In this document: positions 1-64,000 of the stretch, piece after piece
How positions within the stretch are numbered: position 1 is the first letter of the stretch
How the letters are laid out: each line of letters begins with the position of its first letter
Assembly: GCF_053078305.1 (NCBI RefSeq)
Contig: NZ_CP166879.1
Strand: one strand, 5' to 3'
DNA: 64,000 bases
Program-made: the position numbers and the translations under genes
Notes under the pieces: generated by a model
Databases searched by the model: none
What the model was told of the DNA's origin: nothing
What the model saw: the letters and a program-made list of their open reading frames with translations, nothing else

Positions 1-1016
1 ATCTCGATGCCATCAGTGCGCAATCCTTGCGGCTGGTGCGCTCAATTTTGATGTTGATCGCCCTGCTTTCGGTCATTGTGCTGTGGTCAGAAATCCATTC
101 CGCTTTCGGCTTCCTCGAAAATATTTCGCTGTGGGATGTCACTTCCACGGTACAGGGCGTGGAAAGTCTGGAGCCGATTACCCTCGGTGCGGTGCTGATT
201 GCCATTCTGGTGTTTATCATCACCACGCAGCTGGTGCGCAACCTGCCCGCGCTGCTGGAACTGGCGATTTTGCAGCACCTGGATTTAACGCCGGGTACGG
301 GTTACGCCATCACCACCATCACCAAATATTTGCTGATGCTGATTGGCGGGCTGGTCGGCTTCTCAATGATTGGTATTGAGTGGTCGAAATTGCAGTGGCT
401 GGTTGCCGCGCTCGGTGTTGGTCTCGGTTTTGGTTTGCAGGAAATTTTCGCCAACTTTATCTCTGGCCTGATCATCCTGTTCGAAAAACCGATTCGCATT
501 GGCGATACGGTAACGATCCGCGATCTTACTGGTAGCGTGACAAAAATTAACACCCGCGCCACCACCATCAGCGACTGGGACCGTAAAGAGATAATCGTGC
601 CGAACAAGGCGTTTATTACCGAGCAGTTTATCAACTGGTCGCTCTCTGACTCGGTCACGCGCGTGGTGTTGACGATTCCGGCCCCTGCCGATGCCAACAG
701 TGAAGAAGTGACGGAAATCCTGCTCACCGCAGCGCGTCGCTGCTCGCTGGTGATCGACAACCCGGCACCGGAAGTCTTCCTGGTGGATCTGCAACAGGGG
801 ATTCAGATTTTCGAGCTGCGTATTTACGCCGCTGAGATGGGTCACCGTATGCCGCTACGCCATGAGATCCACCAGCTGATTCTGGCTGGCTTCCATGCCC
901 ACGGTATCGATATGCCATTCCCGCCCTTCCAGATGCGTCTGGAAAGCCTCAACGGTAAACAAACGGGGAGAACGCTGACGTCTGCGGGCAAAGGTCGTCA
1001 GGCGGGAAGTTTGTAA
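1..1016 (+). CDS. mscM: Mechanosensitive channel MscM (YjeP), C-terminal portion; 5' end lies upstream of window
   Basis: Frame is open from the window edge (no stop before 27); translation shows MscS-family channel domain (GLQEIFANFISGLIILFEKPIRIGDTVTI); position next to yjeM/epmA matches K-12 synteny. Confidence 0.75.
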   Translation, partial: LDAISAQSLRLVRSILMLIALLSVIVLWSEIHSAFGFLENISLWDVTSTVQGVESLEPITLGAVLIAILVFIITTQLVRNLPALLELAILQHLDLTPGTGYAITTITKYLLMLIGGLVGFSMIGIEWSKLQWLVAALGVGLGFGLQEIFANFISGLIILFEKPIRIGDTVTIRDLTGSVTKINTRATTISDWDRKEIIVPNKAFITEQFINWSLSDSVTRVVLTIPAPADANSEEVTEILLTAARRCSLVIDNPAPEVFLVDLQQGIQIFELRIYAAEMGHRMPLRHEIHQLILAGFHAHGIDMPFPPFQMRLESLNGKQTGRTLTSAGKGRQAGSL

Positions 1017-1166
1017 TGCATGAAGCTGCCAAATGATGTCAACGTGGCTCATTTAGCAGCTTAACATCATCTTCAGTTATCACCGGCCCTGGAGAGTATC
1101 ATCCATACGCATTACTTCCTGACAACTCATCGCCGGAGAGACGATGAGTTGCAGGATTTCATATGA

Positions 1167-2669
1167 TCAGTCGAGAGCTAACTCAGGTTTATTCGCCATG
1201 CGACTGCAATAGTTCTGGTAAATCGCCATCGCTAACAGCGAGAAGAAGACAGGGCCGCCAATCATCCACAATGTGCTGTCCCAGTCTCCGGCTTCAACCA
1301 CAGGCTGAATAATGGTGAAGACGTTCGCAAATGTCACCACCAGAACGACAACCACCGTCGCAATCATTGCCGACATACGCGTTTTGAAAATCACAAATGG
1401 TCTGTCGAGATCCTGACGTGCTTTAAAGAATGGGAAAGCCAGCGCGAGGAACAGGTAAGGAAGCGTCATAGACACGTTCGCCATCAGCGTCAGCTTGTTA
1501 AAGAACGCCGATGCGGTACCGCCACCAAACGAAACCAGCAGGATGAAGACAGTAACCAACCCGCACTGCATCCACATGGCGATAGACGGCATCCCCATCG
1601 CATTCAGGCGCGTCATCGGTTCCGGCCACAACGCTTTCGGCGTCCCCTGGATGATGGCTTTCAGCGGTGAATAGCAAAGCGTAAAGAACGCACCGGTATA
1701 AGCGAGGAACATCGAAAGTCCGGTAATACGCGCAAACCATACGCCCAGCGACAATGACGCTTCAGGAGACAAATGCAGTGCGTTACCCAGCGTCACCCCG
1801 AGGCTCTTCATCAGCACATAGGTAATATTGCCGAGGTTAACGGAACCATTACTTAATACCTGCTGCCAGTTTGTGCTGACGCCCCATAAAAATATTGCCA
1901 GCGAATAACCGATTGAAATAACAATAGCGGCAAAAACAATACCTTTGGCAAAGTTCTTTTCTGGATTTTCCGTTTTATCGACCAGACCACCAACCGCTTC
2001 AATTCCGCCATAGGCAAAAATAGCAAATACCACAAACGATAACATTGCCAGACCGGACTGATAACCTGGGTTCGGTGATGTAAGGAAATTAATATCCTGC
2101 GCGAAATGCCCACCATTTAATAACAAAATAGTAATGCTTACTAACAGCAATACTAAATTCAGACACATTACTGCAATACCGCCCACCGCAGTAATGCGGG
2201 CAATTTTATTAATCCCCTTAGAAGCAACGACGGTGACCAGAATCATCCATGCCACTGCCAGCAGACCAACCACCTGCGTAGGCTCCAGTCCGGCAATACG
2301 CCAGTGCTGGGTCATGTCGCTACCATAGAGGAATGTTGAGAACGGTACCCAAACTTTCGCGGAGGTACTCACCATCCAGATGATATAAGAGGAAAACCAC
2401 ATAAACGTACCAATGAAGGCAAAACGTGGTCCGACACTATTATTCATCCAGGAATAGATACCACCTTCTTCTTTGCGATAAGCAGCTCCCATTTCAGCCA
2501 TCATTAAGGCGAATGGAATAAAGAATAACAATGCAGAAAATATATAAAAGGGAATCGCACTATAACCCATTAAGTAATAAGCCGATGGGCTATTGGCAAA
2601 TCCAAATACGGAAGTAAAGATCATCAATATGAGTCCTATCAGACTCATCTTTTTTATCGTGTGAGGCAT
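1167..2669 (-). CDS. yjeM: APC-family amino acid/polyamine transporter YjeM
   Basis: Long multi-pass membrane protein ORF (track 1167..2711); start placed at MPHTIKKMSLIG (ATG 2669) giving about 500 aa; synteny between mscM and epmA. Confidence 0.8.
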   Translation of the reverse strand: MPHTIKKMSLIGLILMIFTSVFGFANSPSAYYLMGYSAIPFYIFSALLFFIPFALMMAEMGAAYRKEEGGIYSWMNNSVGPRFAFIGTFMWFSSYIIWMVSTSAKVWVPFSTFLYGSDMTQHWRIAGLEPTQVVGLLAVAWMILVTVVASKGINKIARITAVGGIAVMCLNLVLLLVSITILLLNGGHFAQDINFLTSPNPGYQSGLAMLSFVVFAIFAYGGIEAVGGLVDKTENPEKNFAKGIVFAAIVISIGYSLAIFLWGVSTNWQQVLSNGSVNLGNITYVLMKSLGVTLGNALHLSPEASLSLGVWFARITGLSMFLAYTGAFFTLCYSPLKAIIQGTPKALWPEPMTRLNAMGMPSIAMWMQCGLVTVFILLVSFGGGTASAFFNKLTLMANVSMTLPYLFLALAFPFFKARQDLDRPFVIFKTRMSAMIATVVVVLVVTFANVFTIIQPVVEAGDWDSTLWMIGGPVFFSLLAMAIYQNYCSRMANKPELALD

Positions 2670-2887
2670 GAAACCATCCTTCATTTCAGCGCGTGTATAA
2701 AACGCGCCCACTGAACTGCACTGCCCAACATTGAGCGGGCAGCGTAAAAACCAATACAGAATTGATACCTGGATGATATCAAATATCCAGTCTTAAATTG
2801 TGGCCTTTAGCGGAAAAATGAAAACATATGCTACAGAATGGCGCTTATCACGCCATTCTTCGCTGTTAATTCAGTAATTTTTCAGAA

Positions 2888-3865
2888 TTATGCCCGGTCA
2901 ACGCTAAAGGCGATGACTTCAGCCAGTGTCTCCGCACCCAGCGCCAACATCACCAGACGATCAACGCCCAATGCCACGCCGGAACAGTCAGGCATACCGA
3001 CTTTCAAGGCTTCAATCAGATTCTGGTCAATGGGGTGCTGCGGCAAACCACGCGCCGCGCGCTTACGGTTATCTTGTTCAAAGCGTTGTTGCTGCTCACG
3101 GGCATCCGTCAATTCATGGAAACCATTCGCCAGCTCAATACCTTTATAATAAACCTCAAAGCGTTCAGCGACCCGATGATCTTCGGTACTGATTTGCGCC
3201 AGTGATGCCTGGCTGGCTGGAAAGTGGTACACAAAGGTCGGTTTTTCTTTACCAATATTTGGCTCTACGCCAAAGGTAAACAGCAATTGTAGCAACGTGT
3301 CGCGGTCTTCTTCGGTATCAGCAACATTGCTCAAATCCAGTTTCGCTGCCACTTCCCGCAGTTGCGTTTTGTCGGCAGAGAGTGGGTCAATTTCCAGATA
3401 ACGCAAGAAAGCTTGTTGATAAGAAAGGCTTTCTGCTGCCGGGCAGTCCAGCACCTGTTGTAAGAGATCGTCCACCTCGTTCATCAACCGGTACATATCA
3501 TAGTGCGGTCGATACCACTCCAGCATAGTGAACTCAGGGTTGTGATAACGCCCCATCTCTTCATTACGAAAGCTGCGGCACAGCTGGAATACCGGCCCAC
3601 AACCGGCAACCAGCAGGCGTTTCATATGGTATTCCGGGCTGGTCATTAACCAGAGATTCATCCCCTGCGAATGCCCGGGGCCAACGAAACGTGTCTCAAA
3701 CGGGACCAAATGAATATCGGTTACCGTCGCCTGGCTCATACAAGGCGTCTCCACCTCCAGCACTCCACGATCGGCAAAGAAACGACGGATCTCCGCCATA
3801 ATCGCCGCGCGTTTTAATAAGTTAGGAATGGATGCGCTCGGCTGCCAGGATGCCGTTTCGCTCAT
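2888..3865 (-). CDS. epmA: EF-P lysine-34 lysyltransferase EpmA (PoxA/YjeA), class II aaRS-like
   Basis: Translation [30 protein letters not shown] with LysRS-like catalytic core; start at ATG 3865 (track ORF has a 15-codon upstream extension); divergent from frdA. Confidence 0.9.
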
Positions 3866-4042
3866 AGTTAAATCTCCAGTTTTTGACAAGGGCACGAAGT
3901 CTACTCGCAACGCGACGGCGAGACAAATTTTACGCAGGAATCAAACAACGGTGGGCAGTGACTAAAAAAAGCACGATCTGATGGTTTAGTAATTAAATTA
4001 ATCATCTTCAGTGATAATTTAGCCCTCTTGCGCACTAAAAAA

Positions 4043-4058
4043 ATCGATCTCGTCAAAT
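4043..4058 (+). promoter_or_regulatory. Candidate FNR binding site of the frdA promoter (TCGATctcgTCAAA)
   Basis: Dyad resembling the FNR consensus TTGAT-N4-ATCAA about 140 bp upstream of the frdA GTG; frd is a known FNR-activated operon. Confidence 0.4.
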
Positions 4059-4189
4059 TTCAGACTTATCCATCAGACTATACTGTTGTACCTATAAAGG
4101 AGCAGTGGAATAGCGTTCGCAGACCGTAACTTTCAGGCACTTACCCTGAAGTACGGGGCTGTGGGATAAAAACAATCTGGAGGAATGTC

Positions 4190-5990
4190 GTGCAAACCTT
4201 TCAAGCCGATCTTGCCATTGTAGGCGCCGGTGGCGCGGGATTACGTGCTGCAATTGCTGCCGCGCAGGCAAATCCAAATGCAAAAATCGCACTAATCTCA
4301 AAAGTATACCCGATGCGTAGCCATACCGTTGCTGCAGAAGGGGGCTCCGCCGCTGTCGCGCAGGATCATGACAGCTTCGAATATCACTTTCACGATACAG
4401 TAGCGGGTGGCGACTGGTTGTGTGAGCAGGATGTCGTGGATTATTTCGTCCACCACTGCCCAACCGAAATGACCCAACTGGAACTGTGGGGGTGCCCATG
4501 GAGCCGTCGCCCGGATGGTAGCGTCAACGTACGTCGCTTCGGCGGCATGAAAATCGAGCGTACCTGGTTCGCCGCCGATAAGACCGGCTTCCATATGCTG
4601 CACACGCTGTTCCAGACCTCTCTGCAATTCCCGCAGATCCAGCGTTTTGACGAACATTTCGTGCTGGATATTCTGGTTGATGATGGTCATGTTCGCGGCC
4701 TGGTAGCAATGAACATGATGGAAGGCACGCTGGTGCAGATCCGTGCTAACGCGGTCGTTATGGCTACTGGCGGTGCGGGTCGCGTTTATCGTTACAACAC
4801 CAACGGCGGCATCGTTACCGGTGACGGTATGGGTATGGCGCTAAGCCACGGCGTTCCGCTGCGTGACATGGAATTCGTTCAGTATCACCCAACCGGTCTG
4901 CCAGGTTCCGGTATCCTGATGACCGAAGGTTGCCGCGGTGAAGGCGGTATTCTGGTCAACAAAAATGGCTACCGTTATCTGCAAGATTACGGCATGGGCC
5001 CGGAAACTCCGCTGGGCGAGCCGAAAAACAAATATATGGAACTGGGTCCACGCGACAAAGTTTCTCAGGCCTTCTGGCACGAATGGCGTAAAGGCAACAC
5101 CATCTCCACGCCGCGTGGTGATGTGGTTTATCTCGACCTGCGTCACCTCGGCGAGAAAAAACTGCATGAACGTCTGCCGTTCATCTGCGAACTGGCGAAA
5201 GCGTACGTTGGCGTCGATCCGGTTAAAGAACCGATTCCGGTACGTCCGACCGCACACTACACCATGGGCGGTATCGAAACCGATCAGAACTGTGAAACCC
5301 GCATTAAAGGTCTGTTCGCCGTGGGTGAATGTTCCTCTGTTGGTCTGCACGGTGCAAACCGTCTGGGTTCTAACTCCCTGGCGGAACTGGTGGTCTTCGG
5401 CCGTCTGGCCGGTGAACAAGCGACAGAGCGTGCAGCAACTGCCGGTAATGGCAACGAAGCGGCAATTGAAGCGCAGGCAGCTGGCGTTGAACAACGTCTG
5501 AAAGATCTGGTTAACCAGGATGGCGGCGAAAACTGGGCGAAGATCCGCGACGAAATGGGCCTGGCTATGGAAGAAGGCTGCGGTATCTACCGTACGCCGG
5601 AACTGATGCAGAAAACCATCGACAAGCTGGCAGAGCTGCAGGAACGCTTCAAGCGCGTGCGCATCACCGACACTTCCAGCGTGTTCAACACCGACCTGCT
5701 CTACACCATTGAACTGGGCCACGGTCTGAACGTTGCTGAATGTATGGCGCACTCCGCAATGGCACGTAAAGAGTCCCGCGGCGCACACCAGCGTCTGGAC
5801 GAAGGTTGCACCGAGCGTGACGACGTCAACTTCCTCAAACACACCCTCGCCTTCCGCGATGCTGATGGCACGACTCGCCTGGAGTACAGCGACGTGAAGA
5901 TTACTACGCTACCGCCAGCTAAACGCGTTTACGGTGGCGAAGCGGATGCAGCCGATAAGGCGGAAGCAGCCAATAAGAAGGAGAAGGCGA

Positions 5991-5998
<8 letters not shown>
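4190..5998 (+). CDS. frdA: Fumarate reductase flavoprotein subunit FrdA
   Basis: 602-aa ORF with GTG start; N-terminal FAD-binding motif [15 protein letters not shown]; followed by frdBCD. Confidence 0.95.
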
Positions 5999-7131
<1,133 letters not shown>

Positions 7132-7141
7132 GGAGCCTGAG

Positions 7142-8697
<1,556 letters not shown>

Positions 8698-8707
8698 AAT
8701 TTCATCG

Positions 8708-8730
8708 GGTCCGAATTTTCGGACCTTTTC
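8708..8730 (+). terminator. Rho-independent terminator after ampC
   Basis: GGTCCG-aatttt-CGGACC followed by TTTTC. Confidence 0.5.
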
Positions 8731-8785
8731 TCCGCTTTTCCTTGCTGTCATCTACACTTAGAAAAAAACCAGTAAGGAAACATTT

Positions 8786-9319
8786 ATGCGCCTGCTCCCT
8801 CTCGTTGCCGCAGCGACAGCTGCATTTCTGGTCGTTGCCTGCAGTTCTCCTACGCCGCCGCGTGGCGTGACCGTAGTGAATAATTTCGACGCCAAACGTT
8901 ATCTCGGTACCTGGTATGAGATTGCCCGTTTTGATCACCGCTTTGAACGTGGACTGGAAAAAGTCACCGCAACATACAGCCTGCGTGATGACGGCGGCCT
9001 GAATGTCATTAATAAAGGCTATAACCCTGACAGAGAAATGTGGCAGCAGAGTGAAGGGAAAGCGTACTTTACCGGCGCACCAACTCGCGCTGCGCTGAAA
9101 GTGTCATTCTTTGGTCCTTTCTATGGCGGTTATAACGTTATTGCACTCGATCGGGAATACCGCCATGCGCTGGTTTGCGGTCCGGACCGCGACTACCTGT
9201 GGATACTCTCCCGCACGCCAACCATTTCTGACGAAGTGAAACAGGAGATGCTGGCAGTCGCGACCCGGGAAGGGTTTGATGTCAGTAAGTTTATTTGGGT
9301 ACAGCAGCCCGGTAGTTAG
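8786..9319 (+). CDS. blc: Outer-membrane lipocalin Blc
   Basis: Lipoprotein signal with lipobox LVVAC; lipocalin motif [11 protein letters not shown]; synteny next to ampC. Confidence 0.9.
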
Positions 9320-9633
9320 TGAGTGCTGAGTTTCAGACCAATAATCCCCAATACGATTAACGCCAGACTCGCCAGACGCATCGGGTTAGCGGACTCACCG
9401 AGCAGCACAATGCCGGTGATGGCCGCGCCGACTGCGCCAATACCCGTCCACACGGCATAAGCCGTCCCTACTGGTAACGCTTTCATCGCCCAGGCAAGTA
9501 GCGCCATACTGACAATCATCGCCGTCACGGTAATAACACTCGGCGTCAAACGACTAAAGCCGTGGGTATATTTCAGGCCAACGGCCCATACCACTTCCAG
9601 CAGACCAGCAATAACTAAGATAATCCAGGACAT
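9316..9633 (-). CDS. gdx: SMR-family guanidinium exporter Gdx (SugE)
   Basis: 105-aa four-helix SMR protein starting [14 protein letters not shown] (ATG 9633); convergent with blc with a 4-bp overlap. Confidence 0.9.
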
Positions 9634-9813
9634 ATCAGGCTCCGGAGAATTGGGGCCGTCCCCGGTGAAAAGAGGCGTTTGCAGGTCGTCCTGCAAAGCT
9701 GATGGTTGAACGGATATTTTGCCAGGTGGCAGAGGAATTTCAACTATTACCTTTGTGACTATCGCAAAAAAACAAACGGCACGACACAGCTGTCGTACCG
9801 TTATTGCTTATTG

Positions 9814-9960
9814 CTATTGCTGCGCTTTCGTTGCTGCGCCAGAAATCGCGTTACCGCCATCAGAAATGTCTTCACCAACGCCACGCGTGGTGTTGCAGGC
9901 AGTTAATACTGTTGAAAGCACCAGAACAGAAAAGATCGCTGCAATTGTCTTCTTCACCAT
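9814..9960 (-). CDS. ecnB: Entericidin B lipoprotein
   Basis: Hand-translated 48 aa: [48 protein letters not shown]; too short for the ORF track. Confidence 0.8.
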
Positions 9961-10070
9961 AACGTCTTCCTTTTAGGTAATGTTATTTATGTTTGCCTAT
10001 AGCAAATTAATAATAGACAACATCGCCAAAAATGATGGAAATCTGATGATTTTTCGGAAGAGAAGAAAAA

Positions 10071-10196
10071 TTAGCTGGCAGCGCGGGAGATGGAGTTGCC
10101 GAGATGTTTGATGTCTTCGCCGAAACCGCGAGCGGTGTTACAGCCCGTGAGCAGCGTGCTGGCAAGCAAAACAAGAACGATAAGGCGTTTCATCAT
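10071..10196 (-). CDS. ecnA: Entericidin A lipoprotein
   Basis: Hand-translated 41 aa: [41 protein letters not shown]; between efp and ecnB. Confidence 0.8.
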
Positions 10197-10247
10197 CTCT
10201 GACCTGAATAAGTGATGGTGCAGCCTGCAGGCCGCACCACAACCGCA

Positions 10248-10814
10248 TTACTTCACGCGAGAGACGTATTCACCAGAGCGGGTATCCACTTTGATGACTT
10301 CGCCGATTTGTACGAACAGCGGAACTTTAACCACAGCGCCAGTAGACAGGGTAGCCGGTTTGCCGCCAGTACCTGCGGTATCACCTTTCAGGCCCGGATC
10401 GGTATCAACGATTTCCAGTTCAACGAAGTTCGGCGGAGTAACGGAGATCGGCTGACCATTCCACAGAGTTACGATACACTCTGCCTGATCCAGCAGCCAT
10501 TTAGCGTTGTCGCCAATTGCTTTTGCGTCAGCAGACAGCTGCTCGAAAGTTTCGTTGTTCATGAAGTGCCAGAACTCACCGTCGTTGTACAGGTAAGTCA
10601 GGTTCATATCGACAACATCAGCGCCTTCAGCGGAATCAGTAGATTTGAAGGTTTTTTCTACGCGAGTACCGGTCAGCAGACGACGCAGTTTAACGCGAGC
10701 AAATGCCTGGCCTTTACCCGGTTTTACGAATTCACTCGCTTCAACCGCGTAAGGTTCGCCGTCTAACATGATTTTAAGACCAGCACGAAAATCGTTGCTA
10801 TAGTACGTTGCCAT
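10248..10814 (-). CDS. efp: Translation elongation factor P
   Basis: 188 aa, [24 protein letters not shown] with the modified-lysine loop KPGKGQAF. Confidence 0.95.
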
Positions 10815-10855
10815 AAGGCCCTCTGAAATTTGTTAATTGGTAGCTAAGCCACAAA

Positions 10856-11884
10856 ATGGCGCATATTGTAACCCTAAATACCCCATCCAGAGAAGATTGG
10901 TTAACGCAACTTGCCGATGTTGTGACCGATCCTGATGAACTTCTGCGTCTTTTGAATATAGACGCGGAGGAAAAACTGTTGGCCGGACGCAGCGCCAAAA
11001 AGCTGTTTGCCCTGCGTGTGCCCCGCTCATTTATCGATCGAATGGAGAAAGGCAATCCGGACGATCCGCTTTTGCGTCAGGTACTTACCTCGCAAGATGA
11101 GTTTGCCATCGCGCCCGGATTCTCCACCGACCCGCTGGAAGAACAGCACAGCGTAGTGCCTGGTTTGTTGCATAAATACCACAACCGGGCGCTTTTGCTG
11201 GTCAAAGGCGGCTGCGCGGTAAATTGCCGCTATTGCTTCCGTCGCCACTTCCCCTATGCCGAAAATCAGGGCAACAAGCGTAACTGGCAAACTGCACTTG
11301 AGTATGTTGCTGCGCATCCGGAACTGGACGAGATGATTTTCTCCGGCGGCGATCCGCTGATGGCGAAAGATCACGAGCTGGACTGGTTGCTCACACAACT
11401 GGAAGCCATCCCGCATATCAAACGTCTGCGGATTCACAGCCGTCTGCCGATTGTGATCCCGGCACGTATCACCGAGGCGCTGGTTGAACGCTTTGCCCGT
11501 TCTACGCTGCAAATCTTGCTGGTGAATCACATCAATCATGCCAATGAGGTAGATGAAACATTCCGTCAGGCGATGGCTAAGTTGCGCCGGGTAGGCGTTA
11601 CTTTGCTGAACCAGAGCGTTCTGTTACGTGATGTGAACGATAACGCACAAACGCTGGCAAACCTGAGTAATGCGTTGTTCGATGCCGGCGTAATGCCGTA
11701 TTACCTGCATGTGCTCGATAAAGTACAGGGCGCGGCGCATTTTATGGTGAGTGATGACGAAGCACGGCAGATTATGCGTGAGTTGCTGACACTGGTGTCG
11801 GGATATCTGGTGCCGAAACTGGCGCGAGAAATTGGCGGCGAACCCAGCAAAACGCCGCTGGATCTCCAGCTACGCCAGCAGTAA
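10856..11884 (+). CDS. epmB: EF-P beta-lysylation enzyme EpmB (lysine 2,3-aminomutase-like radical SAM)
   Basis: 342 aa with radical-SAM cysteine motif CAVNCRYCFRRHF; divergent from efp. Confidence 0.9.
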   Translation: MAHIVTLNTPSREDWLTQLADVVTDPDELLRLLNIDAEEKLLAGRSAKKLFALRVPRSFIDRMEKGNPDDPLLRQVLTSQDEFAIAPGFSTDPLEEQHSVVPGLLHKYHNRALLLVKGGCAVNCRYCFRRHFPYAENQGNKRNWQTALEYVAAHPELDEMIFSGGDPLMAKDHELDWLLTQLEAIPHIKRLRIHSRLPIVIPARITEALVERFARSTLQILLVNHINHANEVDETFRQAMAKLRRVGVTLLNQSVLLRDVNDNAQTLANLSNALFDAGVMPYYLHVLDKVQGAAHFMVSDDEARQIMRELLTLVSGYLVPKLAREIGGEPSKTPLDLQLRQQ

Positions 11885-11916
11885 CTGATTAAACAGGGAA
11901 GTCAAACATTAAAATT

Positions 11917-12016
<100 letters not shown>

Positions 12017-12278
12017 AGAGCAACAAACGCAAGTACAGCAACCTGTCATTAAACAGGGAAGTTTAATCTTTGCCCGTTGCATAACCTTTAATTATTCATA
12101 TGCATTGCTGTTGTTACTCTTTATATAACTAACACCAATAATTAACCTTTCTTTTCTGTTTATATAGAGTGAGTACGGCTATTTATGTTATTTTAACAAC
12201 TATTACTACCAAGCCCATTTATCTGGCTTATAAATTAAAATTAATTATTTAATTGAGAAATGGTTAGGGAGAACCTAC

Positions 12279-13148
12279 ATGGCCATAAGCATCAAGGGTG
12301 TTAATACCGGTGTTATTCGCAAGAGTAATAATTTCATTGCACTGGCGCTGAAAATTAAAGAACCTCGCAATAAAGAATCGTTGTTCTTTATGTCTGTCAT
12401 GGAACTGCGCGACCTGCTGATTGCGCTGGAAAGTCGTCTGCATCAAAAGCATAAACTGGATGCTGCTGCACGCCTTCAGTATGAGCAAGCTCGCGATAAA
12501 GTCATTAAGAAAATGGCAGAAAACATCCCAGAAATTCTGGTTGATGAGCTTAAAAATGCCGATATTAATCGTCGGGTTAACACGCTGGAACTTACCGATA
12601 ATCAAGGCGAAAATCTTACCTTCGTATTAACGCTACATGACGGTAGCAAATGTGAGTTAGTCGTCAATGAGTTGCAGATTGAAATGCTGGCGCGAGCAAT
12701 CATTCATGCAATTAATAATGCGGAAATGCGTGAACTGGCATTACGTATTACCTCACTGTTAGATTTCCTGCCGTTATATGACGTTGACTGCCAGCAAAAT
12801 GGCAATCTGGAATATGACACCTATTCCCAACCGGAATGGAAACATAACTTGTTCGACCATTATCTGGCGGTGCTTTACCGCTTTAAAGATGAAAGTGGCA
12901 AAGAACAATTTAGCGGCGCAGTGGTGAAAACGCGTGAAGCAACGCCGGGTAAAGAAATAGAGGCGATCACTCGCCGAATGCTTGATTTCAGCCCACGACT
13001 GAAAAAACTCGTGGGTGTGCCATGTCAGGTCTATGTTCGCACCGTAGCGGCGAATAACGCCCAACCGCTAACCCAGGATCAATGCTTACGCGCGCTGCAT
13101 CACTTACGTGTTCAATCCACCAGCAAAACTGCACCACAGGCGAAATAA
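12279..13148 (+). CDS. yjeJ: Uncharacterized protein YjeJ
   Basis: 289-aa ORF in the position YjeJ occupies between epmB and yjeI in K-12; AT-rich upstream region. Confidence 0.65.
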   Translation: MAISIKGVNTGVIRKSNNFIALALKIKEPRNKESLFFMSVMELRDLLIALESRLHQKHKLDAAARLQYEQARDKVIKKMAENIPEILVDELKNADINRRVNTLELTDNQGENLTFVLTLHDGSKCELVVNELQIEMLARAIIHAINNAEMRELALRITSLLDFLPLYDVDCQQNGNLEYDTYSQPEWKHNLFDHYLAVLYRFKDESGKEQFSGAVVKTREATPGKEIEAITRRMLDFSPRLKKLVGVPCQVYVRTVAANNAQPLTQDQCLRALHHLRVQSTSKTAPQAK

Positions 13149-13167
13149 TCTCATCTTTGCTAATGCG

Positions 13168-13313
<146 letters not shown>

Positions 13314-13340
13314 GGCAATTATACGTTTGTCACCATCACA

Positions 13341-13694
13341 TCAGTTCGGGCACTTATATACCTGGCCGATAATCTGGCTATCCGTCGGGACAAAACTGGA
13401 CAACATTCCCTGCGACGGGCTACTGATGCCATAAATCACGTTACCGCCCATTGCAGCCGCCTGGTTGCGCAGATCGTTTGCTGCGCCGCGCATAGAACCG
13501 CCTTCTTCTCCGTGTTGCCCGGAAAGCCAGTTGCTTTGCTTACCTGTCGCAGTACCAATCAGCTGGCACTCTGCGCCTGGCTGCTCGTCCACAATGCGTA
13601 CACTCTGACCGGCAGCACTCAATTCGTTGCTGGAGCTACAACCCGCCATCAGTAGCGCGGCACCGACAATCCCTGCTAAGTATTTTACGTGCAT
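13341..13694 (-). CDS. yjeI: DUF4156-type lipoprotein YjeI
   Basis: Start MHVKYLAGIVGAALLMAGCSSS (lipobox); 117 aa; the track ORF 13341..13727 has an upstream extension. Confidence 0.75.
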   Translation of the reverse strand: MHVKYLAGIVGAALLMAGCSSSNELSAAGQSVRIVDEQPGAECQLIGTATGKQSNWLSGQHGEEGGSMRGAANDLRNQAAAMGGNVIYGISSPSQGMLSSFVPTDSQIIGQVYKCPN

Positions 13695-13772
13695 GTTATT
13701 CCCCATAATCAATGAGCTGGACGCCACTCGCGTCGTCCGTGTCTGAATCTTATACTAGAAAGATGACCAAAA

Positions 13773-13806
13773 GAAAAACCCCCAGACATTTCTGCCCGGG
13801 GGTTTG
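13773..13806 (-). terminator. Rho-independent terminator of the groESL operon
   Basis: On the minus strand: CCCCCGGGCAGAAATGTCTGGGGG hairpin followed by a T run, immediately 3' of groEL. Confidence 0.6.
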
Positions 13807-13831
13807 TTTATTTCTGCGAGGTGCAGGGCAA

Positions 13832-15490
<1,659 letters not shown>

Positions 15491-15521
15491 TTAAATTCGT
15501 ATGTTCAGTGTCGTGCGAGGA

Positions 15522-15866
<345 letters not shown>

Positions 15867-15892
15867 TTACGTGGTTTCCCGGCTGGTGACCA

Positions 15893-15926
15893 GAGAAATG
15901 GGGATGAGGCTTCGCCCCTTCAAGGG
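15893..15926 (-). promoter_or_regulatory. Sigma-32 heat-shock promoter of groESL
   Basis: Minus-strand sequence CCCCCTTGAAGGGGCGAAGCCTCATCCCCATTTCTC carries the sigma-32 -35 (CTTGAA) and -10 (CCCCATTT) elements upstream of groES. Confidence 0.7.
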
Positions 15927-16090
15927 GGAAAAAGAAAAAAAATTCTGATCAGCACAAAATCGGGTGAAAACCCTGATTCACCTCACATTTCATCGCAATT
16001 TCTTCATCACCGTCATAAGCGAATCTGATTGTGCTACCATCGAAAATCTACGCAGTTGCCCAAAATTTGGGCGCAATCGGACATCAACCC

Positions 16091-17347
16091 ATGAGTGGAC
16101 TCAAACAAGAACTGGGGCTGGCCCAGGGCATTGGCCTGCTATCGACGTCATTATTAGGCACTGGCGTGTTTGCCGTTCCTGCGTTAGCTGCGCTGGTAGC
16201 GGGCAATAACAGCCTGTGGGCGTGGCCCGTTTTGATTATCTTAGTGTTCCCGATTGCGATTGTGTTTGCGATTCTGGGTCGCCACTATCCCAGTGCAGGC
16301 GGCGTCGCGCACTTCGTCGGTATGGCGTTTGGTTCGCGGCTTGAGCGAGTCACCGGCTGGCTGTTTTTATCGGTCATTCCCGTGGGTTTGCCTGCCGCGC
16401 TACAAATTGCTGCCGGATTCGGCCAGGCAATGTTTGGCTGGCATAGCTGGCAACTGTTGTTGGCAGAACTCGGTACGCTGGCGTTGGTGTGGTATATCGG
16501 TACTCGCGGTGCCAGTTCCAGTGCAAATCTACAAACAGTTATTGCCGGACTTATCGTCGCGCTGATTGTCGCTATCTGGTGGGCGGGCGATATCAAACCT
16601 GCGAATATCCCCTTCCCGGCACCTGGTAATATCGAACTTACCGGGTTATTTGCTGCATTATCAGTGATGTTCTGGTGTTTTGTCGGTCTTGAAGCATTTG
16701 CCCATCTTGCCTCGGAATTTAAAAATCCAGTACGTGATTTTCCTCGTGCTTTGATGATTGGTCTGCTGCTGGCAGGATTAGTCTACTGGGGCTGTACGGT
16801 AGTCGTCTTACACTTCGACGCCTATGGTGAACAAATGGCGGCGGCAGCATCGCTTCCAAAAATTGTAGTGCAGTTGTTCGGTGTAGGAGCGTTATGGATT
16901 GCCTGCGTGATTGGCTATCTGGCCTGCTTTGCCAGTCTCAACATTTATATACAGAGCTTCGCCCGCCTGGTCTGGTCGCAGGCGCAACATAATCCTGACC
17001 ACTACCTGGCACGCCTCTCTTCTCGCCATATCCCGAATAATGCCCTCAATGCGGTGCTCGGCTGCTGCGTGGTGAGCACTTTGGTGATTCATGCTTTAGA
17101 GATCAATCTGGACGCTCTTATTATTTATGCCAATGGCATCTTTATTATGATTTATCTGTTATGCATGCTGGCAGGCTGTAAATTATTGCAAGGACGTTAT
17201 CGACTACTGGCGGTGGTTGGCGGGCTGTTATGCGTTCTGTTACTGACAATGGTCGGCTGGAAAAGTCTCTATGCGCTGATCATGCTGGCGGGGTTATGGC
17301 TGTTTCTGCCAAAACGAAAAACGCCGGAAAATGGCATAACCACATAA
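16091..17347 (+). CDS. yjeH: APC-family amino-acid exporter YjeH
   Basis: Start MSGLKQELGLAQGIGLLSTSLLGTGVF (ATG 16091); 418 aa multi-pass; the track ORF from 16031 is an extension. Confidence 0.85.
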   Translation: MSGLKQELGLAQGIGLLSTSLLGTGVFAVPALAALVAGNNSLWAWPVLIILVFPIAIVFAILGRHYPSAGGVAHFVGMAFGSRLERVTGWLFLSVIPVGLPAALQIAAGFGQAMFGWHSWQLLLAELGTLALVWYIGTRGASSSANLQTVIAGLIVALIVAIWWAGDIKPANIPFPAPGNIELTGLFAALSVMFWCFVGLEAFAHLASEFKNPVRDFPRALMIGLLLAGLVYWGCTVVVLHFDAYGEQMAAAASLPKIVVQLFGVGALWIACVIGYLACFASLNIYIQSFARLVWSQAQHNPDHYLARLSSRHIPNNALNAVLGCCVVSTLVIHALEINLDALIIYANGIFIMIYLLCMLAGCKLLQGRYRLLAVVGGLLCVLLLTMVGWKSLYALIMLAGLWLFLPKRKTPENGITT

Positions 17348-17362
17348 TCCGGCGTTTCGACA

Positions 17363-17839
17363 TTAATCCTGGCGATCGTCTTTATGATCAAGGCGGTCGC
17401 GCTCATCATCCTTTCGCTGGTACTCACCATCAAAAGTATTACCGCCACCGGTCCCGGCGCTAAAACCGCCGCCTGGCATACGAGAAAAGCGCAAATGCGG
17501 CATCAACTTCACTGTCAGATGCTTTTGCACCGGCGGCAATAAAAGCAGAAGACCGAGGAAGTCGGTGAAAAAACCCGGTAATAAAAGCAGCAAACCGGCA
17601 ATGATCAGCGAAACACTTTTAATCATCTCCGCCGCAGGGTTTTCACCCGCCGCCATTTTTTGCTGCATCAGCACGAAATTCTTAAAGCCCTGGTTACGTA
17701 CCAGTGACATACCGATAACTGACGTGAATATAACCAGCACGAGGGTCAGCAATACCCCCAATACATGGGCAACCTGAATAAAGATTGAAATCTCAATATA
17801 GACATAAAGGAAAATGGCAATAAAAGGTAACCAGCGCAA
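17363..17839 (-). CDS. fxsA: Inner-membrane protein FxsA
   Basis: 158 aa, MRWLPFIAIFLYVYIEISIFIQVAHVLGVLLTLVLVIF; sits directly upstream of aspA as in K-12. Confidence 0.85.
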   Translation of the reverse strand: MRWLPFIAIFLYVYIEISIFIQVAHVLGVLLTLVLVIFTSVIGMSLVRNQGFKNFVLMQQKMAAGENPAAEMIKSVSLIIAGLLLLLPGFFTDFLGLLLLLPPVQKHLTVKLMPHLRFSRMPGGGFSAGTGGGNTFDGEYQRKDDERDRLDHKDDRQD

Positions 17840-18174
17840 AGGTTTCTCCTGTAATAGCAGCCGGTTAACCCGGCTACCTGAATGGGTTGCGAATCGCGTT
17901 CAGCTTATATTGTGGTCATTAGCAAAATTTCAAGATGTTTGCGCAACTATTTTTGGTAGTAATCCCAAAGCGGTGATCTATTTCACAAATTAATAATTAA
18001 GGGGTAAAAACCGACACTTAAAGTGATCCAGATTACGGTAGAAATCCTCAAGCAGCATATGATCTCGGGTATTCGGTCGATGCAGGGGATAATCGTCGGT
18101 CGAAAAACATTCGAAACCACATATATTCTGTGTGTTTAAAGCAAATCATTGGCAGCTTGAAAAAGAAGGTTCAC

Positions 18175-19611
18175 ATGTCAAACAACATTCGTATCGAAGA
18201 AGATCTGTTGGGTACCAGGGAAGTTCCAGCTGATGCCTACTATGGTGTTCACACTCTGAGAGCGATTGAAAACTTCTATATCAGCAACAACAAAATCAGT
18301 GATATTCCTGAATTTGTTCGCGGTATGGTAATGGTTAAAAAAGCCGCAGCTATGGCAAACAAAGAGCTGCAAACCATTCCTAAAAGTGTAGCGAATGCCA
18401 TCATTGCCGCATGTGATGAAGTCCTGAACAACGGAAAATGCATGGATCAGTTCCCGGTAGACGTCTACCAGGGCGGCGCAGGTACTTCCGTAAACATGAA
18501 CACCAACGAAGTGCTGGCCAATATCGGTCTGGAACTGATGGGTCACCAGAAAGGTGAATATCAGTACCTGAACCCGAACGACCATGTTAACAAATGTCAG
18601 TCCACTAACGACGCCTACCCGACCGGTTTCCGTATCGCAGTTTACTCTTCCCTGATTAAGCTGGTAGATGCGATTAACCAACTGCGTGAAGGCTTTGAAC
18701 GTAAAGCTGTCGAATTCCAGGACATCCTGAAAATGGGTCGTACCCAGCTGCAGGACGCAGTACCGATGACCCTCGGTCAGGAATTCCGCGCTTTCAGCAT
18801 CCTGCTGAAAGAAGAAGTGAAAAACATCCAACGTACCGCTGAACTGCTGCTGGAAGTTAACCTTGGCGCAACAGCAATCGGTACTGGTCTGAACACGCCG
18901 AAAGAGTACTCTCCGCTGGCAGTGAAAAAACTGGCTGAAGTTACTGGCTTCCCATGCGTACCGGCTGAAGACCTGATCGAAGCGACCTCTGACTGCGGCG
19001 CTTATGTTATGGTTCACGGCGCGCTGAAACGCCTGGCTGTGAAGATGTCCAAAATCTGTAACGACCTGCGCTTGCTCTCTTCTGGTCCACGTGCCGGCCT
19101 GAACGAGATCAACCTGCCGGAACTGCAGGCGGGCTCTTCCATCATGCCAGCTAAAGTAAACCCGGTTGTTCCGGAAGTGGTTAACCAGGTATGCTTCAAA
19201 GTCATCGGTAACGACACCACTGTTACCATGGCAGCAGAAGCAGGTCAGCTGCAGTTGAACGTTATGGAGCCGGTCATTGGCCAGGCCATGTTCGAATCCG
19301 TTCACATTCTGACCAACGCTTGCTACAACCTGCTGGAAAAATGCATTAACGGCATCACTGCTAACAAAGAAGTGTGCGAAGGTTACGTTTACAACTCTAT
19401 CGGTATCGTTACTTACCTGAACCCGTTCATCGGTCACCACAACGGTGACATCGTGGGTAAAATCTGTGCCGAAACCGGTAAGAGTGTACGTGAAGTCGTT
19501 CTGGAACGCGGTCTGTTGACTGAAGCGGAACTTGACGATATTTTCTCCGTACAGAATCTGATGCACCCGGCTTACAAAGCAAAACGCTATACTGATGAAA
19601 GCGAACAGTAA
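18175..19611 (+). CDS. aspA: Aspartate ammonia-lyase AspA
   Basis: Start [18 protein letters not shown] (ATG 18175); fumarase/aspartase signature [12 protein letters not shown]; the track ORF from 18130 is an extension. Confidence 0.95.
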
Positions 19612-19636
19612 TCGTACAGGGTAGTACAAATAAAAA

Positions 19637-19665
19637 AGGCACGTCAGATGACGTGCCTTTTTTCT
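19637..19665. terminator. Rho-independent terminator after aspA
   Basis: AGGCACGTC-agat-GACGTGCCT hairpin flanked by an A run upstream and a T run downstream. Confidence 0.7.
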
Positions 19666-19728
19666 TGTGAGCAGTAACTTAAAAATAACAATCTAATATC
19701 AACTTGTTAAAAAACAAGGAAGGCTAAT

Positions 19729-21030
19729 ATGCTAGTTGTAGAACTCATCATAGTTTTGCTGGCGATCTTCTTGGGCGCCAGATTGGGGGGAATAGGTATT
19801 GGTTTTGCAGGCGGATTGGGGGTGCTGGTTCTTGCCGCTATTGGCGTTAAACCCGGTAACATCCCATTCGATGTCATTTCCATTATCATGGCGGTTATCG
19901 CCGCTATTTCTGCCATGCAGGTTGCTGGCGGTCTGGACTATCTGGTTCATCAGACAGAAAAGCTGCTGCGCCGTAACCCGAAATACATCACGATCCTCGC
20001 ACCGATCGTGACCTATTTCCTGACTATCTTTGCTGGTACTGGCAACATCTCTCTGGCGACACTGCCAGTTATCGCTGAAGTTGCGAAGGAACAAGGCGTT
20101 AAACCTTGCCGTCCGCTGTCTACTGCAGTGGTATCCGCGCAGATTGCGATCACCGCATCGCCAATCTCAGCGGCAGTGGTTTACATGTCTTCCGTGATGG
20201 AAGGTCATGGCATCAGCTACCTCCATCTGCTCTCCGTGGTCATCCCGTCCACCCTGCTGGCGGTTCTGGTGATGTCCTTCCTGGTCACTATGCTGTTCAA
20301 CTCCAAACTCTCTGACGATCCGATTTATCGCAAGCGTCTGGAAGAGGGCCTGGTTGAACTGCGCGGTGAAAAGCAGATTGAAATCAAATCCGGTGCAAAA
20401 ACGTCCGTCTGGCTGTTCCTGCTGGGCGTAGTTGGCGTGGTTATCTATGCAATCATCAACAGCCCAAGCATGGGTCTGGTTGAAAAACCGCTGATGAACA
20501 CCACCAACGCAATCCTGATCATCATGCTCAGCGTTGCAACTCTGACCACCGTTATCTGTAAAGTCGATACCGACAACATCCTCAACTCCAGCACCTTCAA
20601 AGCAGGTATGAGCGCCTGTATTTGTATCCTGGGTGTTGCGTGGCTGGGCGATACTTTCGTTTCCAACAACATCGACTGGATCAAAGATACCGCTGGTGAA
20701 GTGATTCAGGGTCATCCGTGGCTGCTGGCCGTCATCTTCTTCTTTGCTTCTGCTCTGCTGTACTCTCAGGCTGCAACCGCAAAAGCACTGATGCCGATGG
20801 CTCTGGCACTGAACGTTTCTCCGCTGACCGCTGTTGCTTCTTTCGCTGCGGTGTCTGGTCTGTTCATTCTGCCGACCTACCCGACGCTGGTTGCTGCGGT
20901 ACAGATGGATGACACGGGTACTACCCGTATCGGTAAATTCGTCTTCAACCATCCGTTCTTCATCCCGGGTACTCTGGGTGTTGCCCTGGCCGTTTGCTTC
21001 GGCTTCGTGCTGGGTAGCTTCATGCTGTAA
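19729..21030 (+). CDS. dcuA: Anaerobic C4-dicarboxylate transporter DcuA
   Basis: 433-aa multi-pass membrane protein, MLVVELIIVLLAIFLGARLGGIGIGFAGGLGVLVLA; aspA-dcuA arrangement. Confidence 0.95.
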   Translation: MLVVELIIVLLAIFLGARLGGIGIGFAGGLGVLVLAAIGVKPGNIPFDVISIIMAVIAAISAMQVAGGLDYLVHQTEKLLRRNPKYITILAPIVTYFLTIFAGTGNISLATLPVIAEVAKEQGVKPCRPLSTAVVSAQIAITASPISAAVVYMSSVMEGHGISYLHLLSVVIPSTLLAVLVMSFLVTMLFNSKLSDDPIYRKRLEEGLVELRGEKQIEIKSGAKTSVWLFLLGVVGVVIYAIINSPSMGLVEKPLMNTTNAILIIMLSVATLTTVICKVDTDNILNSSTFKAGMSACICILGVAWLGDTFVSNNIDWIKDTAGEVIQGHPWLLAVIFFFASALLYSQAATAKALMPMALALNVSPLTAVASFAAVSGLFILPTYPTLVAAVQMDDTGTTRIGKFVFNHPFFIPGTLGVALAVCFGFVLGSFML

Positions 21031-21039
21031 TGACCAATC

Positions 21040-21066
21040 GCGGGGCGTTCACGCCCCGCTTTCTTT
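21040..21066 (+). terminator. Rho-independent terminator after dcuA
   Basis: GCGGGGCG-ttca-CGCCCCGC followed by TTTCTTT. Confidence 0.65.
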
Positions 21067-21145
21067 CCCGCCGACTAACATCCTTCCCCCGTCCGTTGTA
21101 TAGTGACCTCTCTCTTGCGGTTCCATCTGTTCTTGCGAGGTGTTT

Positions 21146-21484
21146 ATGCTTGATGAAAAAAGTTCGAATACCGCGTCTGTCGTGGTGCTATGTACCGCAC
21201 CGGATGAAGCGACAGCCCAGGATTTAGCCGCCAAAGTGCTGGCGGAAAAACTGGCGGCCTGCGCGACCTTGATCCCCGGCGCTACCTCTCTCTATTACTG
21301 GGAAGGTAAGCTGGAGCAAGAATACGAAGTGCAGATGATTTTAAAAACTACCGTATCTCACCAGCAGGCACTGCTGGAATGCCTGAAGTCTCATCATCCA
21401 TATCAAACCCCGGAACTTCTGGTTTTACCTGTTACACACGGAGACACAGATTACCTCTCATGGCTCAACGCATCTTTACGCTGA
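21146..21484 (+). CDS. cutA: Divalent-cation tolerance protein CutA
   Basis: Start [32 protein letters not shown] (ATG 21146); 112 aa; overlaps the dsbD start. Confidence 0.9.
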
Positions 21485-23157
21485 TCCTGCTACTTTGCAG
21501 CACTTCCGTTTTTGCCGGATTATTCGACGCGCCGGGACGTTCACAATTTGTCCCCGCGGATCAAGCCTTTGCTTTTGATTTTCAGCAAAACCAACATGAC
21601 CTTAATCTGACCTGGCAGATCAAAGACGGTTACTACCTCTACCGTAAACAGATCCGCATTACGCCGGAACACGCGAAAATTGCCGACGTGCAGTTGCCGC
21701 AAGGCGTCTGGCATGAAGATGAGTTTTACGGCAAAAGCGAGATTTACCGCGATCGGCTGACGCTTCCCGTAACCATCAACCAGGCGAGTGCGGGAGCGAC
21801 GTTAACTGTCACCTACCAGGGCTGTGCTGATGCCGGTTTCTGTTATCCGCCAGAAACCAAAACCGTTCCGTTAAGCGAAGTGGTCGCCAACAACGCAGCG
21901 TCACAGCCTGTGTCTGTTCCGCAGCAAGAGCAGCACACCGCGCAATTGCCCTTTTCCGCGCTCTGGGCGTTGTTGATCGGTATTGGTATCGCCTTTACGC
22001 CATGCGTGCTGCCAATGTACCCACTGATTTCTGGCATCGTGCTGGGTGGTAAACAGCGGCTCTCCACTGCCAGAGCATTGTTGCTGACCTTTATTTATGT
22101 GCAGGGGATGGCTCTGACTTACACGGCGCTGGGTCTGGTAGTTGCCGCCGCAGGGTTACAGTTCCAGGCGGCGCTACAGCACCCATACGTGCTCATTGGC
22201 CTCGCCATCGTCTTTACCTTGCTGGCGATGTCAATGTTTGGCTTGTTTACTCTACAACTCCCCTCCTCGCTGCAAACGCGCCTCACGCTGATGAGCAATC
22301 GCCAACAGGGCGGCTCACCCGGCGGAGTGTTTATTATGGGGGCGATTGCCGGACTGATCTGTTCACCATGCACCACCGCACCGCTTAGCGCGATTCTGCT
22401 GTATATCGCCCAAAGCGGGAACATGTGGCTGGGCGGCGGCACGCTTTATCTCTATGCGTTGGGCATGGGCCTGCCGCTGATGCTAATTACCGTCTTTGGT
22501 AACCGCTTGCTGCCGAAAAGCGGCCCGTGGATGGAACAAGTCAAAACCGCGTTTGGTTTTGTGATCCTCGCACTGCCGGTCTTCCTGCTGGAGCGAGTGA
22601 TTGGTGATATATGGGGATTACGCTTGTGGTCGGCGCTGGGTGTCGCATTCTTTGGCTGGGCCTTTATCACCAGCCTACAGGCCAAACGCGGCTGGATGCG
22701 CGTGGTGCAAATAATCCTGCTTGCAGCGGCATTGGTTAGCGTGCGCCCACTTCAGGATTGGGCATTTGGTGCGACGCATACCGCGCAAACTCAGACGCAT
22801 CTCAACTTTACACAAATCAAAACGGTAGATGAGTTAAATCAGGCGCTCGTTGAAGCCAAAGGCAAACCGGTGATGTTAGATCTTTATGCCGACTGGTGCG
22901 TCGCCTGTAAAGAGTTTGAGAAATACACCTTCAGCGACCCGCAGGTGCAAAAAGCGTTAGCAGACACGGTCTTACTTCAGGCCAACGTCACGGCCAACGA
23001 CGCACAAGATGTGGCGCTGTTAAAGCATCTTAATGTCCTTGGCCTACCGACAATTCTCTTTTTTGACGGACAAGGCCAGGAGCATCCACAAGCACGCGTC
23101 ACGGGCTTTATGGATGCTGAAACCTTCAGCGCACATTTGCGCGATCGCCAACCGTGA
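21460..23157 (+). CDS. dsbD: Thiol:disulfide interchange protein DsbD
   Basis: Start [19 protein letters not shown] (ATG 21460); 565 aa; C-terminal thioredoxin CVAC motif ([16 protein letters not shown]); the track ORF from 21379 is an extension. Confidence 0.95.
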
Positions 23158-23193
23158 ACGACACTTGCAGTGGGAAAGACGGAGGAAAATAGC

Positions 23194-23769
23194 GTGCAAC
23201 GTGAAGATGTACTGGGAGAAGCCCTGAAATTATTAGAATTACAAGGGATTGCCAACACCACGCTGGAGATGGTTGCTGAACGTGTGGATTATCCACTGGA
23301 CGAGCTACGCCGCTTCTGGCCAGACAAAGAGGCAATCCTCTACGATGCGCTGCGTTATCTTAGCCAACAGATAGATATCTGGCGTCGTCAGCTGATGCTG
23401 GACGAAACGCAAACCGCCGAACAAAAGCTGCTGGCACGTTATCAGGCGTTATCGGAGTGCGTTAAAAACAACCGCTATCCGGGCTGTCTATTTATCGCTG
23501 CCTGTACGTTTTATCCCGATCCTGGCCACCCTATTCATCAACTGGCCGATCAGCAAAAAAGCGCGGCCTACGATTTCACCCACGAACTGTTAACCACGTT
23601 GGAAGTTGACGATCCGGCGATGGTAGCAAAGCAGATGGAACTGGTGCTGGAAGGCTGTTTAAGCCGAATGCTGGTAAATCGTAGCCAGGCGGATGTCGAC
23701 ACTGCACATCGGCTGGCGGAAGATATCCTGCGCTTCGCCCGCTGCCGCCAGGGTGGCGCATTGACCTGA
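23194..23769 (+). CDS. yjdC: TetR-family transcriptional regulator YjdC
   Basis: In-frame GTG at 23194 gives 191 aa ([31 protein letters not shown], helix-turn-helix N-terminus); the track start 23170 is also a GTG, so the start is uncertain by 8 codons. Confidence 0.8.
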
Positions 23770-23875
23770 CAGAAACACAGAAAAGAAGCGATTTGCCGCA
23801 ATCTTAAGCAGTTGAATCGCTTTTACTGAAATTAGGTTGACGAGATGTGCAGATTACGGTTTAATGCGCCCCGTT

Positions 23876-23951
23876 GCCCGGATAGCTCAGTCGGTAGAGC
23901 AGGGGATTGAAAATCCCCGTGTCGGTGGTTCGATTCCGCCTCCGGGCACCA
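23876..23951 (+). tRNA. pheU: tRNA-Phe (anticodon GAA), pheU-type locus
   Basis: 76 nt: GCCCGGA acceptor stem pairing with TCCGGGC, D-arm AGCTCAGTCGGTAGAGC, anticodon loop ATTGAAAAT (GAA), T-loop TTCGATT, 3' CCA; followed directly by an integrase gene. Confidence 0.95.
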
Positions 23952-24146
23952 TATACCAGAACACGCTGGTTAAGGGATGAGATCCTTGACGGGCGGTTAA
24001 TACAGGATGCGGCATCAAAGGGTCTCCGTTTGTGTAAGTTGTGGTTACACTGATTGAGTTCGGTATCGTATCCTCAAACAGGGTCTCTTTTGCAGAGACG
24101 CCCTGTTCTCGTTAACACTGTATGCTTACATTGCTGATTCAGCCTG

Positions 24147-25184
24147 TCAAGATTTATTCCCCCCTTTGCAAATCTTGCTCACTGTGCGCTCATCTGTATA
24201 CAAACTCAGGGCATCTTCCAGTGTCTGCGCTGCAGACTCCATACAGACATCAACATACCCCATGGTCGTTGTAAGACTCCTGTGTCCCAGTATGGATTTG
24301 ACCAGATGTAAATTACGTTCAGGATATTTCATCAGTCTGGTTGCCAGCGTATGTCTGAAACGATGTGGTGAAACAGGAAAACCACATTCTCGCGAAAGTC
24401 GCCGGAAAAATGAACGTACGGTCTGATGCGCCCGAACGGGACAGTACTGATATCTGTCGGCAGAGATCGGCTCACTGAAACGACAGACGTCAAAAAGATA
24501 GTCATCATCACCTGCCCCGCACTGACGGGCCCGCTCCAGCAGTTTTTCCATCGATACCTTCAGGGGAGCCACCAGAGGAACGCCCCATTCCCTGTGAGTT
24601 TTACTTCCCTCCAGCTTAAGATCAATTATGCTTTCATCCGGACAGACATCCCTCACACGGATATGCTTCAGTTGATTAAAGCGCATTCCGGTATAACGCA
24701 GAACATCCAGAACTGTCAGCCAGTACCAGGCAGGGTATATAGCATTGCGTCGACGACTATTCACCATGTTCTGCTCTTCCGCTTCTGCAAACCTCTGCAC
24801 AACCAGGTAAACCCTGAGCATCTGATTGTCACTCAGTGTCTTTTTCTTTTTTTCAGTACTCGCAACTGATGCTTCCACCAACGGGTTTTCTGTCTGAGGC
24901 AGCAGTTTCATCTTGATCCCGAATCCCATAATTGCCCGCAAGTGGGCCACCTTGTTATTCCAGGTCACCTCCCTGCGCTTCTGCTCTTTCAGGACATAAC
25001 GCCGGTATCGCTGAACATCACGGACAGTCACCTCCCCCGGCAAAATATCACCGATAAATTCCCTGAATACCCTGACAACTTTGCAGTAGCTCCACTCTGT
25101 ATCCGGCCGAAGATTCTTTGAAAAAAAGTACTCTTCCAGCAGTTGTTCCCAGGTGATTTTTGTGACGGAATCGTCATTCTGCAT
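24147..25184 (-). CDS. Tyrosine-type site-specific integrase (island integrase)
   Basis: Start MQNDDSVTKITWEQLL (ATG 25184); catalytic signatures TGMRFNQL, HRFRHTLATRL and LGHRSLTTTMGYV; adjacent to the tRNA 3' end. Confidence 0.85.
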   Translation of the reverse strand: MQNDDSVTKITWEQLLEEYFFSKNLRPDTEWSYCKVVRVFREFIGDILPGEVTVRDVQRYRRYVLKEQKRREVTWNNKVAHLRAIMGFGIKMKLLPQTENPLVEASVASTEKKKKTLSDNQMLRVYLVVQRFAEAEEQNMVNSRRRNAIYPAWYWLTVLDVLRYTGMRFNQLKHIRVRDVCPDESIIDLKLEGSKTHREWGVPLVAPLKVSMEKLLERARQCGAGDDDYLFDVCRFSEPISADRYQYCPVRAHQTVRSFFRRLSRECGFPVSPHRFRHTLATRLMKYPERNLHLVKSILGHRSLTTTMGYVDVCMESAAQTLEDALSLYTDERTVSKICKGGNKS

Positions 25185-25251
25185 TATATATTCCCCTTGT
25201 TTACTGTGCTCCCGCACTCTCCGGTCAAATTCTGCACATCATCGCCTTTAC

Positions 25252-26739
25252 TCACCCGAAAACAATAAGCGGGCTGTCTCCGGGAACCGTAATATTCCCG
25301 TACAGAAACCTGCCCTTAACCAGATATCCCGAAACCATTTTGTAACGTCCGGAATGTTCTGCGTCACTATAAAGACGGGCCTGAAAAAAACGCTCTCCTG
25401 AACGTACCTTATGGATACCTGCCCGTTCAAAGAGCGACTGAACATAACGACGATCCTGCCCGGAACCACTCTCCTTCAGAAAACGATAAAAAATCCCCGG
25501 GGCACACAGAAAAACATATCCGGAAACAACATGAACATTTGAATCAACGCTGTTAACCGAAAGTGAACCCTCCCTCAGCCCCTCTTTTAACCATCTGATA
25601 AATTCACTCTCTACCCTGCTATCCTCTGTCAGGGAAAACTCTGCCGTTTTTTCCACTGTTTCCGGGATACGGTTTCCCTGATTTTCTGTTACACATCCGC
25701 TCTCTTCCGGTAACTCAATACCGCTTTCTTTATCCGGCGGCACGCCTGACGCTATCTGCCCTCCCTCATCCGACAAATCAGCAGCAGAAAACAGCGTAAG
25801 GAGCATTCCGGTATCAGCATCAGTTTCGTTCCCCTCATCCACCTCCTGTTCCGCTGTCCGGCCCTCATTTTCGGCATCCTCCACTGGCGACTGTACAACC
25901 GGCAACGGCTGAATGACGCTTTCTGCTGAAATTGCTGCTGACTGCAGCAGTACCGGAACAACCTCAGCCACCGGAACTTCGGCCACATCTCCTGCAGCGA
26001 GGGGACTCACGACTTCCTCCATAGCTTCCTGTAATACTGTACGTATCAGTGCCATTTCAGGATGCTGATGCCAGACTGCTCCGGCAAGATTCTGTAATGC
26101 CCCCGGGACAGTGGCAAGCCAGGCTCCCGCCTCTCCGGGCAGCAGTTGTCCCGCCATCAGGGCTGCCAGTTGCCGTCCCTCCGTTCCCTGGCAGGGCATC
26201 TTCCTGAACCGGAACCGGTATACGCCCTCAGGTACAGATATCCCCGGCTGCCAGCATCTGCCGTCGGCCTGTTCGCCTTCCAGTTCCGCCAGCAACGGCA
26301 GGTGATAAAACAGAGCCGACCAGAACACCACCATGTTCCACACACTCCCCTGCGCGGCCTGCTCTTCTGCTGTCGCTCCCGGTGGAAACATTCTGCCTCT
26401 GGCCAGCCGGACAGCATACGTCGTGAACTGCAGGGTCAGGTCACCAAAACCACCGGTGTAACCCCAGCGACCTTCTGCTGTGGCCGGCAGATTCTGACTG
26501 ACAGACAACAACTGATGCACAGGATCAAGACAAAGGCGCTGATACATATCCACCGGCATGGAACTGTTTTCCCATAACTGTTTCAGACACCTTTTCCTGA
26601 ACGGTGTGGATACCAGTACATCAGCCGGCAATGGTGTAAAATACCCCTCCGGCACCGTTTCCCCGGGAATATCCGTCCGGACATCAGAACATTCTGTCTT
26701 CACAGGAAATAACCTTTTCAGGCGTTCAAGCATGCCCAT
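25252..26739 (-). CDS. Hypothetical protein (495 aa) with an acidic low-complexity central region; operon partner of the helicase
   Basis: Long ORF whose start overlaps the stop of the upstream helicase gene by 14 nt; no motif I can assign. Confidence 0.5.
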   Translation of the reverse strand: MGMLERLKRLFPVKTECSDVRTDIPGETVPEGYFTPLPADVLVSTPFRKRCLKQLWENSSMPVDMYQRLCLDPVHQLLSVSQNLPATAEGRWGYTGGFGDLTLQFTTYAVRLARGRMFPPGATAEEQAAQGSVWNMVVFWSALFYHLPLLAELEGEQADGRCWQPGISVPEGVYRFRFRKMPCQGTEGRQLAALMAGQLLPGEAGAWLATVPGALQNLAGAVWHQHPEMALIRTVLQEAMEEVVSPLAAGDVAEVPVAEVVPVLLQSAAISAESVIQPLPVVQSPVEDAENEGRTAEQEVDEGNETDADTGMLLTLFSAADLSDEGGQIASGVPPDKESGIELPEESGCVTENQGNRIPETVEKTAEFSLTEDSRVESEFIRWLKEGLREGSLSVNSVDSNVHVVSGYVFLCAPGIFYRFLKESGSGQDRRYVQSLFERAGIHKVRSGERFFQARLYSDAEHSGRYKMVSGYLVKGRFLYGNITVPGDSPLIVFG

Positions 26740-28216
26740 TCTCCTGAACCCGACCTGATGTGTCGTACCCGGTCCCCCGCAGACCTTCAGTTTTCTGCTG
26801 TTCTTCTGCCAGTTGGTGCATCAGGTCATTCAGTACCAGCGTCCTGAGGGCCCGGGTGACAGCCACATATAACAGACAGGTTTCATCATGACGCTCGGCC
26901 TCCGTCATCAGCGGAACCGTGATATCCTGGAAATCCTCATCCAGCATTACAACCGGCCACTCCAGCCCCTTGCTCCGGTGTGCCGTTGACACCGTGATAT
27001 CTGCATCCTGCTCATTCGTTACCGTATACTGCCGGAGAAGTTCCAGTTTTTTCGGTAACGGAAAACACAACTCCAGAAGCCGAAGGGACTGATTCATCTC
27101 CACATCCTTCGTGGATTTTGCAATATATTTATATTCTTCAAAATTCCTGTAGTCCCGGCGCAGCCTGTCTGAATGCATCCGTTCCGGCATATCAACCTGG
27201 AACCAGTAGAGATCCTCAAGTTCCCCGGTCCTGTAACCTTCGATTCCCCCCACCCAGTAAACCTTTTGCCCTTTCATTGCCGCCATCAGCGCAGTACCAA
27301 TCACACCCGCGACAGTACGACTGAGTACCGTGTAATGCCCCTGCAGATGTTCACGCGCATGGCATTTCAGCAATACCTCATCATCACCACCACAACCTTT
27401 CACCTCTCGTGTTTCACCTTCACGCTGCAGAAGCAGATTTGCCATACGAGCCACCGCCGGACCAAAACGGAAACTCTGTGTCAGCCACAACCGGTCCGCA
27501 TTCTTCAGTGCAGGATGGGAAAGCGCATTATTCGCACCCCGAAAGCGGTAAATCTGTTGATAACAATCTCCAACAAGGACCACCCGACACTTCTGCCCCA
27601 GAACCAGAGCAGTGGTCACCGGATTCGCATCCTGCGCCTCATCAAACAGGATGGTGTCCCATCGGTGAGACAGGTCTGCACCGGACAACTGGAAGAGTTT
27701 CAGATAAGTATCGTGCGTCACCGGGAACGTCCCCCCGGGGTTGCTCATTTCGTTCCAGAGCAACTGCACCGCCCGAAGCGCATCTGCTGGCGGAACACCC
27801 CGCATCTCATCCTTATCCGGCAGGTGATGCAGGCCCGGTACCGCATCAGCAGAACAGATAAAATGATTCAGCCCCGTCCCTGCCACCCGTGCCAGAGCCC
27901 AGTATCGTGTATTCAGCTTTCTCGCCACATCAGTAATACGTAATCCCGGAACCAGCCGATGACGGTAGTGTCTTCCAACCCGGGCATACGCCAGCTGATG
28001 TGACGTTCTGCATTCCACGTTAAAGGGAAATTTACGCTCTGCCTCATCACGTATTGCCCGGTTATAGGCAAGATAGAGCATACGGCTGTCCGGACTGGCC
28101 CGGGCAAACTGCACCAGCGTACTCGTCTTCCCTGTGCCGGAAAACGCATTCACAACCAGTTGCTGCCCCTGCCAGTTAATAATGGCGTACTGTTCATCTG
28201 TGGGATTAAAAGACAT
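26726..28216 (-). CDS. UvrD/Rep-like superfamily 1 DNA helicase
   Basis: Start MSFNPTDEQYAIINWQ (ATG 28216); Walker A GTGKTS, motif II FDEAQD, C-terminal VAVTRA-type motif. Confidence 0.8.
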   Translation of the reverse strand: MSFNPTDEQYAIINWQGQQLVVNAFSGTGKTSTLVQFARASPDSRMLYLAYNRAIRDEAERKFPFNVECRTSHQLAYARVGRHYRHRLVPGLRITDVARKLNTRYWALARVAGTGLNHFICSADAVPGLHHLPDKDEMRGVPPADALRAVQLLWNEMSNPGGTFPVTHDTYLKLFQLSGADLSHRWDTILFDEAQDANPVTTALVLGQKCRVVLVGDCYQQIYRFRGANNALSHPALKNADRLWLTQSFRFGPAVARMANLLLQREGETREVKGCGGDDEVLLKCHAREHLQGHYTVLSRTVAGVIGTALMAAMKGQKVYWVGGIEGYRTGELEDLYWFQVDMPERMHSDRLRRDYRNFEEYKYIAKSTKDVEMNQSLRLLELCFPLPKKLELLRQYTVTNEQDADITVSTAHRSKGLEWPVVMLDEDFQDITVPLMTEAERHDETCLLYVAVTRALRTLVLNDLMHQLAEEQQKTEGLRGTGYDTSGRVQENGHA

Positions 28217-28447
28217 GTATTCTCTTCTCCGGAAAAACATTTCCGTAATCTGATGCATCAGGGGTATGCCCACCACAAATAACTCTGTACAGCAACAGAA
28301 AAATTTCCCTGGTCATATGATGAATTAATCATCGCCATCACACCGGATGCTTCTCATCCTGTCCTCAGAAAGACAGGTGGTCTCCTGTCTGCCGCGCTTA
28401 TCCAGGATACCGGGACCTGAAAGGTCATAATCTGGCAGGAAAAAATA

Positions 28448-30124
28448 ATGTCCGAAGTAAAAAAACACGTTTCTTATTCATTAACAGTTGCAGCTATGCT
28501 GTCAGCCGCCATCGTCTGTCAGACAGCACATGCTGATATCAACACACCGAACATCACCGGAGAAAAAAACAATACAACAACACGATTCTCCGGAAATATT
28601 TACGGCAGTGAAAATACTGTCACATCAGAGTCAAACAGTCTGGTTGTGGGTAACAGTAATTCCGTGGAGGGAGGGTATAACAACATTGTTATTGGTAATT
28701 CCTCCACGGTCAAAGCTTCCGGTTTGATCAGAAAAGTGGGCGAAGATATTGTGCTGGATGGTTACAGCGTCAGCCTCGGTAATGCCACCAGAATTAACGG
28801 TGATTCATCTGTTGCCATAGGTCTGACATCGTCCGTAACCGGGAACGACTCCGTGGCACTGGGCAGTCATTCCAGTGCTAACGGAAACAATATCGTATCC
28901 GTCGGCTCTGACACACTGAAACGCCGCATCACAAATCTGGCACAGGGGAAAGATGACCATGATGCGGTAAATCTGATGCAGATGACCAGTGCTGTTAACC
29001 GGGAAGCTGGAGAAAGAATAAAATCAACAAACAACCTGCAGAATCAGCTTAATACCCTCTCTGGTCAGGTCATAACTGAAACCAGGGCCCGAACAGAAGG
29101 TGATGCAGCAGCGCTGGCTGCAGCCAGAGCCCACAGCGATGAAAACGACAAAAGAACACTGGTCAGTGCGAATACCTATGCTGACCAGAAAGAAACCGCC
29201 ATCAATAACCGTACTGACGGATTACTGACGACCGAACGCCAGGCACGCACCGCAGGCGATACTGCAACTCTGGCTGCTGCCAGAACGCACAGCGATGAAA
29301 ACAACAAAAGAACACTGATCAGTGCGAATACCTATGCTGACCAGAAAGAAACCGCCATCAATAACCGTACTGACGGATTACTGGCTACAGAACGCCAGGC
29401 ACGCACCGCAGGCGATACTGCAACTCTGGCTGCTGCCAGAACGCACAGCGATGAAAACAACAAAAGAACACTGGTCAGTGCGAATACTTATGCTGACCAG
29501 AAAGAAACCGACATCAATAACCGTACTGACGGATTACTGGCTACAGAACGCCAGGCACGCACCGCAGGCGATACTGCAACTCTGGCTGCTGCCAGAACGC
29601 ACAGCGATGAAAACAACAAAAGAACACTGATCAGTGCGAATACCTATGCTGACCAGAAAGAAACCGCCATCAATAACCGTACTGACGGATTACTGACGAC
29701 CGAACGCCAGGCACGCATCGCAGGTGATGCCGCAACTCTGGCAACAGCAGCGGCATACAGTGACGCCGGGGATTCACTGACACTGAAACAGGCAACAGCC
29801 TACAGCGATATCAGTACCCGCCGGGCACTGTCAGAGGCCAATCGTTATACCGACAACAAATTCAGAAACCTGAGCAATAAAATTGAACGGGCAGAAAAAA
29901 GACTTAATGCAGGCATCGCCGGAGTGACAGCAATATCCTCCATCCCCTATGTGGCTGAAAATTCTTTTTCATACGGGATCGGCGTGGGTAACTATCAGAA
30001 CGCTAATGCTGTGGCCGCAGGCATTCAGTATAAAACATCACGTAATACCAATATACGCCTCAACATCTCCTGGGACTCATCTCATAACACCGCGATTGGT
30101 GCAGGGGTTGCCGGCGGCTGGTAA
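28448..30124 (+). CDS. Trimeric autotransporter adhesin (YadA-like; Eib/Saa-like size class)
   Basis: Signal peptide (AAMLSAAIVCQTAHA); head repeats (NSVEGGYNNIVIGNSS, SVAIGLTSSVTGNDSVALG); coiled-coil stalk with tandem repeats; C-terminal YadA anchor ending NISWDSSHNTAIGAGVAGGW. Confidence 0.8.
   Translation: MSEVKKHVSYSLTVAAMLSAAIVCQTAHADINTPNITGEKNNTTTRFSGNIYGSENTVTSESNSLVVGNSNSVEGGYNNIVIGNSSTVKASGLIRKVGEDIVLDGYSVSLGNATRINGDSSVAIGLTSSVTGNDSVALGSHSSANGNNIVSVGSDTLKRRITNLAQGKDDHDAVNLMQMTSAVNREAGERIKSTNNLQNQLNTLSGQVITETRARTEGDAAALAAARAHSDENDKRTLVSANTYADQKETAINNRTDGLLTTERQARTAGDTATLAAARTHSDENNKRTLISANTYADQKETAINNRTDGLLATERQARTAGDTATLAAARTHSDENNKRTLVSANTYADQKETDINNRTDGLLATERQARTAGDTATLAAARTHSDENNKRTLISANTYADQKETAINNRTDGLLTTERQARIAGDAATLATAAAYSDAGDSLTLKQATAYSDISTRRALSEANRYTDNKFRNLSNKIERAEKRLNAGIAGVTAISSIPYVAENSFSYGIGVGNYQNANAVAAGIQYKTSRNTNIRLNISWDSSHNTAIGAGVAGGW
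29132..29755 (+). repeat. Four tandem copies of a 156-bp (52-codon) in-frame repeat inside the adhesin stalk
   Basis: Unit starts at 29132, 29288, 29444 and 29600 (CACAGCGATGAAAAC...), near-identical; encodes HSDENNKRTL(V/I)SANTYADQKETAINNRTDGLL(T/A)TERQARTAGDTATLAAART. Confidence 0.9.
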
Positions 30125-30363
30125 ATAATCTTGCGTACATACGGCATTATGGTATTCCATAATCACATTAATTCAGTACGCAACACAGCCCCATCCGGAA
30201 CAGACCACTGGACTGAGCGGGATAATCAAGGAAAAAGGGCGCGCAGTGAGGTCAGCCTTCACAACAATCCGGCGGCAGATTTCCTGCCGCCGTGTTGCCC
30301 GTTAACATTTAACTTCGTGGGCTGACGTTGCCACAAGCACCGTATTTCCCTGATTTATTCTGT

Positions 30364-30852
30364 TTATTTTATTGTGGATAATGATGCCAATGGCATGAAT
30401 AAAGTTCTTCCGGACTCCGGGAACGCCATAAAGCCATAATGTTTGTAAAATGCGACTGCCGTGTCATCTTTTGCATCAACAATAAGCGCATATGCTGCAA
30501 TTTCAGATGTGTATGCACGATATAGCGCATCAGCTAAAAGTGCTCCCCCAAGCCCCGTTCCTTTTGATGACAGACTTACTGCCAGTCGTCCCATACGAAT
30601 AGCCGGAATAGTGGGATATCGCGGAAGCTTTTTTCTCAAATGCTCAGGTAAGTCAGTTAATAATATACTGGCCGCTGATAACGTATAGTATCCGATGATA
30701 TGATGATCGTTATCTACAGCGACAAAACAGGCCGCGATGCGTCGTCGAATATCCTGTGTGACATGCTCTTTTATGTAACGGTCCAGAGCATCAGAGCCAC
30801 ATAAAAATGAGGTTCTGTCATATGTGCTGTTAAATGGTGTCAGTTGAAACAT
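30364..30852 (-). CDS. GNAT-family acetyltransferase toxin (TacT/KacT/ItaT-like type II toxin)
   Basis: 162 aa with GNAT acetyl-CoA motif GTGLGGALLADAL; immediately downstream of, and co-oriented with, a DUF1778-type antitoxin gene (5-bp gap). Confidence 0.75.
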   Translation of the reverse strand: MFQLTPFNSTYDRTSFLCGSDALDRYIKEHVTQDIRRRIAACFVAVDNDHHIIGYYTLSAASILLTDLPEHLRKKLPRYPTIPAIRMGRLAVSLSSKGTGLGGALLADALYRAYTSEIAAYALIVDAKDDTAVAFYKHYGFMAFPESGRTLFMPLASLSTIK

Positions 30853-30857
30853 TATAT

Positions 30858-31139
30858 TTATTTTGTGTACAGCATATTATTACGGCGTTTAAAGGCCCGT
30901 TTAAGCGCATCATTCGGCTCTGTTGGTGACAGTAATGCCTGAGCAAAAATTTCCTGATCTGTCCGGGACAGTCGGATTATATCGGTTTGTTCGATAGCGC
31001 GTTGGGCCGCATCCTGAACGGCAGCAATGATAAAATCGGTCATAGTGCGCCCCTGGATTTCTGCAGCGCGCTTCAGCATGGCATGTAGTTCTGTGCTGAT
31101 CCTTGCTTCCAGTCGGGCAGTTTGTGTTGCAGATGGCAT
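30858..31139 (-). CDS. DUF1778-type ribbon-helix-helix antitoxin (TacA/KacA-like)
   Basis: 93 aa, RLEARISTELHAMLKRAAEIQGRTMTDFIIAAV (RHH fold), upstream partner of the GNAT gene. Confidence 0.75.
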   Translation of the reverse strand: MPSATQTARLEARISTELHAMLKRAAEIQGRTMTDFIIAAVQDAAQRAIEQTDIIRLSRTDQEIFAQALLSPTEPNDALKRAFKRRNNMLYTK

Positions 31140-31157
31140 GATTTGTACCTCCTGAAT

Positions 31158-31184
31158 ACACTGTACGGCAAATTGCCGTATTGT
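31158..31184. promoter_or_regulatory. Palindromic candidate operator upstream of the toxin-antitoxin operon
   Basis: TACGGCAA-a-TTGCCGTA perfect 8-bp arms (31164-31180) inside a longer imperfect dyad, about 25 bp upstream of the antitoxin start. Confidence 0.45.
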
Positions 31185-31556
31185 GCAAATTACACTCTGA
31201 CACCGGGACGGCAGACAGACATTCTGCCTGAAAAGAAAAATCAGATTCAGACAAAACTATCCGGGGGATGTTAACGCCACGATCTTTGACCATTGCATAC
31301 AGATAAAAGCTCAGATTATTTACCAGCAGTGACATCCGGAGTACACCGGGATTTTATCTGTGAGTGAACATACCCGGGCAAAAAAATCCCCCGAATTCAG
31401 GGGGGTGTCAAAGAGGAATTATGTATATTGGTTATTATAATGAGCACGCCTCCGGTATTCCGCGACGAATGTTCACGTGGTGGCATGAACGGCCCGGAAA
31501 CGTGCTCTTCTGATTTTTAACGTAAATTTACACTAAAGGCAACTCTGATACTGCCT

Positions 31557-32132
31557 TCACCGGATATAGGAGAAGGCCGTCGTGACCCGCTTCACTCCGC
31601 TCACCCTACTGGCAACATCTGCTGCCGCTCGCCCTTCCTGCTCTGTAACCAGGCCCAGTAAAAAGACTTCGCTGTTTTCTGTCACCACCTTGACACTGGA
31701 TGATTTGACACGGGCACTTGTGAGTAACTGAGAACGAATTTTTGTCGTAAGCCAGGCATCACCTGCCATTATGACCGGACTGACGGGTGTCCCCTGCCGG
31801 ATTTCATTATAGACCTCCTGAACACCATCGACACCGAGTGCTATCTGACGGGCACGGGCAGATAATTCACGGCCCGGAGACTGACCGATCAGCAGCACGC
31901 GTCCCTGATATGCAATCTCACTGATACGTGCTTCTTTTCTGATTTGTTCATCTTTTGAAAGTGCACTGCTGACCCTCAGCTCCAGCACTTCATCATCCAC
32001 CTGCGCTCCGACACTGCGTGGGTCGGTTGCTGCCTTTGTCCCGACAGCAGCTGTACCCACCACAGCGGCAGCCACGCACCCCTGTAACAATAAGGCTGAA
32101 GTAAGGACAACAGCAGAATATAATAAACGCAT
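31557..32132 (-). CDS. BON-domain outer-membrane lipoprotein, DolP/YraP paralog
   Basis: 191 aa; lipobox LLLQGC then VAAAVVGTAAVGTKAATDPRSVG and two BON-like segments ending VSGVKRVTTAFSYIR; closely resembles core DolP but sits in the island. Confidence 0.8.
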   Translation of the reverse strand: MRLLYSAVVLTSALLLQGCVAAAVVGTAAVGTKAATDPRSVGAQVDDEVLELRVSSALSKDEQIRKEARISEIAYQGRVLLIGQSPGRELSARARQIALGVDGVQEVYNEIRQGTPVSPVIMAGDAWLTTKIRSQLLTSARVKSSSVKVVTENSEVFLLGLVTEQEGRAAADVASRVSGVKRVTTAFSYIR

Positions 32133-32438
32133 ATCTCCCCCGGAATTGTTTTGATTTTTACTTCATATTCCCGGAATTTATCGTACAAAAAGTTTACCTT
32201 CAGTGAAACAAAACAAGCTACAGACTGTTATTATCCTCCGGCACAGCCGGAAACAGCGGATGCGTTACGTGGCATATCTGTATCTGTCAGACGGAAAGAT
32301 TTATATCGGATATGGATGTACTGGAATTTAATATTGATCATGTTTTTTGCACGAAAACTTTGATACCGTCGTAAAGATTCTTTTTTTAACTATCTGGTTC
32401 GCTGAACAGGATCTCCTTTTCGTTATACACAGGCTGAA

Positions 32439-32467
32439 AGGCACCGTGGAGCCCCCGGTGCCTTTTT
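32439..32467. terminator. Hairpin with T tract downstream of the ydcH-like gene (possibly bidirectional)
   Basis: GGCACCG-tggagcccc-CGGTGCC followed by TTTTTC on the plus strand. Confidence 0.35.
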
Positions 32468-32509
32468 CATAAAACAGAGAAAACACGTCTTTGAATATAC
32501 CGTTTATGA

Positions 32510-32737
32510 TTACCGTTCGCCCTTTTCTGACTCATCTTCAAGGATTTTCTGGATTTCTCTTTTGATCTCAAGTTTTTCAAGCTTCAGCCTGACCACTTTC
32601 GTCGAATACGCTGAACCAAATTCATCTTCAATTCTTTTTATTTCGTGATCAAGTTTATTATGCTTTTCAAATAAAGAATCAAAGCGTTTATGATTTCCTT
32701 TCAATGCTGAAATCAGTTCTCTGTACTCCGGGAACAT
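32510..32737 (-). CDS. YdcH-family (DUF465) small protein
   Basis: 75 aa, MFPEYRELISALKGNHKRFDSLFEKHNKLDHEIKRIEDE, resembles E. coli YdcH. Confidence 0.7.
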   Translation of the reverse strand: MFPEYRELISALKGNHKRFDSLFEKHNKLDHEIKRIEDEFGSAYSTKVVRLKLEKLEIKREIQKILEDESEKGER

Positions 32738-33846
32738 TGTTTTTATCTCCTTTCATCAACACTGTAACAATACATATAAACATTAATATTATTAAAGATT
32801 CTCACCATCAATATTCGCAGTGAATAATGCAGCATCTCATATTCACATCCTGCAGAGAAAACCCCTCCGGAGAGGGGTGAGTGTAGCGTAATGGAGTGTT
32901 ATGTAGCATGGTGCCGGGTGCCTCCCGGTGAGTTCAGTATCAGCACCTGAACCCGCACAGATAAGGGATGTGACCAAACACCTACGATACTGATATGCCC
33001 CGCCGCTCAGGGGGATTCACCATGCAGTATTTTTTTAACAAATATCCCGTAAGACCGACAATAATCCACTGACTGAACTGTGAGGTATTTAACATTTACA
33101 GATGACTGACTGTGGTGATCAGAGGTATTACAGTCATCCCCCTGTGGCTGCAGTCCGACCATACCATAACCAGCCATACGTCTTACCCGGAAAGCAAATG
33201 GAGCTTTTTGCCATAAACAACACTCTCCGGCTTCAACAAATGGAGCAGAGAATATCTTCAGAAAGTAACAATCAGTTAAAAACAGATCTTTTTTGTATTC
33301 CGTAAATTTTTCAGAAGAGAAAAAGAATTAATTGTCGCCAACGCCTTCAACAGATCGCATCATCAACGAATGATAACAACCTGAAGGATACCGCGATGGA
33401 GTTGACTGTAGACCTGCTAAAAAACCTTAACAACATCAGACAAAATGCTACTATATATGTTCACGCATACCACTATACTGATGATGAAAAATGCGTTATG
33501 GTGCCACGGATATCTTTACCATCACTGAAATTAACTCCGTTGCAATCAGAAATAATTATTCTGACATCTTCTTAATGGAGTCAATTATATAAGGCACGAC
33601 GGGTATGTTCAGGGATATGAAGAAAAAAATGTGGCAACTTTCACAATACAGGAGGAGGGACACCATCGTTTCAAAGCAGACTTATCACAAAATGGGGAAA
33701 GTGATATAGCCAGCAATGTACTAAATCACTGGCTACATCGTATACATAAAACAGATATCATTGTTCTGTCTGTTGTTCTTACAGAATAAATCCTGTTACC
33801 TCCTGAATGTTACAAGGTTTTATATTTATCCTATGAGCATACGTAC

Positions 33847-34128
33847 GTGAAAACTAATAAAAAAGGCACAACATGGCACATTTTTTACCGTGAAAATTCA
33901 GGCGCGGAAGTTTTGCTTGAAATACCATCATTTCGGGAATGTCTTTCAGTATCTAAAGAATTAATGACCCCATCAAATTACATGATATGCATAGAAAAAA
34001 ATGGCGAAAGAATAAAACGCCGGGACAGGGAAATCATCGCTGGCTCTAACAAATGGATTAACTGCCCACCTGATAACTTCGAAATATCAGGTGAGCTAAT
34101 AACCATTAACAGAATTATTAAAAAGTAA
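33847..34128 (+). CDS. Hypothetical small protein (AT-rich region)
   Basis: 93-aa ORF only; no recognisable motif. Confidence 0.25.
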   Translation: MKTNKKGTTWHIFYRENSGAEVLLEIPSFRECLSVSKELMTPSNYMICIEKNGERIKRRDREIIAGSNKWINCPPDNFEISGELITINRIIKK

Positions 34129-34250
34129 CTCCGGATTCAGACAATGCATTAAGCAAGGCACTATAACAAGCAACGGGTTCATTTTTTGCGGGAGAATGCC
34201 TGTAAGATATCTCTGTGCCAGCACTACCCCTCTATTTTTATAAAACACCT

Positions 34251-34751
34251 TTAACAAACCTCGTCATTCTGATAAACAGAAGCATTCTCCTCATGATGTA
34301 ATTCACCACAGACAGCCCCTTTCCTGTTTAATTTTGCCTGATAGTGTAAATCTGGATATAACTTCACAATATATCGAAGAAACACGGAGTAAGATATATG
34401 ACTGAATAACGCCTCATGCACATTTTTCAGCAAACAACCGGAATTAACCATGAGAGCCATCTCAGAATGTTGTTTCTGCATAAATACAGCAACAGTACTG
34501 CGATTAAAAAGAGCATTTTCATGTAACTCACTTGCATCACGTCTCAGTGAAAATACAAAACCATTCTGTGAAAACGTCAGTTCCGGGTGTTTTTCCTTCA
34601 GTAATCTGTAAATATCTGGCAGTCTCATTCCATCCTTAATCCAGAGTGCAATGGCGTCACGCTCCTGGTTGATTAAGTTTTTTATCTTATTTTTTTCTGG
34701 TATAATCTTACCTTTCATATTATCTCCCTCAGGAACAACAAAGAAGTTCAC
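34251..34751 (-). CDS. Hypothetical protein (AT-rich region upstream of the Type III R-M locus)
   Basis: 166-aa ORF; alternative start MKGKIIPEK; no recognisable motif. Confidence 0.3.
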   Translation of the reverse strand: MNFFVVPEGDNMKGKIIPEKNKIKNLINQERDAIALWIKDGMRLPDIYRLLKEKHPELTFSQNGFVFSLRRDASELHENALFNRSTVAVFMQKQHSEMALMVNSGCLLKNVHEALFSHISYSVFLRYIVKLYPDLHYQAKLNRKGAVCGELHHEENASVYQNDEVC

Positions 34752-34893
34752 ATATACAGAACCAGCTTTGTCTACATACCCGGAATTCAGTAAAGAAACA
34801 TAATCTATAAGACTTACTCACTTTAACAAAACAACATTCCTGGATAAAATAATATCCGATGAAATAATCTCCGCATAAATACATGAGGCTGCC

Positions 34894-35118
34894 ATGACAC
34901 GCAACGCAACGCAACGCAACGCAACGCAACGCAACGCAACGCAACGCAACGCAACGCAACGCAACGCAACGCAACGCAACGCAACGCAACGCAACGCAAC
35001 GCAACAATATGCTCGCCTGAACTCTCTCCGTCAAGTACCTCTACCTCCGTGCTTTCTGGAGGTACTGTATGAATATACGCAACAATCATCTACCGGGAAC
35101 AGAAACTCTTTTTTCTGA
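34894..35118 (+). CDS. Candidate leader ORF containing the pentanucleotide tract and overlapping the mod start
   Basis: ATG 34894 preceded by GAGG (34885-34888); reads MT(RNATQ)x7 through the repeat and ends at 35118, 50 nt beyond the mod ATG; coding status unproven. Confidence 0.35.
   Translation: MTRNATQRNATQRNATQRNATQRNATQRNATQRNATQQYARLNSLRQVPLPPCFLEVLYEYTQQSSTGNRNSFF
34899..35005 (+). repeat. Perfect pentanucleotide simple-sequence repeat (GCAAC)21
   Basis: 21 uninterrupted GCAAC units at 34901-35005 (tract with partial unit starts 34899), ending 63 bp upstream of the mod ATG. Confidence 0.97.
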
Positions 35119-37105
35119 AACTGAAACTGCGAACAGTAAACAACTTGCTGTTTTGAAAACTAACTTTCCACAGTGTTTCGATAAAAACGGAGCTTTCATT
35201 CAGGAAAAGCTGCTTGAGATCATCAGAGCATCAAATGTTGAAATCTCTAAAGAGTCATACTGCTTAAACTGGCTTGGCAAATCCTATGCTCGCCTGCTGG
35301 CTAACCTACCACCAACGACATTGCTGTCAGAAGATAAAGACCATAACCGACGTGAAGAGAACAAGAACAGTCAAAATCTGTTAATCAAAGGGGATAACCT
35401 TGAGGTATTAAAGCATATGGTTAATGCTTATTCTGAAAAGGTTAAAATGATTTATATCGATCCGCCATATAACACGGGTTCTGATGGGTTCGCCTATAAT
35501 GATGATCGCAAATTTACACCAGAACAGCTTTCTGATCTGGCGGGTATCGATCTTGATGAGGCTAAACGTATACTTGAATTTACCACGAATGGTTCAAGCA
35601 GCCATAGCGCATGGTTAACGTTCATTTATCCTCGTTTATATATTGCTCGTGAGCTTCTACGTGAAGATGGTGTGATATTTATTTCGATTGACGAAAATGA
35701 ATTAAATCAACTTAAAACTATTTGTGATGAAATTTTTGGCGAAGCAAATTTCATAGAAAATATTGTATGGAATAAACGTATCCCTAAAAATGATAAGGGT
35801 ATTGGTAATATCCATGAGTACATCCTTGCTTATGCGAAGAATAACGAAATAAGTAAAGAATTTTTAATGCGGAAAGATGGTATTGATGATGTATATCAGT
35901 TTATTGAAAAGTTAAAAAAGGAAAAGGTGCCATTAGATAAAGCAGAGCAGCAACTCAAAAAATTCTACAGCTCCAACGGATATGATCGTGGAATTACTCT
36001 TTACAACGGTTTGAACGAGGATTATAGGCCATGGGGTAAAATTAATATGAGTTGGCCTAATGCAGATTCATTTGGACCCACGTATGAAGTATTGCACCCT
36101 TTGACTAATAACCCTGTCAAAATCCCAGACAGAGGCTGGCGTTGGAAAGAAGGCACTTTTAATCATATTGCAAAAAGAATAGATGGAAAGTATGCAGATA
36201 TCAAAAAACTACATGATGGTAGCGTTATTTGTGGTGGAATTTGGTTTGCCCGTACAGAAAAAACCCAACCCAGTTCGGTTAAATTTTTAGATGAAGTTGA
36301 AGAGTTTTTACTAAGATCAATTATTTCAACTAAAAGTGATGGTGGTGTTGAGGTTGAAAATCTTTTTGGTGGGAAAGGATATTTCTCCTACCCGAAGCCA
36401 ACAAGTTTAATAAAAACACTATTTGGTTCAGTAAGAACCGAAGATAAAGACATTTATCTTGACTTTTTTGCTGGCTCTGGAACTACAGCTCATGGTATTC
36501 TGGAGTTAAATATTGAAGACGGCAGGAAAAGAAACTTCATCTGTGTTCAATTAGATGAAGAAACAGATAAAAAGAAACAAGCCTATAAAGAAGGGTATAA
36601 ATCCATCTTCAATATAACAAAAGACAGAATTATTAAGGCAGGAAAAAAGCTGAAAAAAGATAATCCTAATTATAATGGAGATTTGGGATTTAAAATATTT
36701 GAAACAGTTCATGATTTTCGAGCGAAAGATGAGTCTGAACTTACGCTTTCTAATCTTAGTTTCTTTGACGATGCTGTATTGACACCAGAGCAGTATGACA
36801 CTCTATTGACGACATGGTGCGTGTATGATGGCAGCTTGCTAACAACACCAATTGAAGATATTGACCTTAATGGCTACAAAGCACACTTGTGCGATGGTCG
36901 GCTATATCTAATTGCGCCTAATTTCACAAGTGAGGCTTTGAAAGCTTTACTTCAAAAGCTGGATGCAGACAAAGACTTTGCCCCTAACAAAGTTGTATTT
37001 TATGGCAGCAACTTCGAAAGTGCGAAACAGATGGAACTCAATGAAGCACTAAAAAGTTATGCTAATAAAAAATCTATTGATTTAGATTTGGTGGTAAGGA
37101 ACTAA
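35069..37105 (+). CDS. mod: Type III restriction-modification methyltransferase Mod (N6-adenine)
   Basis: 678 aa; GGAGG Shine-Dalgarno at 35058-35062; motif IV IYIDPPYNTG, motif I FFAGSGTTAHG; followed 2 bp later by res. Confidence 0.9.
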   Translation: MNIRNNHLPGTETLFSETETANSKQLAVLKTNFPQCFDKNGAFIQEKLLEIIRASNVEISKESYCLNWLGKSYARLLANLPPTTLLSEDKDHNRREENKNSQNLLIKGDNLEVLKHMVNAYSEKVKMIYIDPPYNTGSDGFAYNDDRKFTPEQLSDLAGIDLDEAKRILEFTTNGSSSHSAWLTFIYPRLYIARELLREDGVIFISIDENELNQLKTICDEIFGEANFIENIVWNKRIPKNDKGIGNIHEYILAYAKNNEISKEFLMRKDGIDDVYQFIEKLKKEKVPLDKAEQQLKKFYSSNGYDRGITLYNGLNEDYRPWGKINMSWPNADSFGPTYEVLHPLTNNPVKIPDRGWRWKEGTFNHIAKRIDGKYADIKKLHDGSVICGGIWFARTEKTQPSSVKFLDEVEEFLLRSIISTKSDGGVEVENLFGGKGYFSYPKPTSLIKTLFGSVRTEDKDIYLDFFAGSGTTAHGILELNIEDGRKRNFICVQLDEETDKKKQAYKEGYKSIFNITKDRIIKAGKKLKKDNPNYNGDLGFKIFETVHDFRAKDESELTLSNLSFFDDAVLTPEQYDTLLTTWCVYDGSLLTTPIEDIDLNGYKAHLCDGRLYLIAPNFTSEALKALLQKLDADKDFAPNKVVFYGSNFESAKQMELNEALKSYANKKSIDLDLVVRN

Positions 37106-37107
37106 TC

Positions 37108-40020
37108 ATGTCTAAAGGGTTCACATTCGAAAAAAATTTACCTCATCAAAAGGCTGGCGTTGATTCGGTAATGAATGTCTTTGTATCCGCCATACCTCAT
37201 CAGACGGATCATGTTGCAATTCGCCTGTTAGCTAATCCAGAACTGAATCTATCTGAACAACAATACTACAACAACATAAAAAATGTTCAGGAGTTCAATG
37301 GTATTGAGCACTCAAAAGATAATTACGATGCTAAAAGCAACGTAATTGATGTTTCTATGGAGACAGGTACAGGTAAAACTTATACTTACACCAAAACAAT
37401 TTTTGACCTGAACAAATCATTTGGTATTAACAAATTTATCATCATTGTTCCTACCCTATCGATCAAAGCCGGAACCGTTAACTTTTTAAAAAGCGATGCT
37501 ATAAAAGAACACTTTCGAGATGATTACGAGCGTGAACTAAAGACTTACGTTGTTGAAAGTCAGAAAAGTTCGGGTAAAAATACAAAATCGTATATGCCTC
37601 AAGCTATCCATGATTTTGTTGAAGCAAGTAATTTCAATAAGAAATATATACACATTCTTGTGATCAACTCAGGGATGATTAACTCTAAGTCTTTAACTGA
37701 CACTTATGATGTTGGCTTGCTTGATAATCAGTTTGATACCCCATTTTCTGCACTTAGTGCGATAAAACCATTCATTATCATTGATGAGCCTCATAAATTT
37801 CCTACTGGTAAAAAGACATGGGAACATATTCAAAAATTTAATGCCCAATATATCATCCGCTATGGCGCAACCTTTAGTGAAGGCTATAAGAACTTAGTTT
37901 ATCGTCTTACAGCCGTAGATGCCTTCAATGAAGATCTTGTTAAAGGTATTGATGCATACATTGAGGATATAGTTGGTGATGGTAATGCCAACCTCAAGTT
38001 GGTCAAATCTGACGGAAAAGAAGCTACATTTGAACTGAACGAAAATAATAATAAAAAAATTTTTAAGTTAGCCAAAGGTGAATCACTATCTAAGACGCAT
38101 AGTGCGATCCATGATTTAACTCTTGATGCTTTAAATAAGAATACAGCAGTGTTGAGTAATGGTATTGAGCTAAAAATTGGTAGTTCGATAAACCCCTATT
38201 CTTACGATCAGACACTTGCTGATAACATGATGCGTAAAGCTGTCAAAGAACACTTTAAGTTAGAAAAAGAGTATCTGACACAAAGGCCACGCATAAAACC
38301 TCTTACTCTTTTCTTCATTGATGACATTGAAGGCTATCGTGATGGTAATGATATTGCAGGAAGCCTGAAAACTAAGTTCGAAGAATACGTTTTGGCAGAA
38401 GCAAATGAACTGTTAAAAACAGAGAAAGATGAGTTTTACAGAAACTACCTTGAAAAAACTGTTAAGGATATATCTTCTGTTCATGGTGGTTATTTTTCAA
38501 AAGATAATAGTGATAAAGATGATAAAATTGAGCAGGAAATCAACGAAATCCTTCATGATAAAGAGCTTCTATTGTCTTTAGAAAATCCTCGCCGTTTCAT
38601 TTTCTCTAAATGGACGTTGCGTGAGGGATGGGATAACCCAAATGTCTTTCAGATTTGTAAGCTCCGTTCGAGCGGTAGCACCACATCTAAACTTCAGGAG
38701 GTAGGGCGTGGTTTACGTCTTCCAGTGAATGAATACATGTGCCGTGTGAAAAACCGCGATTTTACTCTCAACTATTATGTTGATTTTACGGAAAAAGATT
38801 TTGTTGATTCTCTTGTAAAAGAGGTTAATGATAGTTCTTTCAAAGAAACTGTTCCAGGTAAGTTTACTCAAGAACTTAAGGATAAAATCTTATCTCAGTA
38901 TCCTGAGCTTTCATCCAGAACACTCATGAATGAGATCTTTGATGCTGAAATTATTGATGATAATGAAAACTTCAAAGATTCCGATGCCTATAGCCGTTTA
39001 AAAGCAAAATATCCGGCTGCATTCCCTACCGGGGTGAAACCAACAAAAATAAAAAAAGCCACGGATGGAAAAAAGCGTACTAAAATGCGTATTGGTAAGT
39101 TCAGTGAGTTGAAAGAACTATGGGATTTGATCAATCAAAAAGTAGTAATTGAGTATAAAATAAATAGTGAAAATGAATTCTTATCCATTTTCAAATCATT
39201 CATGATTGAAGAAACAGATAGATTTACTAAATCAGGTGTTCATACTCGCATTGATAGAATTTATATTCATAATGATACGGCGATGTCGAAAAGTATCGTC
39301 AGTGACGATGATAACTTTGCTAAACTAAACACAATGAGCTATCGGGAATTTCTTGATAACTTATCACAAACTATTTTTGCTAAACACGATACCTTACATA
39401 AGGTTTTTTGTGATATAAAAGACACTATCAATATCACCGACTACCTGAACATTCAGACAATCAGAAAGATTAAATCTGGGTTTAGCAAGTATTTGTTGAA
39501 CAATTCATTTAACAAATTCAGCCTTGGATATAATGTAATTTCAGGCTCAATTCATCCTACAAAATTCACTAATGCAGACGGTAATCACCTGCATGAGGTA
39601 TTATCAGGTGATCTTGGAGTATTACAGGATAATACAAAAGCCCCCCTAGACTCTTATCTTTTTGAAGAAGTTTTTTATGATTCAGAGCTTGAAAGACTCA
39701 ATATAACAGACGGAGAGATCCACTCTGTTGCTGTTTTTACAAAGATACCGAAAAACTCAATTAAAATTCCAGTGGCAGGTGGATACACATATTCTCCTGA
39801 CTTTGCTTATGTTGTAAAAACAACAAAGGGTGACTACCTTAACTTTATTATTGAAACAAAAAATGTCGAAGGTAAAGAAAGTTTACGTAAAGAAGAACTG
39901 GATAAAATAAAGCATGCACAAAAACTTTTCGAACAGGTAAGTAAATCTGTAAAAGTAACTTTTATAACTCAATTCTCAGGTGACAGAATCCATGATCTGA
40001 TAAAAAATGTGATTCAGTAA
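37108..40020 (+). CDS. res: Type III restriction enzyme Res subunit (SF2 helicase-like ATPase/nuclease)
   Basis: 970 aa; Walker A TGTGKTYT, DEAH-like IIIDEPHKF; tightly coupled to mod. Confidence 0.9.
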   Translation: MSKGFTFEKNLPHQKAGVDSVMNVFVSAIPHQTDHVAIRLLANPELNLSEQQYYNNIKNVQEFNGIEHSKDNYDAKSNVIDVSMETGTGKTYTYTKTIFDLNKSFGINKFIIIVPTLSIKAGTVNFLKSDAIKEHFRDDYERELKTYVVESQKSSGKNTKSYMPQAIHDFVEASNFNKKYIHILVINSGMINSKSLTDTYDVGLLDNQFDTPFSALSAIKPFIIIDEPHKFPTGKKTWEHIQKFNAQYIIRYGATFSEGYKNLVYRLTAVDAFNEDLVKGIDAYIEDIVGDGNANLKLVKSDGKEATFELNENNNKKIFKLAKGESLSKTHSAIHDLTLDALNKNTAVLSNGIELKIGSSINPYSYDQTLADNMMRKAVKEHFKLEKEYLTQRPRIKPLTLFFIDDIEGYRDGNDIAGSLKTKFEEYVLAEANELLKTEKDEFYRNYLEKTVKDISSVHGGYFSKDNSDKDDKIEQEINEILHDKELLLSLENPRRFIFSKWTLREGWDNPNVFQICKLRSSGSTTSKLQEVGRGLRLPVNEYMCRVKNRDFTLNYYVDFTEKDFVDSLVKEVNDSSFKETVPGKFTQELKDKILSQYPELSSRTLMNEIFDAEIIDDNENFKDSDAYSRLKAKYPAAFPTGVKPTKIKKATDGKKRTKMRIGKFSELKELWDLINQKVVIEYKINSENEFLSIFKSFMIEETDRFTKSGVHTRIDRIYIHNDTAMSKSIVSDDDNFAKLNTMSYREFLDNLSQTIFAKHDTLHKVFCDIKDTINITDYLNIQTIRKIKSGFSKYLLNNSFNKFSLGYNVISGSIHPTKFTNADGNHLHEVLSGDLGVLQDNTKAPLDSYLFEEVFYDSELERLNITDGEIHSVAVFTKIPKNSIKIPVAGGYTYSPDFAYVVKTTKGDYLNFIIETKNVEGKESLRKEELDKIKHAQKLFEQVSKSVKVTFITQFSGDRIHDLIKNVIQ

Positions 40021-40103
40021 ACACATGCATGATAACAAAGTGGAGGTGGTTTCACCCCCACTTTATAATTATACACACATCACAAAATTCGCAGGTGAGT
40101 TCA

Positions 40104-40802
40104 ATGACAACATGTTCTGAACTGAAGGAAAGAGCCCGTTTTGATGGTATGCATGATGCTTCTCTTGAAGTGGCATGGCAATTACTTATGACGAAAAGTG
40201 TATCCACTATTACTACTGAGATAATATCCGGTGCAGACATGTCCAATTTTTCAGTGATTATCAGGGAACGATATAAACATGCAATAGCAAAATCTCTTCT
40301 CAATCATTTATCTCCCGATGTTGTTTCTGACATCATCGGTTTATCTCATGATGAGTTCAATCAACAATATAAAGGCAATTTAACCAGACAACAACACCTG
40401 AGAGATATTGCTGTAAGTTTAACAGATAAAGGATTCACAGAATCATCTGCATGTAATATTGTCAACCTGGACCTAATGTTACTTCCTGAAGAAAACTGGT
40501 TACTTTATAAAGAAAATTACAATACAGGATATCAGGATGCACTTTATAAATCCGTATGGAGAATGCACACATACGAATATCCAACAGCAACCATCAGTTG
40601 TTTGACAAAATTAAATAATGAAAATATATTAAATATTATTACAGGTATAGAAGTAATACTCCTCGCAGCAAAAAAACCTGCATGTAAAGACAGAACAGAT
40701 AAAATTGCTGAAATGCTGAAAATACCATTCTCTGTCGTCAAAGAATTTATTGATGAACAGGCTTTATTGAACAAATCAAACATTCAGGGAACTGGCAGTT
40801 GA
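40104..40802 (+). CDS. Hypothetical protein immediately downstream of res
   Basis: ORF 40029..40802; preferred start ATG 40104 (MTTCSELKERARF) with AGGTGA Shine-Dalgarno; AT-rich like mod/res. Confidence 0.45.
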   Translation: MTTCSELKERARFDGMHDASLEVAWQLLMTKSVSTITTEIISGADMSNFSVIIRERYKHAIAKSLLNHLSPDVVSDIIGLSHDEFNQQYKGNLTRQQHLRDIAVSLTDKGFTESSACNIVNLDLMLLPEENWLLYKENYNTGYQDALYKSVWRMHTYEYPTATISCLTKLNNENILNIITGIEVILLAAKKPACKDRTDKIAEMLKIPFSVVKEFIDEQALLNKSNIQGTGS

Positions 40803-40848
40803 ACAAAACGCCAGTCCGAAGACTGGCGCAGTGATAAAACATTCTGCA

Positions 40849-41535
40849 TCATGCCACATTCTGCTCCTGAAGATGACGCAGACGATGGTCCCAGTTTCCC
40901 AGGTAATGCCCGGGCGTCAGCAGTACGCGGCGTCGCTCATTACAGAGCGAGTTACCAATCACCACTTCTCCGGCCACACCACACAACGACAGTTGTATAT
41001 ACGCCATGCCGGCTGCCAGCGGGTCAATATCCGTTGCCGACACCCACATCCTGCGATATGCCGGATACCCCGAACGGTTCAGGGTGTCAGCCATTGCCAG
41101 AATCATACTGCCGGCACCACAGGCAGGTTCACTGAGCGTGATAAAGGGTTTGTTCTCAAACAACGCCTTCACATCTCCCATCTGCATCTGTGCCATCATG
41201 CTGGCAACACTCCAGGGCGTGAAAAACTGACTCCGGTATTTATCCCCCAGTTCCAGTTGCATGAACACACTCCCCAGAAAATCACAGACTCCCTGCTCCA
41301 GTCCCTCAATGACATGAGCAAGCAAATGCGCAATGTGGATAACATCCTGCTTTTCATAACCACTGACGATCCGCAGATACTTCTGTTCCCGGGCCTCACT
41401 GAACTGAAGCCGGTTTTCCAAGGCAATCACACTACAGCTGACAAAGTCTTCAAACACCTTATGACGTTTGTGATAACAGGCTGTCCGGTTAAACAACGAA
41501 ATGAACTCCTTCTGATGGTCAGTCATGGTGGCCAT
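40849..41535 (-). CDS. N6-adenine DNA methyltransferase-like protein (HsdM-like fold, short, apparent degenerate motif IV)
   Basis: 228 aa; QFFTPWSV and SEPACGAGSM resemble the FxTP and AdoMet-binding motifs of HsdM-like methyltransferases; no canonical NPPF/DPPY seen. Confidence 0.55.
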   Translation of the reverse strand: MATMTDHQKEFISLFNRTACYHKRHKVFEDFVSCSVIALENRLQFSEAREQKYLRIVSGYEKQDVIHIAHLLAHVIEGLEQGVCDFLGSVFMQLELGDKYRSQFFTPWSVASMMAQMQMGDVKALFENKPFITLSEPACGAGSMILAMADTLNRSGYPAYRRMWVSATDIDPLAAGMAYIQLSLCGVAGEVVIGNSLCNERRRVLLTPGHYLGNWDHRLRHLQEQNVA

Positions 41536-41646
41536 GTTTTCTCCGTAAAAACAGGGAACACATGGCCCGGACAGGGGAACAGGTGTTCCCCTTCGGGTTG
41601 AAATGTTGATAAAACGGGCATCACGGACATGATACCCGGAGGTTAA

Positions 41647-42594
41647 TTACTGGGCTGAGACCAGAGGAACCGGTAAAGGTGCGGCTTTCGTCTGTTCTTC
41701 AGCGCACTCCTCCACCAGGTACAGTCGGGGCTGTGGAAGTGTTTCCCTGCCCGGCCATTCGGCCTGCAGATCACTGTCCGTATGCTCTCCGCCATCGTAA
41801 CAGTTGTAACCCTGTATACCGTGTACCGGCTCGCTGTACCAGTGTCGGACCTCGCAGTCAAACACCTTCGAGATCTCACCAACCAGTTCGCCTGAAGGCG
41901 GATACCAGGGCGTGTCGATCAGCAGCACCAGACTGCTCATCTCATCACGCGCATGGCGAACATTATTTCCTGACGGCCACTCCACACCGTATATCCGGCT
42001 GTAAAGGCTGGTCGTTGTGGAAATACCCTGCAGCAGTCCACCTGAACCATTCAGCTCTGTAGCCAGACGGGAGGGTATGACCATCAGCATGTCACAGGGC
42101 TGCGCCTGTTCCGGGTAATCCGACAACCAGCTCCAGCAGGCTTCTGCATCAATGTGTTCACTCAGCCCGGCCAGACCAAACCAGTCAGAATACTGACGGC
42201 TCATCAGCGTGGTGATGATCTCCCTGGCATTATCCGGCAGATTACCCCAGCGAACAGCGCCGATACATGACTGGTGATAAAGACGCTCAATGGTCTTTAT
42301 CGTTTCACCATCCAGAACGGCATTTTTTACCAGCAACCCCAGCCACTGCTCAAACGCCTGGTTAGCCGGAGATGACAACCCCGTTCCGTGACGAACCAGC
42401 GCCGGATATGGCGGATACTGCGTCGTCCGTGTGGGTTTTACCAGCCCTGCACAACCGGCCAGAAACAGCTGTATACTCTGCTGTATGGCATGACGGTAGC
42501 GCGGGGTCTCACGCCCTTCAATCCACTGTGTAAGTACATCAAGACAGACTGATTTACCGGTAATTTCAAAACGGTTTTTGCACCATTCAGACAT
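41647..42594 (-). CDS. Hypothetical protein (315 aa)
   Basis: ORF only; first in a same-strand run of genes. Confidence 0.5.
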   Translation of the reverse strand: MSEWCKNRFEITGKSVCLDVLTQWIEGRETPRYRHAIQQSIQLFLAGCAGLVKPTRTTQYPPYPALVRHGTGLSSPANQAFEQWLGLLVKNAVLDGETIKTIERLYHQSCIGAVRWGNLPDNAREIITTLMSRQYSDWFGLAGLSEHIDAEACWSWLSDYPEQAQPCDMLMVIPSRLATELNGSGGLLQGISTTTSLYSRIYGVEWPSGNNVRHARDEMSSLVLLIDTPWYPPSGELVGEISKVFDCEVRHWYSEPVHGIQGYNCYDGGEHTDSDLQAEWPGRETLPQPRLYLVEECAEEQTKAAPLPVPLVSAQ

Positions 42595-42677
42595 TGTTTA
42601 CGCTCCTCTTTTTTATACAGATGTAAAAAGAGGGCATTGTCCCGTGAGGTACAATGCCCTCACGGGAAAACGGGGTA

Positions 42678-42992
42678 TCACGCCCCGTTGTTGCGGATAA
42701 AACCCTGCAGCCAGGCAGTTCGCTCAGGGCCATACCGCCTGTTGACATTCATCAGTTCGTCTGCAGACGGATTGATGAAAAGGTTGTAGTACCAGAGCTC
42801 TTCCTTTAAATCCGCCAGGTTCCCCCTGCCGGTCCTGAGCCACTCCTGTACAACATCCCTGATTTCAGATGTGACATCTCCACGGTAATTTGACGTGATC
42901 GTAACATCTGCCAGTAATTCACTGATATTTCCTGCTATCAGACACGGTTCAGAGATCCCGTTACAGAACCAGACAAGGCATTTACCAGCCAT
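42678..42992 (-). CDS. Hypothetical protein (104 aa)
   Basis: ORF only; 3-bp gap to the upstream ORF. Confidence 0.4.
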   Translation of the reverse strand: MAGKCLVWFCNGISEPCLIAGNISELLADVTITSNYRGDVTSEIRDVVQEWLRTGRGNLADLKEELWYYNLFINPSADELMNVNRRYGPERTAWLQGFIRNNGA

Positions 42993-42995
42993 ACC

Positions 42996-43433
42996 TTACC
43001 TCCTGTATTTGCTGGTATTTATCCCGATCTCGTTTATGGCTACGGATATGTTGCCCGGAAAACGCGCTGTTTCAATCTTCTCCAGCTCGTTTTTCCGGTA
43101 ACGCTCCACGGTCACACTCAACGGGACGTTCCCCTGTCCGTACTCTTTACGAAGGCGATCAATACACTCCTGTACCAGTTCATCGCTGAAATAACGGGAT
43201 TCAAGCACAGACAGCAGCCCGTCTTTATTCTCAAACCCCTCTGTGACAGAGCGTACTTCGGCCTCCGTTGGACCATCCAGCCAGCTCACCCACACATTGT
43301 TGAAAACTTTCGGGAAAGATGGATCGCATTTCCGCACAGAAAATTTCTGTCCCGGAAATGTATACGCCAGCACATCCCTGATACGGGCCACAACAGCATC
43401 GTCAACATCAACCAGTGCGTTATCGTTCATCAC
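42996..43433 (-). CDS. Hypothetical protein (145 aa)
   Basis: ORF only; same strand, tightly spaced. Confidence 0.45.
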   Translation of the reverse strand: MMNDNALVDVDDAVVARIRDVLAYTFPGQKFSVRKCDPSFPKVFNNVWVSWLDGPTEAEVRSVTEGFENKDGLLSVLESRYFSDELVQECIDRLRKEYGQGNVPLSVTVERYRKNELEKIETARFPGNISVAINEIGINTSKYRR

Positions 43434-43539
43434 TCAGTTCCTCTGTAATCCTGAAATAACAGAGAGCACTGCCCCGTGAGGGACAATGCCCTCACGGGAT
43501 AAATGGCGGTCAGGTTATAACCGCCACCGGTAGTAAAAA

Positions 43540-44517
43540 TTATGCTGCGCACTCCTGCGAAGTTCGCCGCGTCAGTAAATACTCTGATGCTTCACGTGCC
43601 TGCCGGCAGGCGCGAAACAGCGCTTTTTTGTCAGACTTCAGAACCTTAAGCCATCCGTCAATATAACTTTCGTGCTGTACGTCACCGGCAATCCCGAGAT
43701 GTGCACACAGAAAAGCACTGCCCATCTCGGCAATCAGCTCTTCAAACGCATATTCCGGGCTTTTGCGACCGGTAAAGGTACTTATCCCCACCCGCCGCAG
43801 GCGCTTTTCATGACCGGTACTGTGTACCAGCTCATGCAGCAGGGTGGCCTGGTAATCAGCCACCTGGTCAAACTGCGACGACAGTGGCATCACGATACGG
43901 TCAAGATCAGGCCGGTAGAATGCCCTGTCCTGTGGAAGTGACGAGACGCTGACGCCGCTGCCATTCAGTACCTGCAGCACCCGCTCACTGAAGGTATCTG
44001 CCGGCAGTGCATCCGCGCTGCCTTCCGCCTTCACCATCAGATGTTCAGGTAAACCGTCACACTGCCCCACATTAAACAGAGGATTCGATTTCAGTACCGG
44101 TACGATTTCCATGAGAGGCTCCCCCTCACTGTCCGTCAGCCGGTTACCGTGTTCATCCACAGCCTGTTTTTTCCAGTCTTTGTAAATCACCGCCAGCGTG
44201 GCCACCTCCCCTTTACGGACGTGGCCACCCAGTTGTTGCGCCTGACGGTACGTCAGCCAGTCATTGCTGACATACCCGGCTTCATCCGCGGCCAGCCACA
44301 GCAACAGGACGTTCACCCCTGTATAAGGCTTCCCGGTCAGGGCATTTGCCGGCATCATCTCCGGAAGCCCCACGCCATTACGCGCAGAGCGCCAGGGACG
44401 TTTCCAGGGTGGCACACCATTTTCAATGGCCGTAACAACCCTGTCGGTCACAAGCTGATACAGGTCACGTTCCGGAGTTTTAATCGCGGTACGTGAAGTA
44501 TGTTTTTTCGTTTTCAT
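43540..44517 (-). CDS. ArdC-like anti-restriction protein (N-terminal ssDNA-binding domain plus zincin metalloprotease domain)
   Basis: Start MKTKKHTSRTAIKTPE (ATG 44517); HExxH zinc-protease motif in LLHELVHSTGH; architecture typical of conjugative-element ArdC. Confidence 0.7.
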   Translation of the reverse strand: MKTKKHTSRTAIKTPERDLYQLVTDRVVTAIENGVPPWKRPWRSARNGVGLPEMMPANALTGKPYTGVNVLLLWLAADEAGYVSNDWLTYRQAQQLGGHVRKGEVATLAVIYKDWKKQAVDEHGNRLTDSEGEPLMEIVPVLKSNPLFNVGQCDGLPEHLMVKAEGSADALPADTFSERVLQVLNGSGVSVSSLPQDRAFYRPDLDRIVMPLSSQFDQVADYQATLLHELVHSTGHEKRLRRVGISTFTGRKSPEYAFEELIAEMGSAFLCAHLGIAGDVQHESYIDGWLKVLKSDKKALFRACRQAREASEYLLTRRTSQECAA

Positions 44518-44609
44518 AAGAGCATGCCCCCTGAAAAAGATGCACGCTCCCTGTACGGTGAGAGTGCACCGTACAGTTAAATTAATAACGAAAATCAGAC
44601 TGGCCAGAA

Positions 44610-45029
44610 TTACCACAACGCCAGCATCACCAGTGAACGACGCTCAAAATCAAACGTCTTCAGCGTATTGCTGACCCACGCTTTTACGTCATCCACGTCA
44701 TACCAGTAATCACCGGCATAATCTTCCCCCCGTAAACACGAGCCTGTGACATAAGGAAACAGCCTGTGGCAGTTCCCCGGTGTCAGCATACTGAGGTCGC
44801 GCAATAATGCAGCCAGTGAACTGCGGGTTACAGGGAAAGCATGCTGCTCATCTGAAGCACCGGTATGTTCACGAAACCATGTCAGAAGAGGTTTCACCTT
44901 ACGGAAAGCCCCCACCTCCTGATGTTCCTGTGTTCCCACAACGGCACCACTGTGATGGTTATCACGAGCCAGAAAGTAAATATCGAGTCCCATAACAATT
45001 CTCCTGAATAAAGCCGGGACTCTCCCCAC
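44610..45029 (-). CDS. Hypothetical protein (139 aa; may start at the internal MGLDIYF)
   Basis: ORF only. Confidence 0.35.
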   Translation of the reverse strand: MGRVPALFRRIVMGLDIYFLARDNHHSGAVVGTQEHQEVGAFRKVKPLLTWFREHTGASDEQHAFPVTRSSLAALLRDLSMLTPGNCHRLFPYVTGSCLRGEDYAGDYWYDVDDVKAWVSNTLKTFDFERRSLVMLALW

Positions 45030-45108
45030 AGGGATATGTCCCTGCCGGGTGATATAATGACGGAATACGTGATGACGTTATTCCGGATAAAGAAACTACG
45101 GCGTTCTG

Positions 45109-45768
45109 TTACCGCCCACCGGCAAGAGCCCGCAGCCAGTAAAGCTGATATTCGGCCTCTTCCAGTGCTGCCCAGTCATCCGGGGATAACTGTCGCCCCT
45201 GACCGGACAAAAACTGCAGCAGTAAGCTGTCAAACACATCTCCCCTTACCAGGGTGGTTAATACAGACTCCGGAGCAGAAAAATTCTCATGCCCCAGGTA
45301 CCGTTTTATCCATTTCAGCGGCAGCGACCAGCTGGCACCACCGACAGTGGAATGAATACGAAAACAGTCCGGACACAGATTGTGCAACAGCACAAAGACT
45401 GTACGGGCAAAGAAATCTCCCGGCTGACGTCCGAAATTCAGCTCATTAAGAGCCAGAATATTCCGGCTGTGCTCCCGCTCAATAGTGACATTCACCGACC
45501 ACAGCCCGTCGGCAGACCGGCAGTAAAACGCCAGCGTGTCCGTTACCGGAAACAACTCTGACGCCCGGGTCAGGGAGCCGAAATACGCATTCTGCGGCCG
45601 TAACGCCTCCGGCAACTGCCAGAAGGTTTCAGTGGCAGCCAGAACAAAAGCATGCCACTGCTTTTCCGGTATTGTGGAAACCTGCTCAAGGGTATATACC
45701 ACCGGCTCACGGGCCGGACGTGAAGATAACTCAGACATGGAACATTCCTCATGGTTAAAACGAAACAA
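45109..45768 (-). CDS. Hypothetical protein (219 aa)
   Basis: ORF only; same strand as ArdC-like gene. Confidence 0.45.
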   Translation of the reverse strand: MFRFNHEECSMSELSSRPAREPVVYTLEQVSTIPEKQWHAFVLAATETFWQLPEALRPQNAYFGSLTRASELFPVTDTLAFYCRSADGLWSVNVTIEREHSRNILALNELNFGRQPGDFFARTVFVLLHNLCPDCFRIHSTVGGASWSLPLKWIKRYLGHENFSAPESVLTTLVRGDVFDSLLLQFLSGQGRQLSPDDWAALEEAEYQLYWLRALAGGR

Positions 45769-45819
45769 CGGGGAATGTCTCCCGGACGGAGAACTCCCCC
45801 GTCAGGGTCAGGTCATGAA

Positions 45820-46197
45820 TTACATCATGTCGTGCCGGGCAAAATATTCATCCGCTCCGGCCACCATCTTTCCGGTACTGATACTGTCAGCCCAGATTTC
45901 ATGATTAATTTCACGCCCCAGAGCCATCAGACTGTCGAGTGCCTGACGGGCCTGAATTCCCGGTGCGGAAATCTCCTCCTGCTCCAGGTCATACAACAGC
46001 CAGCCCAGCGCCTCGCCGGTATCCCACAGATACACGTATACCAGTGAAGGCTCCGTCTCATCATCCGGCTCCGGGGTAATACCCAGCCGTTGCCAGGCTC
46101 GTAACCGCATCAGCTCGCCTTCCATCTGACTGATATGAGCCAGCAGAGCAGACTGCGTCTGAAGCGCTGAATAATGAGCAATTAAAGGTGAATACAT
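45820..46197 (-). CDS. Hypothetical protein (125 aa)
   Basis: ORF only. Confidence 0.4.
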   Translation of the reverse strand: MYSPLIAHYSALQTQSALLAHISQMEGELMRLRAWQRLGITPEPDDETEPSLVYVYLWDTGEALGWLLYDLEQEEISAPGIQARQALDSLMALGREINHEIWADSISTGKMVAGADEYFARHDMM

Positions 46198-46954
46198 GAT
46201 GACCTCCGTCTCTTAAAGGAAGTCCTGTCCCTGACGGAACAAAACTCCCGTCAGGGAAAACACCGGCGCAAAAACACGGTGCAGTAAGTAAAAGAAAAAC
46301 CGTTACGGGAGCAAAACAGCCATCATTGCAAAATGGCAGTTGCATCGCTCACGATTTGACATCCTTCCTGTGACTGACTGGCATCCTGCCCGTCAGTCTG
46401 CGTCGGAAAATTCAATACAGGCCTGCTTCAGGAGCCCGGCTATACGTTGATTCAGACATTCCGTCCAGCCATCGTTCCATCCACGCTCCCATGGATTGCA
46501 GACATCCTCCTATGGATTGCAGACATCGTTACAGCCATTCTTCCATGTCTTCCATGCCTCCATCTCCATGACAGCCCCCAGCCTGTGGCCTTTCACACGT
46601 ATATGCCACAGAAACGGCCGGAAAAGTCCTGATTTCAGTTGGTCACCACCGCTTTTGTAGCCCAGATGACATGCAACACTTTCAGTATATTCAAATGCAT
46701 CATTCTGCATTCCAGCCGCCTTAGCCAGCGAGCTGTACGCATCACGAAGTATCGTCATACCTTCCAGTTGATACTCACACCACGCACGGACAGCCGACAC
46801 TGGTGCGATTACCCGAAGAATGGTGCAGGGACGCCATACAACAATGTAAAGGAGTATTAACAGACTATGCATGTGTTCACCTCAGATACAAAAAATAACG
46901 GGAACACACCTGCCTTGCGGGAAGCGTGTTCCCGACAGGGTAATAAATGATAAA

Positions 46955-47515
46955 TCAGCAGGGCTGTGCGACGATTCCATCACCCTGCAGACCAAACCGG
47001 TAACGCAGGGTGGTCAGTTGCTCCGCCATACGGCAGGCAGCATGCCATGTCCTGCGACGGGATATCCGTCCGGTAAACCGGTTCAGATAAATGACCTCAC
47101 GCGGTAACGGCTGATACCATCCTGTGTACTCGTTGCGATACATTCCCTGCCGGTAATACAGGCAGGGTGTCCAGACACCGCCACGACGGAACATACAGAC
47201 CCGCACGCTCAGATTGCCGGCCGGATTAGTGTACCAGCGACTGTAATATGACAGGTTATTGCGGGAAAAAAACACCCGCAACTGAGCCGTCATTCGCCGG
47301 AAAAAAGAAGAGATGCCCGGTTCAGGGCACAAAATAAACGTTGACATAAAGACTCCTGTAAAAAAACGGGAGCCTTCGCCCCGACGGACAAAAACTCCCG
47401 TCAGGGTTAAAACACCACCAGTACAGCATGGTGTTGCTGTCAGAAAAAGCCCGTTAATAAAGGGCGCAGTTATAAAGAAACCTTCATCGTCATGACTGAC
47501 GATATCTGCTCTCAA
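46955..47515 (-). CDS. Hypothetical protein; 5' part overlaps the left direct repeat so true start is uncertain
   Basis: 186-aa ORF; alternative start MSTFILCPEPG; possibly a prophage-remnant family but not confirmed. Confidence 0.3.
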   Translation of the reverse strand: MRADIVSHDDEGFFITAPFINGLFLTATPCCTGGVLTLTGVFVRRGEGSRFFTGVFMSTFILCPEPGISSFFRRMTAQLRVFFSRNNLSYYSRWYTNPAGNLSVRVCMFRRGGVWTPCLYYRQGMYRNEYTGWYQPLPREVIYLNRFTGRISRRRTWHAACRMAEQLTTLRYRFGLQGDGIVAQPC

Positions 47516-47773
47516 AGGTGGGCAGATTTACCACCACCAGAAACATCCTGGCTGCACATCCCCTTTCAGGTTACGGGGGTGTTGATCACCCGAAGGCGTT
47601 CCTCTCAGATCAACGGAACATTGGTGCCCACCGAAGCGGGATGTGGTCACCCGAAGGCGCTCCTCTCAGACCACTTATGGAGCATTGGTGGTCGCCGAAG
47701 CGACATGTAGCCACCCGAAGGCGCTCCTCTCAGGCCACTTGTGGAGCATTGGTGGTCGCCGGAGCGACATATA
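47449..47773. repeat. Direct repeat copy 1 (about 325 bp) with three degenerate tandem ~63-bp sub-units
   Basis: Near-identical to 49782-50038 over about 255 bp; sub-units begin CACCCGAAGGCG(C/T)TCCTCTCAG at about 47584, 47647 and 47711. Confidence 0.9.
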
Positions 47774-47812
47774 AGCCTGTATATTTTTAAATCACAAAAG
47801 ATGAATGTCAAG

Positions 47813-48136
47813 TTATTCAACATCAATCCAAAGAGGAATATTATGTATTCCCTTAACGGGTTCTCCCAGAGGAAAAACACAGGTCCCTTTAATCAGTATT
47901 TTTCTTCCCGACCATCTGACATCACAGTTAAAATCTCCCACCACATCAAAATAATCCGCAATGGATTCATAGATGTCCCATTCATCATAGATATCCCATT
48001 TATCTGCTGTTCCTTCACATTCAAACTCGGCCTGATATCCGGAATCAACATATCGCGCCAGATAGTGTGACCACAAAGGCGAATTTTTTGTAATCTCTTT
48101 TACAGAGATTATTTTCAGCAAAATAGTACAATCCAT
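47813..48136 (-). CDS. Hypothetical small protein inside the repeat-flanked segment
   Basis: 107-aa ORF only. Confidence 0.25.
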   Translation of the reverse strand: MDCTILLKIISVKEITKNSPLWSHYLARYVDSGYQAEFECEGTADKWDIYDEWDIYESIADYFDVVGDFNCDVRWSGRKILIKGTCVFPLGEPVKGIHNIPLWIDVE

Positions 48137-48168
48137 AATATTTACCCGTACGAAATCGCCATGAGTTA

Positions 48169-49086
48169 TTACTCATAGCCTAACAACTGACAATAAACCT
48201 GTTCAATATATCGTCCTCTGCCATCACCATGACCAAGATCAATTGATGTCAGTGCAAGTGCCTCCTTATAACTGTAACCGTTCATAATATGATATTTCAT
48301 GGCACTTGCAGCGTAACTGTACCGAAAACTGTGTGCAGTCTCATCTCTGCCTTTCAGTTCTCCATAACGACGTAATGTATTAAGATAATAATCCATTGCC
48401 GACTTAAGATTATCTCTGTCTATAAGACGTCCATTATGTTCACTGGCATATTTGAGTGCATAATTAACAGCATCAAGAACGTTATCCCGGTCAACAACCG
48501 TTGTCATTCTTTCCCGTCCCCCTTTCGTACCAAAAATCACTCTTATTTTTTCATCTCCCCGTTGTAACGCTTTTTTCCAGGTTCGTAATGATTTGGCCGA
48601 CTGGATAGCTTCTTCATTTCTCAGACCGAGGTAACGTGACAGTTTAACAACAGCAGCCACCCCTTTATCTTTTGCTTCCACACGCTGAAGAATCTCCCGA
48701 AAACGCTCATCCGTGATTAATTTTTTTGTTCCCTTACGACTGGAGCCGGAAATGCCTAACGCTTTATTGCTGAGACGAGGATGTTCGGGATCAGCCATCT
48801 TATATTTACCTGCCTGACGTAACATAACCCGTATTGCAGACATTTCATTTTCCCTTGTTCGCCCAGAAACATTATTCCGGCTTCTCATATATAGCTCAAT
48901 ATGCCGGACTTTTACCTGCGCGGCAGAACTGATCTGTACATTCATTTTTGCCAGACTTTCAGCAAAGCGGTGCATGATCCTGGTGTAATCACTCAGCTTC
49001 TTGAAGCTGCCTTTGTCTTTTCGAATGTGAGCAACCAGATCCTGTTTCAGTAATTTTTCACGTCTGGACATCAACTTCTCCTGCAC
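48169..49086 (-). CDS. Putative tyrosine-type site-specific recombinase
   Basis: 305 aa; C-terminal AHSFRYSYAASAM (H-x-x-R box) and LGHGDGRGRYIEQVY (His...Tyr) resemble tyrosine recombinase catalytic motifs; flanked by long direct repeats. Confidence 0.5.
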   Translation of the reverse strand: MQEKLMSRREKLLKQDLVAHIRKDKGSFKKLSDYTRIMHRFAESLAKMNVQISSAAQVKVRHIELYMRSRNNVSGRTRENEMSAIRVMLRQAGKYKMADPEHPRLSNKALGISGSSRKGTKKLITDERFREILQRVEAKDKGVAAVVKLSRYLGLRNEEAIQSAKSLRTWKKALQRGDEKIRVIFGTKGGRERMTTVVDRDNVLDAVNYALKYASEHNGRLIDRDNLKSAMDYYLNTLRRYGELKGRDETAHSFRYSYAASAMKYHIMNGYSYKEALALTSIDLGHGDGRGRYIEQVYCQLLGYE

Positions 49087-49120
49087 ATAATAATTTTTAC
49101 CTTAAACAGCTGTACGTTCG

Positions 49121-49171
49121 GCAGATGAGTTTTTCTGTTGTGCCGTGAACACAACAGAAAAACTCATCTGC
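49121..49171. other. Perfect 22-bp-stem hairpin 35 bp upstream of the recombinase start
   Basis: GCAGATGAGTTTTTCTGTTGTG - ccgtgaa - CACAACAGAAAAACTCATCTGC, arms exactly complementary. Confidence 0.85.
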
Positions 49172-49781
49172 ATTTCTCCCTGACGACACGGTTAAACGTT
49201 GCGATCCTTCGGGTAGTGACTGCCTGTGCGCCAGGGTAGCGCAGATTGTTTAGGTATTGAGGGGTAACAAATCGGTGTTGCACACCGACTGCAGCATTTG
49301 CTGTACCTGTCTCCAGGTCGCCCCCGACACCACCTCTAATAAGTGGTATCGCCGATTCGGCATCTCACTACATAAAACTCCTTAAAAAAACAATTGATTC
49401 TGCAAAAAACCATTTATGGACGTTATTCACAAAATCGTCCGTAAATTTGCAGAAGAGGTTGAAAAAACACTCTCACGCCGGGTCACTTCTTCAAATGTTA
49501 AAAAACATCACGTGAAACGGCAGTTCGTGCGGGTTCGTTAAGCAGACGCGCGTGCGTCACTTTGTCATCGTGACACGCTGACGAAAGTGACGCCGCGCAG
49601 CTTCAGACGCCAGATACACGCGTAAGCGACCAAATTTCAAATGGTCTTATACAGCGCGCACAGTCGCAGGAAGTGCTGGCAAACAAATGAAAAGAATAAA
49701 AGAAGTCAATACCGCCATTACGCAGTAAGAACATTCCGGCATCACCGGATGGATAAGGATCACACAACCACTGCTGTGTAT

Positions 49782-50038
49782 TGCCCGTAATAAAGGGCGC
49801 GGTTAAAAGAAACCTTCATCGTCATGACTGACGATATCTGCTCTCAAAGGTGGGCAGATTTACCACCACCAGAAACATCCTGGCTGCACATCCCCTTTCA
49901 GGTTACGGGGGTGTTGATCACCCGAAGGCGTTCCTCTCAGATCAACGGAACATTGGTGCCCACCGAAGCGGGATGTGGTCACCCGAAGGCGCTCCTCTCA
50001 GACCACTTATGGAGCATTGGTGGTCGCCGAAACGACAG
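49782..50038. repeat. Direct repeat copy 2 (about 255 bp, two ~63-bp sub-units)
   Basis: Matches 47449-47705 nearly base for base; diverges after GGTCGCCGAA. Confidence 0.9.
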
Positions 50039-50385
50039 ATAATGTATTCTGAGCATATCAGAGCGCATAAAAGGCGTCAATTATCCATGCTCCCTCACGA
50101 AACAGAAGCTGAACTCTTAACACCTGCTATCGGAACTCACTGAATAAACAACTAAAAAGGACATTGTGAAAATTAACATCAACAGTATGTAAAGTGATTT
50201 GTTTTGTCTTAAATGGGTGAATGTAAAAAAATATTCTATACAATCCACACATCCTTGTATCATATATCAAGTAAACATCCACAGAGATAACAGCTTATTT
50301 CAAATAAGCAGATTCTGTTTGATACTTCAGAAAAATAGTATATGCTCCTGATTTACTGATGTTATAAGTTATACAGGATAGTTAA

Positions 50386-51342
50386 ATGTGTGATTTTATA
50401 AAATCATGTTATGCAGCACCAAGAATTAACAAAATGGCTGATTTTTTCTCATCAACAGCATCTGGAGTAAAACATAAACCTTTGAAGCATGTAAAAATTG
50501 ATAACAGGCTTTTCCCATCTCCTGAGTATATAATTTTTTCTGACTATCTTACGAAAAACAGTGGTCCATTTGTTAACCACTACTTTTGCAGTATTCCATA
50601 CAGCAAAGAAGAAGAATGCAGGCTGGGTGTGACTATTATGAAATATGCAAGCCATCGAAATAAGCCATTGAGCTTATGGTGTCTTGGAATGGCAGAAGGA
50701 GCCATGGCCAGAACAATTTCTCAACTATCAAAAGGACAGGTTTTATCATTAACAACCAGCCCAACAAAAGAAAATGAACCTGTATTCTTTAGTCATGGTT
50801 CTCATATTCACTCTTACTTTATTTGCTCCCCATTCTTTCTTGTTCATGAAGAAATAAAAAATAACAACCCTGAACTATTTCCTCATGGTTTTGATATTAT
50901 AATAGAAGATACAACGTTTCAGATGTATTCTCCCGACAGAGAACAACAAATAAAACATGTAAAAAAAACATTAAAATACGATGGTATTTTCATTTTCACA
51001 GAGAAATTTTCCACCTCCACAAAAGAATATCAGATTAGAGAATATCAAAAAGATTTTTCATTTAAACAAAGATATTTTTCACAAGATGAAATAGACGCAA
51101 AAAAAGAAAACGTTCTTAATATCATGAATTTAAATGAAGTAACTCTCGAAAGAATGATTACAGCCATTAAGTCACATTTTAAATATTATTCTGTCTACTG
51201 GAATAGTGGTAATTTCTATTCAATAGCTGCCAGCAATTCGCAAAAAAACATTTCTGACTTTATAATGTTGCTTCCTGAGGCAGCCATACCTATGGAGTAT
51301 GTTTATTTTAAGGTTCCAACCAGAATAACAGGAGTTATATAA
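50386..51342 (+). CDS. Hypothetical protein with possible class I SAM-dependent methyltransferase fold (low-GC islet)
   Basis: 318 aa; glycine-rich LWCLGMAEGAM, acidic FDIIIED and DGIFIF segments are consistent with a Rossmann methyltransferase but weakly; AGGA Shine-Dalgarno; very AT-rich. Confidence 0.4.
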   Translation: MCDFIKSCYAAPRINKMADFFSSTASGVKHKPLKHVKIDNRLFPSPEYIIFSDYLTKNSGPFVNHYFCSIPYSKEEECRLGVTIMKYASHRNKPLSLWCLGMAEGAMARTISQLSKGQVLSLTTSPTKENEPVFFSHGSHIHSYFICSPFFLVHEEIKNNNPELFPHGFDIIIEDTTFQMYSPDREQQIKHVKKTLKYDGIFIFTEKFSTSTKEYQIREYQKDFSFKQRYFSQDEIDAKKENVLNIMNLNEVTLERMITAIKSHFKYYSVYWNSGNFYSIAASNSQKNISDFIMLLPEAAIPMEYVYFKVPTRITGVI

Positions 51343-51346
51343 TCCC

Positions 51347-51922
51347 ATGGACTTCTCAACATTAATAACATTCTCTATTATAACCTTATCACAAACAGTA
51401 TCGATTGGTCCGGGGGTGGCATTAATCATATCTGAAAGTCTGACATATGGTGCAAAAAAAGCAATAACGACAAGTATATATATAAGATTTGGCGAAATTG
51501 TTGTCATGCTAGTCACACTATTTTCTATAGCACTGGCAATCAATTTAGAAAAACATCTTGACACAATAAAAACTTGTGGTGGTGGATATCTGATTTTTCT
51601 TGGTATTACTCGTCTCATCAAGAGAAAAGGATCTAAAGGAAACAAAGCAAATATCCCTTTTTTAATACCGATGCTCAATCCAAAGGCCTTTTTGTTCTTT
51701 GCTGCATTTATGCCATCATTCATAAAAAACAACAGTAACTTTAATACTGACTTTTTGTTACTTTGTATCATTTTTATAATTGTGTCATTACTCACTGACT
51801 TAATATATATATGTATATGTTTAACTATAAGAGGGCGTATAAATTCATCATTTTCAAAATATGTTAATTTTATCAGCTCTTTATTTATACTTTTAACTGG
51901 CGCATATCTGGTTTTTTTATGA
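51347..51922 (+). CDS. LysE/RhtB-family small-molecule exporter
   Basis: 191 aa, six predicted helices, SIGPGVALIISESL and NPKAFLFFAAFMP family motifs; starts 5 bp after the preceding gene. Confidence 0.7.
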   Translation: MDFSTLITFSIITLSQTVSIGPGVALIISESLTYGAKKAITTSIYIRFGEIVVMLVTLFSIALAINLEKHLDTIKTCGGGYLIFLGITRLIKRKGSKGNKANIPFLIPMLNPKAFLFFAAFMPSFIKNNSNFNTDFLLLCIIFIIVSLLTDLIYICICLTIRGRINSSFSKYVNFISSLFILLTGAYLVFL

Positions 51923-52070
51923 TATGCCGTCAGGGTGTGCTTCCTTACATATCACGCCCTCTTCCAGACGTCGCTGGTCGTCGCCCTCTGCGTCCCTTAC
52001 TTTCAGCCCCTCTGAGCATAATCGCCCCTCCAGAGGAGCCCATCACAACGACAATGCCAGCGGGTTAATT

Positions 52071-52643
52071 TTATCTGACCCGGCCTTCAGCCACATCCTT
52101 CACACGTTTAACTAATGGCTCAATAAATTTATCTTTCAGATGCCCCGGTGCCGGAGATGCATACGTTATATATATCCGACTTCCTTTGCCATTTTTTTCA
52201 AGTTCAAGCGTCAGATGATCATCAAACTCGCCACCATCCCAGTCACTGCCCATTTTATAATAACTACCGGGCATGGCATCCCACATATGCCCGTTCTGAC
52301 TTATTGCTGCTGCGGCCCACTTCCCGTTCGCATGTCCGTTATTACGAATCGCATCGACTTCTTCATTTGAATAAAACTTATAGTACCGTTTCAGTCTTCC
52401 CGCAGCTGTATCCACATCAACAGGGACTTCTATGACATGATCACGTTTCTCTCTTTTTGCCCGGGGTGCCTGAGACAGATATTTGAGATCATCATCTGCC
52501 TGGTTTACACCTACGTTCAGTACTTTTGTCACAGCAAATGCACCGTCACTTATCTGCCTGTTCAGCTCTGCAATTTCCTGTGCAGAACAGGCACTCAGCG
52601 CAACACACGAAGCACAAACGAGTAACATTTTTTTAGTCAGCAT
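52071..52643 (-). CDS. Putative lipoprotein of unknown function
   Basis: 190 aa; signal peptide with lipobox ALSAC. Confidence 0.55.
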   Translation of the reverse strand: MLTKKMLLVCASCVALSACSAQEIAELNRQISDGAFAVTKVLNVGVNQADDDLKYLSQAPRAKREKRDHVIEVPVDVDTAAGRLKRYYKFYSNEEVDAIRNNGHANGKWAAAAISQNGHMWDAMPGSYYKMGSDWDGGEFDDHLTLELEKNGKGSRIYITYASPAPGHLKDKFIEPLVKRVKDVAEGRVR

Positions 52644-53601
52644 GTCTTCATCCTCATCAGCAGCTCTTCAGTGGATAACATCCACAGTTACACCTGCATT
52701 TACGCGCAACAAAAACACCAGATGAAGATTTTATTCATTCAGCTCCGCTAAAAATTAATCTTGCTGTGGAATATCGGGAAAACAGGAAGTTACGTTAAAA
52801 GCCGAAGGAAAAACTCACAATCCCTTCTTCAATCAGCCTCTGAAAATCGGCTTTTCAGCATGTCTTCCCCCATTGTTCGTATACCCTGTTCGATGGATTA
52901 TTATTGATCCATATGATCGCTTCACGTAAACACGATTCTGGCTCCACACCATTCTGGACGCGATTGTTACCAAAAAAGACAACCATCACAAGACGTCACA
53001 GACGGTGCGTGCGCTTACTCCTGTATATCTGGCGCAACAGAATCTACCAGTGTAAACTCTCTATGCTTTTGCGCAGAAGCAGTGGGCCTGGGTTCGCTTA
53101 TGTCCTGCATCTACAAGCGAATGACTGACCAGAGACTCCCATATCTGGTCAGTCGCCCATTTTTATTTTCCCTATACACTCAGACTACAATAGCCGTAAC
53201 AAACAGCATACCCCCAGTCATAGTGGCCCCTTTATCTTCTTATGGCTTGTCTGTGGTACTGGAGATAGAGCAACTGTGGGAGTACTGTTATGGCCCCCGG
53301 TAAGAAAAACTCTTGCTTAATGTACAGCAGAACTGTTCCCAGAAAGAAGCCTGTGCATATTTTCATAGAAGGAGATCACCCATAACGGCGTTTTTCACGG
53401 TAATACACGCCAGGTAAAGAATGCTGGATTATCAATCAAAGCTCCGCACAGGAAGCGCTTATGCCGTAGAGCGCCCTCTGGAGAAAAGTGCTACTTCTTG
53501 TCGATTCAGACTAGTTCAGGAAATTATACGAAAATATTACCTGAATGAGCTAAATGTTATTTACCTTCCTTTCTGTTCATTGTAAATTTTTTCTTGCTAA
53601 C

Positions 53602-53620
53602 GCAAATCATTATCATTACG
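53602..53620. promoter_or_regulatory. Candidate Fur box upstream of the TonB-dependent receptor gene
   Basis: GCAAATCATTATCATTACG: three NAT(A/T)AT-like hexamers (AATCAT TATCAT TACGAT) matching the Fur consensus GATAATGATAATCATTATC core, 21 bp upstream of the start. Confidence 0.5.
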
Positions 53621-53640
53621 ATTTTAGAAAAGGGAAATTT

Positions 53641-55689
53641 ATGAAGAACAAATATATCATTGCTCCGGGCATTGCCGTGATATGTTCTGCAGTCATATCA
53701 TCAGGTTATGCCAGTTCTGATAAAAAAGAAGATACGCTTGTTGTTACTGCCTCCGGCTTCACTCAGCAACTCAGAAATGCACCGGCCAGTGTTTCAGTCA
53801 TTACTTCAGAGCAACTGCAAAAAAAACCGGTTTCAGACCTGGTCGATGCGGTAAAAGATGTTGAAGGGATTAGTATCACCGGTGGGAATGAAAAACCGGA
53901 TATCAGTATACGTGGGTTAAGTGGCGATTATACATTGATTCTGGTCGATGGACGACGTCAGAGTGGTCGGGAATCCAGACCAAACGGCAGCGGCGGTTTT
54001 GAAGCCGGATTTATCCCTCCTGTGGAAGCAATTGAGCGTATTGAAGTTATACGTGGCCCTATGTCTTCCCTGTATGGTTCCGATGCTATCGGAGGAGTTA
54101 TTAATATCATAACCAAACCTGTTAATAACCAGACATGGGATGGCGTACTTGGGCTTGGGGGAATTATTCAGGAACATGGGAAATTTGGTAACTCAACCAC
54201 GAATGACTTCTACCTGTCAGGCCCATTGGTTAAGGATAAACTTGGTCTTCAGTTATATGGAGGAATGAACTATCGCAAGGAAGATAGTATCTCTCAGGGA
54301 ACACCAGCAAAAGATAATAAGAATATAACGGCAACACTCCAGTTTACTCCGACTGAAAGCCAGAAGTTTGTTTTTGAATACGGAAAAAATAACCAGGAAC
54401 ATACATTAACACCTGGTGATTCTCTTGATGCCTGGACTATGCGGGGAAATCTTAAACAACCAAACAGTAAAAGAGAAACACATAACTCACGTAGTCACTG
54501 GGTAGCAGCATGGAATGCCCAGGGCGAAATACTGCATCCTGAAATTGCTGTTTATCAGGAGAAAGTTATTCGTGAGGTTAAATCTGGTAAAAAAGATAAA
54601 TATAATCATTGGGATCTTAATTACGAGTCAAGAAAACCGGAAATAACCAACACGATCATAGATGCAAAAGTGACGGCATTTCTGCCGGAAAATGTGCTGA
54701 CCATCGGAGGTCAATTTCAGCATGCAGAACTCCGTGATGACTCAGCCACAGGTAAAAAAACGACAGAAACACAGTCTGTTTCAGTTAAACAGAAAGCTGT
54801 TTTTATAGAAAATGAATATGCTGCAACGGATTCTCTCGCCCTGACTGGAGGGCTGCGCCTCGATAACCATGAAATCTATGGCAGTTACTGGAATCCAAGA
54901 TTGTATGCTGTTTATAACCTGACCGATAATCTCACTCTCAAAGGAGGGATCGCAAAAGCATTTCGGGCCCCTTCGATTCGTGAGGTCAGTCCTGGATTTG
55001 GAACACTGACGCAGGGTGGTGCCTCTATTATGTATGGAAACAGGGACCTGAAACCGGAGACCAGTGTAACCGAAGAGATCGGTATTATTTATAATAATGA
55101 CAGTGGTTTTTCAGCAAGCGCGACTCTGTTTAATACAGATTTTAAAAATAAGCTGACCAGTTACGATATAGGCACAAAAGATCCAGTCACTGGGCTAAAC
55201 ACTTTTATTTATGATAATGTGGGTGAGGCAAATATCAGAGGTGTGGAGCTTGCAACTCAGATTCCTGTGTATGATAAATGGCGTGTATCTGCAAACTATA
55301 CATTCACTGACTCCCGTCGAGAAAGCGATGACGAAAGTCTCAATGGCAAGTCGCTGAAAGGGGAACCTCTGGAAAGAACTCCCAGACATGCAGCCAATGC
55401 AAAACTGGAATGGGATTACACTCAGGATATTACATTTTATTCATCTCTGAATTATACAGGAAAACAAATCTGGGCAGCACAAAGAAATGGTGCCAAGGTT
55501 CCCCGTGTTCGTAATGGATTCACTTCTATGGATATTGGTATGAATTACCAGTTCCTGCCAGGCACGCTGATTAATTTTGCCGTACTTAACGTCACAGACA
55601 GAAAGAGCGAAGATATCGATACCATTGATGGTAACTGGCAGGTCGATGAAGGACGTCGTTACTGGGCTAATGTAAGAATATCCTTCTGA
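53641..55689 (+). CDS. TonB-dependent outer-membrane siderophore receptor (IrgA/Iha/CirA-like)
   Basis: Start MKNKYIIAPGIAVICSA (ATG 53641, AAGGGAAA upstream); TonB box DTLVVTAS; plug motifs IRGPMSSLYGSDAIGGVINIIT; C-terminal aromatic residue (RYWANVRISF). Confidence 0.9.
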   Translation: MKNKYIIAPGIAVICSAVISSGYASSDKKEDTLVVTASGFTQQLRNAPASVSVITSEQLQKKPVSDLVDAVKDVEGISITGGNEKPDISIRGLSGDYTLILVDGRRQSGRESRPNGSGGFEAGFIPPVEAIERIEVIRGPMSSLYGSDAIGGVINIITKPVNNQTWDGVLGLGGIIQEHGKFGNSTTNDFYLSGPLVKDKLGLQLYGGMNYRKEDSISQGTPAKDNKNITATLQFTPTESQKFVFEYGKNNQEHTLTPGDSLDAWTMRGNLKQPNSKRETHNSRSHWVAAWNAQGEILHPEIAVYQEKVIREVKSGKKDKYNHWDLNYESRKPEITNTIIDAKVTAFLPENVLTIGGQFQHAELRDDSATGKKTTETQSVSVKQKAVFIENEYAATDSLALTGGLRLDNHEIYGSYWNPRLYAVYNLTDNLTLKGGIAKAFRAPSIREVSPGFGTLTQGGASIMYGNRDLKPETSVTEEIGIIYNNDSGFSASATLFNTDFKNKLTSYDIGTKDPVTGLNTFIYDNVGEANIRGVELATQIPVYDKWRVSANYTFTDSRRESDDESLNGKSLKGEPLERTPRHAANAKLEWDYTQDITFYSSLNYTGKQIWAAQRNGAKVPRVRNGFTSMDIGMNYQFLPGTLINFAVLNVTDRKSEDIDTIDGNWQVDEGRRYWANVRISF

Positions 55690-55702
55690 GAGAATATAGA
55701 TA

Positions 55703-55725
55703 ACCTGAGGCCGTGCGCCTCAGGT
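55703..55725 (+). terminator. Weak hairpin after the receptor gene (no clear U tract)
   Basis: ACCTGAGGC-cgtgc-GCCTCAGGT. Confidence 0.3.
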
Positions 55726-56362
55726 ACCAGTATAGTAATCAGTAACGTCAGCTTCCAGGTTGTAATGCTTTTAATTTTGATAAAAATAAACTTAATAAAT
55801 TACATTTGTTAAATATTGATAATTTTAATTTGGTTTTATTACTCCAGTTATACTCACACTCTATCTTTACACAATTCATCACCATTACACCTCCATAGCC
55901 TGTTGATTTAAAAGATTTAATTTCCTGTGAAACAATCAGGCCTGTATGAACCTGATTATACCACAGAATCTTTTAAGTTATTTAAATTTAACTCTCGGGC
56001 TTTTCTGTCAGTAAAATCAGAAAAATTGCAGGATTTCGTTTTTTTTGCTGCGAAGTGAAATGTATCTCATTTTTACTGCCTTCGCCAGTGCGTCAGGCAA
56101 TGGCAGGTAGTGTACCTGCATTCTGCTGTAACGCGTAATGTCGGGTAGTTTACTTAAACTTAATATGTTTTATGTTTGCATTATTATAAATCACTTTATT
56201 GCCTTTTGTCTGCTTTTTAATGGTTCCCGTTTTGTTCACTTCTGGCTTTATAAAAAATGGATGCTGAAGAAATGAAGGTAGTCCACCTTACATAATATTC
56301 ATGCATGATTTTTATGCTATTCCGACTGAGTGGAAGAAAATAAAGGAGAAAAGAGGGTATAT

Positions 56363-59300
56363 ATGAACCTCAGAAAAAAACATATCTGTATAGCCATATC
56401 ACTTGTTCTTAATCCGGCATCCATATCACAGGTCAGTGCTCAGGCAGATACAAATAAGTTAACTGTTGAAGTTGATGAAACCAGCCTTGGCCATGATGTC
56501 TATGGCGATGACTGGAAGAGCATTGAAATAGGTACAACGAAATTTACAGCAAAAGATGAATCAAAGGGAATTAATTTCGACCATAAATCACCGGTGGCTG
56601 AAGGACGTAACTCTATCGCGATTGGTACCAGTGCAGAGGCTGGAGGTGACATTAGCACGAAGGAAGGTTTGTACACAGGCGAGTCTATTGCGATAGGAGC
56701 GAAAACGAAAGCAACTAAAGAACAGTCAATTGCAATAGGTGGCGATACCAAAGCTACCGGATGGGGGGCTATTGTTATTGGTGGGGATGATTTAACTCCT
56801 TTGCATGGTAAGACTTATGGTCGGGAAAAAATAGAGAATGGCTATCTTGCATCGGAAGCGCAGGGGGATGGCAGTATTGCGCTGGGCAGCAGAACTTTTG
56901 CTAAAGGCGAATTGTCAGTATCGCTTGGTTCGGTGAGTTCTGCTGAGGGGATGGCCTCGAATGCAATTGGAGCCACGGCGGAAGCTAAAGGGGATATGGC
57001 GACTGCGGTTGGTTTTAATGCGCTGGCTAATGCCGGTAATGCTCTGGCCGTTGGTAGTCAGTCCTCTGCAAATAAAAACGATGCTCTTGCTGTTGGTTCA
57101 GAGGCAAATGCCGCTCAGAATGAAACGGTTGCCCTGGGGCATGGAGCAACCGTTACTGTCGCAAAGGGGAACGTGTCCATCGGCGCTGACTCCAGGGATA
57201 AGCAGGCACAAAAAGTAACAGAGGCTAAGGTCAGAACTAAAAGAGGCGCGGAAGTCACATATAGTGGCTTTGCCGGAAATAACGCAGCATCAGTAGTATC
57301 TGTTGGTGATGCGGGTAAAGAGCGTCAGATTGTTAACGTGGGGGCGGGTGCGATTTCTGACACAAGTACAGATGCCATTAACGGTAGTCAGTTATATGCG
57401 ATAGCGAAGACACTGAAAGATGACCTTGATGCCATTAATCCGACGTGGACGCTAAAGGATGATAAGGGAGGTTCTGCGACTATTAATGGTGGGAAGGATA
57501 ATAAGAATGGTAACACTTTAACTGTTAAAGGTGATGGAGATATTGCAGTTACTGTTAATGATAAAGGAATGACGATTGACGGAACAACGCTGAAAAATGA
57601 AATAAAAAATGATGCCATCAAAATTAAAGGTGGAGATGGTAAGACGCTGACGAAGAGTCTTGGTGACAATGTCGAAATCACTGGCAAAGGCCCAATAAAA
57701 ACCCAGGTGGCTGGAGATAAACTGGAGATTTCAGCAGAGACAGCTTCGTTGCCTGTAAATGGTGGTAACGGGAAGATTACAGTAAACAATGGTGATGGCG
57801 ATAAACTTGTTACTGCGAAAAACATTGCTGATGCCATAAACCAGTCTGGCTGGAAAATTAAAGCGGATAAAGATACCGGTGGTGTTATCGAGGGAAATGG
57901 TCAGGGAACAGAAACACTGATAAAACCCGGTGATATGGTTACGCTGAAAGCCGGTAAAAATCTCAGCGTGAAACAAAGTGGTGGTGATTTTACATTCTCT
58001 GTTATTGATACTCCGTCATTCAGCAGTGTTCAGCTGAATGGAAAAGGAAATAACGGAAGTGTAACGCTCTCATCCGAAGGTAATAAGCTGACATTGTCAG
58101 GCGGTAATGGTGCCGGACAAAATGGTGTTGTTATCAGTGGTGTGGCAAGTGGACTGGAAGGTAAGGAACTTTCGACGTTAACGAATACTGATAAAGAGAT
58201 GAAAAATGCCGCCAGTGTTGCAGACCTGAAAACGGCAATTGATGGTGTGTCCTCCAGTATGCAGGGTGCAGGTTTCGCACTGAAAGACTCTGATGATAAG
58301 GAAGTGAAACAGTCTCTTGGGCAGGCGATTAAAGTATCCGGGGACAGCAATATCACCACCACAGCCATCACCAATGGGGATAAGGGGTTAAAAATATCCC
58401 TGAATAATGACCTGAGCGTTGGGAGCAATAATACTCCCGGCAGCATCAAAGTTAACGGGGCTGATGGTAAGGAGGCTGTGAGTCTGAATGGTCAGGATGG
58501 CACGATTAAACTGACATCCTCGCCTGCTGCGGGTGGAAAGTCTGCGTCAGCAACCATTGCTGTTAATGCAGGCAAAGGTGGATTAACAGATGCTGCCGGT
58601 ACCACGAAGACACGTCTGACTTATACCCCGGATGGAAAATCACCGGCAGAAGAGCTGGCGACCATGAATGACGGTCTTTCTTTTGAGGGTGATGACGGAA
58701 AGGTTATTCATAAAAAACTGAATGAAAAACTGACCATCAAAGGTGGTGCAGAGAAGAATGCTGAAGTGACTGACGGCAATATCCGGGTTGATAATGATAA
58801 TGGCGGGCTTCTGGTGAGGATGACCAGAAACCTCCGTGATTTGGCCAGCGCGGTTTTTGGTACAGGTGGGCAGATAACAACAGTTAATGATAAAGGCATC
58901 ACAATCACAACACCTGCTGCGGGCGGTGGTCAGGGGAATACGGTTTCCCTTACCGGCTCCGGCCTGAATAACGGTGGAAATCAGATAACCAGTGTGGCCA
59001 GTGGTCTGAACGGCACTGCGCTTGCTGACGCCGGTGGAGATGTTCTGAATAATGCGGCCAATATCGGTGACCTGAAAAATGCTCTCCGTGACAGCAGTGC
59101 GGCACTGGTGAATACCGGCTTTGGTCTGCAGGCGGATGACGGAAGCAAGGTGAACACGTCTCTCGGGAAGCATATCACGGTTGGTGGTGACGGGCAGAAT
59201 ATCAGCACGACTGTTCAGAACGGGAGCCTGACGGTCAGACTCGCTGATAACATTCGCCTGGGAGATGACGGCAGTGTTTCTGTCGGCGGAACCCGGATGG

Positions 59301-60694
59301 ATAAAAACGGACTGACCATCAAGGATGGCCCGTCAGTGACTGTGAACGGTATTGATGCGGCTGGCCGGGTTATTTCCGGCGTGAAAGACGGGGTGAATGA
59401 CCAGGACGCCGTTAACGTTTCACAACTGAACCGTGAAATCAGTCAGGCAACGGCAGCAACGACCTGGGCACTGAAGACTGAATCCGGTGATGAGGCTGTT
59501 GCTGTTTCCTCCCAGACGGTTGAAGTCCGTCACGGACAGAATACCCGGGTTTCAGCCATCAGTAAGGATGATAAGGGAAATTACAGCTATGAGATTGATG
59601 TGACGGGGATTCCGGTGGAGTACACCGACAGCCAGGGGAACCCGCTTGTCAATATTGGTGGTCGTTTTTACACACAGACCGAAGATGCTGCGACCGGGAA
59701 ACTGACAATGACGCCGGCTGAGCCGGCCCGTGTCAGAATAAGCAGTGAGCAGCCTCTTGTTCTGACAAATGTGGCGGCCGGAAATGTGTCACCGGTATCC
59801 ACGGATGCGGTTAACGGGAGCCAGCTGGCATCTGCAGCCAGAATTGCTGGCGGTGATAATGTTGTCTGGAAAGACGGAAAAGCAGCGCTGGCTCCTGACA
59901 CCTTCAGTGAGCTGACAACTGCAGGTGGCGGTAAGACAACGGTGAATGGTGGTGTACATAAAACACCGGATAATGTGGCTGATGCAGTGAATATGCTGAA
60001 CCGTGAAGGCACGAAGTATTTTAAAGCTGCCTCTTCCGGTCAGGCAGCAAAAGCGGAAGGGCGTGACAGTATTGCTGTCGGACAGGGGGCCGTTTCCCGG
60101 GGACAAAACAGCATTGCCATGGGTAATGGTGCTGAAGTCACGCGTCAGGCTGCTGCCGGCTCTGTTGCAGTTGGCAGCCATGCCCGTGCTGGCCGCGCGA
60201 ATACCGGGACTTATGCCCTGAACGGTCAGGCTGTTGCGGGACGTACCGGAAGTGATACTGCGGTGGTTTCTTTTGGTCAGCCGGGACAGGAGCGTCAGCT
60301 GCAGTCAGTGGCACCGGGTGTGTTGTCTGCGAATTCAACGGATGCCGTCAATGGCAGTCAGTTGCATGCAACTAACCGTCAGGTTGCCGGAAATACACAG
60401 GCGATAAACACCCTCGGGAATAAATTCAGTCAGCTGAGCTACCGGGTGGAAGAGCTTAACCGGGATATCCGTGGTGTTGGTGCATCGGCTGCGGCCATGA
60501 GCGGGATACCTCAGGCCTATCTGCCGGGTAAAAGTCTGATGGGGCTGGGTGTCGGTGGATATGGTGGTGAAAGCGCCATTGCAATAGGGGTGTCCCGAAT
60601 CTCCGATAACGGTAAGATGATAATGAAACTGAATGCAGGTCAGAACACCCGGGGTAATTTCTCCGTCGGTGCCGGTGTGGGCTGGCAGTGGTAA
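56363..60694 (+). CDS. Large trimeric autotransporter adhesin (UpaG/EhaG-like)
   Basis: Start MNLRKKHICIAISLVLNPASISQVSAQA (ATG 56363); many head/neck repeats (SIAIGTSAEA, AVGFNALANAGNALAVGSQSSA, NAIGATAEA); C-terminal YadA anchor ending GAGVGWQW. Confidence 0.85.
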   Translation: MNLRKKHICIAISLVLNPASISQVSAQADTNKLTVEVDETSLGHDVYGDDWKSIEIGTTKFTAKDESKGINFDHKSPVAEGRNSIAIGTSAEAGGDISTKEGLYTGESIAIGAKTKATKEQSIAIGGDTKATGWGAIVIGGDDLTPLHGKTYGREKIENGYLASEAQGDGSIALGSRTFAKGELSVSLGSVSSAEGMASNAIGATAEAKGDMATAVGFNALANAGNALAVGSQSSANKNDALAVGSEANAAQNETVALGHGATVTVAKGNVSIGADSRDKQAQKVTEAKVRTKRGAEVTYSGFAGNNAASVVSVGDAGKERQIVNVGAGAISDTSTDAINGSQLYAIAKTLKDDLDAINPTWTLKDDKGGSATINGGKDNKNGNTLTVKGDGDIAVTVNDKGMTIDGTTLKNEIKNDAIKIKGGDGKTLTKSLGDNVEITGKGPIKTQVAGDKLEISAETASLPVNGGNGKITVNNGDGDKLVTAKNIADAINQSGWKIKADKDTGGVIEGNGQGTETLIKPGDMVTLKAGKNLSVKQSGGDFTFSVIDTPSFSSVQLNGKGNNGSVTLSSEGNKLTLSGGNGAGQNGVVISGVASGLEGKELSTLTNTDKEMKNAASVADLKTAIDGVSSSMQGAGFALKDSDDKEVKQSLGQAIKVSGDSNITTTAITNGDKGLKISLNNDLSVGSNNTPGSIKVNGADGKEAVSLNGQDGTIKLTSSPAAGGKSASATIAVNAGKGGLTDAAGTTKTRLTYTPDGKSPAEELATMNDGLSFEGDDGKVIHKKLNEKLTIKGGAEKNAEVTDGNIRVDNDNGGLLVRMTRNLRDLASAVFGTGGQITTVNDKGITITTPAAGGGQGNTVSLTGSGLNNGGNQITSVASGLNGTALADAGGDVLNNAANIGDLKNALRDSSAALVNTGFGLQADDGSKVNTSLGKHITVGGDGQNISTTVQNGSLTVRLADNIRLGDDGSVSVGGTRMDKNGLTIKDGPSVTVNGIDAAGRVISGVKDGVNDQDAVNVSQLNREISQATAATTWALKTESGDEAVAVSSQTVEVRHGQNTRVSAISKDDKGNYSYEIDVTGIPVEYTDSQGNPLVNIGGRFYTQTEDAATGKLTMTPAEPARVRISSEQPLVLTNVAAGNVSPVSTDAVNGSQLASAARIAGGDNVVWKDGKAALAPDTFSELTTAGGGKTTVNGGVHKTPDNVADAVNMLNREGTKYFKAASSGQAAKAEGRDSIAVGQGAVSRGQNSIAMGNGAEVTRQAAAGSVAVGSHARAGRANTGTYALNGQAVAGRTGSDTAVVSFGQPGQERQLQSVAPGVLSANSTDAVNGSQLHATNRQVAGNTQAINTLGNKFSQLSYRVEELNRDIRGVGASAAAMSGIPQAYLPGKSLMGLGVGGYGGESAIAIGVSRISDNGKMIMKLNAGQNTRGNFSVGAGVGWQW

Positions 60695-60718
60695 CAGGGA
60701 AAAGCAAGGAGAAATGTA

Positions 60719-61498
60719 ATGTTATTTAGTCGAATGATGATGACGGGTGTGCTGTCCCTGATGCTTGCAGGATGTGGAAATCTGAGTCATGTCACGGATG
60801 AAGGAACGACGGAAGAAGTGGTATGGCCTTCTCCGGAGAAGGTGATGTTTAATCATGACGGAACACAGAAAGGTTCGTGGCCACTGCCAGAAAAGTTACG
60901 TCAGATAAAGGCGGGTATGAATAAGGACCAGATTTATCAGCTGGCGGGGAGACCACACTTTGCTGAAGGGATGTCTGGTGTAAGGGAATGGGATTACCTG
61001 TTCAACTTTACCGGACCGGAGGGGGATTATACCTGCCAGTACAAGATACTGTTTGACCGGAACATGGATGCCCGCTCTTTCTACTGGAAGCCGGAAAACT
61101 GTCTGCCGGAGGCAGAGACAGCAGAATACAGGGAGTCAGTCCCCGGTGATATATTATTTGATTTTGATTCATGGACTCTGACAGAGAGGGGGCGTGATGC
61201 GCTTTCCCGTGTGGCAGAGAAGTTTCAGGCGGGTCATGTTGTCGGGGTGAAGATAGAAGGATTTACGGACCATCTTGGCGGGCAGGCGTATAACCGGCTC
61301 CTGTCAGAGAAACGGGCGGAATCAGTCAGGGGGTGGTTTATTGCCCGGGGATTCAGGGCTGAAAGGATACATGCAACGGGCCGTGGATATGATGCACCAG
61401 TGGTGTTCTGCCCGGATGTGGAGGGCGAAGCACTGAAGGAATGTCTGCGCCCCAACCGCAGGGTTGAAATAACCGGGGAAACATCAGTGACTGATTAA
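60719..61498 (+). CDS. OmpA-C-domain lipoprotein (peptidoglycan-binding), co-oriented 24 bp downstream of the adhesin
   Basis: Lipobox LMLAGC; C-terminal OmpA-like domain (ILFDFDSWTL, FTDHLGGQAYNRLLSEKRAESV, RPNRRVEI). Confidence 0.8.
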   Translation: MLFSRMMMTGVLSLMLAGCGNLSHVTDEGTTEEVVWPSPEKVMFNHDGTQKGSWPLPEKLRQIKAGMNKDQIYQLAGRPHFAEGMSGVREWDYLFNFTGPEGDYTCQYKILFDRNMDARSFYWKPENCLPEAETAEYRESVPGDILFDFDSWTLTERGRDALSRVAEKFQAGHVVGVKIEGFTDHLGGQAYNRLLSEKRAESVRGWFIARGFRAERIHATGRGYDAPVVFCPDVEGEALKECLRPNRRVEITGETSVTD

Positions 61499-61522
61499 CA
61501 ATAAAGTGCCCCGGGAACTAAT

Positions 61523-61555
61523 GCCAGTCAGTTCAGCAACTGACTGGCTCTTTTT
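61523..61555 (+). terminator. Rho-independent terminator after the adhesin-lipoprotein pair
   Basis: GCCAGTCAGTT-cagc-AACTGACTGGC followed by TCTTTTT. Confidence 0.7.
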
Positions 61556-61612
61556 CGGGGCTGTGGGGTATTTCCAGGGAGCCTGTTTAGGAATCTGTGT
61601 AAATGCCTTTTC

Positions 61613-62134
61613 TCAGAAGTGACCGTCCAGGCGGTCACCGAACTCGATAATAAAGCGGCTCATTGCCATTCGCCGGTTTTGCCATTCTACAACCTGCTCC
61701 ATCACGGCATCGGTGACCTTTGATATCAGTGCCGGTGAAACATCTGCGTCATACAGCTCTTTGAACGCAGCAGCGATCTCACGGGTGGTCATCCCTTTGG
61801 CATACAACGAGAAGATCTGGTTATCCATCCCAGTAATACGGGTCTGATTTTTCTTTACCAGTTGTGGTTCGAAGGTACCGTCACGATCGCGCGGAGTACG
61901 CAGTTCCAGTGGACCGTCGCCTGTGATAACGGTCTTTGTGGAATAACCGTTGCGGGAGTTAGTTCCCGGTTTGGACTGATTTTTCTCATACCCAAGATGG
62001 TGTGTCATCTCTGCATTGAGAGCGGCTTCAACGCTGATCTTTTTCAGTAGACGGTCAAACTGGCTGAGGTCTTCAGGGGTTTTGAGGTTTTTGGCCAGTT
62101 CGTTAGCCAGAGCCTGTAACTGTTTTTCGTCCAT
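61613..62134 (-). pseudogene. Truncated IS256-family (mutator-type) transposase, N-terminal fragment only
   Basis: 173 aa matching an IS256-family N-terminus (NGYSTKTVITGDGPLELRTPRDRDGTFEPQLVKKNQTRI, YAKGMTTREI) then terminating; the catalytic DDE region is absent. Confidence 0.7.
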
Positions 62135-62182
62135 AAATTAACCTTCATTTGATGCTTGATTGAACATATCAAAATCAGGCAA

Positions 62183-63560
62183 TTACACAAATCTATGTAC
62201 AGGCTCTTTCCAAGGCCTCTCCTTTACCACTCTCGGGAAGCCCCTTTCCCTTCTTGTCGGTAATTTCACAAGTTGTCCCATACTTGCAAGATCGCGCATC
62301 AGCCCCGGTATACGTCCCGGTGAAGCGCCCTGCAATGTCATCACCATTCCGCATGATTCTGAGAAACTCAGTTGATTCGGCCAGTAACCTTTCAGATGTT
62401 CCGCCATTTTAATCATCTGACATCTTACCAGATTATAAGCCAGTAAGACACCCCACAGCTCTTGCTCCACAAGCTCCGGCTTTTTACAGCGTCAGCCTGC
62501 TCAGTTGCATCGTCTGTTTTATCTCCCTGTATCCCAGTTCAATTTCCCGGCGATGACTGTACAGATCCGCCATTTCTCCCCCGGGGAAGCGCATGGCGTC
62601 CGTCATCGACGTCAGCAGATGGCAGACTTCTCCTTTGCGCGTCACGGTCAGCAGGCGGGCTGTCACCTCATTTCCCAGTCCCGGCCACTTTTTTCGTGCC
62701 TGCGGGCTGGTTTTCAGCTTCACCAGATGATCGCCTTTACCCAGTTTTCTGATCTCTTCATATTGCGCTCCCTTTCTGAGAGGGATCATCCAGTGGCGGT
62801 GTTCTCCCACCAGGCTCCAGGCATTTAACAGTCCCAGTGAGTAATAACCTTTATCCATTAACGTCAGGGTGTTATCGCCGGTTTGTTCTATAAGTTGCTC
62901 AGCAAGCTCATTTTCGCTGTTCTTCATCGTGCCGAAGGCTCAGCCGTAAGCAGATGGCTGGTCAGTTCCATCTGGCAGACTATTTTGACCTGCGGGTAGA
63001 GCGCCGGGTTGCCGGCATGTATCTGGCGGGGGAAGGCTGCATCGTTCTCTGGTGTATCCGGTGTGCGCCAGAACATACCATCGATGGCCAGCAGGGTCAG
63101 GCCGCATCAGTGCGGATGCGGCGTGGCGTTATGCCAGAGCTGCGCTGTTTTCGTGAACACGCGGCGGACAGCCTCACTTCCCAGGTGCTGGCGGGCCTGA
63201 ATAACGGCACTGGGGGCAACGAAGGGGCGATTGCCGGCAGCATGATGTCCAGGCGATTCACAATCTGGTGAAGGGGCTCTTTACGCTCAAGCGCCATGCC
63301 AACAATACACCAGACCATCATTTCGAGGGGAAGACGGCGCTTGCGTAGCGTTACCGTACCTGATTCGGCAAGGCAACGAGAGATGAGTTCGGGGTCGAGG
63401 TAATCCCCCAGAGAAGCCAGTGGGTTACGCAGAGAATCGTAACGGGATACCAGATCAAGGGCCTGTCCAGTGTGCATAAAAAATCCGGAAACGAGTGAGC
63501 GTTTCCGGATTCTTACACAACCACTGGATCGGTCAACTGATCCTTAACCGATCGGCATTA
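62183..63560 (-). mobile_element. IS4 insertion sequence copy with a disrupted transposase
   Basis: Transposase split across 63097..63477 (MHTGQALDLVSRYDSLRNPL), 62484..62927 (DKGYYSLGLLNAW) and 62183..62470; IS4-type terminal sequence CCTTAACCGATCGGCATTA at 63542-63560; the other end not identified. Confidence 0.75.
63478..63510 (-). terminator. Terminator-like hairpin inside the IS4 end, upstream of its transposase start
   Basis: ATCCGGAAACG-agtgag-CGTTTCCGGAT with an A run on the plus strand (T run on minus). Confidence 0.45.
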
Positions 63561-63590
63561 CGGCATTGCCGGGGTCAGACTAAGCATCTT

Positions 63591-64000
63591 TTAGACGTTG
63601 ACGCCGTGCTGGGAAGCAAGCGCTGACAGGCCACCGGAAAAACCCTGACCGACAGCTTTAAACTTCCACTCAGCGCCATGGCGATACAGTTCACCGAAGA
63701 CCATTGCGGTTTCAGTTGAGGCGTCTTCAGACAGATCGAAACGGGCAATTTCCGCGCCGTTATCGTTGTTGTAAACGCGCATGAAGCTGTTGCTCACCAT
63801 GCCGAAATTTTGTTTACGCGCTTCTGCATCATAGATGGTAACGGCAAATACCAGTTTTTTGACGTCAACTGAGACTTTTGCCAGATCGATTTTAATTTGC
63901 TCATCGTCACCATCGCCTTCACCGGTACGGTTGTCACCCTGGTGCTCTACTGCGCCATCAGGGCTGGTTTTATTATTGAAGAAAATGAAATGGGCATCTG
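63591..64000 (-). CDS. TerD-family tellurium-resistance/stress protein, 3' portion; 5' end beyond window
   Basis: Frame open to the window edge; C-terminus [83 protein letters not shown] is characteristic of TerD/TerE/TerZ. Confidence 0.8.

Follow-up and report, generated by a model that had tools for sequence, protein, structure and literature searches.

The insertion of integrative elements into tRNA genes is said to follow a general rule, which was reportedly set out by Reiter et al. 1989 and by Williams 2002, the latter reportedly also treating the tyrosine integrases that target these genes. In such elements, the attP site carries a fragment of the target tRNA gene, and integration leaves a recombinant functional tRNA at one end of the element and the displaced fragment at the other (PMC7192596). 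ICEs of the ICEEc2 type have been described at pheU and pheV of E. coli (PMC6761156, PMC11537424, PMC13127887), and both excision to a circle and conjugative transfer were reported for ICEs at these two genes (PMC13127887). We compared these systems with a tRNA-Phe locus in the window, by which we mean the whole 64,000-nt stretch of DNA that was analyzed (contig NZ_CP166879.1). By its description, ICEEc2 of E. coli BEN374 (Roche et al. 2010, J Bacteriol 192:5026) is an element of the pKLC102/PAPI family that lies downstream of a tRNA-Phe gene, as does the window's element. ICEEc2 reportedly has a trio of DNA-mobility genes at one end; in the window's element, an integrase, TraI and helicase trio is found at one end.

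The comparison extends to two other described groups. SPI-7 of Salmonella Typhi, bounded by direct repeats, has a complete pheU on one side and a partial one on the other (PMC4100779). Its likeness to the window's element is seen in relatives of the latter, which carry SPI-7-type DnaB-PI and proteins of the STY4528 and STY4534 families in RefSeq, but host and cargo differ. PAPI-1, pKLC102 and PFGI-1 of Pseudomonas resemble the window's element in that a XerC-like integrase adjoins the att site, TraI is of the PFGI-1 class and ParA lies at the opposite end. They also integrate into the 3' part of a tRNA gene; however, they use tRNA-Lys while the window's element uses tRNA-Phe (PMC6761156). The cargo in the window (type III restriction-modification, IreA and trimeric autotransporter adhesins) differs from that of relatives such as FHI_NMBU_10. 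With respect to the general rule for tRNA genes, the window's ICE follows the same principle except that its attP fragment differs from the host gene by two base pairs, and it is because of this difference that the exchange is visible. The mechanism is the well-known, textbook one for integrative elements that target tRNA genes, and the family to which the element belongs has been described before.

The tRNA-Phe gene and its T-stem

The sole tRNA that ARAGORN detected in the 64-kb window was a tRNA-Phe(GAA) at 23876-23951 on the plus strand. The gene and its parts are as follows (window coordinate = 23875 + tRNA position):

23876..23951, plus strand: probable hybrid pheU, tRNA-Phe(GAA), read as attL of the ICE (ARAGORN; Rfam tRNA, 69.1 bits)
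23876..23901, plus strand: tRNA positions 1-26, chromosomal and outside the att repeat; identical to K-12 together with the upstream flank; neither the partial tRNA at attR nor the one at the tandem junction includes this part
23902..23923, plus strand: tRNA positions 27-48, anticodon stem-loop and variable loop, the putative strand-exchange region; 21-22 bp identical in attB and attP
23924..23951, plus strand: tRNA positions 49-76, T-arm and 3' acceptor strand of probable ICE origin; four differences from K-12, and the same sequence at the tandem junction in L004

The initial annotation had described this tRNA as intact with a GAA anticodon, and this agreed with both the ARAGORN call and the covariance model, in which the window tRNA scored 69.1 bits against Rfam RF00005 (gathering score 29) and K-12 pheU scored 68.3 bits. 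Upstream of the tRNA are dcuA, cutA, dsbD and dicD/yjdC, and this flank matches nearly all E. coli genomes. Since dsbD and dicD lie upstream as in K-12, and the flank is shared with E. coli genomes, we identified the locus as E. coli pheU. Alignment with K-12 pheU (NC_000913.3, L001:2552-2627, minus strand) indicated that the upstream 100 nt and tRNA positions 1-48 are identical in the two, and that the tRNAs differ solely at positions 49, 50, 64 and 65 (window 23924, 23925, 23939 and 23940). The homology to K-12 breaks off directly after the CCA. In K-12, the canonical downstream flank of pheU (L001:2192-2551; compare L003:30616-30972) is a remnant of a P4-type island with a yjdQ integrase pseudogene.

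The T-stem reads GGTGG/CCGCC in the window and CTTGG/CCGAG in K-12 pheU, so that two pairs are changed in a compensatory manner, C49-G65 to G-C and U50-A64 to G-C. The alignment bore out the K-12 stem and the two pair changes as the initial annotation had given them. It also revealed four differences between the reference pheU and the window tRNA, identity of the two being the observation that the same annotation had named as speaking against its reading. Both natural tRNAs folded into a cloverleaf, with a minimum free energy of -37.1 kcal/mol for the window tRNA and -34.1 kcal/mol for that of K-12, whereas artificial tRNAs in which one strand of the T-stem was swapped lost the T-arm and formed no cloverleaf. 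Because the natural versions fold and the half-swapped T-arms do not, the changes in the T-stem are truly compensatory.

The downstream element and its att sites

The window holds the following features directly downstream of the tRNA:

23952..24146, no strand assigned: ICE left arm, from the tRNA to the integrase stop codon, with inverted repeats at 23964-23995 and 24079-24105
24147..25217, minus strand: tyrosine recombinase, XerC/XerD-like integrase, 356-aa ORF (Pfam Phage_integrase, 1.8e-17, and an N-terminal SAM-like domain)
25252..26739, minus strand: TraI relaxase of the PFGI-1 (MOBH) class (Pfam TraI_2 and TraI_2_C; NCBIfam TIGR03760, 210.5 bits, cut-off 161.4)
26726..28276, minus strand: UvrD-like helicase, last of the three DNA-mobility genes (Pfam UvrD-helicase and UvrD_C)

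The integrase has a RefSeq homologue of 345 aa (WP_001178612.1), matches the XerC/XerD/XerA models of NCBIfam only weakly, and is 100% identical to the integrases of L002 and L004. Its gene had been said to begin about 200 bp downstream of the tRNA; the distance was correct (196 nt), but it is the stop codon of the minus-strand ORF and not its start that lies there, and the gene converges on the tRNA. The order int-TraI-UvrD is also annotated in L002, in L004 (strain 2015C-3121), and in L135 and L136 (strain 154). The 271-nt stretch comprising the tRNA and the left arm (23876-24146) was found at 97.8-99.6% identity in 22 E. coli genomes. In one of the relatives, E. coli FHI_NMBU_10, this stretch is 99.6% and the integrase 100% identical to the window, and the element is ~80 kb long. 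The RefSeq annotation of the FHI_NMBU_10 element includes TIGR037xx conjugation genes, TraD, TraG, topoisomerase III, ParB and an SPI-7-type DnaB (DnaB-PI), with ParA at the far end. The window contains the first ~40 kb of its element, and the conjugation and maintenance genes were read in relatives with a 99.6% identical junction. A block with ArdC, DUF1281 and integrase-domain genes was 99% identical between the window and its relatives. Since the element is a mosaic, none of the complete E. coli genome records reached a coverage of 80% for window 39001-64000. At the level of sequence, assignment of the element from 23952 onward to the PAPI-1/pKLC102/SPI-7/ICEEc2-type ICEs is supported.

Further into the element, the window carries these cargo genes:

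28448-30124: YadA-like trimeric autotransporter, 558 aa
35069-40020: type III restriction-modification system, with a 678-aa methyltransferase-like ORF and a 970-aa endonuclease
53554-55689: siderophore receptor IreA (1513.6 bits against NF010011)
56330-60694: trimeric autotransporter adhesin, 1454 aa

The 970-aa type III endonuclease scored 1073 bits against NF012027, and two ORFs (40029-40802 and 40831-41601) come after the restriction-modification genes. At the corresponding place, FHI_NMBU_10 has the subAB subtilase cytotoxin and a sialic-acid utilisation cluster instead of the virulence-type cargo of the window.

The left arm can be aligned across the element lineages of E. coli, Xenorhabdus and Photorhabdus, and its two inverted repeats (23964-23995 and 24079-24105) keep their structure across these lineages, RNAalifold indicating changes on both sides in 13 of the 25 predicted pairs. 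These repeats could be candidate binding sites for Int or for an excision factor, or the end of the pheU or int transcript. Neither promoters nor terminators came up when 23700-24300 was scanned with a simple method, and since the terminator scan was empty, a role of the second conserved hairpin as the pheU/int transcript end is unsupported.

A search for a second copy of tRNA-Phe across the 64-kb window matched only the tRNA itself, the far boundary of the element lying beyond base 64000. The direct repeat (attR) was read in close relatives, and the attR of the window's own element is deduced from theirs. The FHI_NMBU_10 element terminates in 50 nt of tRNA sequence (positions 27-76) in which the T-arm is the canonical one of K-12; on the 3' side of this partial tRNA lie the K-12 pheU flank, a yjdQ-type integrase remnant and cadC. 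Fifteen genomes share this far end at 200/200 identity and another 3 at 99.5%, and these 18 genomes are the same strains that have the window-type left junction. In the relatives, the direct repeat of the tRNA 3' end is a 50-nt copy with 46/50 identity. In E. coli 2015C-3121 (NZ_CP027340.1, L004:3024-5282), two ICEs lie in tandem and the ParA end of one is followed by tRNA positions 28-76 and then by the integrase of the next. The tandem junction has the variant GGTGG/CCGCC arm, and then the same downstream arm and integrase as the window. Since the junction between two ICEs carries the variant arm, the variant T-arm sits on the element's own attP-like site.

The two kinds of junction also delimit the crossover. 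Because attL has the element's bases and attR the host's bases at positions 49/50 and 64/65, the crossover lies 5' of position 49 and inside the repeat. Judged from the junction sequences, strand exchange must have taken place within tRNA positions 27-48 (window 23902-23923), where the exact cleavage sites would lie. For tyrosine integrases that target tRNA genes, the anticodon loop (7 nt) between the inverted halves of the anticodon stem is the likely overlap region. By analogy with this general behavior, the anticodon loop of pheU would most likely be the overlap region here.

The position and the length of the repeat, along with the gene order next to it, bear on whether the island could be of the P4-integrase type (GI-pheV/LEE/PAI), with an att site of 19-23 bp at the extreme 3' end of the tRNA. 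Although pheU and pheV are classic sites of such islands (PMC11537424) and the K-12 pheU flank holds the P4-type integrase remnant yjdQ, the integrase found here is XerC-like, has 345-356 aa, lies on the opposite strand and is followed by TraI and UvrD, whereas a P4-type integrase has ~420 aa and the orientation of the tRNA. The repeat of 50 nt reaches the anticodon stem, while an exchange of 23 bp could alter positions 64/65 but not 49/50 and would break the T-stem. A P4-type island was ruled out by integrase type, orientation and repeat length, and its probability is close to nil.

We conclude that the window tRNA is, very probably, the host pheU with its 3' end replaced by the attP copy of an integrated element of the PAPI-1/pKLC102/SPI-7 type and the ICEEc2 kind. 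The attP of the circular ICE would mimic the last 49-50 nt of a tRNA-Phe gene, with GGTGG/CCGCC as its T-stem, the native form in Xenorhabdus, Photorhabdus, Vibrio, Marinobacter and similar organisms, and the circular form would be expected to read ...GGGATTGAAAATCCCCGTGTCGGTGGTTCGATTCCGCCTCCGGGCACCA and then TATACCAG. The XerC-like integrase would recombine attP with pheU inside their common 21-22 bp (tRNA positions 27-48). The attL in the window would then combine the promoter and the first ~48 tRNA positions of the host with positions 49-76 of the element, and the original 3' end of the host gene would have moved to attR at the far end of the element, outside the window. Because both strands of the T-stem come from one donor, the stem would stay paired and the tRNA would work. 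We infer that the attR of the window's element is the same as in its relatives and that earlier hosts are reflected in the sequence of attP. The initial annotation had proposed the attP-borne copy of the incoming island as the source of the 3' part of the tRNA; the tandem junction, the attR of the relatives, the linkage to the ICE and the non-identical K-12 pheU all support this proposal. Its remark that such a supply is typical of tRNA-integrating elements matches the general rule given in PMC7192596.

Distribution of the variant T-arm

We determined the occurrence of the exact 76-nt variant in complete E. coli genomes and found it in 72 of 5429 records, the K-12 form being present in 5357. 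An adjacent ICE integrase/TraI junction accounted for 71 of the 72 variant records, most of them by junction homology and a few by arithmetic. The window-type junction was present in 22 records, a third-lineage junction (276/276 identity) in 30 and an MDR56/S19-651-type junction in about 19; one further record is strain C5, and one is the exception, DSM 103246. Of a group of twelve variant records, 8 are covered by the third-lineage junction matches; the other 4 of the 72 are placed by arithmetic and are most likely the CFIAFB and UCPROB genomes among the matches of the 271-nt stretch. When six variant records that the 271-nt junction match had missed were sampled, an integrase and TraI were found to adjoin the tRNA in 6/6, at pheU or pheV. 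The variant goes with the ICE at either gene, pheU or pheV, and across unrelated strain backgrounds. E. coli O22:H8 strain 154 (NZ_CP067426.1; L135 and L136) has an ICE of this type in each of the two genes; its pheU and pheV are both of the hybrid form, and a third tRNA-Phe copy was not found in the genome. In OkiPb01714, OkiPb01692, OkiPb01696 and TUM1886, ICE-junction matches were obtained at two different positions each, in different searches.

This census is difficult to reconcile with the variant T-stem being a vertically inherited allele of E. coli pheU, next to which the island was merely inserted. Such an allele would be a perfectly good tRNA, and DSM 103246 does have the variant without an adjoining ICE integrase. 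However, the variant occurs in only 72 of 5429 records, all but one with the ICE immediately downstream, at pheU as well as pheV and in unrelated backgrounds; moreover, the arm is canonical in the displaced copy at the far end and variant at the element's tandem junction. The census, together with the attR and tandem-junction sequences, ruled out a native E. coli polymorphism, and we consider inheritance of such an allele very improbable.

The variant arm is not universal in the ICE family within E. coli. At least four integrase lineages of the window's kind occur in this species, at 100%, ~70%, ~64% and 48% amino acid identity to the window's integrase. The ICE lineage of ECOR29 and FDAARGOS_1077, in which the integrase is 70% identical to that of the window, has the canonical T-arm at both ends, yet strain C5 has the junction type of ECOR29/FDAARGOS_1077 with the variant arm at attL. 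The single case of a variant without an adjoining ICE integrase is pheV of E. coli DSM 103246 (NZ_CP019944.1, L141:2501-2800, and L144). Directly after this tRNA comes a flank like that of K-12 pheU, with an intact P4-type integrase encoded on the same strand as the tRNA. From its sequence context, this pheV is best read as the putative scar of an ICE whose loss involved an exchange 3' of position 65.

These cases are the ones that could point to acquisition of the variant from foreign DNA or from the other tRNA-Phe gene, through homologous recombination or gene conversion, instead of by site-specific integration at this locus. One junction lineage shows both states, the variant in C5 and the canonical form in ECOR29, and in DSM 103246 the variant arm is detached from the ICE. 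Because the states of C5 and ECOR29 differ and because of DSM 103246, some recombination or repair within the 50-nt repeat does happen. As an account of the window tRNA, though, this origin is improbable: K-12 sequence gives way to foreign sequence at the att repeat, with the ICE arm and integrase coming immediately after, and the reciprocal product, a canonical arm at attR, was found in 18 genomes, which is the signature of a reciprocal site-specific exchange.

Outside E. coli, all 76 nt of the window tRNA were identical to the native tRNA-Phe at no fewer than 34 loci of other gammaproteobacteria among the matches listed. These include Xenorhabdus ehlersii (2 copies), Alcanivorax, Marinobacterium and Salinivibrio, again among the matches listed, and the variant 31-nt 3' end is native, among the same matches, to Vibrio, Aliivibrio, Photorhabdus, Arsenophonus, Marinobacter and others. 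At least 120 loci were covered in the species genomes scanned, and the resulting, incomplete list of taxa with the native variant names no single source genus. Integrases 51-53% identical to that of the window adjoin tRNA-Phe in the same arrangement in Xenorhabdus mauleonii, Photorhabdus thracensis and P. cinerea, and the native tRNA-Phe of these three species has the variant arm. Judged from these sequences, the attP of the ICE lineage may reasonably be supposed to have been shaped in Xenorhabdus/Photorhabdus-like hosts. Partial copies of tRNA-Phe that start from about positions 27-33 were also observed in Marinobacter, Xenorhabdus, Marinobacterium, Arsenophonus and Alcanivorax (L016, L052, L067, L078, L083, L084, L087, L105, L111, L124 and L127). 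A homologue of the window's integrase was matched only in L084 among these partial tRNA-Phe loci. In those genera, elements whose att site in tRNA-Phe is of comparable length appear to be widespread.

Function of the hybrid tRNA and significance of the locus

Since both tRNA-Phe genes of strain 154 are the variant and no other copy was found, the hybrid tRNA-Phe is, on genomic grounds, functional and would suffice for growth. Single-pair values for EF-Tu binding are available for both altered pairs, the change from C49-G65 to G-C being worth -0.4 kcal/mol and that from U50-A64 to G-C 0.0 kcal/mol (PMC3239215, Table 2). From these values we predict a change in EF-Tu binding of about -0.4 kcal/mol for the hybrid T-arm. 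One could imagine that the T-arm of the element, which replaces 2 of the 3 T-stem pairs that determine EF-Tu affinity, slightly retunes one or both tRNA-Phe genes of the cell and may persist after loss of the ICE as a heritable scar, for example in DSM 103246; we regard this idea as unlikely. If it is true, a leftover variant arm would record past occupancy by an ICE.

The analysis leaves the current understanding of how tRNA-targeting elements integrate unchanged. For annotation, it fixes the left boundary of the ICE at base 23952, defines the att repeat as tRNA positions 27-76 and narrows the exchange region to positions 27-48. In E. coli, a tRNA-Phe with GGTGG/CCGCC is a simple marker of a pheU or pheV that an ICE of this family occupies or, rarely, once occupied. 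That the hybrid is identical to tRNA-Phe of the Xenorhabdus type and of marine gammaproteobacteria hints at where the att site of the family was shaped.

Follow-up and report, generated by a model that had tools for sequence, protein, structure and literature searches.

Organization of the locus

The window, that is, the whole 64-kb stretch of DNA analysed, includes a genomic island inserted at a tRNA-Phe gene. Directly beside the tRNA lie the three genes of the original prediction, intact, co-directional and all on the minus strand. The features are as follows:

23876..23951, plus strand: tRNA-Phe (GAA), pheU, the attachment site (ARAGORN)
23952..24146: attL-side spacer, from the tRNA to the integrase stop codon (sequence)
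24147..25217, minus strand: XerC/D-like tyrosine integrase ORF, 356 aa (profile matches and catalytic pattern)
25252..26739, minus strand: TraI-like protein of the MOBH family, motif-less "MOBH3" type, 495 aa (TIGR03760, Pfam, PDB, AlphaFold2, alignment)
26726..28216, minus strand: SF1A helicase, FBH1-like subfamily of the UvrD family, 496 aa (Pfam, motifs, PDB, PHROG)
28217..28447: divergent intergenic region upstream of the helicase, presumed to hold the helicase-traI(-int) promoter (sequence)
28448..64000: remaining island up to the window end (gene content)
[quoted passage not shown]

The helicase ORF spans 26726-28276 (minus strand), with its probable start at ATG 28216, preceded by a Shine-Dalgarno GGAG. 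The 14-nt overlap described between helicase and 495-aa protein holds for the first ATG of the latter (26739), but not for the second one (26733), which is the probable start: an AGGAG lies 7 nt from it and 1 nt from ATG 26739, and RefSeq and the homologues use it, giving a TraI of 493 aa and an 8-nt overlap. For the integrase, ATG 25184 (345 aa) is the probable start and the one annotated in RefSeq. The spacer 23952..24146 showed neither repeats nor promoter features, and a consensus promoter scan of 28217..28447 gave nothing convincing; when the helicase upstream regions of 12 loci were aligned, a T-rich block alone was conserved, weakly. Neither the sequence, repeat and promoter scans nor this alignment located an oriT near the operon.

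The integrase displays the complete R...HxxRH...GH...Y catalytic pattern (GMR / HRFRH / GH...Y). It matches a PHROG integrase (E 1.5e-35) and Xer-type NCBIfam models, the latter all below cut-off, and RefSeq names it "tyrosine-type recombinase/integrase". The 3' half of the pheU tRNA is island-derived, including the T-arm with compensatory changes, and the K-12-type 3' half is found at the opposite end of the element in a near-identical relative, E. coli FHI_NMBU_10. There, the trio (99.8% identical) lies at the pheU end of an element of ca. 79.6 kb, the distance that separates it from the tRNA-Phe 3' repeat. In our case attL is at the tRNA-Phe, with no second copy of the tRNA 3' end in the 64-kb window.

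The helicase belongs to an FBH1-like subfamily

The SF1 helicase call is borne out by GTGKT at residue 27 and DEAQD at 192. Further SF1A motifs are GDCYQQIYRFRGA at 216, QSFRFG at 247, TAHRSKGLE at 411 and VAVTRA at 451; motifs I-VI are all intact, and the protein contains Pfam UvrD domains and matches phrog_1967 (E 1.5e-85). Judged by sequence, its subfamily resembles eukaryotic FBH1 much more than it does UvrD, PcrA or Rep. As a single query against the PDB the helicase matched FBH1 with E 1.9e-53 (185 bits), versus 6e-09 (38 bits) for PcrA, and with the family profile FBH1 scored 352 bits versus 82-87 for UvrD and PcrA (87 for PcrA). Homologues were found in 1,835 plasmid records, 1,234 of them typed as conjugative, and four of five distinct homologues sampled are carried by MOBH plasmids, in or beside their tra genes. 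Members of the subfamily are common on MOBH plasmids, IncA/C included. No experiment on the TraI-coupled helicase was found in the literature searched.

The original prediction had left two readings of the helicase and its partner, one of them a two-gene defence system, which would here be anti-phage cargo. Integrase-proximal positions are indeed hotspots for defence genes, the helicase matches several GajB (Gabija) models with E 1e-17 to 1e-18, and the island has defence cargo elsewhere, namely a type III restriction-modification system. However, the GajB matches are partial and cover generic UvrD motif blocks, with GajB chains reaching 50 bits against the family profile that gives 352 to FBH1; there is no GajA/OLD-type nuclease partner, and PADLOC returned no match for the 495-aa protein or the integrase. 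Moreover, the pair is found in the company of integrases, type IV secretion genes and MOBH plasmids (where homologues sit among the tra genes), and its backbone synteny with the integrase is kept across genera while the surrounding cargo varies. We regard the defence reading as almost certainly wrong. Membership in Gabija or another helicase-based defence system was rejected separately, on the absence of the GajA OLD/TOPRIM nuclease and the partial GajB matches.

The 495-aa protein is a motif-less TraI homologue

The statement that this protein had no assignable motif is refuted by clear matches; the profile and structure searches that had been proposed for it recovered a relaxase family and the TraI_2 and TraI_2_C domains. 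It scores 210.5 bits against TIGR03760, "ICE relaxase, PFGI-1 class" (cut-off 161.4; model positions 1-214 of 218), and matches Pfam PF07514 (TraI_2, E 8e-20, model positions 1-196 of 324 only), PF07515 (TraI_2_C, E 3e-17) and PDB 2ipq, the C-terminal domain of STY4665 from SPI-7 (E 1.2e-22). Its nearest solved structures are SPI-7 STY4665 and Coxiella 3KQ5. The acidic linker was correctly recognized: residues 251-370 have 27 D+E versus 4 K+R (pI 4.05), and in an AlphaFold2 model pLDDT falls below 50 at about residues 257-367, a predicted disordered stretch. The MOBH architecture consists of TraI_2, a disordered middle and TraI_2_C (criteria of Garcillan-Barcia 2009, as described in PMC6736028), and the disordered middle followed by TraI_2_C is present here. 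On these matches the protein can confidently be assigned as a TraI-type, MOBH-family, PFGI-1-class relaxase homologue.

The catalytic motifs are another matter. In an alignment with motif-bearing relatives, the alternative 3H motif (SExHHH) is absent, with PATAEGRWG in place of PASESHHHA; so are the HD motif (H...HD..K...D), with LDH changed to GDL and LLHDIGK to LFYHLPL, DYxLH and the ADQ aspartate. The residues required for cleavage are known from the gonococcal TraI, the only MOBH relaxase characterised biochemically (PMC6736028), and the equivalents of its Y93, Y212, H215 and D267 are absent from the N-terminal domain of our protein. No invariant tyrosine was found in this domain across the motif-less class. 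With both 3H and HD motifs absent and TraI_2 and TraI_2_C kept, the protein is of the motif-less MOBH3 type, an assignment based on structure matches and missing motifs, not on phylogeny. MOBH3 includes 2IPQ (STY4665) and 3KQ5, and its members may have "an alternative function" (PMC6736028). Because the 3H and HD motifs and the equivalents of those four residues are missing, relaxase activity by the known mechanism is unlikely, but an active-site framework (Q82, P85, D100, E125, Q127) remains conserved, so that a different chemistry at that site is possible.

Conservation of the trio

The order helicase, TraI, integrase is found repeatedly next to tRNA-Phe across the Enterobacterales. Among 80 species-level Enterobacterales loci the adjacency of TraI and integrase is nearly universal, and 19 of the 80 also have a full-length helicase upstream. 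The helicase stop and the TraI start overlap by 4-11 nt in 17 of 26 loci, a pattern pointing to translational coupling of the helicase gene to traI that is conserved, and tRNA-Phe flanks 11 of the 17 loci tested. There is also a paralogous trio at pheV, in the same order and with an 8-nt overlap, whose helicase and TraI are 76 and 50% identical to those described here. Median orthologue identity is 65% for the helicase, 51% for the TraI N-domain and 44% for its C-domain. The helicase is missing from many related ICEs, among them the Photorhabdus and Xenorhabdus loci and ICEKp2 (PMC6761156 supplement), and is therefore not essential to the ICE family.

The element and its transfer genes

The terminal XerC/D-like integrase with an adjoining PFGI-1-class TraI is what an ICE of this kind has at its tRNA end. 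In relatives with the trio and the same backbone block, this block is followed by the MPF-G transfer genes (TIGR03744-03759), and TraD, ParA/ParB, DnaB, TopB and Ssb are also present, all of them outside the 64-kb window. The FHI_NMBU_10 element encodes the TIGR03745-03759 ICE proteins, a conjugative ATPase and TraD, and further TopB, Ssb, DnaB-PI, ParB and ParA; the genome most similar to the right end of the window likewise carries these genes further along. Since the window ends before the transfer genes and attR, the completeness of its ICE is inferred from these relatives. The cargo comprises adhesins, the type III restriction-modification system and an iron receptor (ireA). The genes around the trio vary between relatives, whereas the helicase-TraI pair belongs to the backbone. 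Some IS fragments were also seen in the window.

The IS fragments and the abundance of cargo could alternatively mean that the trio is a decaying remnant, its genes without current function, in an island that is no longer transferable. Along these lines, IS66 copies have inserted inside the type IV secretion region of one close relative, and the related ICEKp2 was excised without detectable transfer (PMC6761156). Against this, the three ORFs are intact and the catalytic motifs of helicase and integrase complete, the ICE of FHI_NMBU_10 is uninterrupted, identity is 99.2-99.8% across the best-matching 20 of the 23 E. coli genomes with the trio, and the orthologues of other genera, 44-65% identical, preserve the overlap. 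Decay is, in our opinion, very unlikely.

A probable module for integration and DNA transfer

The three protein families, their conserved order, the conserved helicase-TraI coupling and the ICE context are directly established. Modules of this kind are known and RefSeq already annotates this one; it is not a new defence system. Very likely it is the integration and DNA-transfer end of an ICE of the SPI-7/PAPI-1/pKLC102/ICEEc2 family (MPF-G) in pheU. SPI-7 is also located at pheU. The replication/mobilisation module proposed as the other original reading is thus supported by the TraI_2/TraI_2_C relaxase homologue at the integrase-proximal end of an ICE, and the sequence half of what had been set out as counting against defence, a known relaxase family with the helicase as its accessory, is what we found. 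In the mechanism that we propose, the integrase would excise the element at the tRNA-Phe repeat, and TraI would then recognise the origin of transfer through its basic winged-helix-like C-terminal and HD-fold N-terminal domains. TraI would be the relaxosome, or part of it, and TraD, the coupling protein, would receive the DNA from it. The UvrD/FBH1-type helicase produced along with TraI would unwind the nicked element for single-strand transfer, for rolling-circle maintenance of the excised circle, or for both, in a role comparable to that of the fused helicase domain of MOBF relaxases or of the host PcrA for ICEBs1.

UvrD and PcrA strip RecA from DNA, and FBH1 strips RAD51. By analogy, the helicase might act mainly as a RecA-stripping anti-recombinase that limits SOS induction and recombination during transfer or replication, with TraI as an oriT-binding or coupling-protein adaptor and the nick made by another ICE protein or a host enzyme. 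The replacement of every residue needed for cleavage by the gonococcal TraI (PMC6736028) and the lack of an invariant tyrosine in the class fit this reading, as do the FBH1-like profile scores, the stronger conservation of the helicase compared with either TraI domain, and the position of its homologue in the IncA plasmid pRA1, upstream of traF-traH-traG and away from traI. A candidate nickase would be the second tyrosine-recombinase-like gene of the backbone (Integrase_1 + Phage_int_SAM_2), given that tyrosine-recombinase-like relaxases exist elsewhere, e.g., TcpM (PMC12857230). On the other hand, the conserved start-stop overlap argues for a joint function of helicase and TraI, and the conserved framework residues leave room for different chemistry at the same site. 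Besides, work cited in PMC6736028 implicates the putative relaxase of Pectobacterium HAI2 in mobilisation, although the HAI2 clade may differ. We consider this division of labour rather unlikely. Similarly doubtful is a broader proposal of a non-canonical pair, in which TraI would only recognise and recruit oriT, the helicase would be the active motor and/or RecA-stripper, and the nick would come from different chemistry or another protein; in it, the eukaryotic FBH1 core would also have its bacterial sister group, and perhaps its origin, in the helicase clade of MOBH elements and large phages.

Under the preferred reading, integration and transfer, the trio is the standard end of a well-described ICE family and as such offers little that is new. 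For annotation, it implies that everything in the right half of the window forms a single large ICE, whose cargo includes adhesins, restriction-modification and iron uptake, in an E. coli background of the Shiga-toxin type. Two questions arise: how a SPI-7-type ICE is nicked when its sole relaxase homologue is devoid of the known catalytic residues, and what is contributed to transfer by an FBH1-like helicase that is conserved and also found on IncA/C and other MOBH resistance plasmids. Both can be tested in E. coli, where pheU/pheV ICEs of the ICEEc2 type transfer in the laboratory and mobilise chromosomal DNA (PMC13127887).

Comparison with known systems

The island resembles the MPF-G ICEs SPI-7, PAPI-1, pKLC102, ICEEc2 and ICEKp2 in its insertion in a tRNA 3' end (tRNA-Phe in the enterobacterial members), in the terminal XerC/D-like integrase with adjoining PFGI-1-class TraI, and in ArdC, the TIGR0374x-0375x transfer genes, TraD, TopB, Ssb, DnaB and ParAB (PMC6761156), everything listed after ArdC being known here through relatives. 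It differs from ICEKp2, and likewise from the Photorhabdus and Xenorhabdus loci, where integrase, relaxase and ArdC occur without a UvrD-type helicase, in the helicase gene joined to the operon upstream of traI. The cargo also differs, with subAB or ter genes in relatives in place of the adhesins, type III restriction-modification and ireA.

The TraI shares with the MOBH prototype, that of the gonococcal genetic island (PMC6736028), the TraI_2, disordered middle and TraI_2_C arrangement and an HD-type fold in the N-terminal domain, but the residues of Mn/Co-dependent cleavage (SExHHH, H117, H161/D162/K165, Y212/H215, D267) are replaced and the second half of the Pfam TraI_2 model (197-324) is missing. 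Closer are the motif-less TraI_2 + TraI_2_C proteins STY4665 of Salmonella Typhi SPI-7 (PDB 2IPQ) and Coxiella 3KQ5 (PMC6736028), even though identity is ca. 38% in the C-terminal domain and 16% to 3KQ5.

In the fused TraI/TrwC (MOBF) and in ICEBs1, with NicK, host PcrA and HelP (PMC5812530), an SF1 helicase unwinds from the oriT nick, serving both transfer and rolling-circle replication. The island helicase, in contrast, is a separate, coupled gene of UvrD/FBH1 type and not a fused RecD-like domain, and its relaxase partner has no recognisable catalytic residues. Residues 6-466 align end to end with residues 371-864 of FBH1 (PDB 9XZJ), but the island protein has no F-box or N-terminal extension, and it is bacterial, encoded on a mobile element and partnered with TraI instead of SCF/RAD51. 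Helicases of the same subfamily are found on IncA/IncC and other MOBH plasmids, elements that likewise have MOBH relaxases; the pRA1 protein is 50.6% identical, but its gene lies immediately upstream of traF-traH-traG and not next to traI.

Organization of the integrase-proximal genes

The E. coli chromosomal genes dcuA, cutA, dsbD and yjdC/dicD precede the tRNA-Phe gene (23876-23951), which is the pheU position. Next to it are three intact ORFs arranged as the original prediction had described them, on one strand and reading towards the tRNA, with small corrections of start codons:

Genes of the trio beside tRNA-Phe
28216-26726, minus strand: helicase, intact ORF
26739-25252, minus strand: 495-aa protein (TraI), intact ORF
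25217-24147, minus strand: tyrosine recombinase (integrase), intact ORF

Every SF1A motif is present in the helicase, confirming its assignment to SF1, and the integrase has the R/HxxRH/GH..Y pattern. The acidic linker described for the 495-aa protein is also there (residues 251-370 contain 27 D+E vs. 4 K+R). The proposed 14-nt overlap between helicase and TraI stands only if translation starts at the first ATG; we prefer the second (26733), because it has the better-fitting Shine-Dalgarno sequence and is the start chosen in RefSeq and in the homologues; the overlap is then 8 nt and the protein 493 aa.

The 4.7-kb region containing the trio was found at a coverage of at least 80% in 23 of 5,426 complete E. 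coli genomes. In the best 20 of these 23 the identity was 99.2-99.8%, and the RefSeq labels were tyrosine recombinase, “TraI domain-containing protein” and “UvrD-helicase domain-containing protein”. A known system accounts for the trio, and its annotation already exists in public genomes.

Element context and cargo

The near-identical E. coli relative FHI_NMBU_10 has an element of ca. 79.6 kb whose first block is the trio and whose limits are pheU and, just before cadC, a 50-nt repeat of the tRNA 3' half. Its transfer genes include the TIGR03745-03759 “integrating conjugative element” proteins, a conjugative ATPase, TraD, TraG-N and PilL-N, and it also encodes topoisomerase III, Ssb, the “SPI-7-type island replicative DNA helicase” DnaB-PI, ParB and ParA. 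The window has in common with its relatives a backbone block (at ca. 40.8-52.6 kb) that encodes an N6-methylase, a DUF1281 protein and ArdC as well as a recombinase of the Integrase_1 type. The best match to the window's right end is the genome of E. coli JNEC-KY171, in which ter genes come next and are followed by the same transfer genes. In its type IV secretion region two IS66 copies are found between genes (locus L099, 25803-34020), and this ICE copy may have lost the ability to transfer itself. A second copy of the tRNA-Phe 3' end (attR) was searched for within the 64-kb window and none was found, so the island extends past base 64000. It is an ICE of the SPI-7/PAPI-1/pKLC102/ICEEc2 family, for which pheU and pheV are known sites in E. 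coli (PMC11537424, PMC6761156) and for which laboratory transfer and mobilization of chromosomal DNA have been shown in this species (PMC13127887).

The T-arm of the tRNA-Phe in the window (23876-23951) reads GGTGG...CCGCC instead of the K-12-type CTTGG...CCGAG, the changes being compensatory, and the K-12-type tRNA-Phe 3' half is found in the relative at the opposite end of the element (locus L006, 31565-31616). It follows that the ICE swaps the 3' half of pheU for its own functional variant, and that the crossover takes place in or before the anticodon arm.

Cargo and other features of the island within the window
28448-30124, plus strand: trimeric autotransporter adhesin, YadA-like, 558 aa, near-identical internal repeats
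30364-31139, minus strand: putative GNAT-toxin / DUF1778-antitoxin (TacT/TacA-like) gene pair
35069-40020, plus strand: type III restriction-modification system (678-aa methyltransferase, 970-aa Res endonuclease), ICE cargo
53554-55689: siderophore receptor IreA
56330-61498, plus strand: trimeric autotransporter adhesin, EmaA/Ata-like, 1,454 aa, then a TpgA-like OmpA-domain partner
61613-62134: IS256 fragment

The restriction-modification system, whose Res endonuclease matches NF012027 with 1073 bits, is within a low-GC block (ca. 32-41 kb, 35% GC) that is missing in FHI_NMBU_10, where subAB and sialic-acid genes are found instead. The pair at 30364-31139 looks like a toxin-antitoxin module; in NCBIfam its 162-aa protein had no family, and the 93-aa one matched only YlcI/YnfO, below the threshold.

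A relaxase homologue without the catalytic motifs

The 495-aa protein had been regarded as free of any assignable motif, a statement contradicted by NCBIfam, Pfam and structure matches. It scores 210.5 bits against TIGR03760, “integrating conjugative element relaxase, PFGI-1 class” (curated cut-off 161.4 bits), the MobH relaxase model giving a weaker match, and Pfam places TraI_2 at 32-218 and TraI_2_C at 378-491. Among solved structures, the closest in sequence is that of the C-terminal domain of Salmonella Typhi STY4665 (2IPQ, E 1.2e-22), followed by the Coxiella protein 3KQ5. An AlphaFold2 model (63 homologues) is confident at residues 30-250 and 369-493 and disordered in between; the C-domain is basic (pI 9.1). 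This agrees with the published three-part architecture of MOBH relaxases, in which a disordered region separates the TraI_2 and TraI_2_C domains (PMC6736028).

We aligned the protein with more distantly related proteins (600-700 aa), which bear the classical motifs (PASESHHHAxxGGxLDHxLEV, LLHDxGK, DYxLHP, ADQ) and which are also located directly upstream of an integrase, without the helicase. In the alignment, the window TraI and its whole class have other residues at every classical motif position: the 3H motif SExHHH becomes TAEGRW, the equivalent of H117 is L, HD..K becomes YH..L, and the equivalents of Y93, Y212/H215 and D267 are absent. Of the Pfam TraI_2 model, this motif-less class lacks the second half, and framework residues (e.g., Q82, P85, D100, E125, Q127) are still invariant in it. 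A candidate catalytic tyrosine was sought in the N-domain alignment and no invariant tyrosine was found; Y172 was discarded, as this position is Phe in the common 551-aa paralogue. Cleavage by the gonococcal TraI, the MOBH prototype, needs the 3H motif, the HD motif and Y212 (Heilers et al., PMC6736028). Since these are replaced or absent, the window TraI fits, as far as its sequence tells, the motif-less MOBH3 type, and two features that define a canonical catalytic MOBH relaxase are lacking in it. We infer its role in conjugative DNA processing from context and not from chemistry.

Conservation across loci

The original prediction had proposed looking for the helicase-TraI pair beside integrases at other tRNA sites, and there it is indeed found. 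Many genomes of E. coli and Salmonella have a paralogous trio at pheV (helicase of 504 aa, 76% identical; TraI of 551 aa, 50% identical; integrase of 352 aa) with the same 8-nt overlap as in the window, and in compact pheV elements it is only 7 kb from TraG-N. Scanning one genome per species gave 80 loci, all from Enterobacterales, a set biased by search patterns taken from the motif-less class, and in these the order TraI then integrase was almost universal. A full-length helicase was found upstream of TraI in 19 of the 80 (Pantoea, Erwinia, Mixta, Edwardsiella, Klebsiella, Pectobacterium, Brenneria, Serratia, and others); ca. 7 more had a remnant or a copy truncated at the edge, and ca. 37, including all those of Photorhabdus and Xenorhabdus, had no helicase. 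Among 26 loci with the helicase, its stop and the start of TraI overlapped by 4-11 nt in 17; the two genes were separated by short gaps in six and by inserted cargo in three, all from Pectobacterium. Median identities to the window proteins (15 loci) were 65% for the helicase, 51 and 44% for the N- and C-domains of TraI, and 54% for the integrase; a tRNA-Phe was adjacent in 11 of the 17 loci tested. ICEKp2 has int, the relaxase and ArdC but, unlike the window, no helicase. As it is present and coupled in many loci and absent from so many others and from ICEKp2, the helicase is an accessory gene that can be dispensed with, often added to the universal TraI-integrase end and then tightly coupled to it.

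An FBH1-like helicase on conjugative elements

The best solved relative of the helicase is the human F-box DNA helicase 1 (FBH1; E 1.9e-53, residues 6-466), followed at a distance by PcrA (E 6e-09). A family profile made from 12 members scored 352 bits with FBH1, 87 with PcrA, 82 with UvrD and 50 with GajB chains, and the helicase matched phrog_1967 at E 1.5e-85. Judging from these comparisons, it is not a generic UvrD and belongs to a subfamily far closer to FBH1 than to UvrD/PcrA/Rep.

This bears on the two functions originally offered for the pair, a mobilization module or a two-gene defence system. The second is very improbable: neither TraI nor the integrase matches any PADLOC model, the GajB matches of the helicase arise only via the common UvrD motif blocks, there is no nuclease or effector gene paired with it, and the helicase-TraI pair is conserved backbone while the flanking cargo varies from locus to locus. 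The first was right, given the TraI family identity and the ICE context. SGI1 S023/S024 (UvrD + YbjD), considered as a relative, was set aside as a different, Gabija-like pair.

Homologues of the helicase were detected in 195 phage records (ca. 30-33% identity) and on 1,835 plasmid records, 1,234 of them typed as conjugative.

Sampled plasmids with a homologue of the helicase
IncA pRA1, MOBH relaxase: 50.6% identity, immediately upstream of traF-traH-traG
Klebsiella michiganensis p1, MOBH relaxase: 1.7 kb upstream of mobH, beside traA
Pseudomonas shirazica plasmid, MOBH relaxase: helicase homologue
Providencia pC131, MOBH relaxase: helicase homologue
Acinetobacter plasmid, typed MOBP: near an IcmP/DotM gene
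E. coli IncFIA/IncFII plasmid CP057208.1, 99052-102046: helicase-TraI pair, same 8-nt overlap, no integrase

The pair on the last plasmid (helicase 68% identical to that of the window) is apparently an ICE fragment captured by it; a TIR-domain gene is located nearby. That the helicase recurs with MOBH elements speaks for a role in conjugative DNA metabolism. Our literature searches retrieved nothing tying FBH1 to bacterial, conjugative or mobile-element helicases, nothing on the function of this helicase, and nothing relevant on a tested role of the IncC helicase. What remains of interest is a motif-less relaxase homologue and an FBH1-like helicase partner that is widespread on MOBH resistance plasmids.

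A possible division of labour

From the observed family identities, gene order, coupling and ICE context, we are confident that the module is the integration and DNA-transfer end of an ICE, and much less certain of how the work is divided within it. The integrase would excise the element at the tRNA-Phe repeat, TraI would bind the origin of transfer and form or join the relaxosome, and the co-translated helicase might unwind DNA for transfer and/or rolling-circle maintenance. An oriT candidate emerged from none of three approaches: the search for inverted repeats (23800-28600) turned up only a weak one, within the integrase gene; a scan for consensus promoters and terminators gave no more than expected by chance; and the 260 nt upstream of the helicase, aligned for 12 loci, contained only a weakly conserved T-rich block, with a terminator-like hairpin in some of them.

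There is a second tyrosine-recombinase-like gene in the conserved ICE backbone (48169-49086, minus strand, 305 aa, Pfam Integrase_1 + Phage_int_SAM_2), found also in a compact pheV element (locus L100, 3364-4266). As the TraI homologue lacks the catalytic motifs, we considered this gene, speculatively, as a candidate recombinase-type nickase similar to TcpM or MpsA.

In the main alternative, which we consider rather unlikely, TraI would serve only as an adaptor and the helicase chiefly as a RecA-stripping anti-recombinase like its eukaryotic cousin. The unwinding role that we favour for the helicase would resemble that of the fused helicase of MOBF relaxases, or that of PcrA acting with NicK in ICEBs1 (PMC5812530).

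Follow-up and report, generated by a model that had tools for sequence, protein, structure and literature searches.

We found that a gene in the window (the whole stretch of 64,000 nucleotides that we analyzed) very likely encodes a functional trimeric autotransporter adhesin (TAA), is a fixed neighbor of the mobility genes of a tRNA-Phe island, and varies in length by whole repeat units. [quoted passage not shown] A new TAA that is carried mainly by STEC may therefore be relevant to the attachment of these bacteria.

The gene is at 28448..30124 on the plus strand, as in the original prediction. In the list of open reading frames, it starts with ATG and encodes 558 amino acids and a stop codon. 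The product had been called a TAA, and the searches bear this out: Pfam identifies YadA_head, YadA_stalk, and YadA_anchor, and sequence searches of the PDB match SadA, YadA, BpaA/BpaC, AtaA, and Hia. The features of the class that we found are a YadA-type anchor with an aromatic C-terminal residue, a head-neck-stalk passenger, and (by inspection) an N-terminal signal peptide. An exact look-up returned WP_044192258.1 (KFD74025.1), which is named "YadA-like family protein" in RefSeq. Judging by its sequence, the gene is complete and its predicted product is a TAA of the YadA-like/Oca class (type Vc secretion).

From the N terminus, the protein begins with a putative Sec-type signal peptide (residues 1-29, MSEVKKHVSYSLTVAAMLSAAIVCQTAHA, followed by D; 28448..28534, on the plus strand like all parts of the gene), which we recognized by eye in the translation from its basic N-region, hydrophobic core, and AHA motif. 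The head (residues ~30-158; 28535..28921) is predicted to have YadA-type left-handed beta-roll repeats. Pfam places YadA_head (PF05658) at residues 117-142 and, weakly, LbR_Ice_bind at 53-143; the PDB sequence search matches SadA, the YadA head (1p9h), BpaA (3s6l), and BpaC; and a predicted model has strands in this region, at low confidence. The neck (RRITNLAQGKDDHDAVNLMQM) and a unique proximal stalk (residues 159-222; 28922..29113) include YadA_stalk (PF05662) at 160-199 and align with the SadA necks in 2yo0 and 2yo3. The array of four units forms the variable part of the stalk (residues 223-430; 29114..29737, from TRF and from comparisons of units and alleles) and is followed by a unique distal stalk that runs into the anchor (residues 431-500; 29738..29947). 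In the translation, the distal stalk has three YxD-type 15-residue repeats (AYSD, AYSD, and RYTD), and residues 443-499 match the YadA stalk fragments 3h7x, 3lt6, 3lt7, and 3h7z. The C-terminal membrane anchor (residues 501-558, ending in GGW; 29948..30121) is conserved, has YadA_anchor (PF03895) at 503-554 (E = 2.7e-8), and matches the anchors of AtaA, YadA, and Hia in the PDB.

An AlphaFold2 model of the monomer (pLDDT 45, pTM 0.20), which we read for secondary structure alone, is all-helical in the stalk. The description of the units as coiled coil is based on their position in the protein, this low-confidence all-helical model, and TAA architecture. The stalk would have trimeric coiled-coil geometry, and the TAA would be displayed on the surface. 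Compared to the PDB, the array alone gave only chance matches to GAPDH (E ~0.06), so the 52-residue unit has no solved homolog there. The hydrophobic periodicity of a single unit has its top peak at 3.47 residues, which is not significant (19% of shuffles reach it), so the 15+37 register that we read by hand, which is compatible with ~3.7 residues per turn, is only a suggestion.

The stalk had been predicted to contain four near-identical, in-frame units of 156 bp (52 residues each), and both TRF and the comparison of units give a period of 156 bp, or 52 codons. TRF reports a single array at 29114-29742 with period 156, 4.0 copies, 95% matches, no indels, and a score of 1132, and there is no other long-period array across the 64-kb window. 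The units are at 29114-29269, 29270-29425, 29426-29581, and 29582-29737 (plus strand), and when the sequence is compared to itself with a shift of 156 bp, the similarity spans ~29098 to 29748. A GD position comes back every 52 residues. The range of 29132-29755 that was originally given for the units is the same array in a different phase, with its 3' end overshot by ~7-13 bp. "Near-identical" describes the units well (93.6-98.1% identity), but they are not "perfect" repeats, as they differ from each other at 3-10 of 156 nucleotides and 2-5 of 52 residues. At an offset of 156, perfect direct repeats reach at most 118 bp, and at an offset of 312 they reach 150 bp. Given its length and identity, the array cannot have arisen by chance; it is a real but ordinary feature.

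The number of units was expected to change by gain and loss, and it is not fixed across strains: alleles of 402, 454, 506, and 558 amino acids differ in whole steps of 52 residues, and one locus is found with 4, 3, or 2 units in different genomes. Among 5426 complete E. coli genomes, 22 (~0.4%) carry the gene, with 4 units in nine of them, 3 units in 12, and 2 units in one. These counts were taken from the spans of megablast matches, and the coding sequences annotated at 1677, 1521, and 1365 bp in the nine loci that we fetched agree with them. Among the complete genomes, the carriers are for the most part STEC, with humans, cattle, and food as their sources. In protein collections, the 402-, 454-, 506-, and 558-aa forms likewise differ by whole units only, and the 402-aa form has one unit. 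A second lineage of alleles, ~87% identical, has 1-, 2-, and 3-unit forms and varies independently. The range is thus 1-4 units, with none longer among the members that we read. Whole-unit length variation is of a known kind, and here it is found in a new, unnamed TAA.

We propose that the protein is a trimer, in which the chains together would make up a short beta-roll head, a neck, and a long helical stalk on a 12-stranded anchor in the outer membrane (four strands per chain). The middle of the stalk is made of 52-residue units, which are homologous to the direct repeat of Saa (37 residues) but have an extra 15-residue segment. Since the units have up to 118-150 bp of perfect sequence in common, whole units could be added or removed by unequal homologous recombination or by slippage during replication, and conversion between units would shuffle their few polymorphisms. 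The alleles with 1-4 units would put the head ~7.7 nm farther out per unit. As the length of a unit is divisible by three, these changes stay in frame and on/off phase variation is ruled out. The TAA would have an adhesive or autoaggregative function, and stalk length may affect the phenotype.

The array shows clear signs of being a mosaic with exchange between units, while the non-repeat parts of the gene are almost invariant. Between alleles, 0-9 of 666 nucleotides and 0-4 of 387 nucleotides differ in the two non-repeat parts, and even the 4-unit allele of the window and the 2-unit allele of STEC1585 have just 0 and 2 differing sites. The first and last units have a nucleotide diversity (pi) of 0.019-0.028, versus 0.004-0.007 in the flanks, and if the units are pooled, all four gametes are present for 77 of 171 pairs of sites. 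Units within an allele differ by 2-10 nucleotides, as compared to 16-26 nucleotides between lineages, which indicates concerted evolution. Between lineages, dN/dS is 0.22 across 350 non-repeat codons and 0 in the anchor, which has no non-synonymous change. The pN/pS ratio among units is 0.35, and the reading frame is intact in every locus that we fetched. As judged from substitutions, the gene is under purifying selection and appears to have retained its function.

It is possible, but on balance we doubt, that the variation in unit number is functionally neutral, so that the stalk would tolerate any number of units and the 1- to 4-unit alleles would simply result from a sequence that recombines readily, with no adaptive tuning. 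Near-identical heads and anchors are found in alleles with 2, 3, and 4 units, and at a pN/pS of 0.35, the units show no sign of diversifying selection. Nor is there an obvious link between unit number and host or source in the complete genomes, as both the 3-unit and the 4-unit groups include human, bovine, and food isolates. However, the units stay in frame and are under constraint, and the narrow range of 1-4 among the members that we read may mean that there are limits on length.

The TAA gene is at the tRNA-Phe end of a chromosomal genomic island. The tRNA-Phe gene, which is the insertion site (23876..23951, plus strand; from ARAGORN, Rfam, and the annotation of homologous loci), is beside dsbD and dicD/yjdC. 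It is followed on the minus strand by genes for the island's tyrosine integrase (24147..25217; NCBIfam and RefSeq annotation of homologous loci), a MobH or PFGI-1-class TraI relaxase (25252..26739; 210.5 bits for NCBIfam TIGR03760, versus a cut-off of 161.4), and a UvrD-like helicase (26726..28276; NCBIfam, annotations, and gene contexts). The helicase gene is divergent from the TAA gene and is its direct upstream neighbor at all of the loci that we compared. In a promoter scan, the 171 nt that separate these two genes gave no convincing sigma-70 site. On the other side, a scan for terminator-like sequences identified a GC-rich hairpin of 10 pairs (30270..30292, no strand assigned), 146 nt past the stop codon. 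This hairpin is a possible terminator and sits in ~100 bp left over from the 3' end of a plasmid hok locus (30224-30323), as seen from megablast and annotation. The 3' end of tRNA-Phe is not repeated elsewhere in the 64-kb window, so the island either extends past 64000 or no longer has its distal repeat. Across islands, the integrase, the MobH relaxase, and the helicase are constant neighbors of the TAA, the cargo varies (subAB/nan, type III R-M, or Kiwa), and the insertion sites differ. Some islands with the TAA gene also carry the genes for subtilase cytotoxin. Our first guess, that this was the LAA island, was unsupported: the cargo differs (type III R-M, ireA, and a large TAA).

The TAA might instead serve the mobile element first of all, as an autoagglutinin or mating-aggregate adhesin that aids the transfer of the island or plasmid by drawing donor and recipient together, with adhesion to the host being secondary. 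We consider this unlikely. The TAA does remain beside the integrase, relaxase, and helicase despite the differing cargo and insertion sites, and relatives with a Saa-like stalk unit are encoded among transfer genes: after VirB11/Cag12/TrbM on an IncX3 plasmid, between coupling protein/TrbM and PcfJ/TopB, adjoining TraU and TraG_N, or after VirB8-B11. TrbM/KikA/Pep is encoded just upstream of three related TAAs, and these proteins are adhesin-like conjugation enhancers (PMC13311141). Also, Saa, which is the closest characterized relative, is plasmid-borne and causes autoaggregation (PMC7247748). But this support is gene context, and mobile elements commonly carry adhesins as cargo. Furthermore, our literature search found no report of a TAA in conjugation, the TAA gene is divergent from the island's transfer genes, and we saw no genes for a mating pore in the window. 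We are similarly doubtful that TAAs with Saa-like units, the window's included, are a small family of mobile-element adhesins, encoded within or beside conjugative-transfer modules, that aggregate donor and recipient, with recombination of units tuning their reach relative to the O-antigen, capsule, or conjugative pilus. The link between the window's unit and the Saa repeat, together with the consistent location of relatives among transfer genes, does provide a testable hypothesis for why mobile elements carry such adhesins.

Still less probable is that the array serves mainly for antigenic variation, with length being secondary and the shuffling of residues altering exposed epitopes. Twelve of the 52 positions in the unit vary, their variants occur in new combinations from unit to unit and from allele to allele, and two of the loci that we fetched (L007 and L008) have identical flanks and different unit content. 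Yet a pN/pS of 0.35 in the units is not an excess of amino acid changes, most of the substitutions are conservative (A/T, D/N, I/V, or T/A), and we saw only ~24 distinct units among 26.

Most of the counts outside of the complete genomes are from short-read drafts, and many of these contigs end inside the array, so population frequencies of unit number are unreliable. It is very improbable that assembly, by collapsing or expanding a repeat, created either the variation in unit number or the window's own four units: in the 345-member cluster with the window's protein, most members are indeed incomplete, their contigs breaking off in the array, and one 2-unit protein is the most common form in drafts (1067 assembly blocks, mostly on 20-200 kb contigs) while occurring in 1 of 22 complete genomes, but independently finished chromosomes hold 4-, 3-, and 2-unit alleles, the exact 558-aa protein is found on two contigs (one of them 5.9 Mb), the common 2-unit protein of the drafts is identical to that of the complete genome STEC1585, no collapse of a fetched 3- or 4-unit allele would give two units of the STEC1585 type, and one-unit forms are found on a 5.1-Mb contig. 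For the typing of adhesin genes from draft genomes, this means that unit numbers from short-read assemblies should not be trusted.

The island TAA, with a stalk that changes length by whole units, is similar to Saa (STEC autoagglutinating adhesin) in size (497-558 amino acids), in occurring in LEE-negative STEC, and in having a YadA-type anchor and ~4 near-identical stalk units. The number of units varies among strains in both, and the size of Saa differs among strains (PMC7247748). The units of both contain a homologous motif (xGDxxTL...ANxYTxxQ...N..T....L..E...AR). The unit of Saa is 37 amino acids (111 bp), versus 52 for the window's TAA, the difference being an insert of 15 residues. The gene for Saa is on a large virulence plasmid (pO113 type) instead of a chromosomal tRNA-Phe island. 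The window's TAA is not Saa itself, as they are ~33% identical across residues 252-558 only (the stalk and the anchor) and their N-terminal heads are unrelated.

The best full-length relative that we found is the uncharacterized TAA of the Salmonella IncX3 plasmid pLG26p3 (WP_153789837.1), which is 40% identical over residues 63-558. It shares the head-neck-stalk-anchor plan, homologous tandem units, and location on a mobile element with adjoining transfer genes. Its unit is shorter than that of the window's TAA (48 amino acids, or 144 bp), its copies are more diverged (88% matches), and its gene is within the plasmid's type IV secretion cluster, unlike the window's TAA gene. The Salmonella array has 4.9 copies of the 144-bp unit and that of Saa has 3.8 copies of the 111-bp unit, and the stalk units of all three TAAs align as one motif.

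YadA has the same domain plan, and solved fragments of YadA align with the distal stalk (443-499) and the anchor, but YadA has no 156-bp array, and the window's protein is not YadA (106 bits for NCBIfam NF033478, versus a cut-off of 750). The Eib proteins, which bind immunoglobulin, are also TAAs of similar size from LEE-negative STEC. Their similarity to the window's TAA is limited to the anchor (38.6% identity over residues 445-558, to a Stx phage record), which rules out that it is an Eib, and no Eib structures were matched in the PDB sequence search. Eib genes are prophage-borne, whereas the window's TAA gene is on an integrative island. The original prediction held that repeat number alters function in both Saa and Eib; variation in the size of Saa is documented (PMC7247748), but we found no support in the literature for Eib.

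Cha (from the Haemophilus cryptic genospecies), BadA (PMC8859334), and UspA2 are TAAs whose passenger repeats vary in number within or between strains, although their units have no sequence relationship to the window's unit. [quoted passage not shown] Periscope-type proteins, like the window's TAA, have a stalk encoded by tandem repeats that are highly identical at the DNA level and vary in number among strains, but they are monomeric chains of independently folding domains, while the units here are helical and presumed to form a trimeric coiled coil. The definition of the Periscope class explicitly excludes TAAs (PMC9704523), so the window's TAA works like a Periscope protein and is not a member of the class. 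We searched the literature by accession, island, and adhesin terms and did not find this TAA named in any paper. Reviews describe four characterized groups of E. coli TAAs, namely Eib, Saa, UpaG, and EhaG (PMC7247748), and the TAA of the window is a fifth, unnamed one.

The gene for the trimeric autotransporter adhesin (TAA) is an ORF at 28448–30124 on the plus strand that begins with ATG and encodes 558 amino acids. Inside it, Tandem Repeats Finder identified an array at 29114–29742 (period 156, 4.0 copies, 95% matches, no indels, score 1132); the 64-kb window has no other array of long period. Cut in frame from 29114, the array gives four units of 52 residues: LAAARAHSDENDKRTLVSANTYADQKETAINNRTDGLLTTERQARTAGDTAT, LAAARTHSDENNKRTLISANTYADQKETAINNRTDGLLATERQARTAGDTAT, LAAARTHSDENNKRTLVSANTYADQKETDINNRTDGLLATERQARTAGDTAT, and LAAARTHSDENNKRTLISANTYADQKETAINNRTDGLLTTERQARIAGDAAT. 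This bears out the four-unit, 156-bp array of the original prediction, which placed the same array at 29132–29755, in a different phase. The repeats had also been called perfect, which they are not: in pairwise comparisons, the four units are 93.6–98.1% identical (3–10 of 156 nucleotides differ). The longest perfect direct repeats in the array are 118 bp at an offset of 156 and 150 bp at an offset of 312. The 156 bp that follow the array are unrelated to the units (about 33% identity).

We counted the units in complete genomes from the aligned spans of megablast matches, which were 0, 156, or 312 bp shorter than the query. The whole gene is present in 22 of 5426 complete E. coli genomes: nine have four units (matches H1–H8 and H10), 12 have three units (H9, H11, and H13–H22), and one, STEC1585 (H12), has two units. 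In the nine loci that we fetched, the annotated coding sequences of 1677, 1521, and 1365 bp agree with these counts. In a large protein collection, full-length forms have 402, 454, 506, or 558 amino acids, and the aligned gaps are whole units only. No form above 558 amino acids was found among the members examined, and the allele of the window lies at the upper end of the known lengths. A second lineage of alleles (about 87% identical) has forms with one, two, or three units and is reported from Salmonella as well. As unit number is four, three, or two in complete genomes, the earlier interpretation of a variable-length TAA that gains and loses whole units was essentially right.

Most entries in the 90% cluster that includes the window's protein are incomplete sequences whose contigs break off inside the array. 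Short-read assemblies are unreliable for unit number, and the array is a warning for typing from such data. The two-unit form is real: a complete genome encodes exactly the two-unit protein P0022, and none of the longer alleles that we fetched would yield P0022 on collapse.

Outside the repeats, alleles differ at 0–9 of 666 nucleotides and 0–4 of 387 nucleotides; for the four-unit allele of the window and the two-unit allele of STEC1585, these differences are at 0 and 2 sites. Diversity is 0.019 in the first unit and 0.028 in the last, as compared to 0.007 and 0.004 in the flanks (3–7 times higher in the units). The 29 variable sites of the units reappear in differing combinations, and all four gametes are present for 77 of 171 pairs of informative sites in the pooled units. 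Two of the fetched loci (L007 and L008) have identical flanks but different unit content. Units differ by 2–10 nt within one allele versus 16–26 nt between lineages, so the units undergo concerted evolution. First units are still recognisable by a 5' signature and last units by a 3' signature, so exchange occurs in the interior of the array. Unequal crossing-over, slippage, and conversion among the units would together be expected to leave such a pattern, by a pathway that may or may not depend on RecA; the mechanism is not surprising.

The ORF is intact at every fetched locus. A comparison of the two lineages over 350 non-repeat codons gives a dN/dS of 0.22 (0.27 for the head and 0.13 for the distal stalk, with no amino-acid change in the anchor). 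Within the pooled units, pN/pS is 0.35, so the units are constrained, without diversifying selection. No expression signals for the gene were evident in consensus scans. A GC-rich hairpin (30270–30292) follows the stop codon at a distance of 146 nt, within a stretch of about 100 bp (30224–30323) that is 90% identical to the 3' end of the hok locus and its downstream region in IncI-type STEC plasmids; this stretch has no Hok ORF.

The protein has the Pfam domains YadA_head (117–142), YadA_stalk (160–199), and YadA_anchor (503–554). By inspection, the translation begins with a Sec signal peptide-like segment ending in AHA, has the neck sequence RRITNLAQGKDDHDAVNLMQM, and ends in GGW. Its sequence matches in PDB include SadA fragments (2yo0 and 2yo3), the YadA head (1p9h), BpaA, and BpaC; YadA stalk fragments (3h7x, 3lt6, 3lt7, and 3h7z) at residues 443–499; and the AtaA, YadA, and Hia anchors. 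In a low-confidence AlphaFold2 monomer model (pLDDT 45), the head contains strands, and one long helix extends from about residue 170 to about residue 493, broken for two residues at GD in each unit; this hints that the units may be helical. The array alone matched no solved structure significantly in the PDB sequence search, and its hydrophobic periodicity was not significant, so we infer the coiled-coil stalk, with good reason, from TAA architecture.

We propose that the protein acts as a trimeric adhesin at the cell surface and that recombination between units would change the length of its stalk in multiples of 52 residues. If each helical residue spans about 0.15 nm, a unit would add about 7.7 nm, and the helical part might measure about 25 nm in a one-unit protein and 48 nm in a four-unit one. 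By analogy with Saa, its activities would most likely be autoaggregation and epithelial adherence. The protein is of moderate interest for STEC adhesion biology.

The window is E. coli chromosome, and the gene lies in an island downstream of a tRNA-Phe gene (23876–23951) that adjoins dsbD and dicD. The window contains only one copy of the tRNA 3' end. The island begins with genes on the minus strand for an integrase (24147–25217), a MobH / PFGI-1-class TraI relaxase (25252–26739), and a UvrD-like helicase (26726–28276), followed by the TAA gene. This order is constant across all related loci, and the cargo is variable. Here, the TAA gene is followed by a TacT/TacA-type toxin-antitoxin pair (30364–31139, minus strand; a TacT-like GNAT toxin of 162 amino acids and a TacA/DUF1778 antitoxin) and by a paralogue of the lipoprotein DolP (31557–32132, minus strand; BON domains, 295 bits), both of which accompany the TAA gene in many islands. 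Several strains have, about 1.4 kb downstream of the TAA gene, another YadA-like gene that encodes about 425 amino acids (from 5285 in locus L004, 5129 in L005, and 4973 in L006, and at 5764–7041 in L015); the window lacks this gene. The sRNA STnc100 (RF02076) matches at full length at 32852–33054 on the minus strand (138.7 bits; gathering score 47).

Further cargo includes a type III restriction-modification system. Upstream of its mod ORF (35069–37105) is a perfect (ACGCA)x21.4 tract at 34899–35005, inside a short ORF (34894–35113) with ATG at 34894 and GAGG upstream. With 21 repeats, the short ORF extends past the mod start, to about 35113; with one more repeat, it would stop right after the tract, and with one fewer or two more, it would stop at a TGA that shares bases with the mod ATG (ATGA). 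The tract could thus put the type III methyltransferase under phase-variable control by way of the short ORF. Its region had no megablast match in the 5426 complete E. coli genomes. The island also carries ireA (53554–55689), for the IreA siderophore receptor, and beside it a second TAA (56330–60694, plus strand, 1454 amino acids) with EmaA/Ata-like repeats and a YadA-type anchor, which has only the anchor in common with the 558-aa TAA. A 64-bp repeat at 47587–47770 has 2.9 copies at 86% identity, and markedly AT-rich segments (GC 0.33–0.40) lie at 32000–40000, around the restriction-modification genes, and at 50000–52000.

Elsewhere, the island of strain 2012EL-2448 (locus L001) combines a four-unit allele with subAB, for subtilase cytotoxin (38073–39555 of that locus), and a sialic-acid utilisation cluster. 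Second-lineage islands carry Kiwa (KwaA/KwaB) defence genes, and this lineage is also found at a pheV-like site. The integrase-relaxase-helicase-TAA-TacAT-BON module with Kiwa cargo (loci L010–L012) is at the dsbD-side tRNA-Phe, and also beside ornithine/lysine decarboxylase and DUF554 genes (the pheV-like site; flank of L011). One member, protein P0249, is annotated from Salmonella enterica serovar Virchow.

Relatives with this unit type lie among transfer genes in every readable context: after VirB11/Cag12/TrbM, between coupling protein/TrbM and PcfJ/TopB, next to TraU and TraG_N, and after VirB8-B11. The present gene adjoins relaxase and helicase genes. As TrbM/KikA/Pep proteins are adhesin-like conjugation enhancers (PMC13311141), it is conceivable from gene context, if improbable, that the TAA aggregates mating cells.

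The exact sequence match of the protein is WP_044192258.1 / KFD74025.1, RefSeq names it "YadA-like family protein," and it scores far under the cut-off of the NCBIfam YadA model (106 bits versus 750). Our literature searches found no paper that names it. With the unit as a profile, a search of 1.84 billion representatives matched only 95 proteins at E <= 0.001, about ten of them along the whole unit. Among them, P0137, P0139, and P0143 have 37-aa units and P0135, P0138, and P0141 have diverged 52-aa units, so the unit type is old; what is special to the present TAA is the recent homogenisation of its copies.

The E. coli TAAs listed as characterised in reviews are Eib, Saa, UpaG, and EhaG (PMC7247748). 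Eib resembles the present protein in the anchor alone. Saa is 33% identical, in the stalk and anchor only, and its gene has a 111-bp (37-aa) unit in 3.8 copies that are 99% identical; the same review describes Saa size as variable between strains (PMC7247748). A TAA from a Salmonella IncX3 plasmid is 40% identical across nearly the full length, and its unit of 144 bp (48 aa) is present in 4.9 copies. All three unit types can be aligned to a single motif; compared with our unit, that of Saa is missing 15 residues (AAARTHSDENNKRTL in ours), and that of the Salmonella TAA is missing four. A review of Periscope proteins excludes TAAs from that class (PMC9704523), and, citing Cha, reports a correlation of TAA repeat number with head exposure and with adhesion or biofilm (PMC9704523). 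Overall, the present TAA is an unnamed addition to a well-known kind, the variable-length TAAs.

Follow-up and report, generated by a model that had tools for sequence, protein, structure and literature searches.

A predicted GNAT/DUF1778 toxin-antitoxin operon with an operator-like palindrome, carried as an accessory cassette in a pheU island of Escherichia coli

We sought to determine what kind of gene pair lies in a small stretch of a 64,000-nt window (the whole piece of DNA analysed; RefSeq assembly GCF_053078305.1, contig NZ_CP166879.1), how it may be regulated, and whom it could benefit. The initial annotation had described a ribbon-helix-helix (RHH) antitoxin gene followed 5 bp later by a GNAT acetyltransferase gene, and the open reading frames bear out both order and spacing; they also place the two genes on the minus strand, which had been left unsaid, with the antitoxin first and the toxin second (Table 1). 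No obvious Shine-Dalgarno sequence precedes the toxin ATG, and translation of the toxin is therefore likely to be coupled to that of the antitoxin. A homologous antitoxin CDS is found directly upstream of the toxin in 80 of 80 relatives, although a contig end cuts one or two of these. With a probability of about 0.85, we regard the locus as a functional type II GNAT/DUF1778 toxin-antitoxin (TA) operon, forming an accessory 0.9-kb cassette in an island with ICE-like genes at pheU.

Table 1. Features of the cassette and its surroundings (positions in the window)
Feature	Position	Strand	Basis
Mobile cassette limits, promoter/operator and two genes, ~0.9 kb	30345..31268		Plasmid homology and sister island
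Toxin gene, 162-aa GNAT acetyltransferase, predicted aminoacyl-tRNA N-acetyltransferase	30364..30852	-	ORF; Pfam Acetyltransf_10/7/1
Gap from antitoxin stop to toxin ATG, exactly 5 bp	30853..30857	-	Direct sequence reading
Antitoxin gene, 93 aa, DUF1778/TacA family	30858..31139	-	ORF; Pfam TacA1 (PF08681), E 4e-27
Shine-Dalgarno AGGAGG, 8 nt before antitoxin ATG	31148..31153	-	Sequence; cagGagGa conserved in 77 aligned promoters
Putative -10 TACAGT (family consensus TAtnaT)	31160..31165	-	Conserved columns +7..+12 of promoter alignment
Operator-like perfect palindrome TACGGCAA-A-TTGCCGTA, two TACGGCA half-sites	31164..31180		Centre 31172
Putative -35 TTGCAC (family consensus TTGAtt)	31183..31188	-	Conserved TTGa, columns -16..-13; 17 nt from -10
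Terminator-like hairpin and T-run, 3′ of upstream dolP-like gene	31388..31403	-	Outside cassette

Every sequence feature of the GNAT/DUF1778 type II class that could be checked was found in the pair. The Pfam TacA1 model matches the antitoxin and GNAT models match the toxin with E values of 1e-8 to 1e-5. In phmmer comparisons with the PDB, the toxin aligns over residues 8-159 with AtaT (6ajn, E 7e-21), KacT (5zgn, 2e-20) and TacT (6g96, 4e-20), the values over all solved AtaT, KacT and TacT structures ranging from 7e-21 to 4e-17, and the antitoxin matches KacA (5zgn_A, 2e-9) and TacA (7zg5_C, 8e-9), with a range of 2e-9 to 5e-5 over KacA, TacA and AtaR. The assignment made at the outset thus stands for the class (TacAT/KacAT/AtaRT), on Pfam and PDB matches, catalytic residues and operator conservation; within the class the pair is not ItaRT-like, ItaT being 21% identical to the window toxin and belonging to another clade. 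We also rejected a module of the Pseudomonas aeruginosa PacTA type, a GNAT-Xre pair of reversed layout, in which the toxin gene comes first and that of an Xre-type antitoxin follows (PMC9561280), whereas here an RHH antitoxin lies upstream. A search of positions 29900-31700 against Rfam at E<=1 yielded nothing near any gathering score, and hence no known RNA element. RefSeq labels the antitoxin as TacA family and the toxin as “GNAT family N-acetyltransferase”.

In a 22-sequence alignment, Tyr136 of the toxin falls on TacT Y140 and KacT Y145, and Ala91 on TacT A93; both columns are kept in essentially all characterised toxins, and the acetyl-CoA motif K97-G-T-G-L-G102 (G-x-G-x-G) is present. 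Homologous enzymes acetylate the alpha-amino group of aminoacyl-tRNA (PMC9177977, PMC7595197), and by homology the same activity is predicted here. The toxin nevertheless deviates from the consensus of its own subfamily (at least 93%) at three positions, D93S and F96S adjoining the acetyl-CoA motif and H139Y adjoining the catalytic Tyr, and because these departures lie so close to both elements its activity or specificity could be altered. The three substitutions are common to the window toxin and a plasmid copy, and must therefore predate the chromosome/plasmid split and have been retained since. The Asp that matches D93 is also missing in the active toxins ItaT (Ala) and AcaT (Thr). In KacT2, a single natural substitution gives a non-toxic variant, loss of D78 abolishing toxicity (PMC9431474); as an account of D93S this was rejected, since D78 maps to a different, subfamily-specific position, P80 of the window toxin rather than residue 93, and is uninformative for this copy.

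Among characterised toxins, TacT_Bcn of Burkholderia cenocepacia is the closest, with 62% identity over a 122-aa core and ~56% overall, figures that are approximate, the TacT_Bcn protein having been rebuilt from OCR-damaged supplementary DNA. In a neighbor-joining (NJ) tree with 200 bootstraps, the window toxin, seven database relatives and TacT_Bcn are grouped with a support of 86, and support is weak (18-26%) at the nodes that join this group to the remaining clade D toxins. Clade B (ItaT, TacT_Sce and SonT) forms its own group without the window toxin (bootstrap 96; 21-24% identity), and an ItaRT-like identity was rejected. TacT_Bcn acetylates almost only Gly-tRNA(Gly) in vivo, and clade D members tested so far are all Gly-specific (PMC9177977). 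Since the window toxin groups with TacT_Bcn, Gly-tRNA(Gly) is its predicted target. In the PDB comparison, clade A and clade D toxins score almost alike, with AtaT giving the best single score (78 bits).

The palindrome said to lie just upstream of the antitoxin is indeed there, its centre 33 nt before the antitoxin ATG and its proximal end 24 nt upstream of it, and it extends imperfectly over positions 31159-31185 (13-nt arms, 85% complementary). Perfect 8+8 palindromes with a spacer of 0-3 number 10 in the window, as compared with 4.5 +/- 1.6 in Markov simulations, and about 0.007 would be expected by chance in any given 100-nt stretch; we take this one as a real operator-like element because of its conservation in sequence and position, and not because of its rarity in the window. 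Among 78 homologous loci from beta-, gamma- and delta-proteobacteria, CGGY-N5-RCCG is present in 77 and the strict form TACGGC-N5-GCCGTA in 70, with the motif centred 32-38 nt before the ATG and most often at 33, as in the window. In the 77-locus alignment, from which the promoter assignment was also taken, the palindrome carries 1.69 bits per column versus 0.08 in the unconserved upstream flank, and it takes up the 17 nt between the two elements of a conserved TTGA/TAtnaT promoter, its last two bases being overlapped by the -10 hexamer. Since no more than 3 of the 6 bases of the -35 agree with the consensus, neither this hexamer nor the -10 of the cassette promoter was called by a stricter consensus promoter scan. 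The 94%-identical plasmid copy has an identical palindrome, against 8 differences over the 118 positions of the distal promoter region. Taken together with its placement in the antitoxin promoter, we consider it operator-like, and further members of the subfamily could be searched for with the consensus TTGA-N4-GTACGGCAAnTTGCCGTAT-aT, which is sharp enough for that purpose.

The antitoxin has the N-terminal RHH strand T7-ARLEARIS-15, which is at least 95% conserved among 75 relatives, and a toxin-binding region at the C-terminus. Its residues R9, E11 and R13 align with R8, D10 and R12, through which KacA contacts operator DNA (PMC6698736), so that the R/D(E)/R contact set is common to both proteins, and the antitoxin probably binds the palindrome as a DNA-reading protein. 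The KacA operator AAATGTACGGTTATTAACCGTACATGA (5ZGN) and the window palindrome share the layout TACGG-N7-CCGTA over a promoter and differ at the inner half-site bases, GGTTA in KacA versus GGCAA in the window. A further difference lies in KacA Arg77, which is essential for toxin neutralisation (PMC6698736) and aligns with Ala78 of the window antitoxin.

The mechanism that we infer comprises DNA binding, complex stoichiometry, toxicity, neutralisation, glycine specificity and stabilisation of the carrier. A single sigma-70 promoter (TTGCAC, 17 nt, TACAGT) would transcribe the antitoxin and then the toxin, and the antitoxin would dimerise via its N-terminal RHH domain, one dimer sitting on each TACGGCA half-site. 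Because the dimer-bound palindrome would fill the promoter spacer and overlap the -10, the antitoxin, or a toxin2:antitoxin4 complex by analogy with KacAT and AtaRT, would be expected to repress its own operon. The toxin would be kept inactive by the antitoxin C-terminus; when the labile antitoxin is not replenished, free toxin would transfer an acetyl group from acetyl-CoA to the alpha-amino group of charged tRNA, with Gly-tRNA(Gly) as the most probable substrate, resulting in arrest of translation elongation and growth. Given its residence on mobile elements, the cassette would most likely benefit itself and its carrier, by post-segregational growth arrest.

Inserted in the E. coli chromosome at pheU (tRNA-Phe), the island has ICE-like genes (integrase, TraI_2 and UvrD), and the cassette forms a separate accessory unit within it. 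The IncK2/Z plasmid pDETEC45, whose toxin is WP_001443703, and further plasmids of E. coli are homologous to the window over positions 30345-31257; in E. coli JNEC-KY202, a sister island aligns as far as 30352 and again from 31269, the cassette being missing between. The full cassette is present on nine E. coli plasmids, one of them IncK2/Z and eight untyped, and on the one plasmid inspected it adjoins a Hok/pnd killer locus. More broadly, the subfamily was found on 136 plasmids, 79 of them conjugative, and about 240 plasmids carry a 206-bp remnant of a decayed cassette. Island and E. coli plasmid copies have proteins that are 94-98% identical, and the toxin gene is intact in every full-length chromosomal and plasmid copy among the matches listed. 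Between the chromosomal and the 94%-identical plasmid copy, dN/dS is 0.12 for the toxin and 0.05 for the antitoxin, and both genes are therefore under purifying selection. A phage collection held only ~30%-identical KacT-like genes, in phage-plasmids and in other phage or phage-labelled records. Genes of a type III restriction-modification system are located 4 kb from the cassette, and the annotation of sister islands includes a KwaB-like protein as well as SAVED and ThiF proteins. The cassette is thus located where an addiction module would be expected, in an island with ICE-like genes and on plasmids, yet there are sister islands without it; that it stabilises its island is plausible, but the same island exists without the cassette in other strains.

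Could the pair be something else, or act otherwise than proposed? The idea that the GNAT gene encodes an ordinary acetyltransferase for housekeeping or resistance, such as a RimI-like enzyme, and is unrelated to the small upstream ORF and the palindrome, may be set aside with near certainty: it could appeal to the generic RefSeq name and to weak NCBIfam matches (rimI and others), but these are all sub-threshold (rimI with 24 bits, far under its cut-off of 86; YlcI/YnfO with 29 versus 30), and it is contradicted by the full-length matches to solved GNAT toxins, by the DUF1778 CDS upstream at all 80 loci and by the conserved operator. It is also improbable that the main role of the cassette is anti-phage defence by abortive infection, as part of a defence-rich island, and not addiction. 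Abortion of phage infection is known for many type II TA systems, and the restriction-modification genes 4 kb away, with the KwaB-like, SAVED and ThiF proteins of the sister islands, would fit such a role. However, PADLOC 2.0 returned no family at E <= 1e-3 for toxin or antitoxin, phage records hold distant relatives only, the cassette travels alongside plasmid maintenance genes, and, to our knowledge, GNAT/DUF1778 pairs have not been reported to act against phage.

Two other possibilities concern the toxin itself. Retention of the catalytic Tyr and Ala and of G-x-G-x-G, the intact gene in all full-length copies among the matches listed, its dN/dS of 0.12, and substitutions old enough to be shared with the plasmid copy and kept all argue against a toxin attenuated or inactive in the E. 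coli lineage, with the locus surviving as an autoregulated antitoxin that could, for example, be an anti-addiction copy countering the 94%-identical plasmid toxin; we find this quite unlikely, in spite of the three departures from near-invariant subfamily residues, the precedent of KacT2 and the many decayed plasmid remnants. As for a functional pair whose toxin is broad or otherwise specific, either AtaT/KacT-like (Gly and hydrophobic amino acids) or ItaT-like (Ile/Leu/Val), we consider it unlikely. The top PDB score is to AtaT, clade A and D scores hardly differ, the operator is nearer to that of clade A KacA than to the clade D-type repeats before GmvA/TacA-like genes, and the lineage-specific S93, S96 and Y139 lie close to the active site. 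On the other hand, the window toxin groups with Gly-specific TacT_Bcn, is only 28-30% identical to AtaT/KacT and 21% to ItaT without grouping with either, and the tested members of clade D have all proved Gly-specific (PMC9177977). Glycine specificity in a functional pair hence remains our preferred prediction.

Comparison with characterised systems shows that TacT_Bcn and its DUF1778 partner from B. cenocepacia J2315 (Bikmetov et al. 2022, PMC9177977) belong to the same subfamily and have the same gene order, but TacT_Bcn, a clade D toxin, differs in host and replicon, and at position 93 it has the subfamily residue (D/F/H at the three positions occupied by S93/S96/Y139 in the window toxin). 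KacAT from Klebsiella pneumoniae (crystal 5ZGN, PMC6698736) and AtaRT from E. coli O157:H7 share the architecture, with RHH upstream and a catalytic Tyr, and are the model for the T2A4 complex and conditional cooperativity, although KacT and AtaT are clade A toxins of broad specificity (Gly and hydrophobic), with ~28-30% identity to the window toxin. The founding members, TacAT1-3 of Salmonella Typhimurium, are chromosomal and tied to macrophage persisters; their toxins acetylate Gly-tRNA, with Pth acting in detoxification, and are 28-34% identical to the window toxin, whose Y136 and A91 correspond to TacT Y140 and A93. TacA-like plasmid loci have GTATAGC-type repeats upstream, as opposed to TACGGC in the window subfamily. 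GmvAT from Shigella pINV likewise combines GNAT and DUF1778 genes on a mobile replicon; its toxin is Gly-specific (PMC9177977) and 29% identical to that of the window, and a role in plasmid maintenance has been demonstrated for the pair (PMC6519299, PMC8923223). The two gmv genes overlap, in contrast to the 5-bp gap in the window, and the repeats upstream of them also differ. By analogy, GmvAT is the best precedent for a cassette that would stabilise its carrier. ItaRT from E. coli is of the same broad class, but as a clade B system with Ile/Leu/Val preference it is a poor model for the window copy.

The pair is an ordinary system, one more member of the known GNAT/DUF1778 family, and specialists would not be surprised by it, as family, mechanism and regulation are already well described; the gain is mostly in annotation, as a TacAT-type pair with a predicted Gly-tRNA(Gly) target and a defined putative promoter and operator. 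Since the operator (TACGGCA-N3-TGCCGTA) and the DNA-reading strand are near-invariant and the copies 94-98% identical, it is conceivable, if rather doubtful, that the chromosomal copy is an anti-addiction locus directed against plasmid cassettes, or vice versa, the subfamily sharing one regulatory code. If so, neutralisation of the plasmid toxin and repression of the plasmid operon by the island antitoxin would release the host from post-segregational killing by those plasmids, and the plasmid copy could have the same effect on the island; co-resident cassettes of the subfamily would cross-talk, and DUF1778 clades with other half-sites (GTATAGC) would be insulated. The near-identical copies on the island and on conjugative resistance-type plasmids provide a simple test bed for cross-neutralisation. 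Upstream of the cassette, the terminator-like hairpin behind the dolP-like gene would insulate the cassette promoter from read-through.

The initial annotation had described an RHH antitoxin gene followed 5 bp later by a gene for a GNAT acetyltransferase, with a palindrome just upstream of the antitoxin, and this was borne out: both ORFs lie adjacent on the minus strand and the quoted palindrome was located, its end 24 nt from the antitoxin ATG, the sole omission being that the operon runs from right to left. Assignment to the GNAT/DUF1778 toxin-antitoxin class likewise agrees with the Pfam and solved-structure matches, the catalytic residues and the conserved operator. The antitoxin matches Pfam TacA1/DUF1778 (E 4e-27) and the structures of KacA (2e-9), TacA (8e-9) and AtaR (3e-6), and the toxin matches three GNAT models in Pfam and, over nearly its full length, the structures of AtaT (E 7e-21), KacT (2e-20) and TacT (4e-20); identical proteins in other E. 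coli are named in RefSeq as “type II toxin-antitoxin system TacA family antitoxin” and “GNAT family N-acetyltransferase”. In an alignment of the toxin with the set of 14 toxins studied experimentally in Bikmetov et al. 2022 (PMC9177977), its Tyr136 falls into the invariant catalytic-tyrosine column (TacT Y140, KacT Y145) and its Ala91 lines up with TacT A93; the acetyl-CoA motif G-x-G-x-G is present. Antitoxin residues R9, E11 and R13 correspond, in a gap-free alignment, to KacA R8, D10 and R12; in the KacAT-DNA crystal these KacA residues read the bases of the operator, and binding is lost when they are mutated (PMC6698736). Judged by its sequence, the system appears to be intact, under selection and autoregulated, and it belongs to a family already characterised in depth, with TacT_Bcn as the nearest studied relative. 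The present analysis adds a prediction of Gly-tRNA(Gly) as the target, delimits the cassette, and defines a promoter/operator that the comparison between loci supports strongly.

Positions of the toxin-antitoxin genes, their control region, neighbouring island genes and comparison loci (window positions unless a locus is named)
Feature	Position	Strand	Remark
tRNA-Phe (pheU)	23876-23951		beside dsbD/dicD
Tyrosine integrase	24147-25217		
TraI_2-type putative relaxase	25252-26739		
UvrD helicase	26726-28276		
YadA-like trimeric autotransporter adhesin	28448-30124	+	repeats 29114-29742
Toxin ORF, 162 aa	30364-30852	-	start 5 bases past antitoxin stop codon
Antitoxin ORF, 93 aa	30858-31139	-	direct sequence reading
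Shine-Dalgarno AGGAGG	31148-31153		between palindrome and antitoxin ATG
Palindrome TACGGCAA-A-TTGCCGTA	31164-31180		imperfect 13-nt arms at 31159-31185 by repeat finder
dolP/yraP-like BON-domain lipoprotein, extra (second) copy	31557-32132	-	directly upstream of TA promoter
Type III restriction-modification system, complete	35069-40020	+	PADLOC
GTATAGC/GCTATAC-type repeats	L086 298-407		GmvA, Shigella pINV
GTATAGC/GCTATAC-type repeats	L087 328-437, L088 328-437		TacA-like gene and another pair, Klebsiella plasmids
206-bp stub	L003 4001-4206		equivalent to window 31052-31257

An 8+8 palindrome taken alone is weak evidence, because the window contains ten of them (spacer 0-3) where chance alone would give 4.5; it is the comparative result that counts. 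Scanning a single genome per species yielded 80 loci from beta-, gamma- and delta-proteobacteria with toxins 58-67% identical, and each of the 80 encodes an antitoxin homologue (54-77% identity) immediately upstream of its toxin. Upstream sequence of 200 nt or more was available for 78 loci, window included; CGGY-N5-RCCG is found in 77 of these and the strict form TACGGC-N5-GCCGTA in 70, with the motif centre 32-38 nt before the ATG (mode 33, as in the window). In the alignment of 77 loci anchored on the motif, near-fixed columns extend beyond the anchoring pattern itself (T-8 74/77, A-7 74/77, A-2 73/77, T+7 74/77, A+8 76/77), and information content is as low as 0.08 bits per column over the 29 positions upstream of these. 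The 381 kb of homologous loci contain the strict motif 71 times, the 64-kb window once. A promoter is visible in the same alignment (TTGa at -16 to -13 and TAtnaT at +7 to +12), and its spacer is 17 nt, so that the palindrome occupies the whole spacer and reaches into the -10; the putative window promoter reads TTGCAC, 17 nt, TACAGT. In the antitoxins of 75 of these loci, conservation of the beta-strand T-ARLEARIS is 95% or higher, so the DNA reader and its site are co-conserved. The KacAT crystal DNA, AAATGTACGGTTATTAACCGTACATGA, shares the TACGG-N7-CCGTA geometry of the window palindrome, which may thus be predicted to be a conserved operator from homology to a structurally defined complex, and not from symmetry alone.

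By analogy with KacAT and AtaRT (PMC6698736), two antitoxin dimers would sit on the two half-sites, bridged into a toxin2:antitoxin4 complex that would block RNA polymerase at the -10 and spacer, and repression might be relieved once toxin exceeds antitoxin (conditional cooperativity). Translational coupling of toxin to antitoxin is suggested, because the toxin gene has no recognisable Shine-Dalgarno and starts 5 nt past the antitoxin stop. Once free, the toxin would stall elongation through acetylation of charged tRNA, with Pth as the presumed detoxifying enzyme; binding, repression and acetylation are all expected of the window copy from its studied relatives.

Upstream of GmvA and two other plasmid DUF1778 genes there are GTATAGC/GCTATAC-type repeats, not TACGGC, and the KacA half-site is GTACGGT. 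The half-site appears to be clade-specific among DUF1778 systems; since it differs between clades, co-resident systems would be insulated, and since it is essentially fixed within the subfamily, cross-talk between copies, e.g. on island and plasmid, would be allowed. The window subfamily, GmvT and TacT toxins are all placed in clade D, although their upstream half-sites differ.

The TacAT/KacAT/ItaRT class named in the initial annotation stands except in its reference to ItaT, which, together with AtaT, KacT, TacT1-3, AtaT2 and GmvT, lies in a bracket of only 21-34% identity to the window toxin, and belongs to a separate tree group. The subfamily comprises >7,800 database proteins at E<=1e-10, typical members being 61-68% identical, from Burkholderiales, Pseudomonas, Halothiobacillus and others, and includes one studied member, TacT_Bcn of Burkholderia cenocepacia J2315, which acts almost exclusively on Gly-tRNA(Gly). 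Its gene was taken from Supplementary Table 4 of PMC9177977; the window toxin is 62% identical to this DNA, in OCR-damaged text, over a 122-aa core by tblastn, and 56% identical overall to its hand-repaired translation. As stored, the table repeats GmvT, with an identical Protein ID, as the protein beside TacT_Bcn; only the TacT_Bcn DNA is the Burkholderia gene, and reuse needs its translation. A neighbour-joining tree places the window protein and its database relatives in one group with TacT_Bcn (86% bootstrap), apart from the AtaT/KacT pair (100%) and ItaT/TacT_Sce/SonT (96%). From this grouping, we predict Gly-tRNA(Gly) as the target, with a probability of about 0.65, while a tRNA specificity other than Gly seems improbable.

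At ten positions the window toxin departs from 93% or more of the 118 relatives compared within its subfamily, and three of these departures, D93S, F96S and H139Y (codons within 30436-30576), adjoin the acetyl-CoA motif and the catalytic Tyr; the relatives have Asp, Phe and His in 93-100% of cases, and Ser93, Ser96 and Tyr139 characterise the E. coli lineage, being common to the window toxin and the plasmid copy. Such changes might point to an inactivated toxin, but this is unlikely in view of purifying selection: between chromosomal and plasmid copies (dS ~0.2), dN/dS is 0.12 for the toxin and 0.05 for the antitoxin, and the last 55 nt of the promoter, operator included, are identical, the 8 differences all falling in the distal 63 nt, so that both genes and the operator have been maintained by selection. 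The Asp at position 93 is also missing in the active toxins ItaT and AcaT, and the three substitutions could tune activity. An anti-phage role, to which the genomic neighbourhood might point, is very doubtful, as neither protein has a PADLOC match and no close phage-borne relatives were found in the phage collection. A housekeeping acetyltransferase reading was excluded.

The full cassette is present in only 17/5,426 complete E. coli genomes, 10 times on the chromosome (98.8-99.6% identity) and 7 times on plasmids (94%). Homology to the plasmid copies covers exactly 30345-31257, and the sister pheU island of strain JNEC-KY202 lacks the TA genes, its match to the window ending at 30352 and restarting at 31269 (L085 16356 / 21406); this makes the cassette a self-contained accessory module of ~0.9 kb, moved between plasmids and island. 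Neither flanking direct repeats nor a transposase were seen on comparison of the empty and occupied sites (30345-30353, 31257-31269). On the one plasmid locus inspected, pDETEC45 (IncK2/Z), the cassette is flanked by a Hok/pnd killer gene and excA. About 240 further plasmids, mostly predicted conjugative, retain only a 206-bp stub (promoter/operator and the first 29 antitoxin codons); the single example examined (L003, an IncFIA/IncFIB plasmid carrying IncI1-type transfer genes) has it between the same two genes, with operator and -35 already mutated (CCGTT, TTAGCAC), and the cassette seems to have been repeatedly lost from this backbone. The subfamily was found on 136 plasmids, 79 of them conjugative. 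According to PMC6519299 and PMC8923223, GmvAT on Shigella pINV is a GNAT/DUF1778 pair able to maintain a replicon; the mobile-element distribution and this precedent fit an addiction role without proving one, and the same island exists without the cassette, which is thus not needed for island persistence.

On this E. coli chromosome, dcuA-cutA-dsbD-dicD is followed by pheU and the island start, where integrase, putative relaxase and UvrD form an end module (23876-28276) as in an integrative conjugative element. Related islands continue with ArdC, TraG-N and “integrating conjugative element” proteins, one strain having subAB toxin and sialic-acid genes, and the pheU island is highly mosaic from strain to strain. 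The adhesin repeats are four tandem 156-nt (52-aa) units with 95% identity, and the gene is either 1521 or 1677 nt long depending on the strain, so repeat number varies. The type III system, 4 kb from the cassette, has an EcoP15I-like Mod of 678 aa (MTase_III E 1e-233) and a Res of 970 aa (REase_III E 0). In other strains, a truncated dolP-like copy adjoins the cassette (L001 21258-21527) and a full copy lies 3 kb further; the arrangement in the window looks as if recombination between two such copies had deleted the intervening DNA.

Follow-up and report, generated by a model that had tools for sequence, protein, structure and literature searches.

A DolP-family lipoprotein gene carried as cargo of an integrative conjugative element at tRNA-Phe in Escherichia coli

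The lipoprotein DolP is usually treated as the product of a single-copy core gene that serves outer-membrane integrity and the support of BamA under stress, and it has been proposed as a drug and vaccine target. The DNA analysed here, a stretch of 64,000 nucleotides from contig NZ_CP166879.1 of RefSeq assembly GCF_053078305.1 (hereafter the window), holds a gene resembling dolP far from the place where that gene is expected, which raises the question of whether the gene encodes a genuine DolP, whether it is an additional copy or the core gene in a new position, and what it might do for the DNA that carries it. The original prediction described its product as a 191-residue lipoprotein with a lipobox and two BON domains like those of DolP, a description that is borne out by the open reading frame, Pfam, the NCBIfam family NF008247 and BLASTP. 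RefSeq already annotates island-type genes automatically as dolP, and our literature search found no publication on an ICE- or island-borne DolP. The gene is the following:

31557..32132, minus strand: island-type dolP, encoding a 191-residue outer-membrane lipoprotein precursor with two BON domains (open reading frame, Pfam and NF008247)

Translation of the minus-strand reading frame gives the N-terminus MRLLYSAVVLTSALLLQGC, with the lipobox LLQGC, in which Cys19 is followed by V20-A21 and there is no Asp at position +2, an arrangement identical to that of K-12 DolP. The product thus possesses both the lipoprotein signal and the outer-membrane sorting signal that belong to the DolP family, lipidation and sorting being predictions. 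Pfam places BON domains at residues 46-113 (E 2e-11) and 125-189 (E 1e-15). The DolP equivalog model NF008247 scores 295.2 bits against a cut-off of 184, with residues 6-190 matching profile positions 7-191 of 192 (185/192 covered), and the NCBIfam matches are confined to DolP, OsmY and lipoprotein signal models, the OsmY model remaining below its cut-off of 174 with 63.6 bits. BLASTP aligns the protein to K-12 DolP at 74% identity over 191 amino acids without a gap. An AlphaFold model built on a 35-sequence alignment reaches pLDDT values above 90 over residues 47-189, which comprise both BON domains, with low confidence confined to the signal peptide and to the linker known to be flexible. 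The model predicts two consecutive packed BON domains and an extended alpha-1 helix of the second domain (BON2), 20 residues long at 119-138, which carries W127 and L137. Its best match in the PDB is 7A2D, E. coli DolP (E 1e-22), followed by BonA, OsmY and gonococcal DolP, with BonA (6V4V) at a TM score of 0.83 normalised by target.

Among the residues shown to be essential in DolP or to contact lipid are Y75, G83, G160, W127, L137, T130 and S134 (PMC7806268). Island DolP conserves the interdomain residues Y75, G83, G160 and L161, the interdomain changes that it does show (V82I, T150V and T188S) are all conservative, and the BON2 alpha-1 helix of the island clade retains W127, T130, K131, R133, S134, Q135 and L137. 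Homologues of DolP as distant as that of Neisseria complement an E. coli dolP deletion (PMC7806268). On the evidence of its sequence the island gene is confirmed as a real member of the DolP family, and its product is probably functional.

The setting of the gene is that of a mobile element. The first 23.8 kb of the window correspond to the groEL-aspA-dcuA-cutA-dsbD-dicD region of E. coli and are 99.4% identical to complete genomes; beyond them lie the following features:

23876-23951, plus strand: tRNA-Phe (pheU), called by ARAGORN
24147-25217, minus strand: tyrosine integrase, after the tRNA-Phe, in the same order in locus L001
25252-26739, minus strand: TraI_2 relaxase of the PFGI-1 class (TIGR03760, 210.5 bits against a cut-off of 161.4)
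26726-28276, minus strand: UvrD-like helicase, in the same order in L001
28448..30124, plus strand: YadA-like trimeric autotransporter adhesin of 558 amino acids, matching the YadA anchor model NF033478 and convergent with dolP
30364-30852, minus strand: TacT-like GNAT toxin, from the RefSeq annotation of the 98%-identical L001
30858-31139, minus strand: TacA-family antitoxin, from the same annotation of the 98%-identical L001
32510-32737, minus strand: DUF465/YdcH-like gene of 75 amino acids (NF008505, 94 bits against a cut-off of 91)
32852-33054, minus strand: full-length STnc100-family small RNA (Rfam RF02076, 138.7 bits against a gathering score of 47, model positions 1-206 of 206)
53554-55689: IreA, a TonB-dependent receptor
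60719-61498: TpgA-like gene, matching the TpgA model, after the large (1454-residue) adhesin of the island

The carrier is, as judged from its gene content, an integrative conjugative element (ICE) of the ICEEc2/pKLC102 kind, inserted at tRNA-Phe (pheU). Its far end lies beyond the window, and in L001 (E. coli OkiPb01714) a 98-99% identical element continues into ArdC, DUF1281, TraG-N and TIGR03756-family conjugation genes. Both pheU and pheV are hot spots for ICEEc2 (PMC11537424). The placement of dolP in a horizontally acquired island, between a toxin-antitoxin pair and a YdcH-like gene, therefore stands as originally predicted, the island now being named and the neighbours being identified through the TacT/TacA and DUF465 annotations. 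The small RNA gene lies upstream of DUF465, with a terminator-like site at 32878-32861. Neither PADLOC nor PHROG gave a match for island DolP or DUF465, and a defence function of the two genes was rejected on that ground.

Comparison with related elements shows which part of the ICE the gene belongs to. In the commonest ICEEc2-like variant of E. coli, whose helicase is 79% identical to that of the window, the corresponding slot is without dolP or DUF465; a Salmonella element (helicase 71% identical) has pgaABCD in its cargo slot and a Yersinia element (helicase 64% identical) has other genes there, and neither has a BON or DUF465 gene in it. A role of dolP as part of the ICE backbone was rejected, related ICEs of E. 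coli, Salmonella and Yersinia being without it. The slot beside the ICE helicase is a cargo hot spot, and dolP-DUF465 is the cargo of one sub-lineage. Within that sub-lineage the association is long-standing, since the ICE that carries an 83%-identical DolP differs from the window to a similar degree in its backbone proteins (TraI 81%, UvrD 89%, methyltransferase 89% and integrase 91% identical). DUF465 is the usual upstream neighbour of island dolP, adjoining it in the window and in loci L001, L003-L005, L089-L096 and L106. No DUF465 gene was found near dolP in any of 80 core dolP loci, and joint capture of the two genes as chromosomal neighbours was rejected on that count.

That a core gene had simply moved onto the element, leaving the island dolP as the only dolP of its genome, is a reading that the distribution of the gene makes scarcely credible and, for the relatives of the window, refutes. 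A sensitive nucleotide search found dolP in 5424 of 5426 complete E. coli genomes, and in 5398 of these the best match was an annotated dolP with only about 70% nucleotide identity to the window gene, the K-12 gene lying downstream of lpoA-yraN-diaA. The island-type copy, at 92-99% nucleotide identity, is present in 26 of the 5426 (about 0.5%), and every one of these 26 gave at least one more dolP match in the sensitive than in the strict search (at least two in total), the extra match being one that we read as core dolP. The flanks of the window are themselves the groEL-dsbD-pheU region of the E. coli chromosome (99.4% identity), and island and core genes have diverged to saturation at synonymous sites. 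In some genomes the island type is matched two or three times, one such match being a 270-bp 3' fragment in L001. These counts speak for an extra copy and against relocation of the core gene, and the check originally proposed, a separate chromosomal dolP, finds its answer, as far as these relatives go, in the further match of all 26 genomes. Where core E. coli dolP has the context lpoA-yraN-diaA-dolP, the island gene sits on an ICE between a toxin-antitoxin pair and DUF465. The lpoA-yraN-diaA context and sigma-E expression characterise the core orthologue; they do not define the protein family.

The gene had been called a paralog. The extra copy that this term implies is upheld, whereas 'xenolog' is the more accurate word, as the island clade did not arise by recent duplication of the E. 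coli gene. Among 5.8 billion proteins searched, all sequences at least 81% identical to island DolP were labelled E. coli or unlabelled, and the remaining matches were core DolPs of enterobacteria at 65-75% identity. No donor species emerged from one genome each of 100,044 species, which held core-type genes only, at most 75% identical. All seven island variants fall into a single clade (100% bootstrap) of the neighbour-joining tree, and their internal diversity, down to 78% identity, equals that of all core Enterobacteriaceae DolPs together. This clade stands beside the whole core Enterobacteriaceae clade and not inside Escherichia (80-88% bootstrap), although its position may be a long-branch effect, since the island lineage evolves about three times faster. 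Tajima relative-rate tests assigned 24-31 unique substitutions to the island lineage and 6-11 to E. coli DolP (p = 0.0001-0.011), with p values of up to 0.04 in the test against Klebsiella DolP, and amino-acid change in the island lineage is about 3 times faster than in core DolP. The island variants differ from one another by dS of up to about 1.1 at dN/dS of 0.10-0.17, a ratio 2-4 times higher than the 0.02-0.08 of core dolP genes, and their GC3 is 43-50% against 58-71% in core genes. The reading frame is intact in five divergent variants, and 183 indexed blocks of public assemblies contain one of the variants. Judged by these sequence comparisons, island dolP is clearly an old xenolog, a separate deep clade kept by purifying selection; the faster change and higher dN/dS of its lineage would also fit relaxed constraint or a shifted function. 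Candidate occurrences outside chromosomes were rejected, the matches on plasmids being megabase-sized 'plasmid' records or chromosome fragments and those on phages chromosomal fragments, and IMG/VR gave no dolP match. The plasmid search also returned a 36%-identical BON protein in Legionella.

Signals of expression were sought around the gene, and three features are relevant:

31388..31403, minus strand: strong hairpin and T-run resembling an intrinsic terminator, about 150 nt after the dolP stop codon, found by consensus scan and presumed to act as a terminator
32133..32250, minus strand: upstream block that includes the Shine-Dalgarno site, conserved between ICE variants, the presumed promoter or regulatory region of dolP
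32440..32462, minus strand: GC-rich hairpin GGCACCG...CGGTGCC followed by TTT, just after the DUF465 stop codon, read from the sequence

A Shine-Dalgarno-like GGGGGAG lies just upstream of the dolP ATG, and conservation of the upstream block was established by aligning the window with L003, L004, L006, L087 and L089. The hairpin at 32440..32462 is a possible weak terminator between DUF465 and dolP; its T-run is short, and the terminator scan did not call it. An IS3-family element separates DUF465 from dolP in some genomes. The hairpin after the DUF465 stop codon and the conserved upstream block together suggest that dolP has its own promoter. The 377-bp spacer upstream of dolP contains no sigma-70 consensus and no sigma-E consensus (GAACTT-N14-18-TCNNA); a GAACTT/AAACTT-like motif is conserved between the variants, with a spacing to a TC-containing -10 element that is 1-2 nt too short.

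Rarity and loss are what would be expected if island dolP had been captured without ever serving a selected role and were now, as a neutral passenger, in slow decay. The gene is dispensable, as its presence in 26 of 5426 complete genomes and its loss from some degraded elements demonstrate, partial copies such as the L001 fragment of 270 bp occur, and IS elements have entered between DUF465 and dolP in L092 and L096. Decay of this kind is nonetheless hard to reconcile with dN/dS of 0.10-0.17 maintained over up to about 1.1 synonymous substitutions per site, with frames that are intact in every full-length copy examined, with the conservation of the Shine-Dalgarno site and upstream block, and with the retention of all the functionally critical DolP residues, so that a passenger without a role is highly improbable.

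What, then, might the element gain from the gene? DolP associates with BamA, it is titrated away from mid-cell under envelope stress, and extra DolP confers a dose-dependent fitness benefit when BamA over-accumulates (PMC8081527). Island DolP would be exported through Sec, lipidated at Cys19 and sorted by Lol to the inner face of the outer membrane, where its BON2 helix would bind anionic phospholipid and where it would, as DolP does, stabilise the outer membrane and BamA function in a dose-dependent manner. Its activity could fall in periods when adhesins, a pilus secretin and a TonB-dependent receptor are being placed in the outer membrane by the ICE, and the ICE could gain from extra DolP under its own control as IreA, adhesins and, in members of the family, a secretin are added to that membrane. 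Because the gene has neither the diaA context nor a recognisable sigma-E promoter, DolP activity would be added under conditions set by the element. Most likely, then, island DolP supplies extra or differently regulated DolP activity, and we consider it reasonably probable, in full, that the gene specifies a functioning DolP-family protein, travels as ICE cargo at tRNA-Phe and adds DolP activity under such element-set conditions. Envelope-stress tolerance would seem to fit known DolP biology better than a role for adhesins.

A role for adhesins had been proposed originally, in the form of support for the biogenesis of the autotransporter adhesins of the island. On this explanation, island DolP would assist the BAM-dependent assembly or anchoring of the neighbouring YadA-like trimeric autotransporters, by analogy with TpgA for AtaA and SadB for SadA, and the interaction of DolP with BamA, the assembler of autotransporters (PMC8081527), offers a route by which it could do so. 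The neighbourhood is suggestive: all 26 complete genomes with an island-type gene have a convergent YadA-like gene or its remnant within about 1.5 kb of the dolP 3' end. In 19 of them a block of DUF465, dolP and a 425-residue YadA-like gene is found, the rest being window-like, with the 558-residue YadA and the toxin-antitoxin pair in between, or bearing a remnant, as in strain A33, where a YadA C-terminal remnant lies 220 bp from dolP. The three-gene block also persists in an IS-rich island remnant that is not an ICE. The TacT/TacA pair between adhesin gene and dolP belongs to the window variant and is absent from the L089-type variant, L001 differs from the arrangement of the window by an additional 2.3-kb adhesin insert, which a 559-bp duplication flanks, and a tandem-repeat scan found four 156-nt stalk repeats in the 558-residue adhesin gene.

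The 26 genomes represent, however, one shallow clade of 92-99% nucleotide identity and are not independent observations. In the deeper 83%-identical ICE variant dolP again adjoins DUF465, small unrelated open reading frames are all that lies between dolP and the helicase, and the slot contains neither an adhesin nor an adhesin remnant; the 87% variant has no adhesin within 3.6 kb. Conversely, the 558-residue adhesin gene remains intact after IS66-associated loss of dolP in four genomes of Shiga-toxin-producing E. coli (STEC), and a gene sharing about 700 bp with the 425-residue adhesin gene occurs in five genomes without island dolP. The slot has 0, 1 or 2 adhesin genes beside a constant dolP-DUF465, and the large adhesin of the island has a TpgA-like partner of its own. 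As dolP and the adhesin gene are convergent and have separate terminators, they would not be co-transcribed. We read the link to adhesins as weakly and non-independently supported, with evidence against an obligate link; as the adjacency is a property of one shallow sub-lineage and adhesins remain intact without dolP, a helper of adhesins is possible, is not favoured and must be called unlikely. The proposed support for adhesin biogenesis is accordingly not established, given the adhesin-free 83% variant, the dolP-free STEC adhesins and the convergent genes.

Differences between island and core DolP are not spread evenly along the protein. At 17 positions the 28 core and 7 island sequences share no residue, and five of these (119, 120, 122, 126 and 128) belong to the opening turns of the BON2 alpha-1 helix, the element of DolP that an NMR study found to insert into phosphatidylglycerol micelles (PMC7806268). 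The island clade substitutes V, A or L for G120, M or I for A122 and A for T126, and most island copies have A for S123, so that over positions 119-128 core DolP reads LG(E/T)AS(N/S)DTWI and island DolP P-V-I-M-A-G-D-A-W-L. G120, changed in the island clade (G120V here), is lipid-intercalating in DolP. The mean Kyte-Doolittle hydropathy of positions 117-128 is 1.10 (0.75-1.25) in the island clade against 0.42 (0.07-0.67) in the 28 core copies, without overlap, and the Wimley-White interfacial scale gives no difference between the clades over the same positions. At positions 48-49 the G/S-T of core DolP is replaced by E-V, and these positions adjoin V52, the site through which DolP cross-links to BamA and OmpA (PMC8081527). 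With 17 clade-specific residues, in the lipid-binding helix and beside V52, an identical function of island and core DolP is not guaranteed. Nothing in the sequence suggests that function has been lost; the interface with the membrane or with partners may be modified, and the remodelled hydrophobic turns of the helix may alter the mode or the place of membrane engagement.

Such changes could be taken further, to a shifted function in which island DolP, through its altered lipid-binding helix and BON1 surface, is localised unlike core DolP, for instance off the septum, for a purpose specific to the element, examples being support of the conjugative pilus secretin or mating-pair machinery and modulation of DolP-dependent processes of the host. 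The concentration of substitutions at 119-128 with their higher, non-overlapping Kyte-Doolittle values, the further island-specific changes at 48-49 beside the BamA/OmpA cross-link site, the faster change of the island lineage and the type IV pilus secretin encoded by the ICE family are all consistent with it. The interfacial scale, by contrast, is equal in both clades, the helix keeps W127 and an unaltered C-terminal half, dolP is missing from ICEs that share the transfer machinery and is thus not needed for transfer, and purifying selection alone explains the data. We regard a shifted function as very unlikely. Also quite unlikely is a mobile accessory factor for outer-membrane biogenesis, with island DolP uncoupled from septal recruitment by its more hydrophobic helix and changed BON1 surface, serving BamA and the outer membrane all round the cell and co-transferred with adhesins; if this were true, a mobile element would bring its own 'envelope insurance' against the assembly stress of its adhesin cargo.

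On the preferred reading, that of a working DolP whose activity is added under the control of the element, the locus has several implications. Strains of E. coli from cattle and humans, among them many that produce Shiga toxin, have on a conjugative element a second dolP maintained by selection, which could serve as a back-up that masks dolP phenotypes or blunts interventions directed at DolP. Studies of structure and function gain a naturally occurring form of the lipid-binding helix, and the gene allows a simple test of whether mobile elements carry compensators for the envelope burden of their own surface proteins.

Set beside known systems, the carrier shares with the ICEs of the ICEEc2 and pKLC102-PAGI-2 kind the insertion at tRNA-Phe, the order of integrase, TraI_2 (PFGI-1-class) relaxase and UvrD-like helicase, and the genes for DUF1281, ArdC, an N6-methylase and PilI, with TIGR03756-type genes in L001. 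Island DolP is alike to K-12 DolP in length, lipobox, the residues at +2 and +3 and the linker (residues 19-47 being nearly identical), and its gene differs from core dolP in having neither the diaA context nor a recognisable sigma-E promoter. The dual-BON fold is common to BonA and island DolP and is shared with OsmY, which is without the lipobox and W127 (PMC7806268). What recalls TpgA and SadB is that a small envelope lipoprotein has the gene of a trimeric autotransporter as its neighbour on one island. SadB, which is an inner-membrane lipoprotein of the coiled-coil type, is unrelated to island DolP, and TpgA, which likewise has no sequence relationship to it, contains an OmpA-like domain that island DolP lacks; unlike these partners, island dolP is convergent with the adhesin gene, and the deeper lineages of island DolP do not all share the adhesin neighbour. 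Island DolP is not a new system or mechanism; it is a new member of a known family, its mobile location is unusual, and its lipid-binding helix is a naturally occurring variant.

Beside the island dolP, which encodes a DolP-family lipoprotein additional to that of the core genome, lies a DUF465 gene that passes the NCBI equivalog model for YdcH, though narrowly, and the ICE therefore holds, next to each other, a ydcH-like and a dolP-like gene, each a diverged version of an E. coli core gene. None of the 80 core dolP loci that were inspected shows this adjacency. In the window, the DUF465 gene has a full-length small RNA of the STnc100 family immediately on its upstream side.

32510-32737 (-), DUF465 gene, 94 bits against the YdcH model's 91
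32852-33054 (-), STnc100-family small RNA, Rfam RF02076, 138.7 bits against a gathering score of 47

Relatives of this RNA with 72-80% identity occur in several copies per genome in approximately 2800 E. coli genomes, mostly within prophages, and a 2026 preprint ties STnc100 to the sialate-esterase genes of Stx phages. Upstream of DUF465, on the side that STnc100 occupies in the window, some relatives of the ICE carry a gene for a sialate O-acetylesterase.

The window also encodes a type III restriction-modification system with a GC content of 34-39% (35069-40020), and 64 bp upstream of its mod gene lies a perfect pentanucleotide repeat that has the appearance of a switch for phase variation of the methyltransferase.

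34899-35005 (+), (ACGCA) x 21.4
35069-37105, mod
37108-40020, res

Degraded forms of the element are present at L105 (NZ_CP027586.1) and L106 (NZ_CP027312.1). Four STEC genomes keep the integrase, relaxase, helicase and adhesin genes at pheU, having lost DUF465-dolP beside an IS66 element, while in other genomes the block of DUF465, dolP and the 425-aa YadA-like adhesin sits in an IS-rich island devoid of ICE integration genes. Cell-surface functions are repeatedly found in the helicase-adjacent cargo slot, which in a related ICE at pheU (Salmonella enterica contigs L100 and L101) is filled by the biofilm-polysaccharide operon pgaABCD. Further cargo of the ICE is an IreA-family receptor, and the window encodes trimeric autotransporters.

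28448-30124 (+), YadA-like adhesin, with stalk repeats at 29114-29742
53554-55689 (+), IreA-family TonB-dependent siderophore receptor, 1514 bits against a cut-off of 1197
56330-61498 (+), EmaA/Ata-like trimeric autotransporter (1454 aa), then a 259-aa OmpA-domain protein

The stalk of the YadA-like adhesin contains four tandem repeats of 156 nt (52 aa). Its alleles across related genomes measure 558, 506 and 402 aa, and since these lengths differ by multiples of 52 aa, the number of stalk repeats varies among strains. The OmpA-domain protein, encoded immediately 3' of the 1454-aa autotransporter, matches the TpgA model with 119 bits, below the 350-bit cut-off; the pair is similar in arrangement to AtaA-TpgA, the adhesin of Acinetobacter and its partner.
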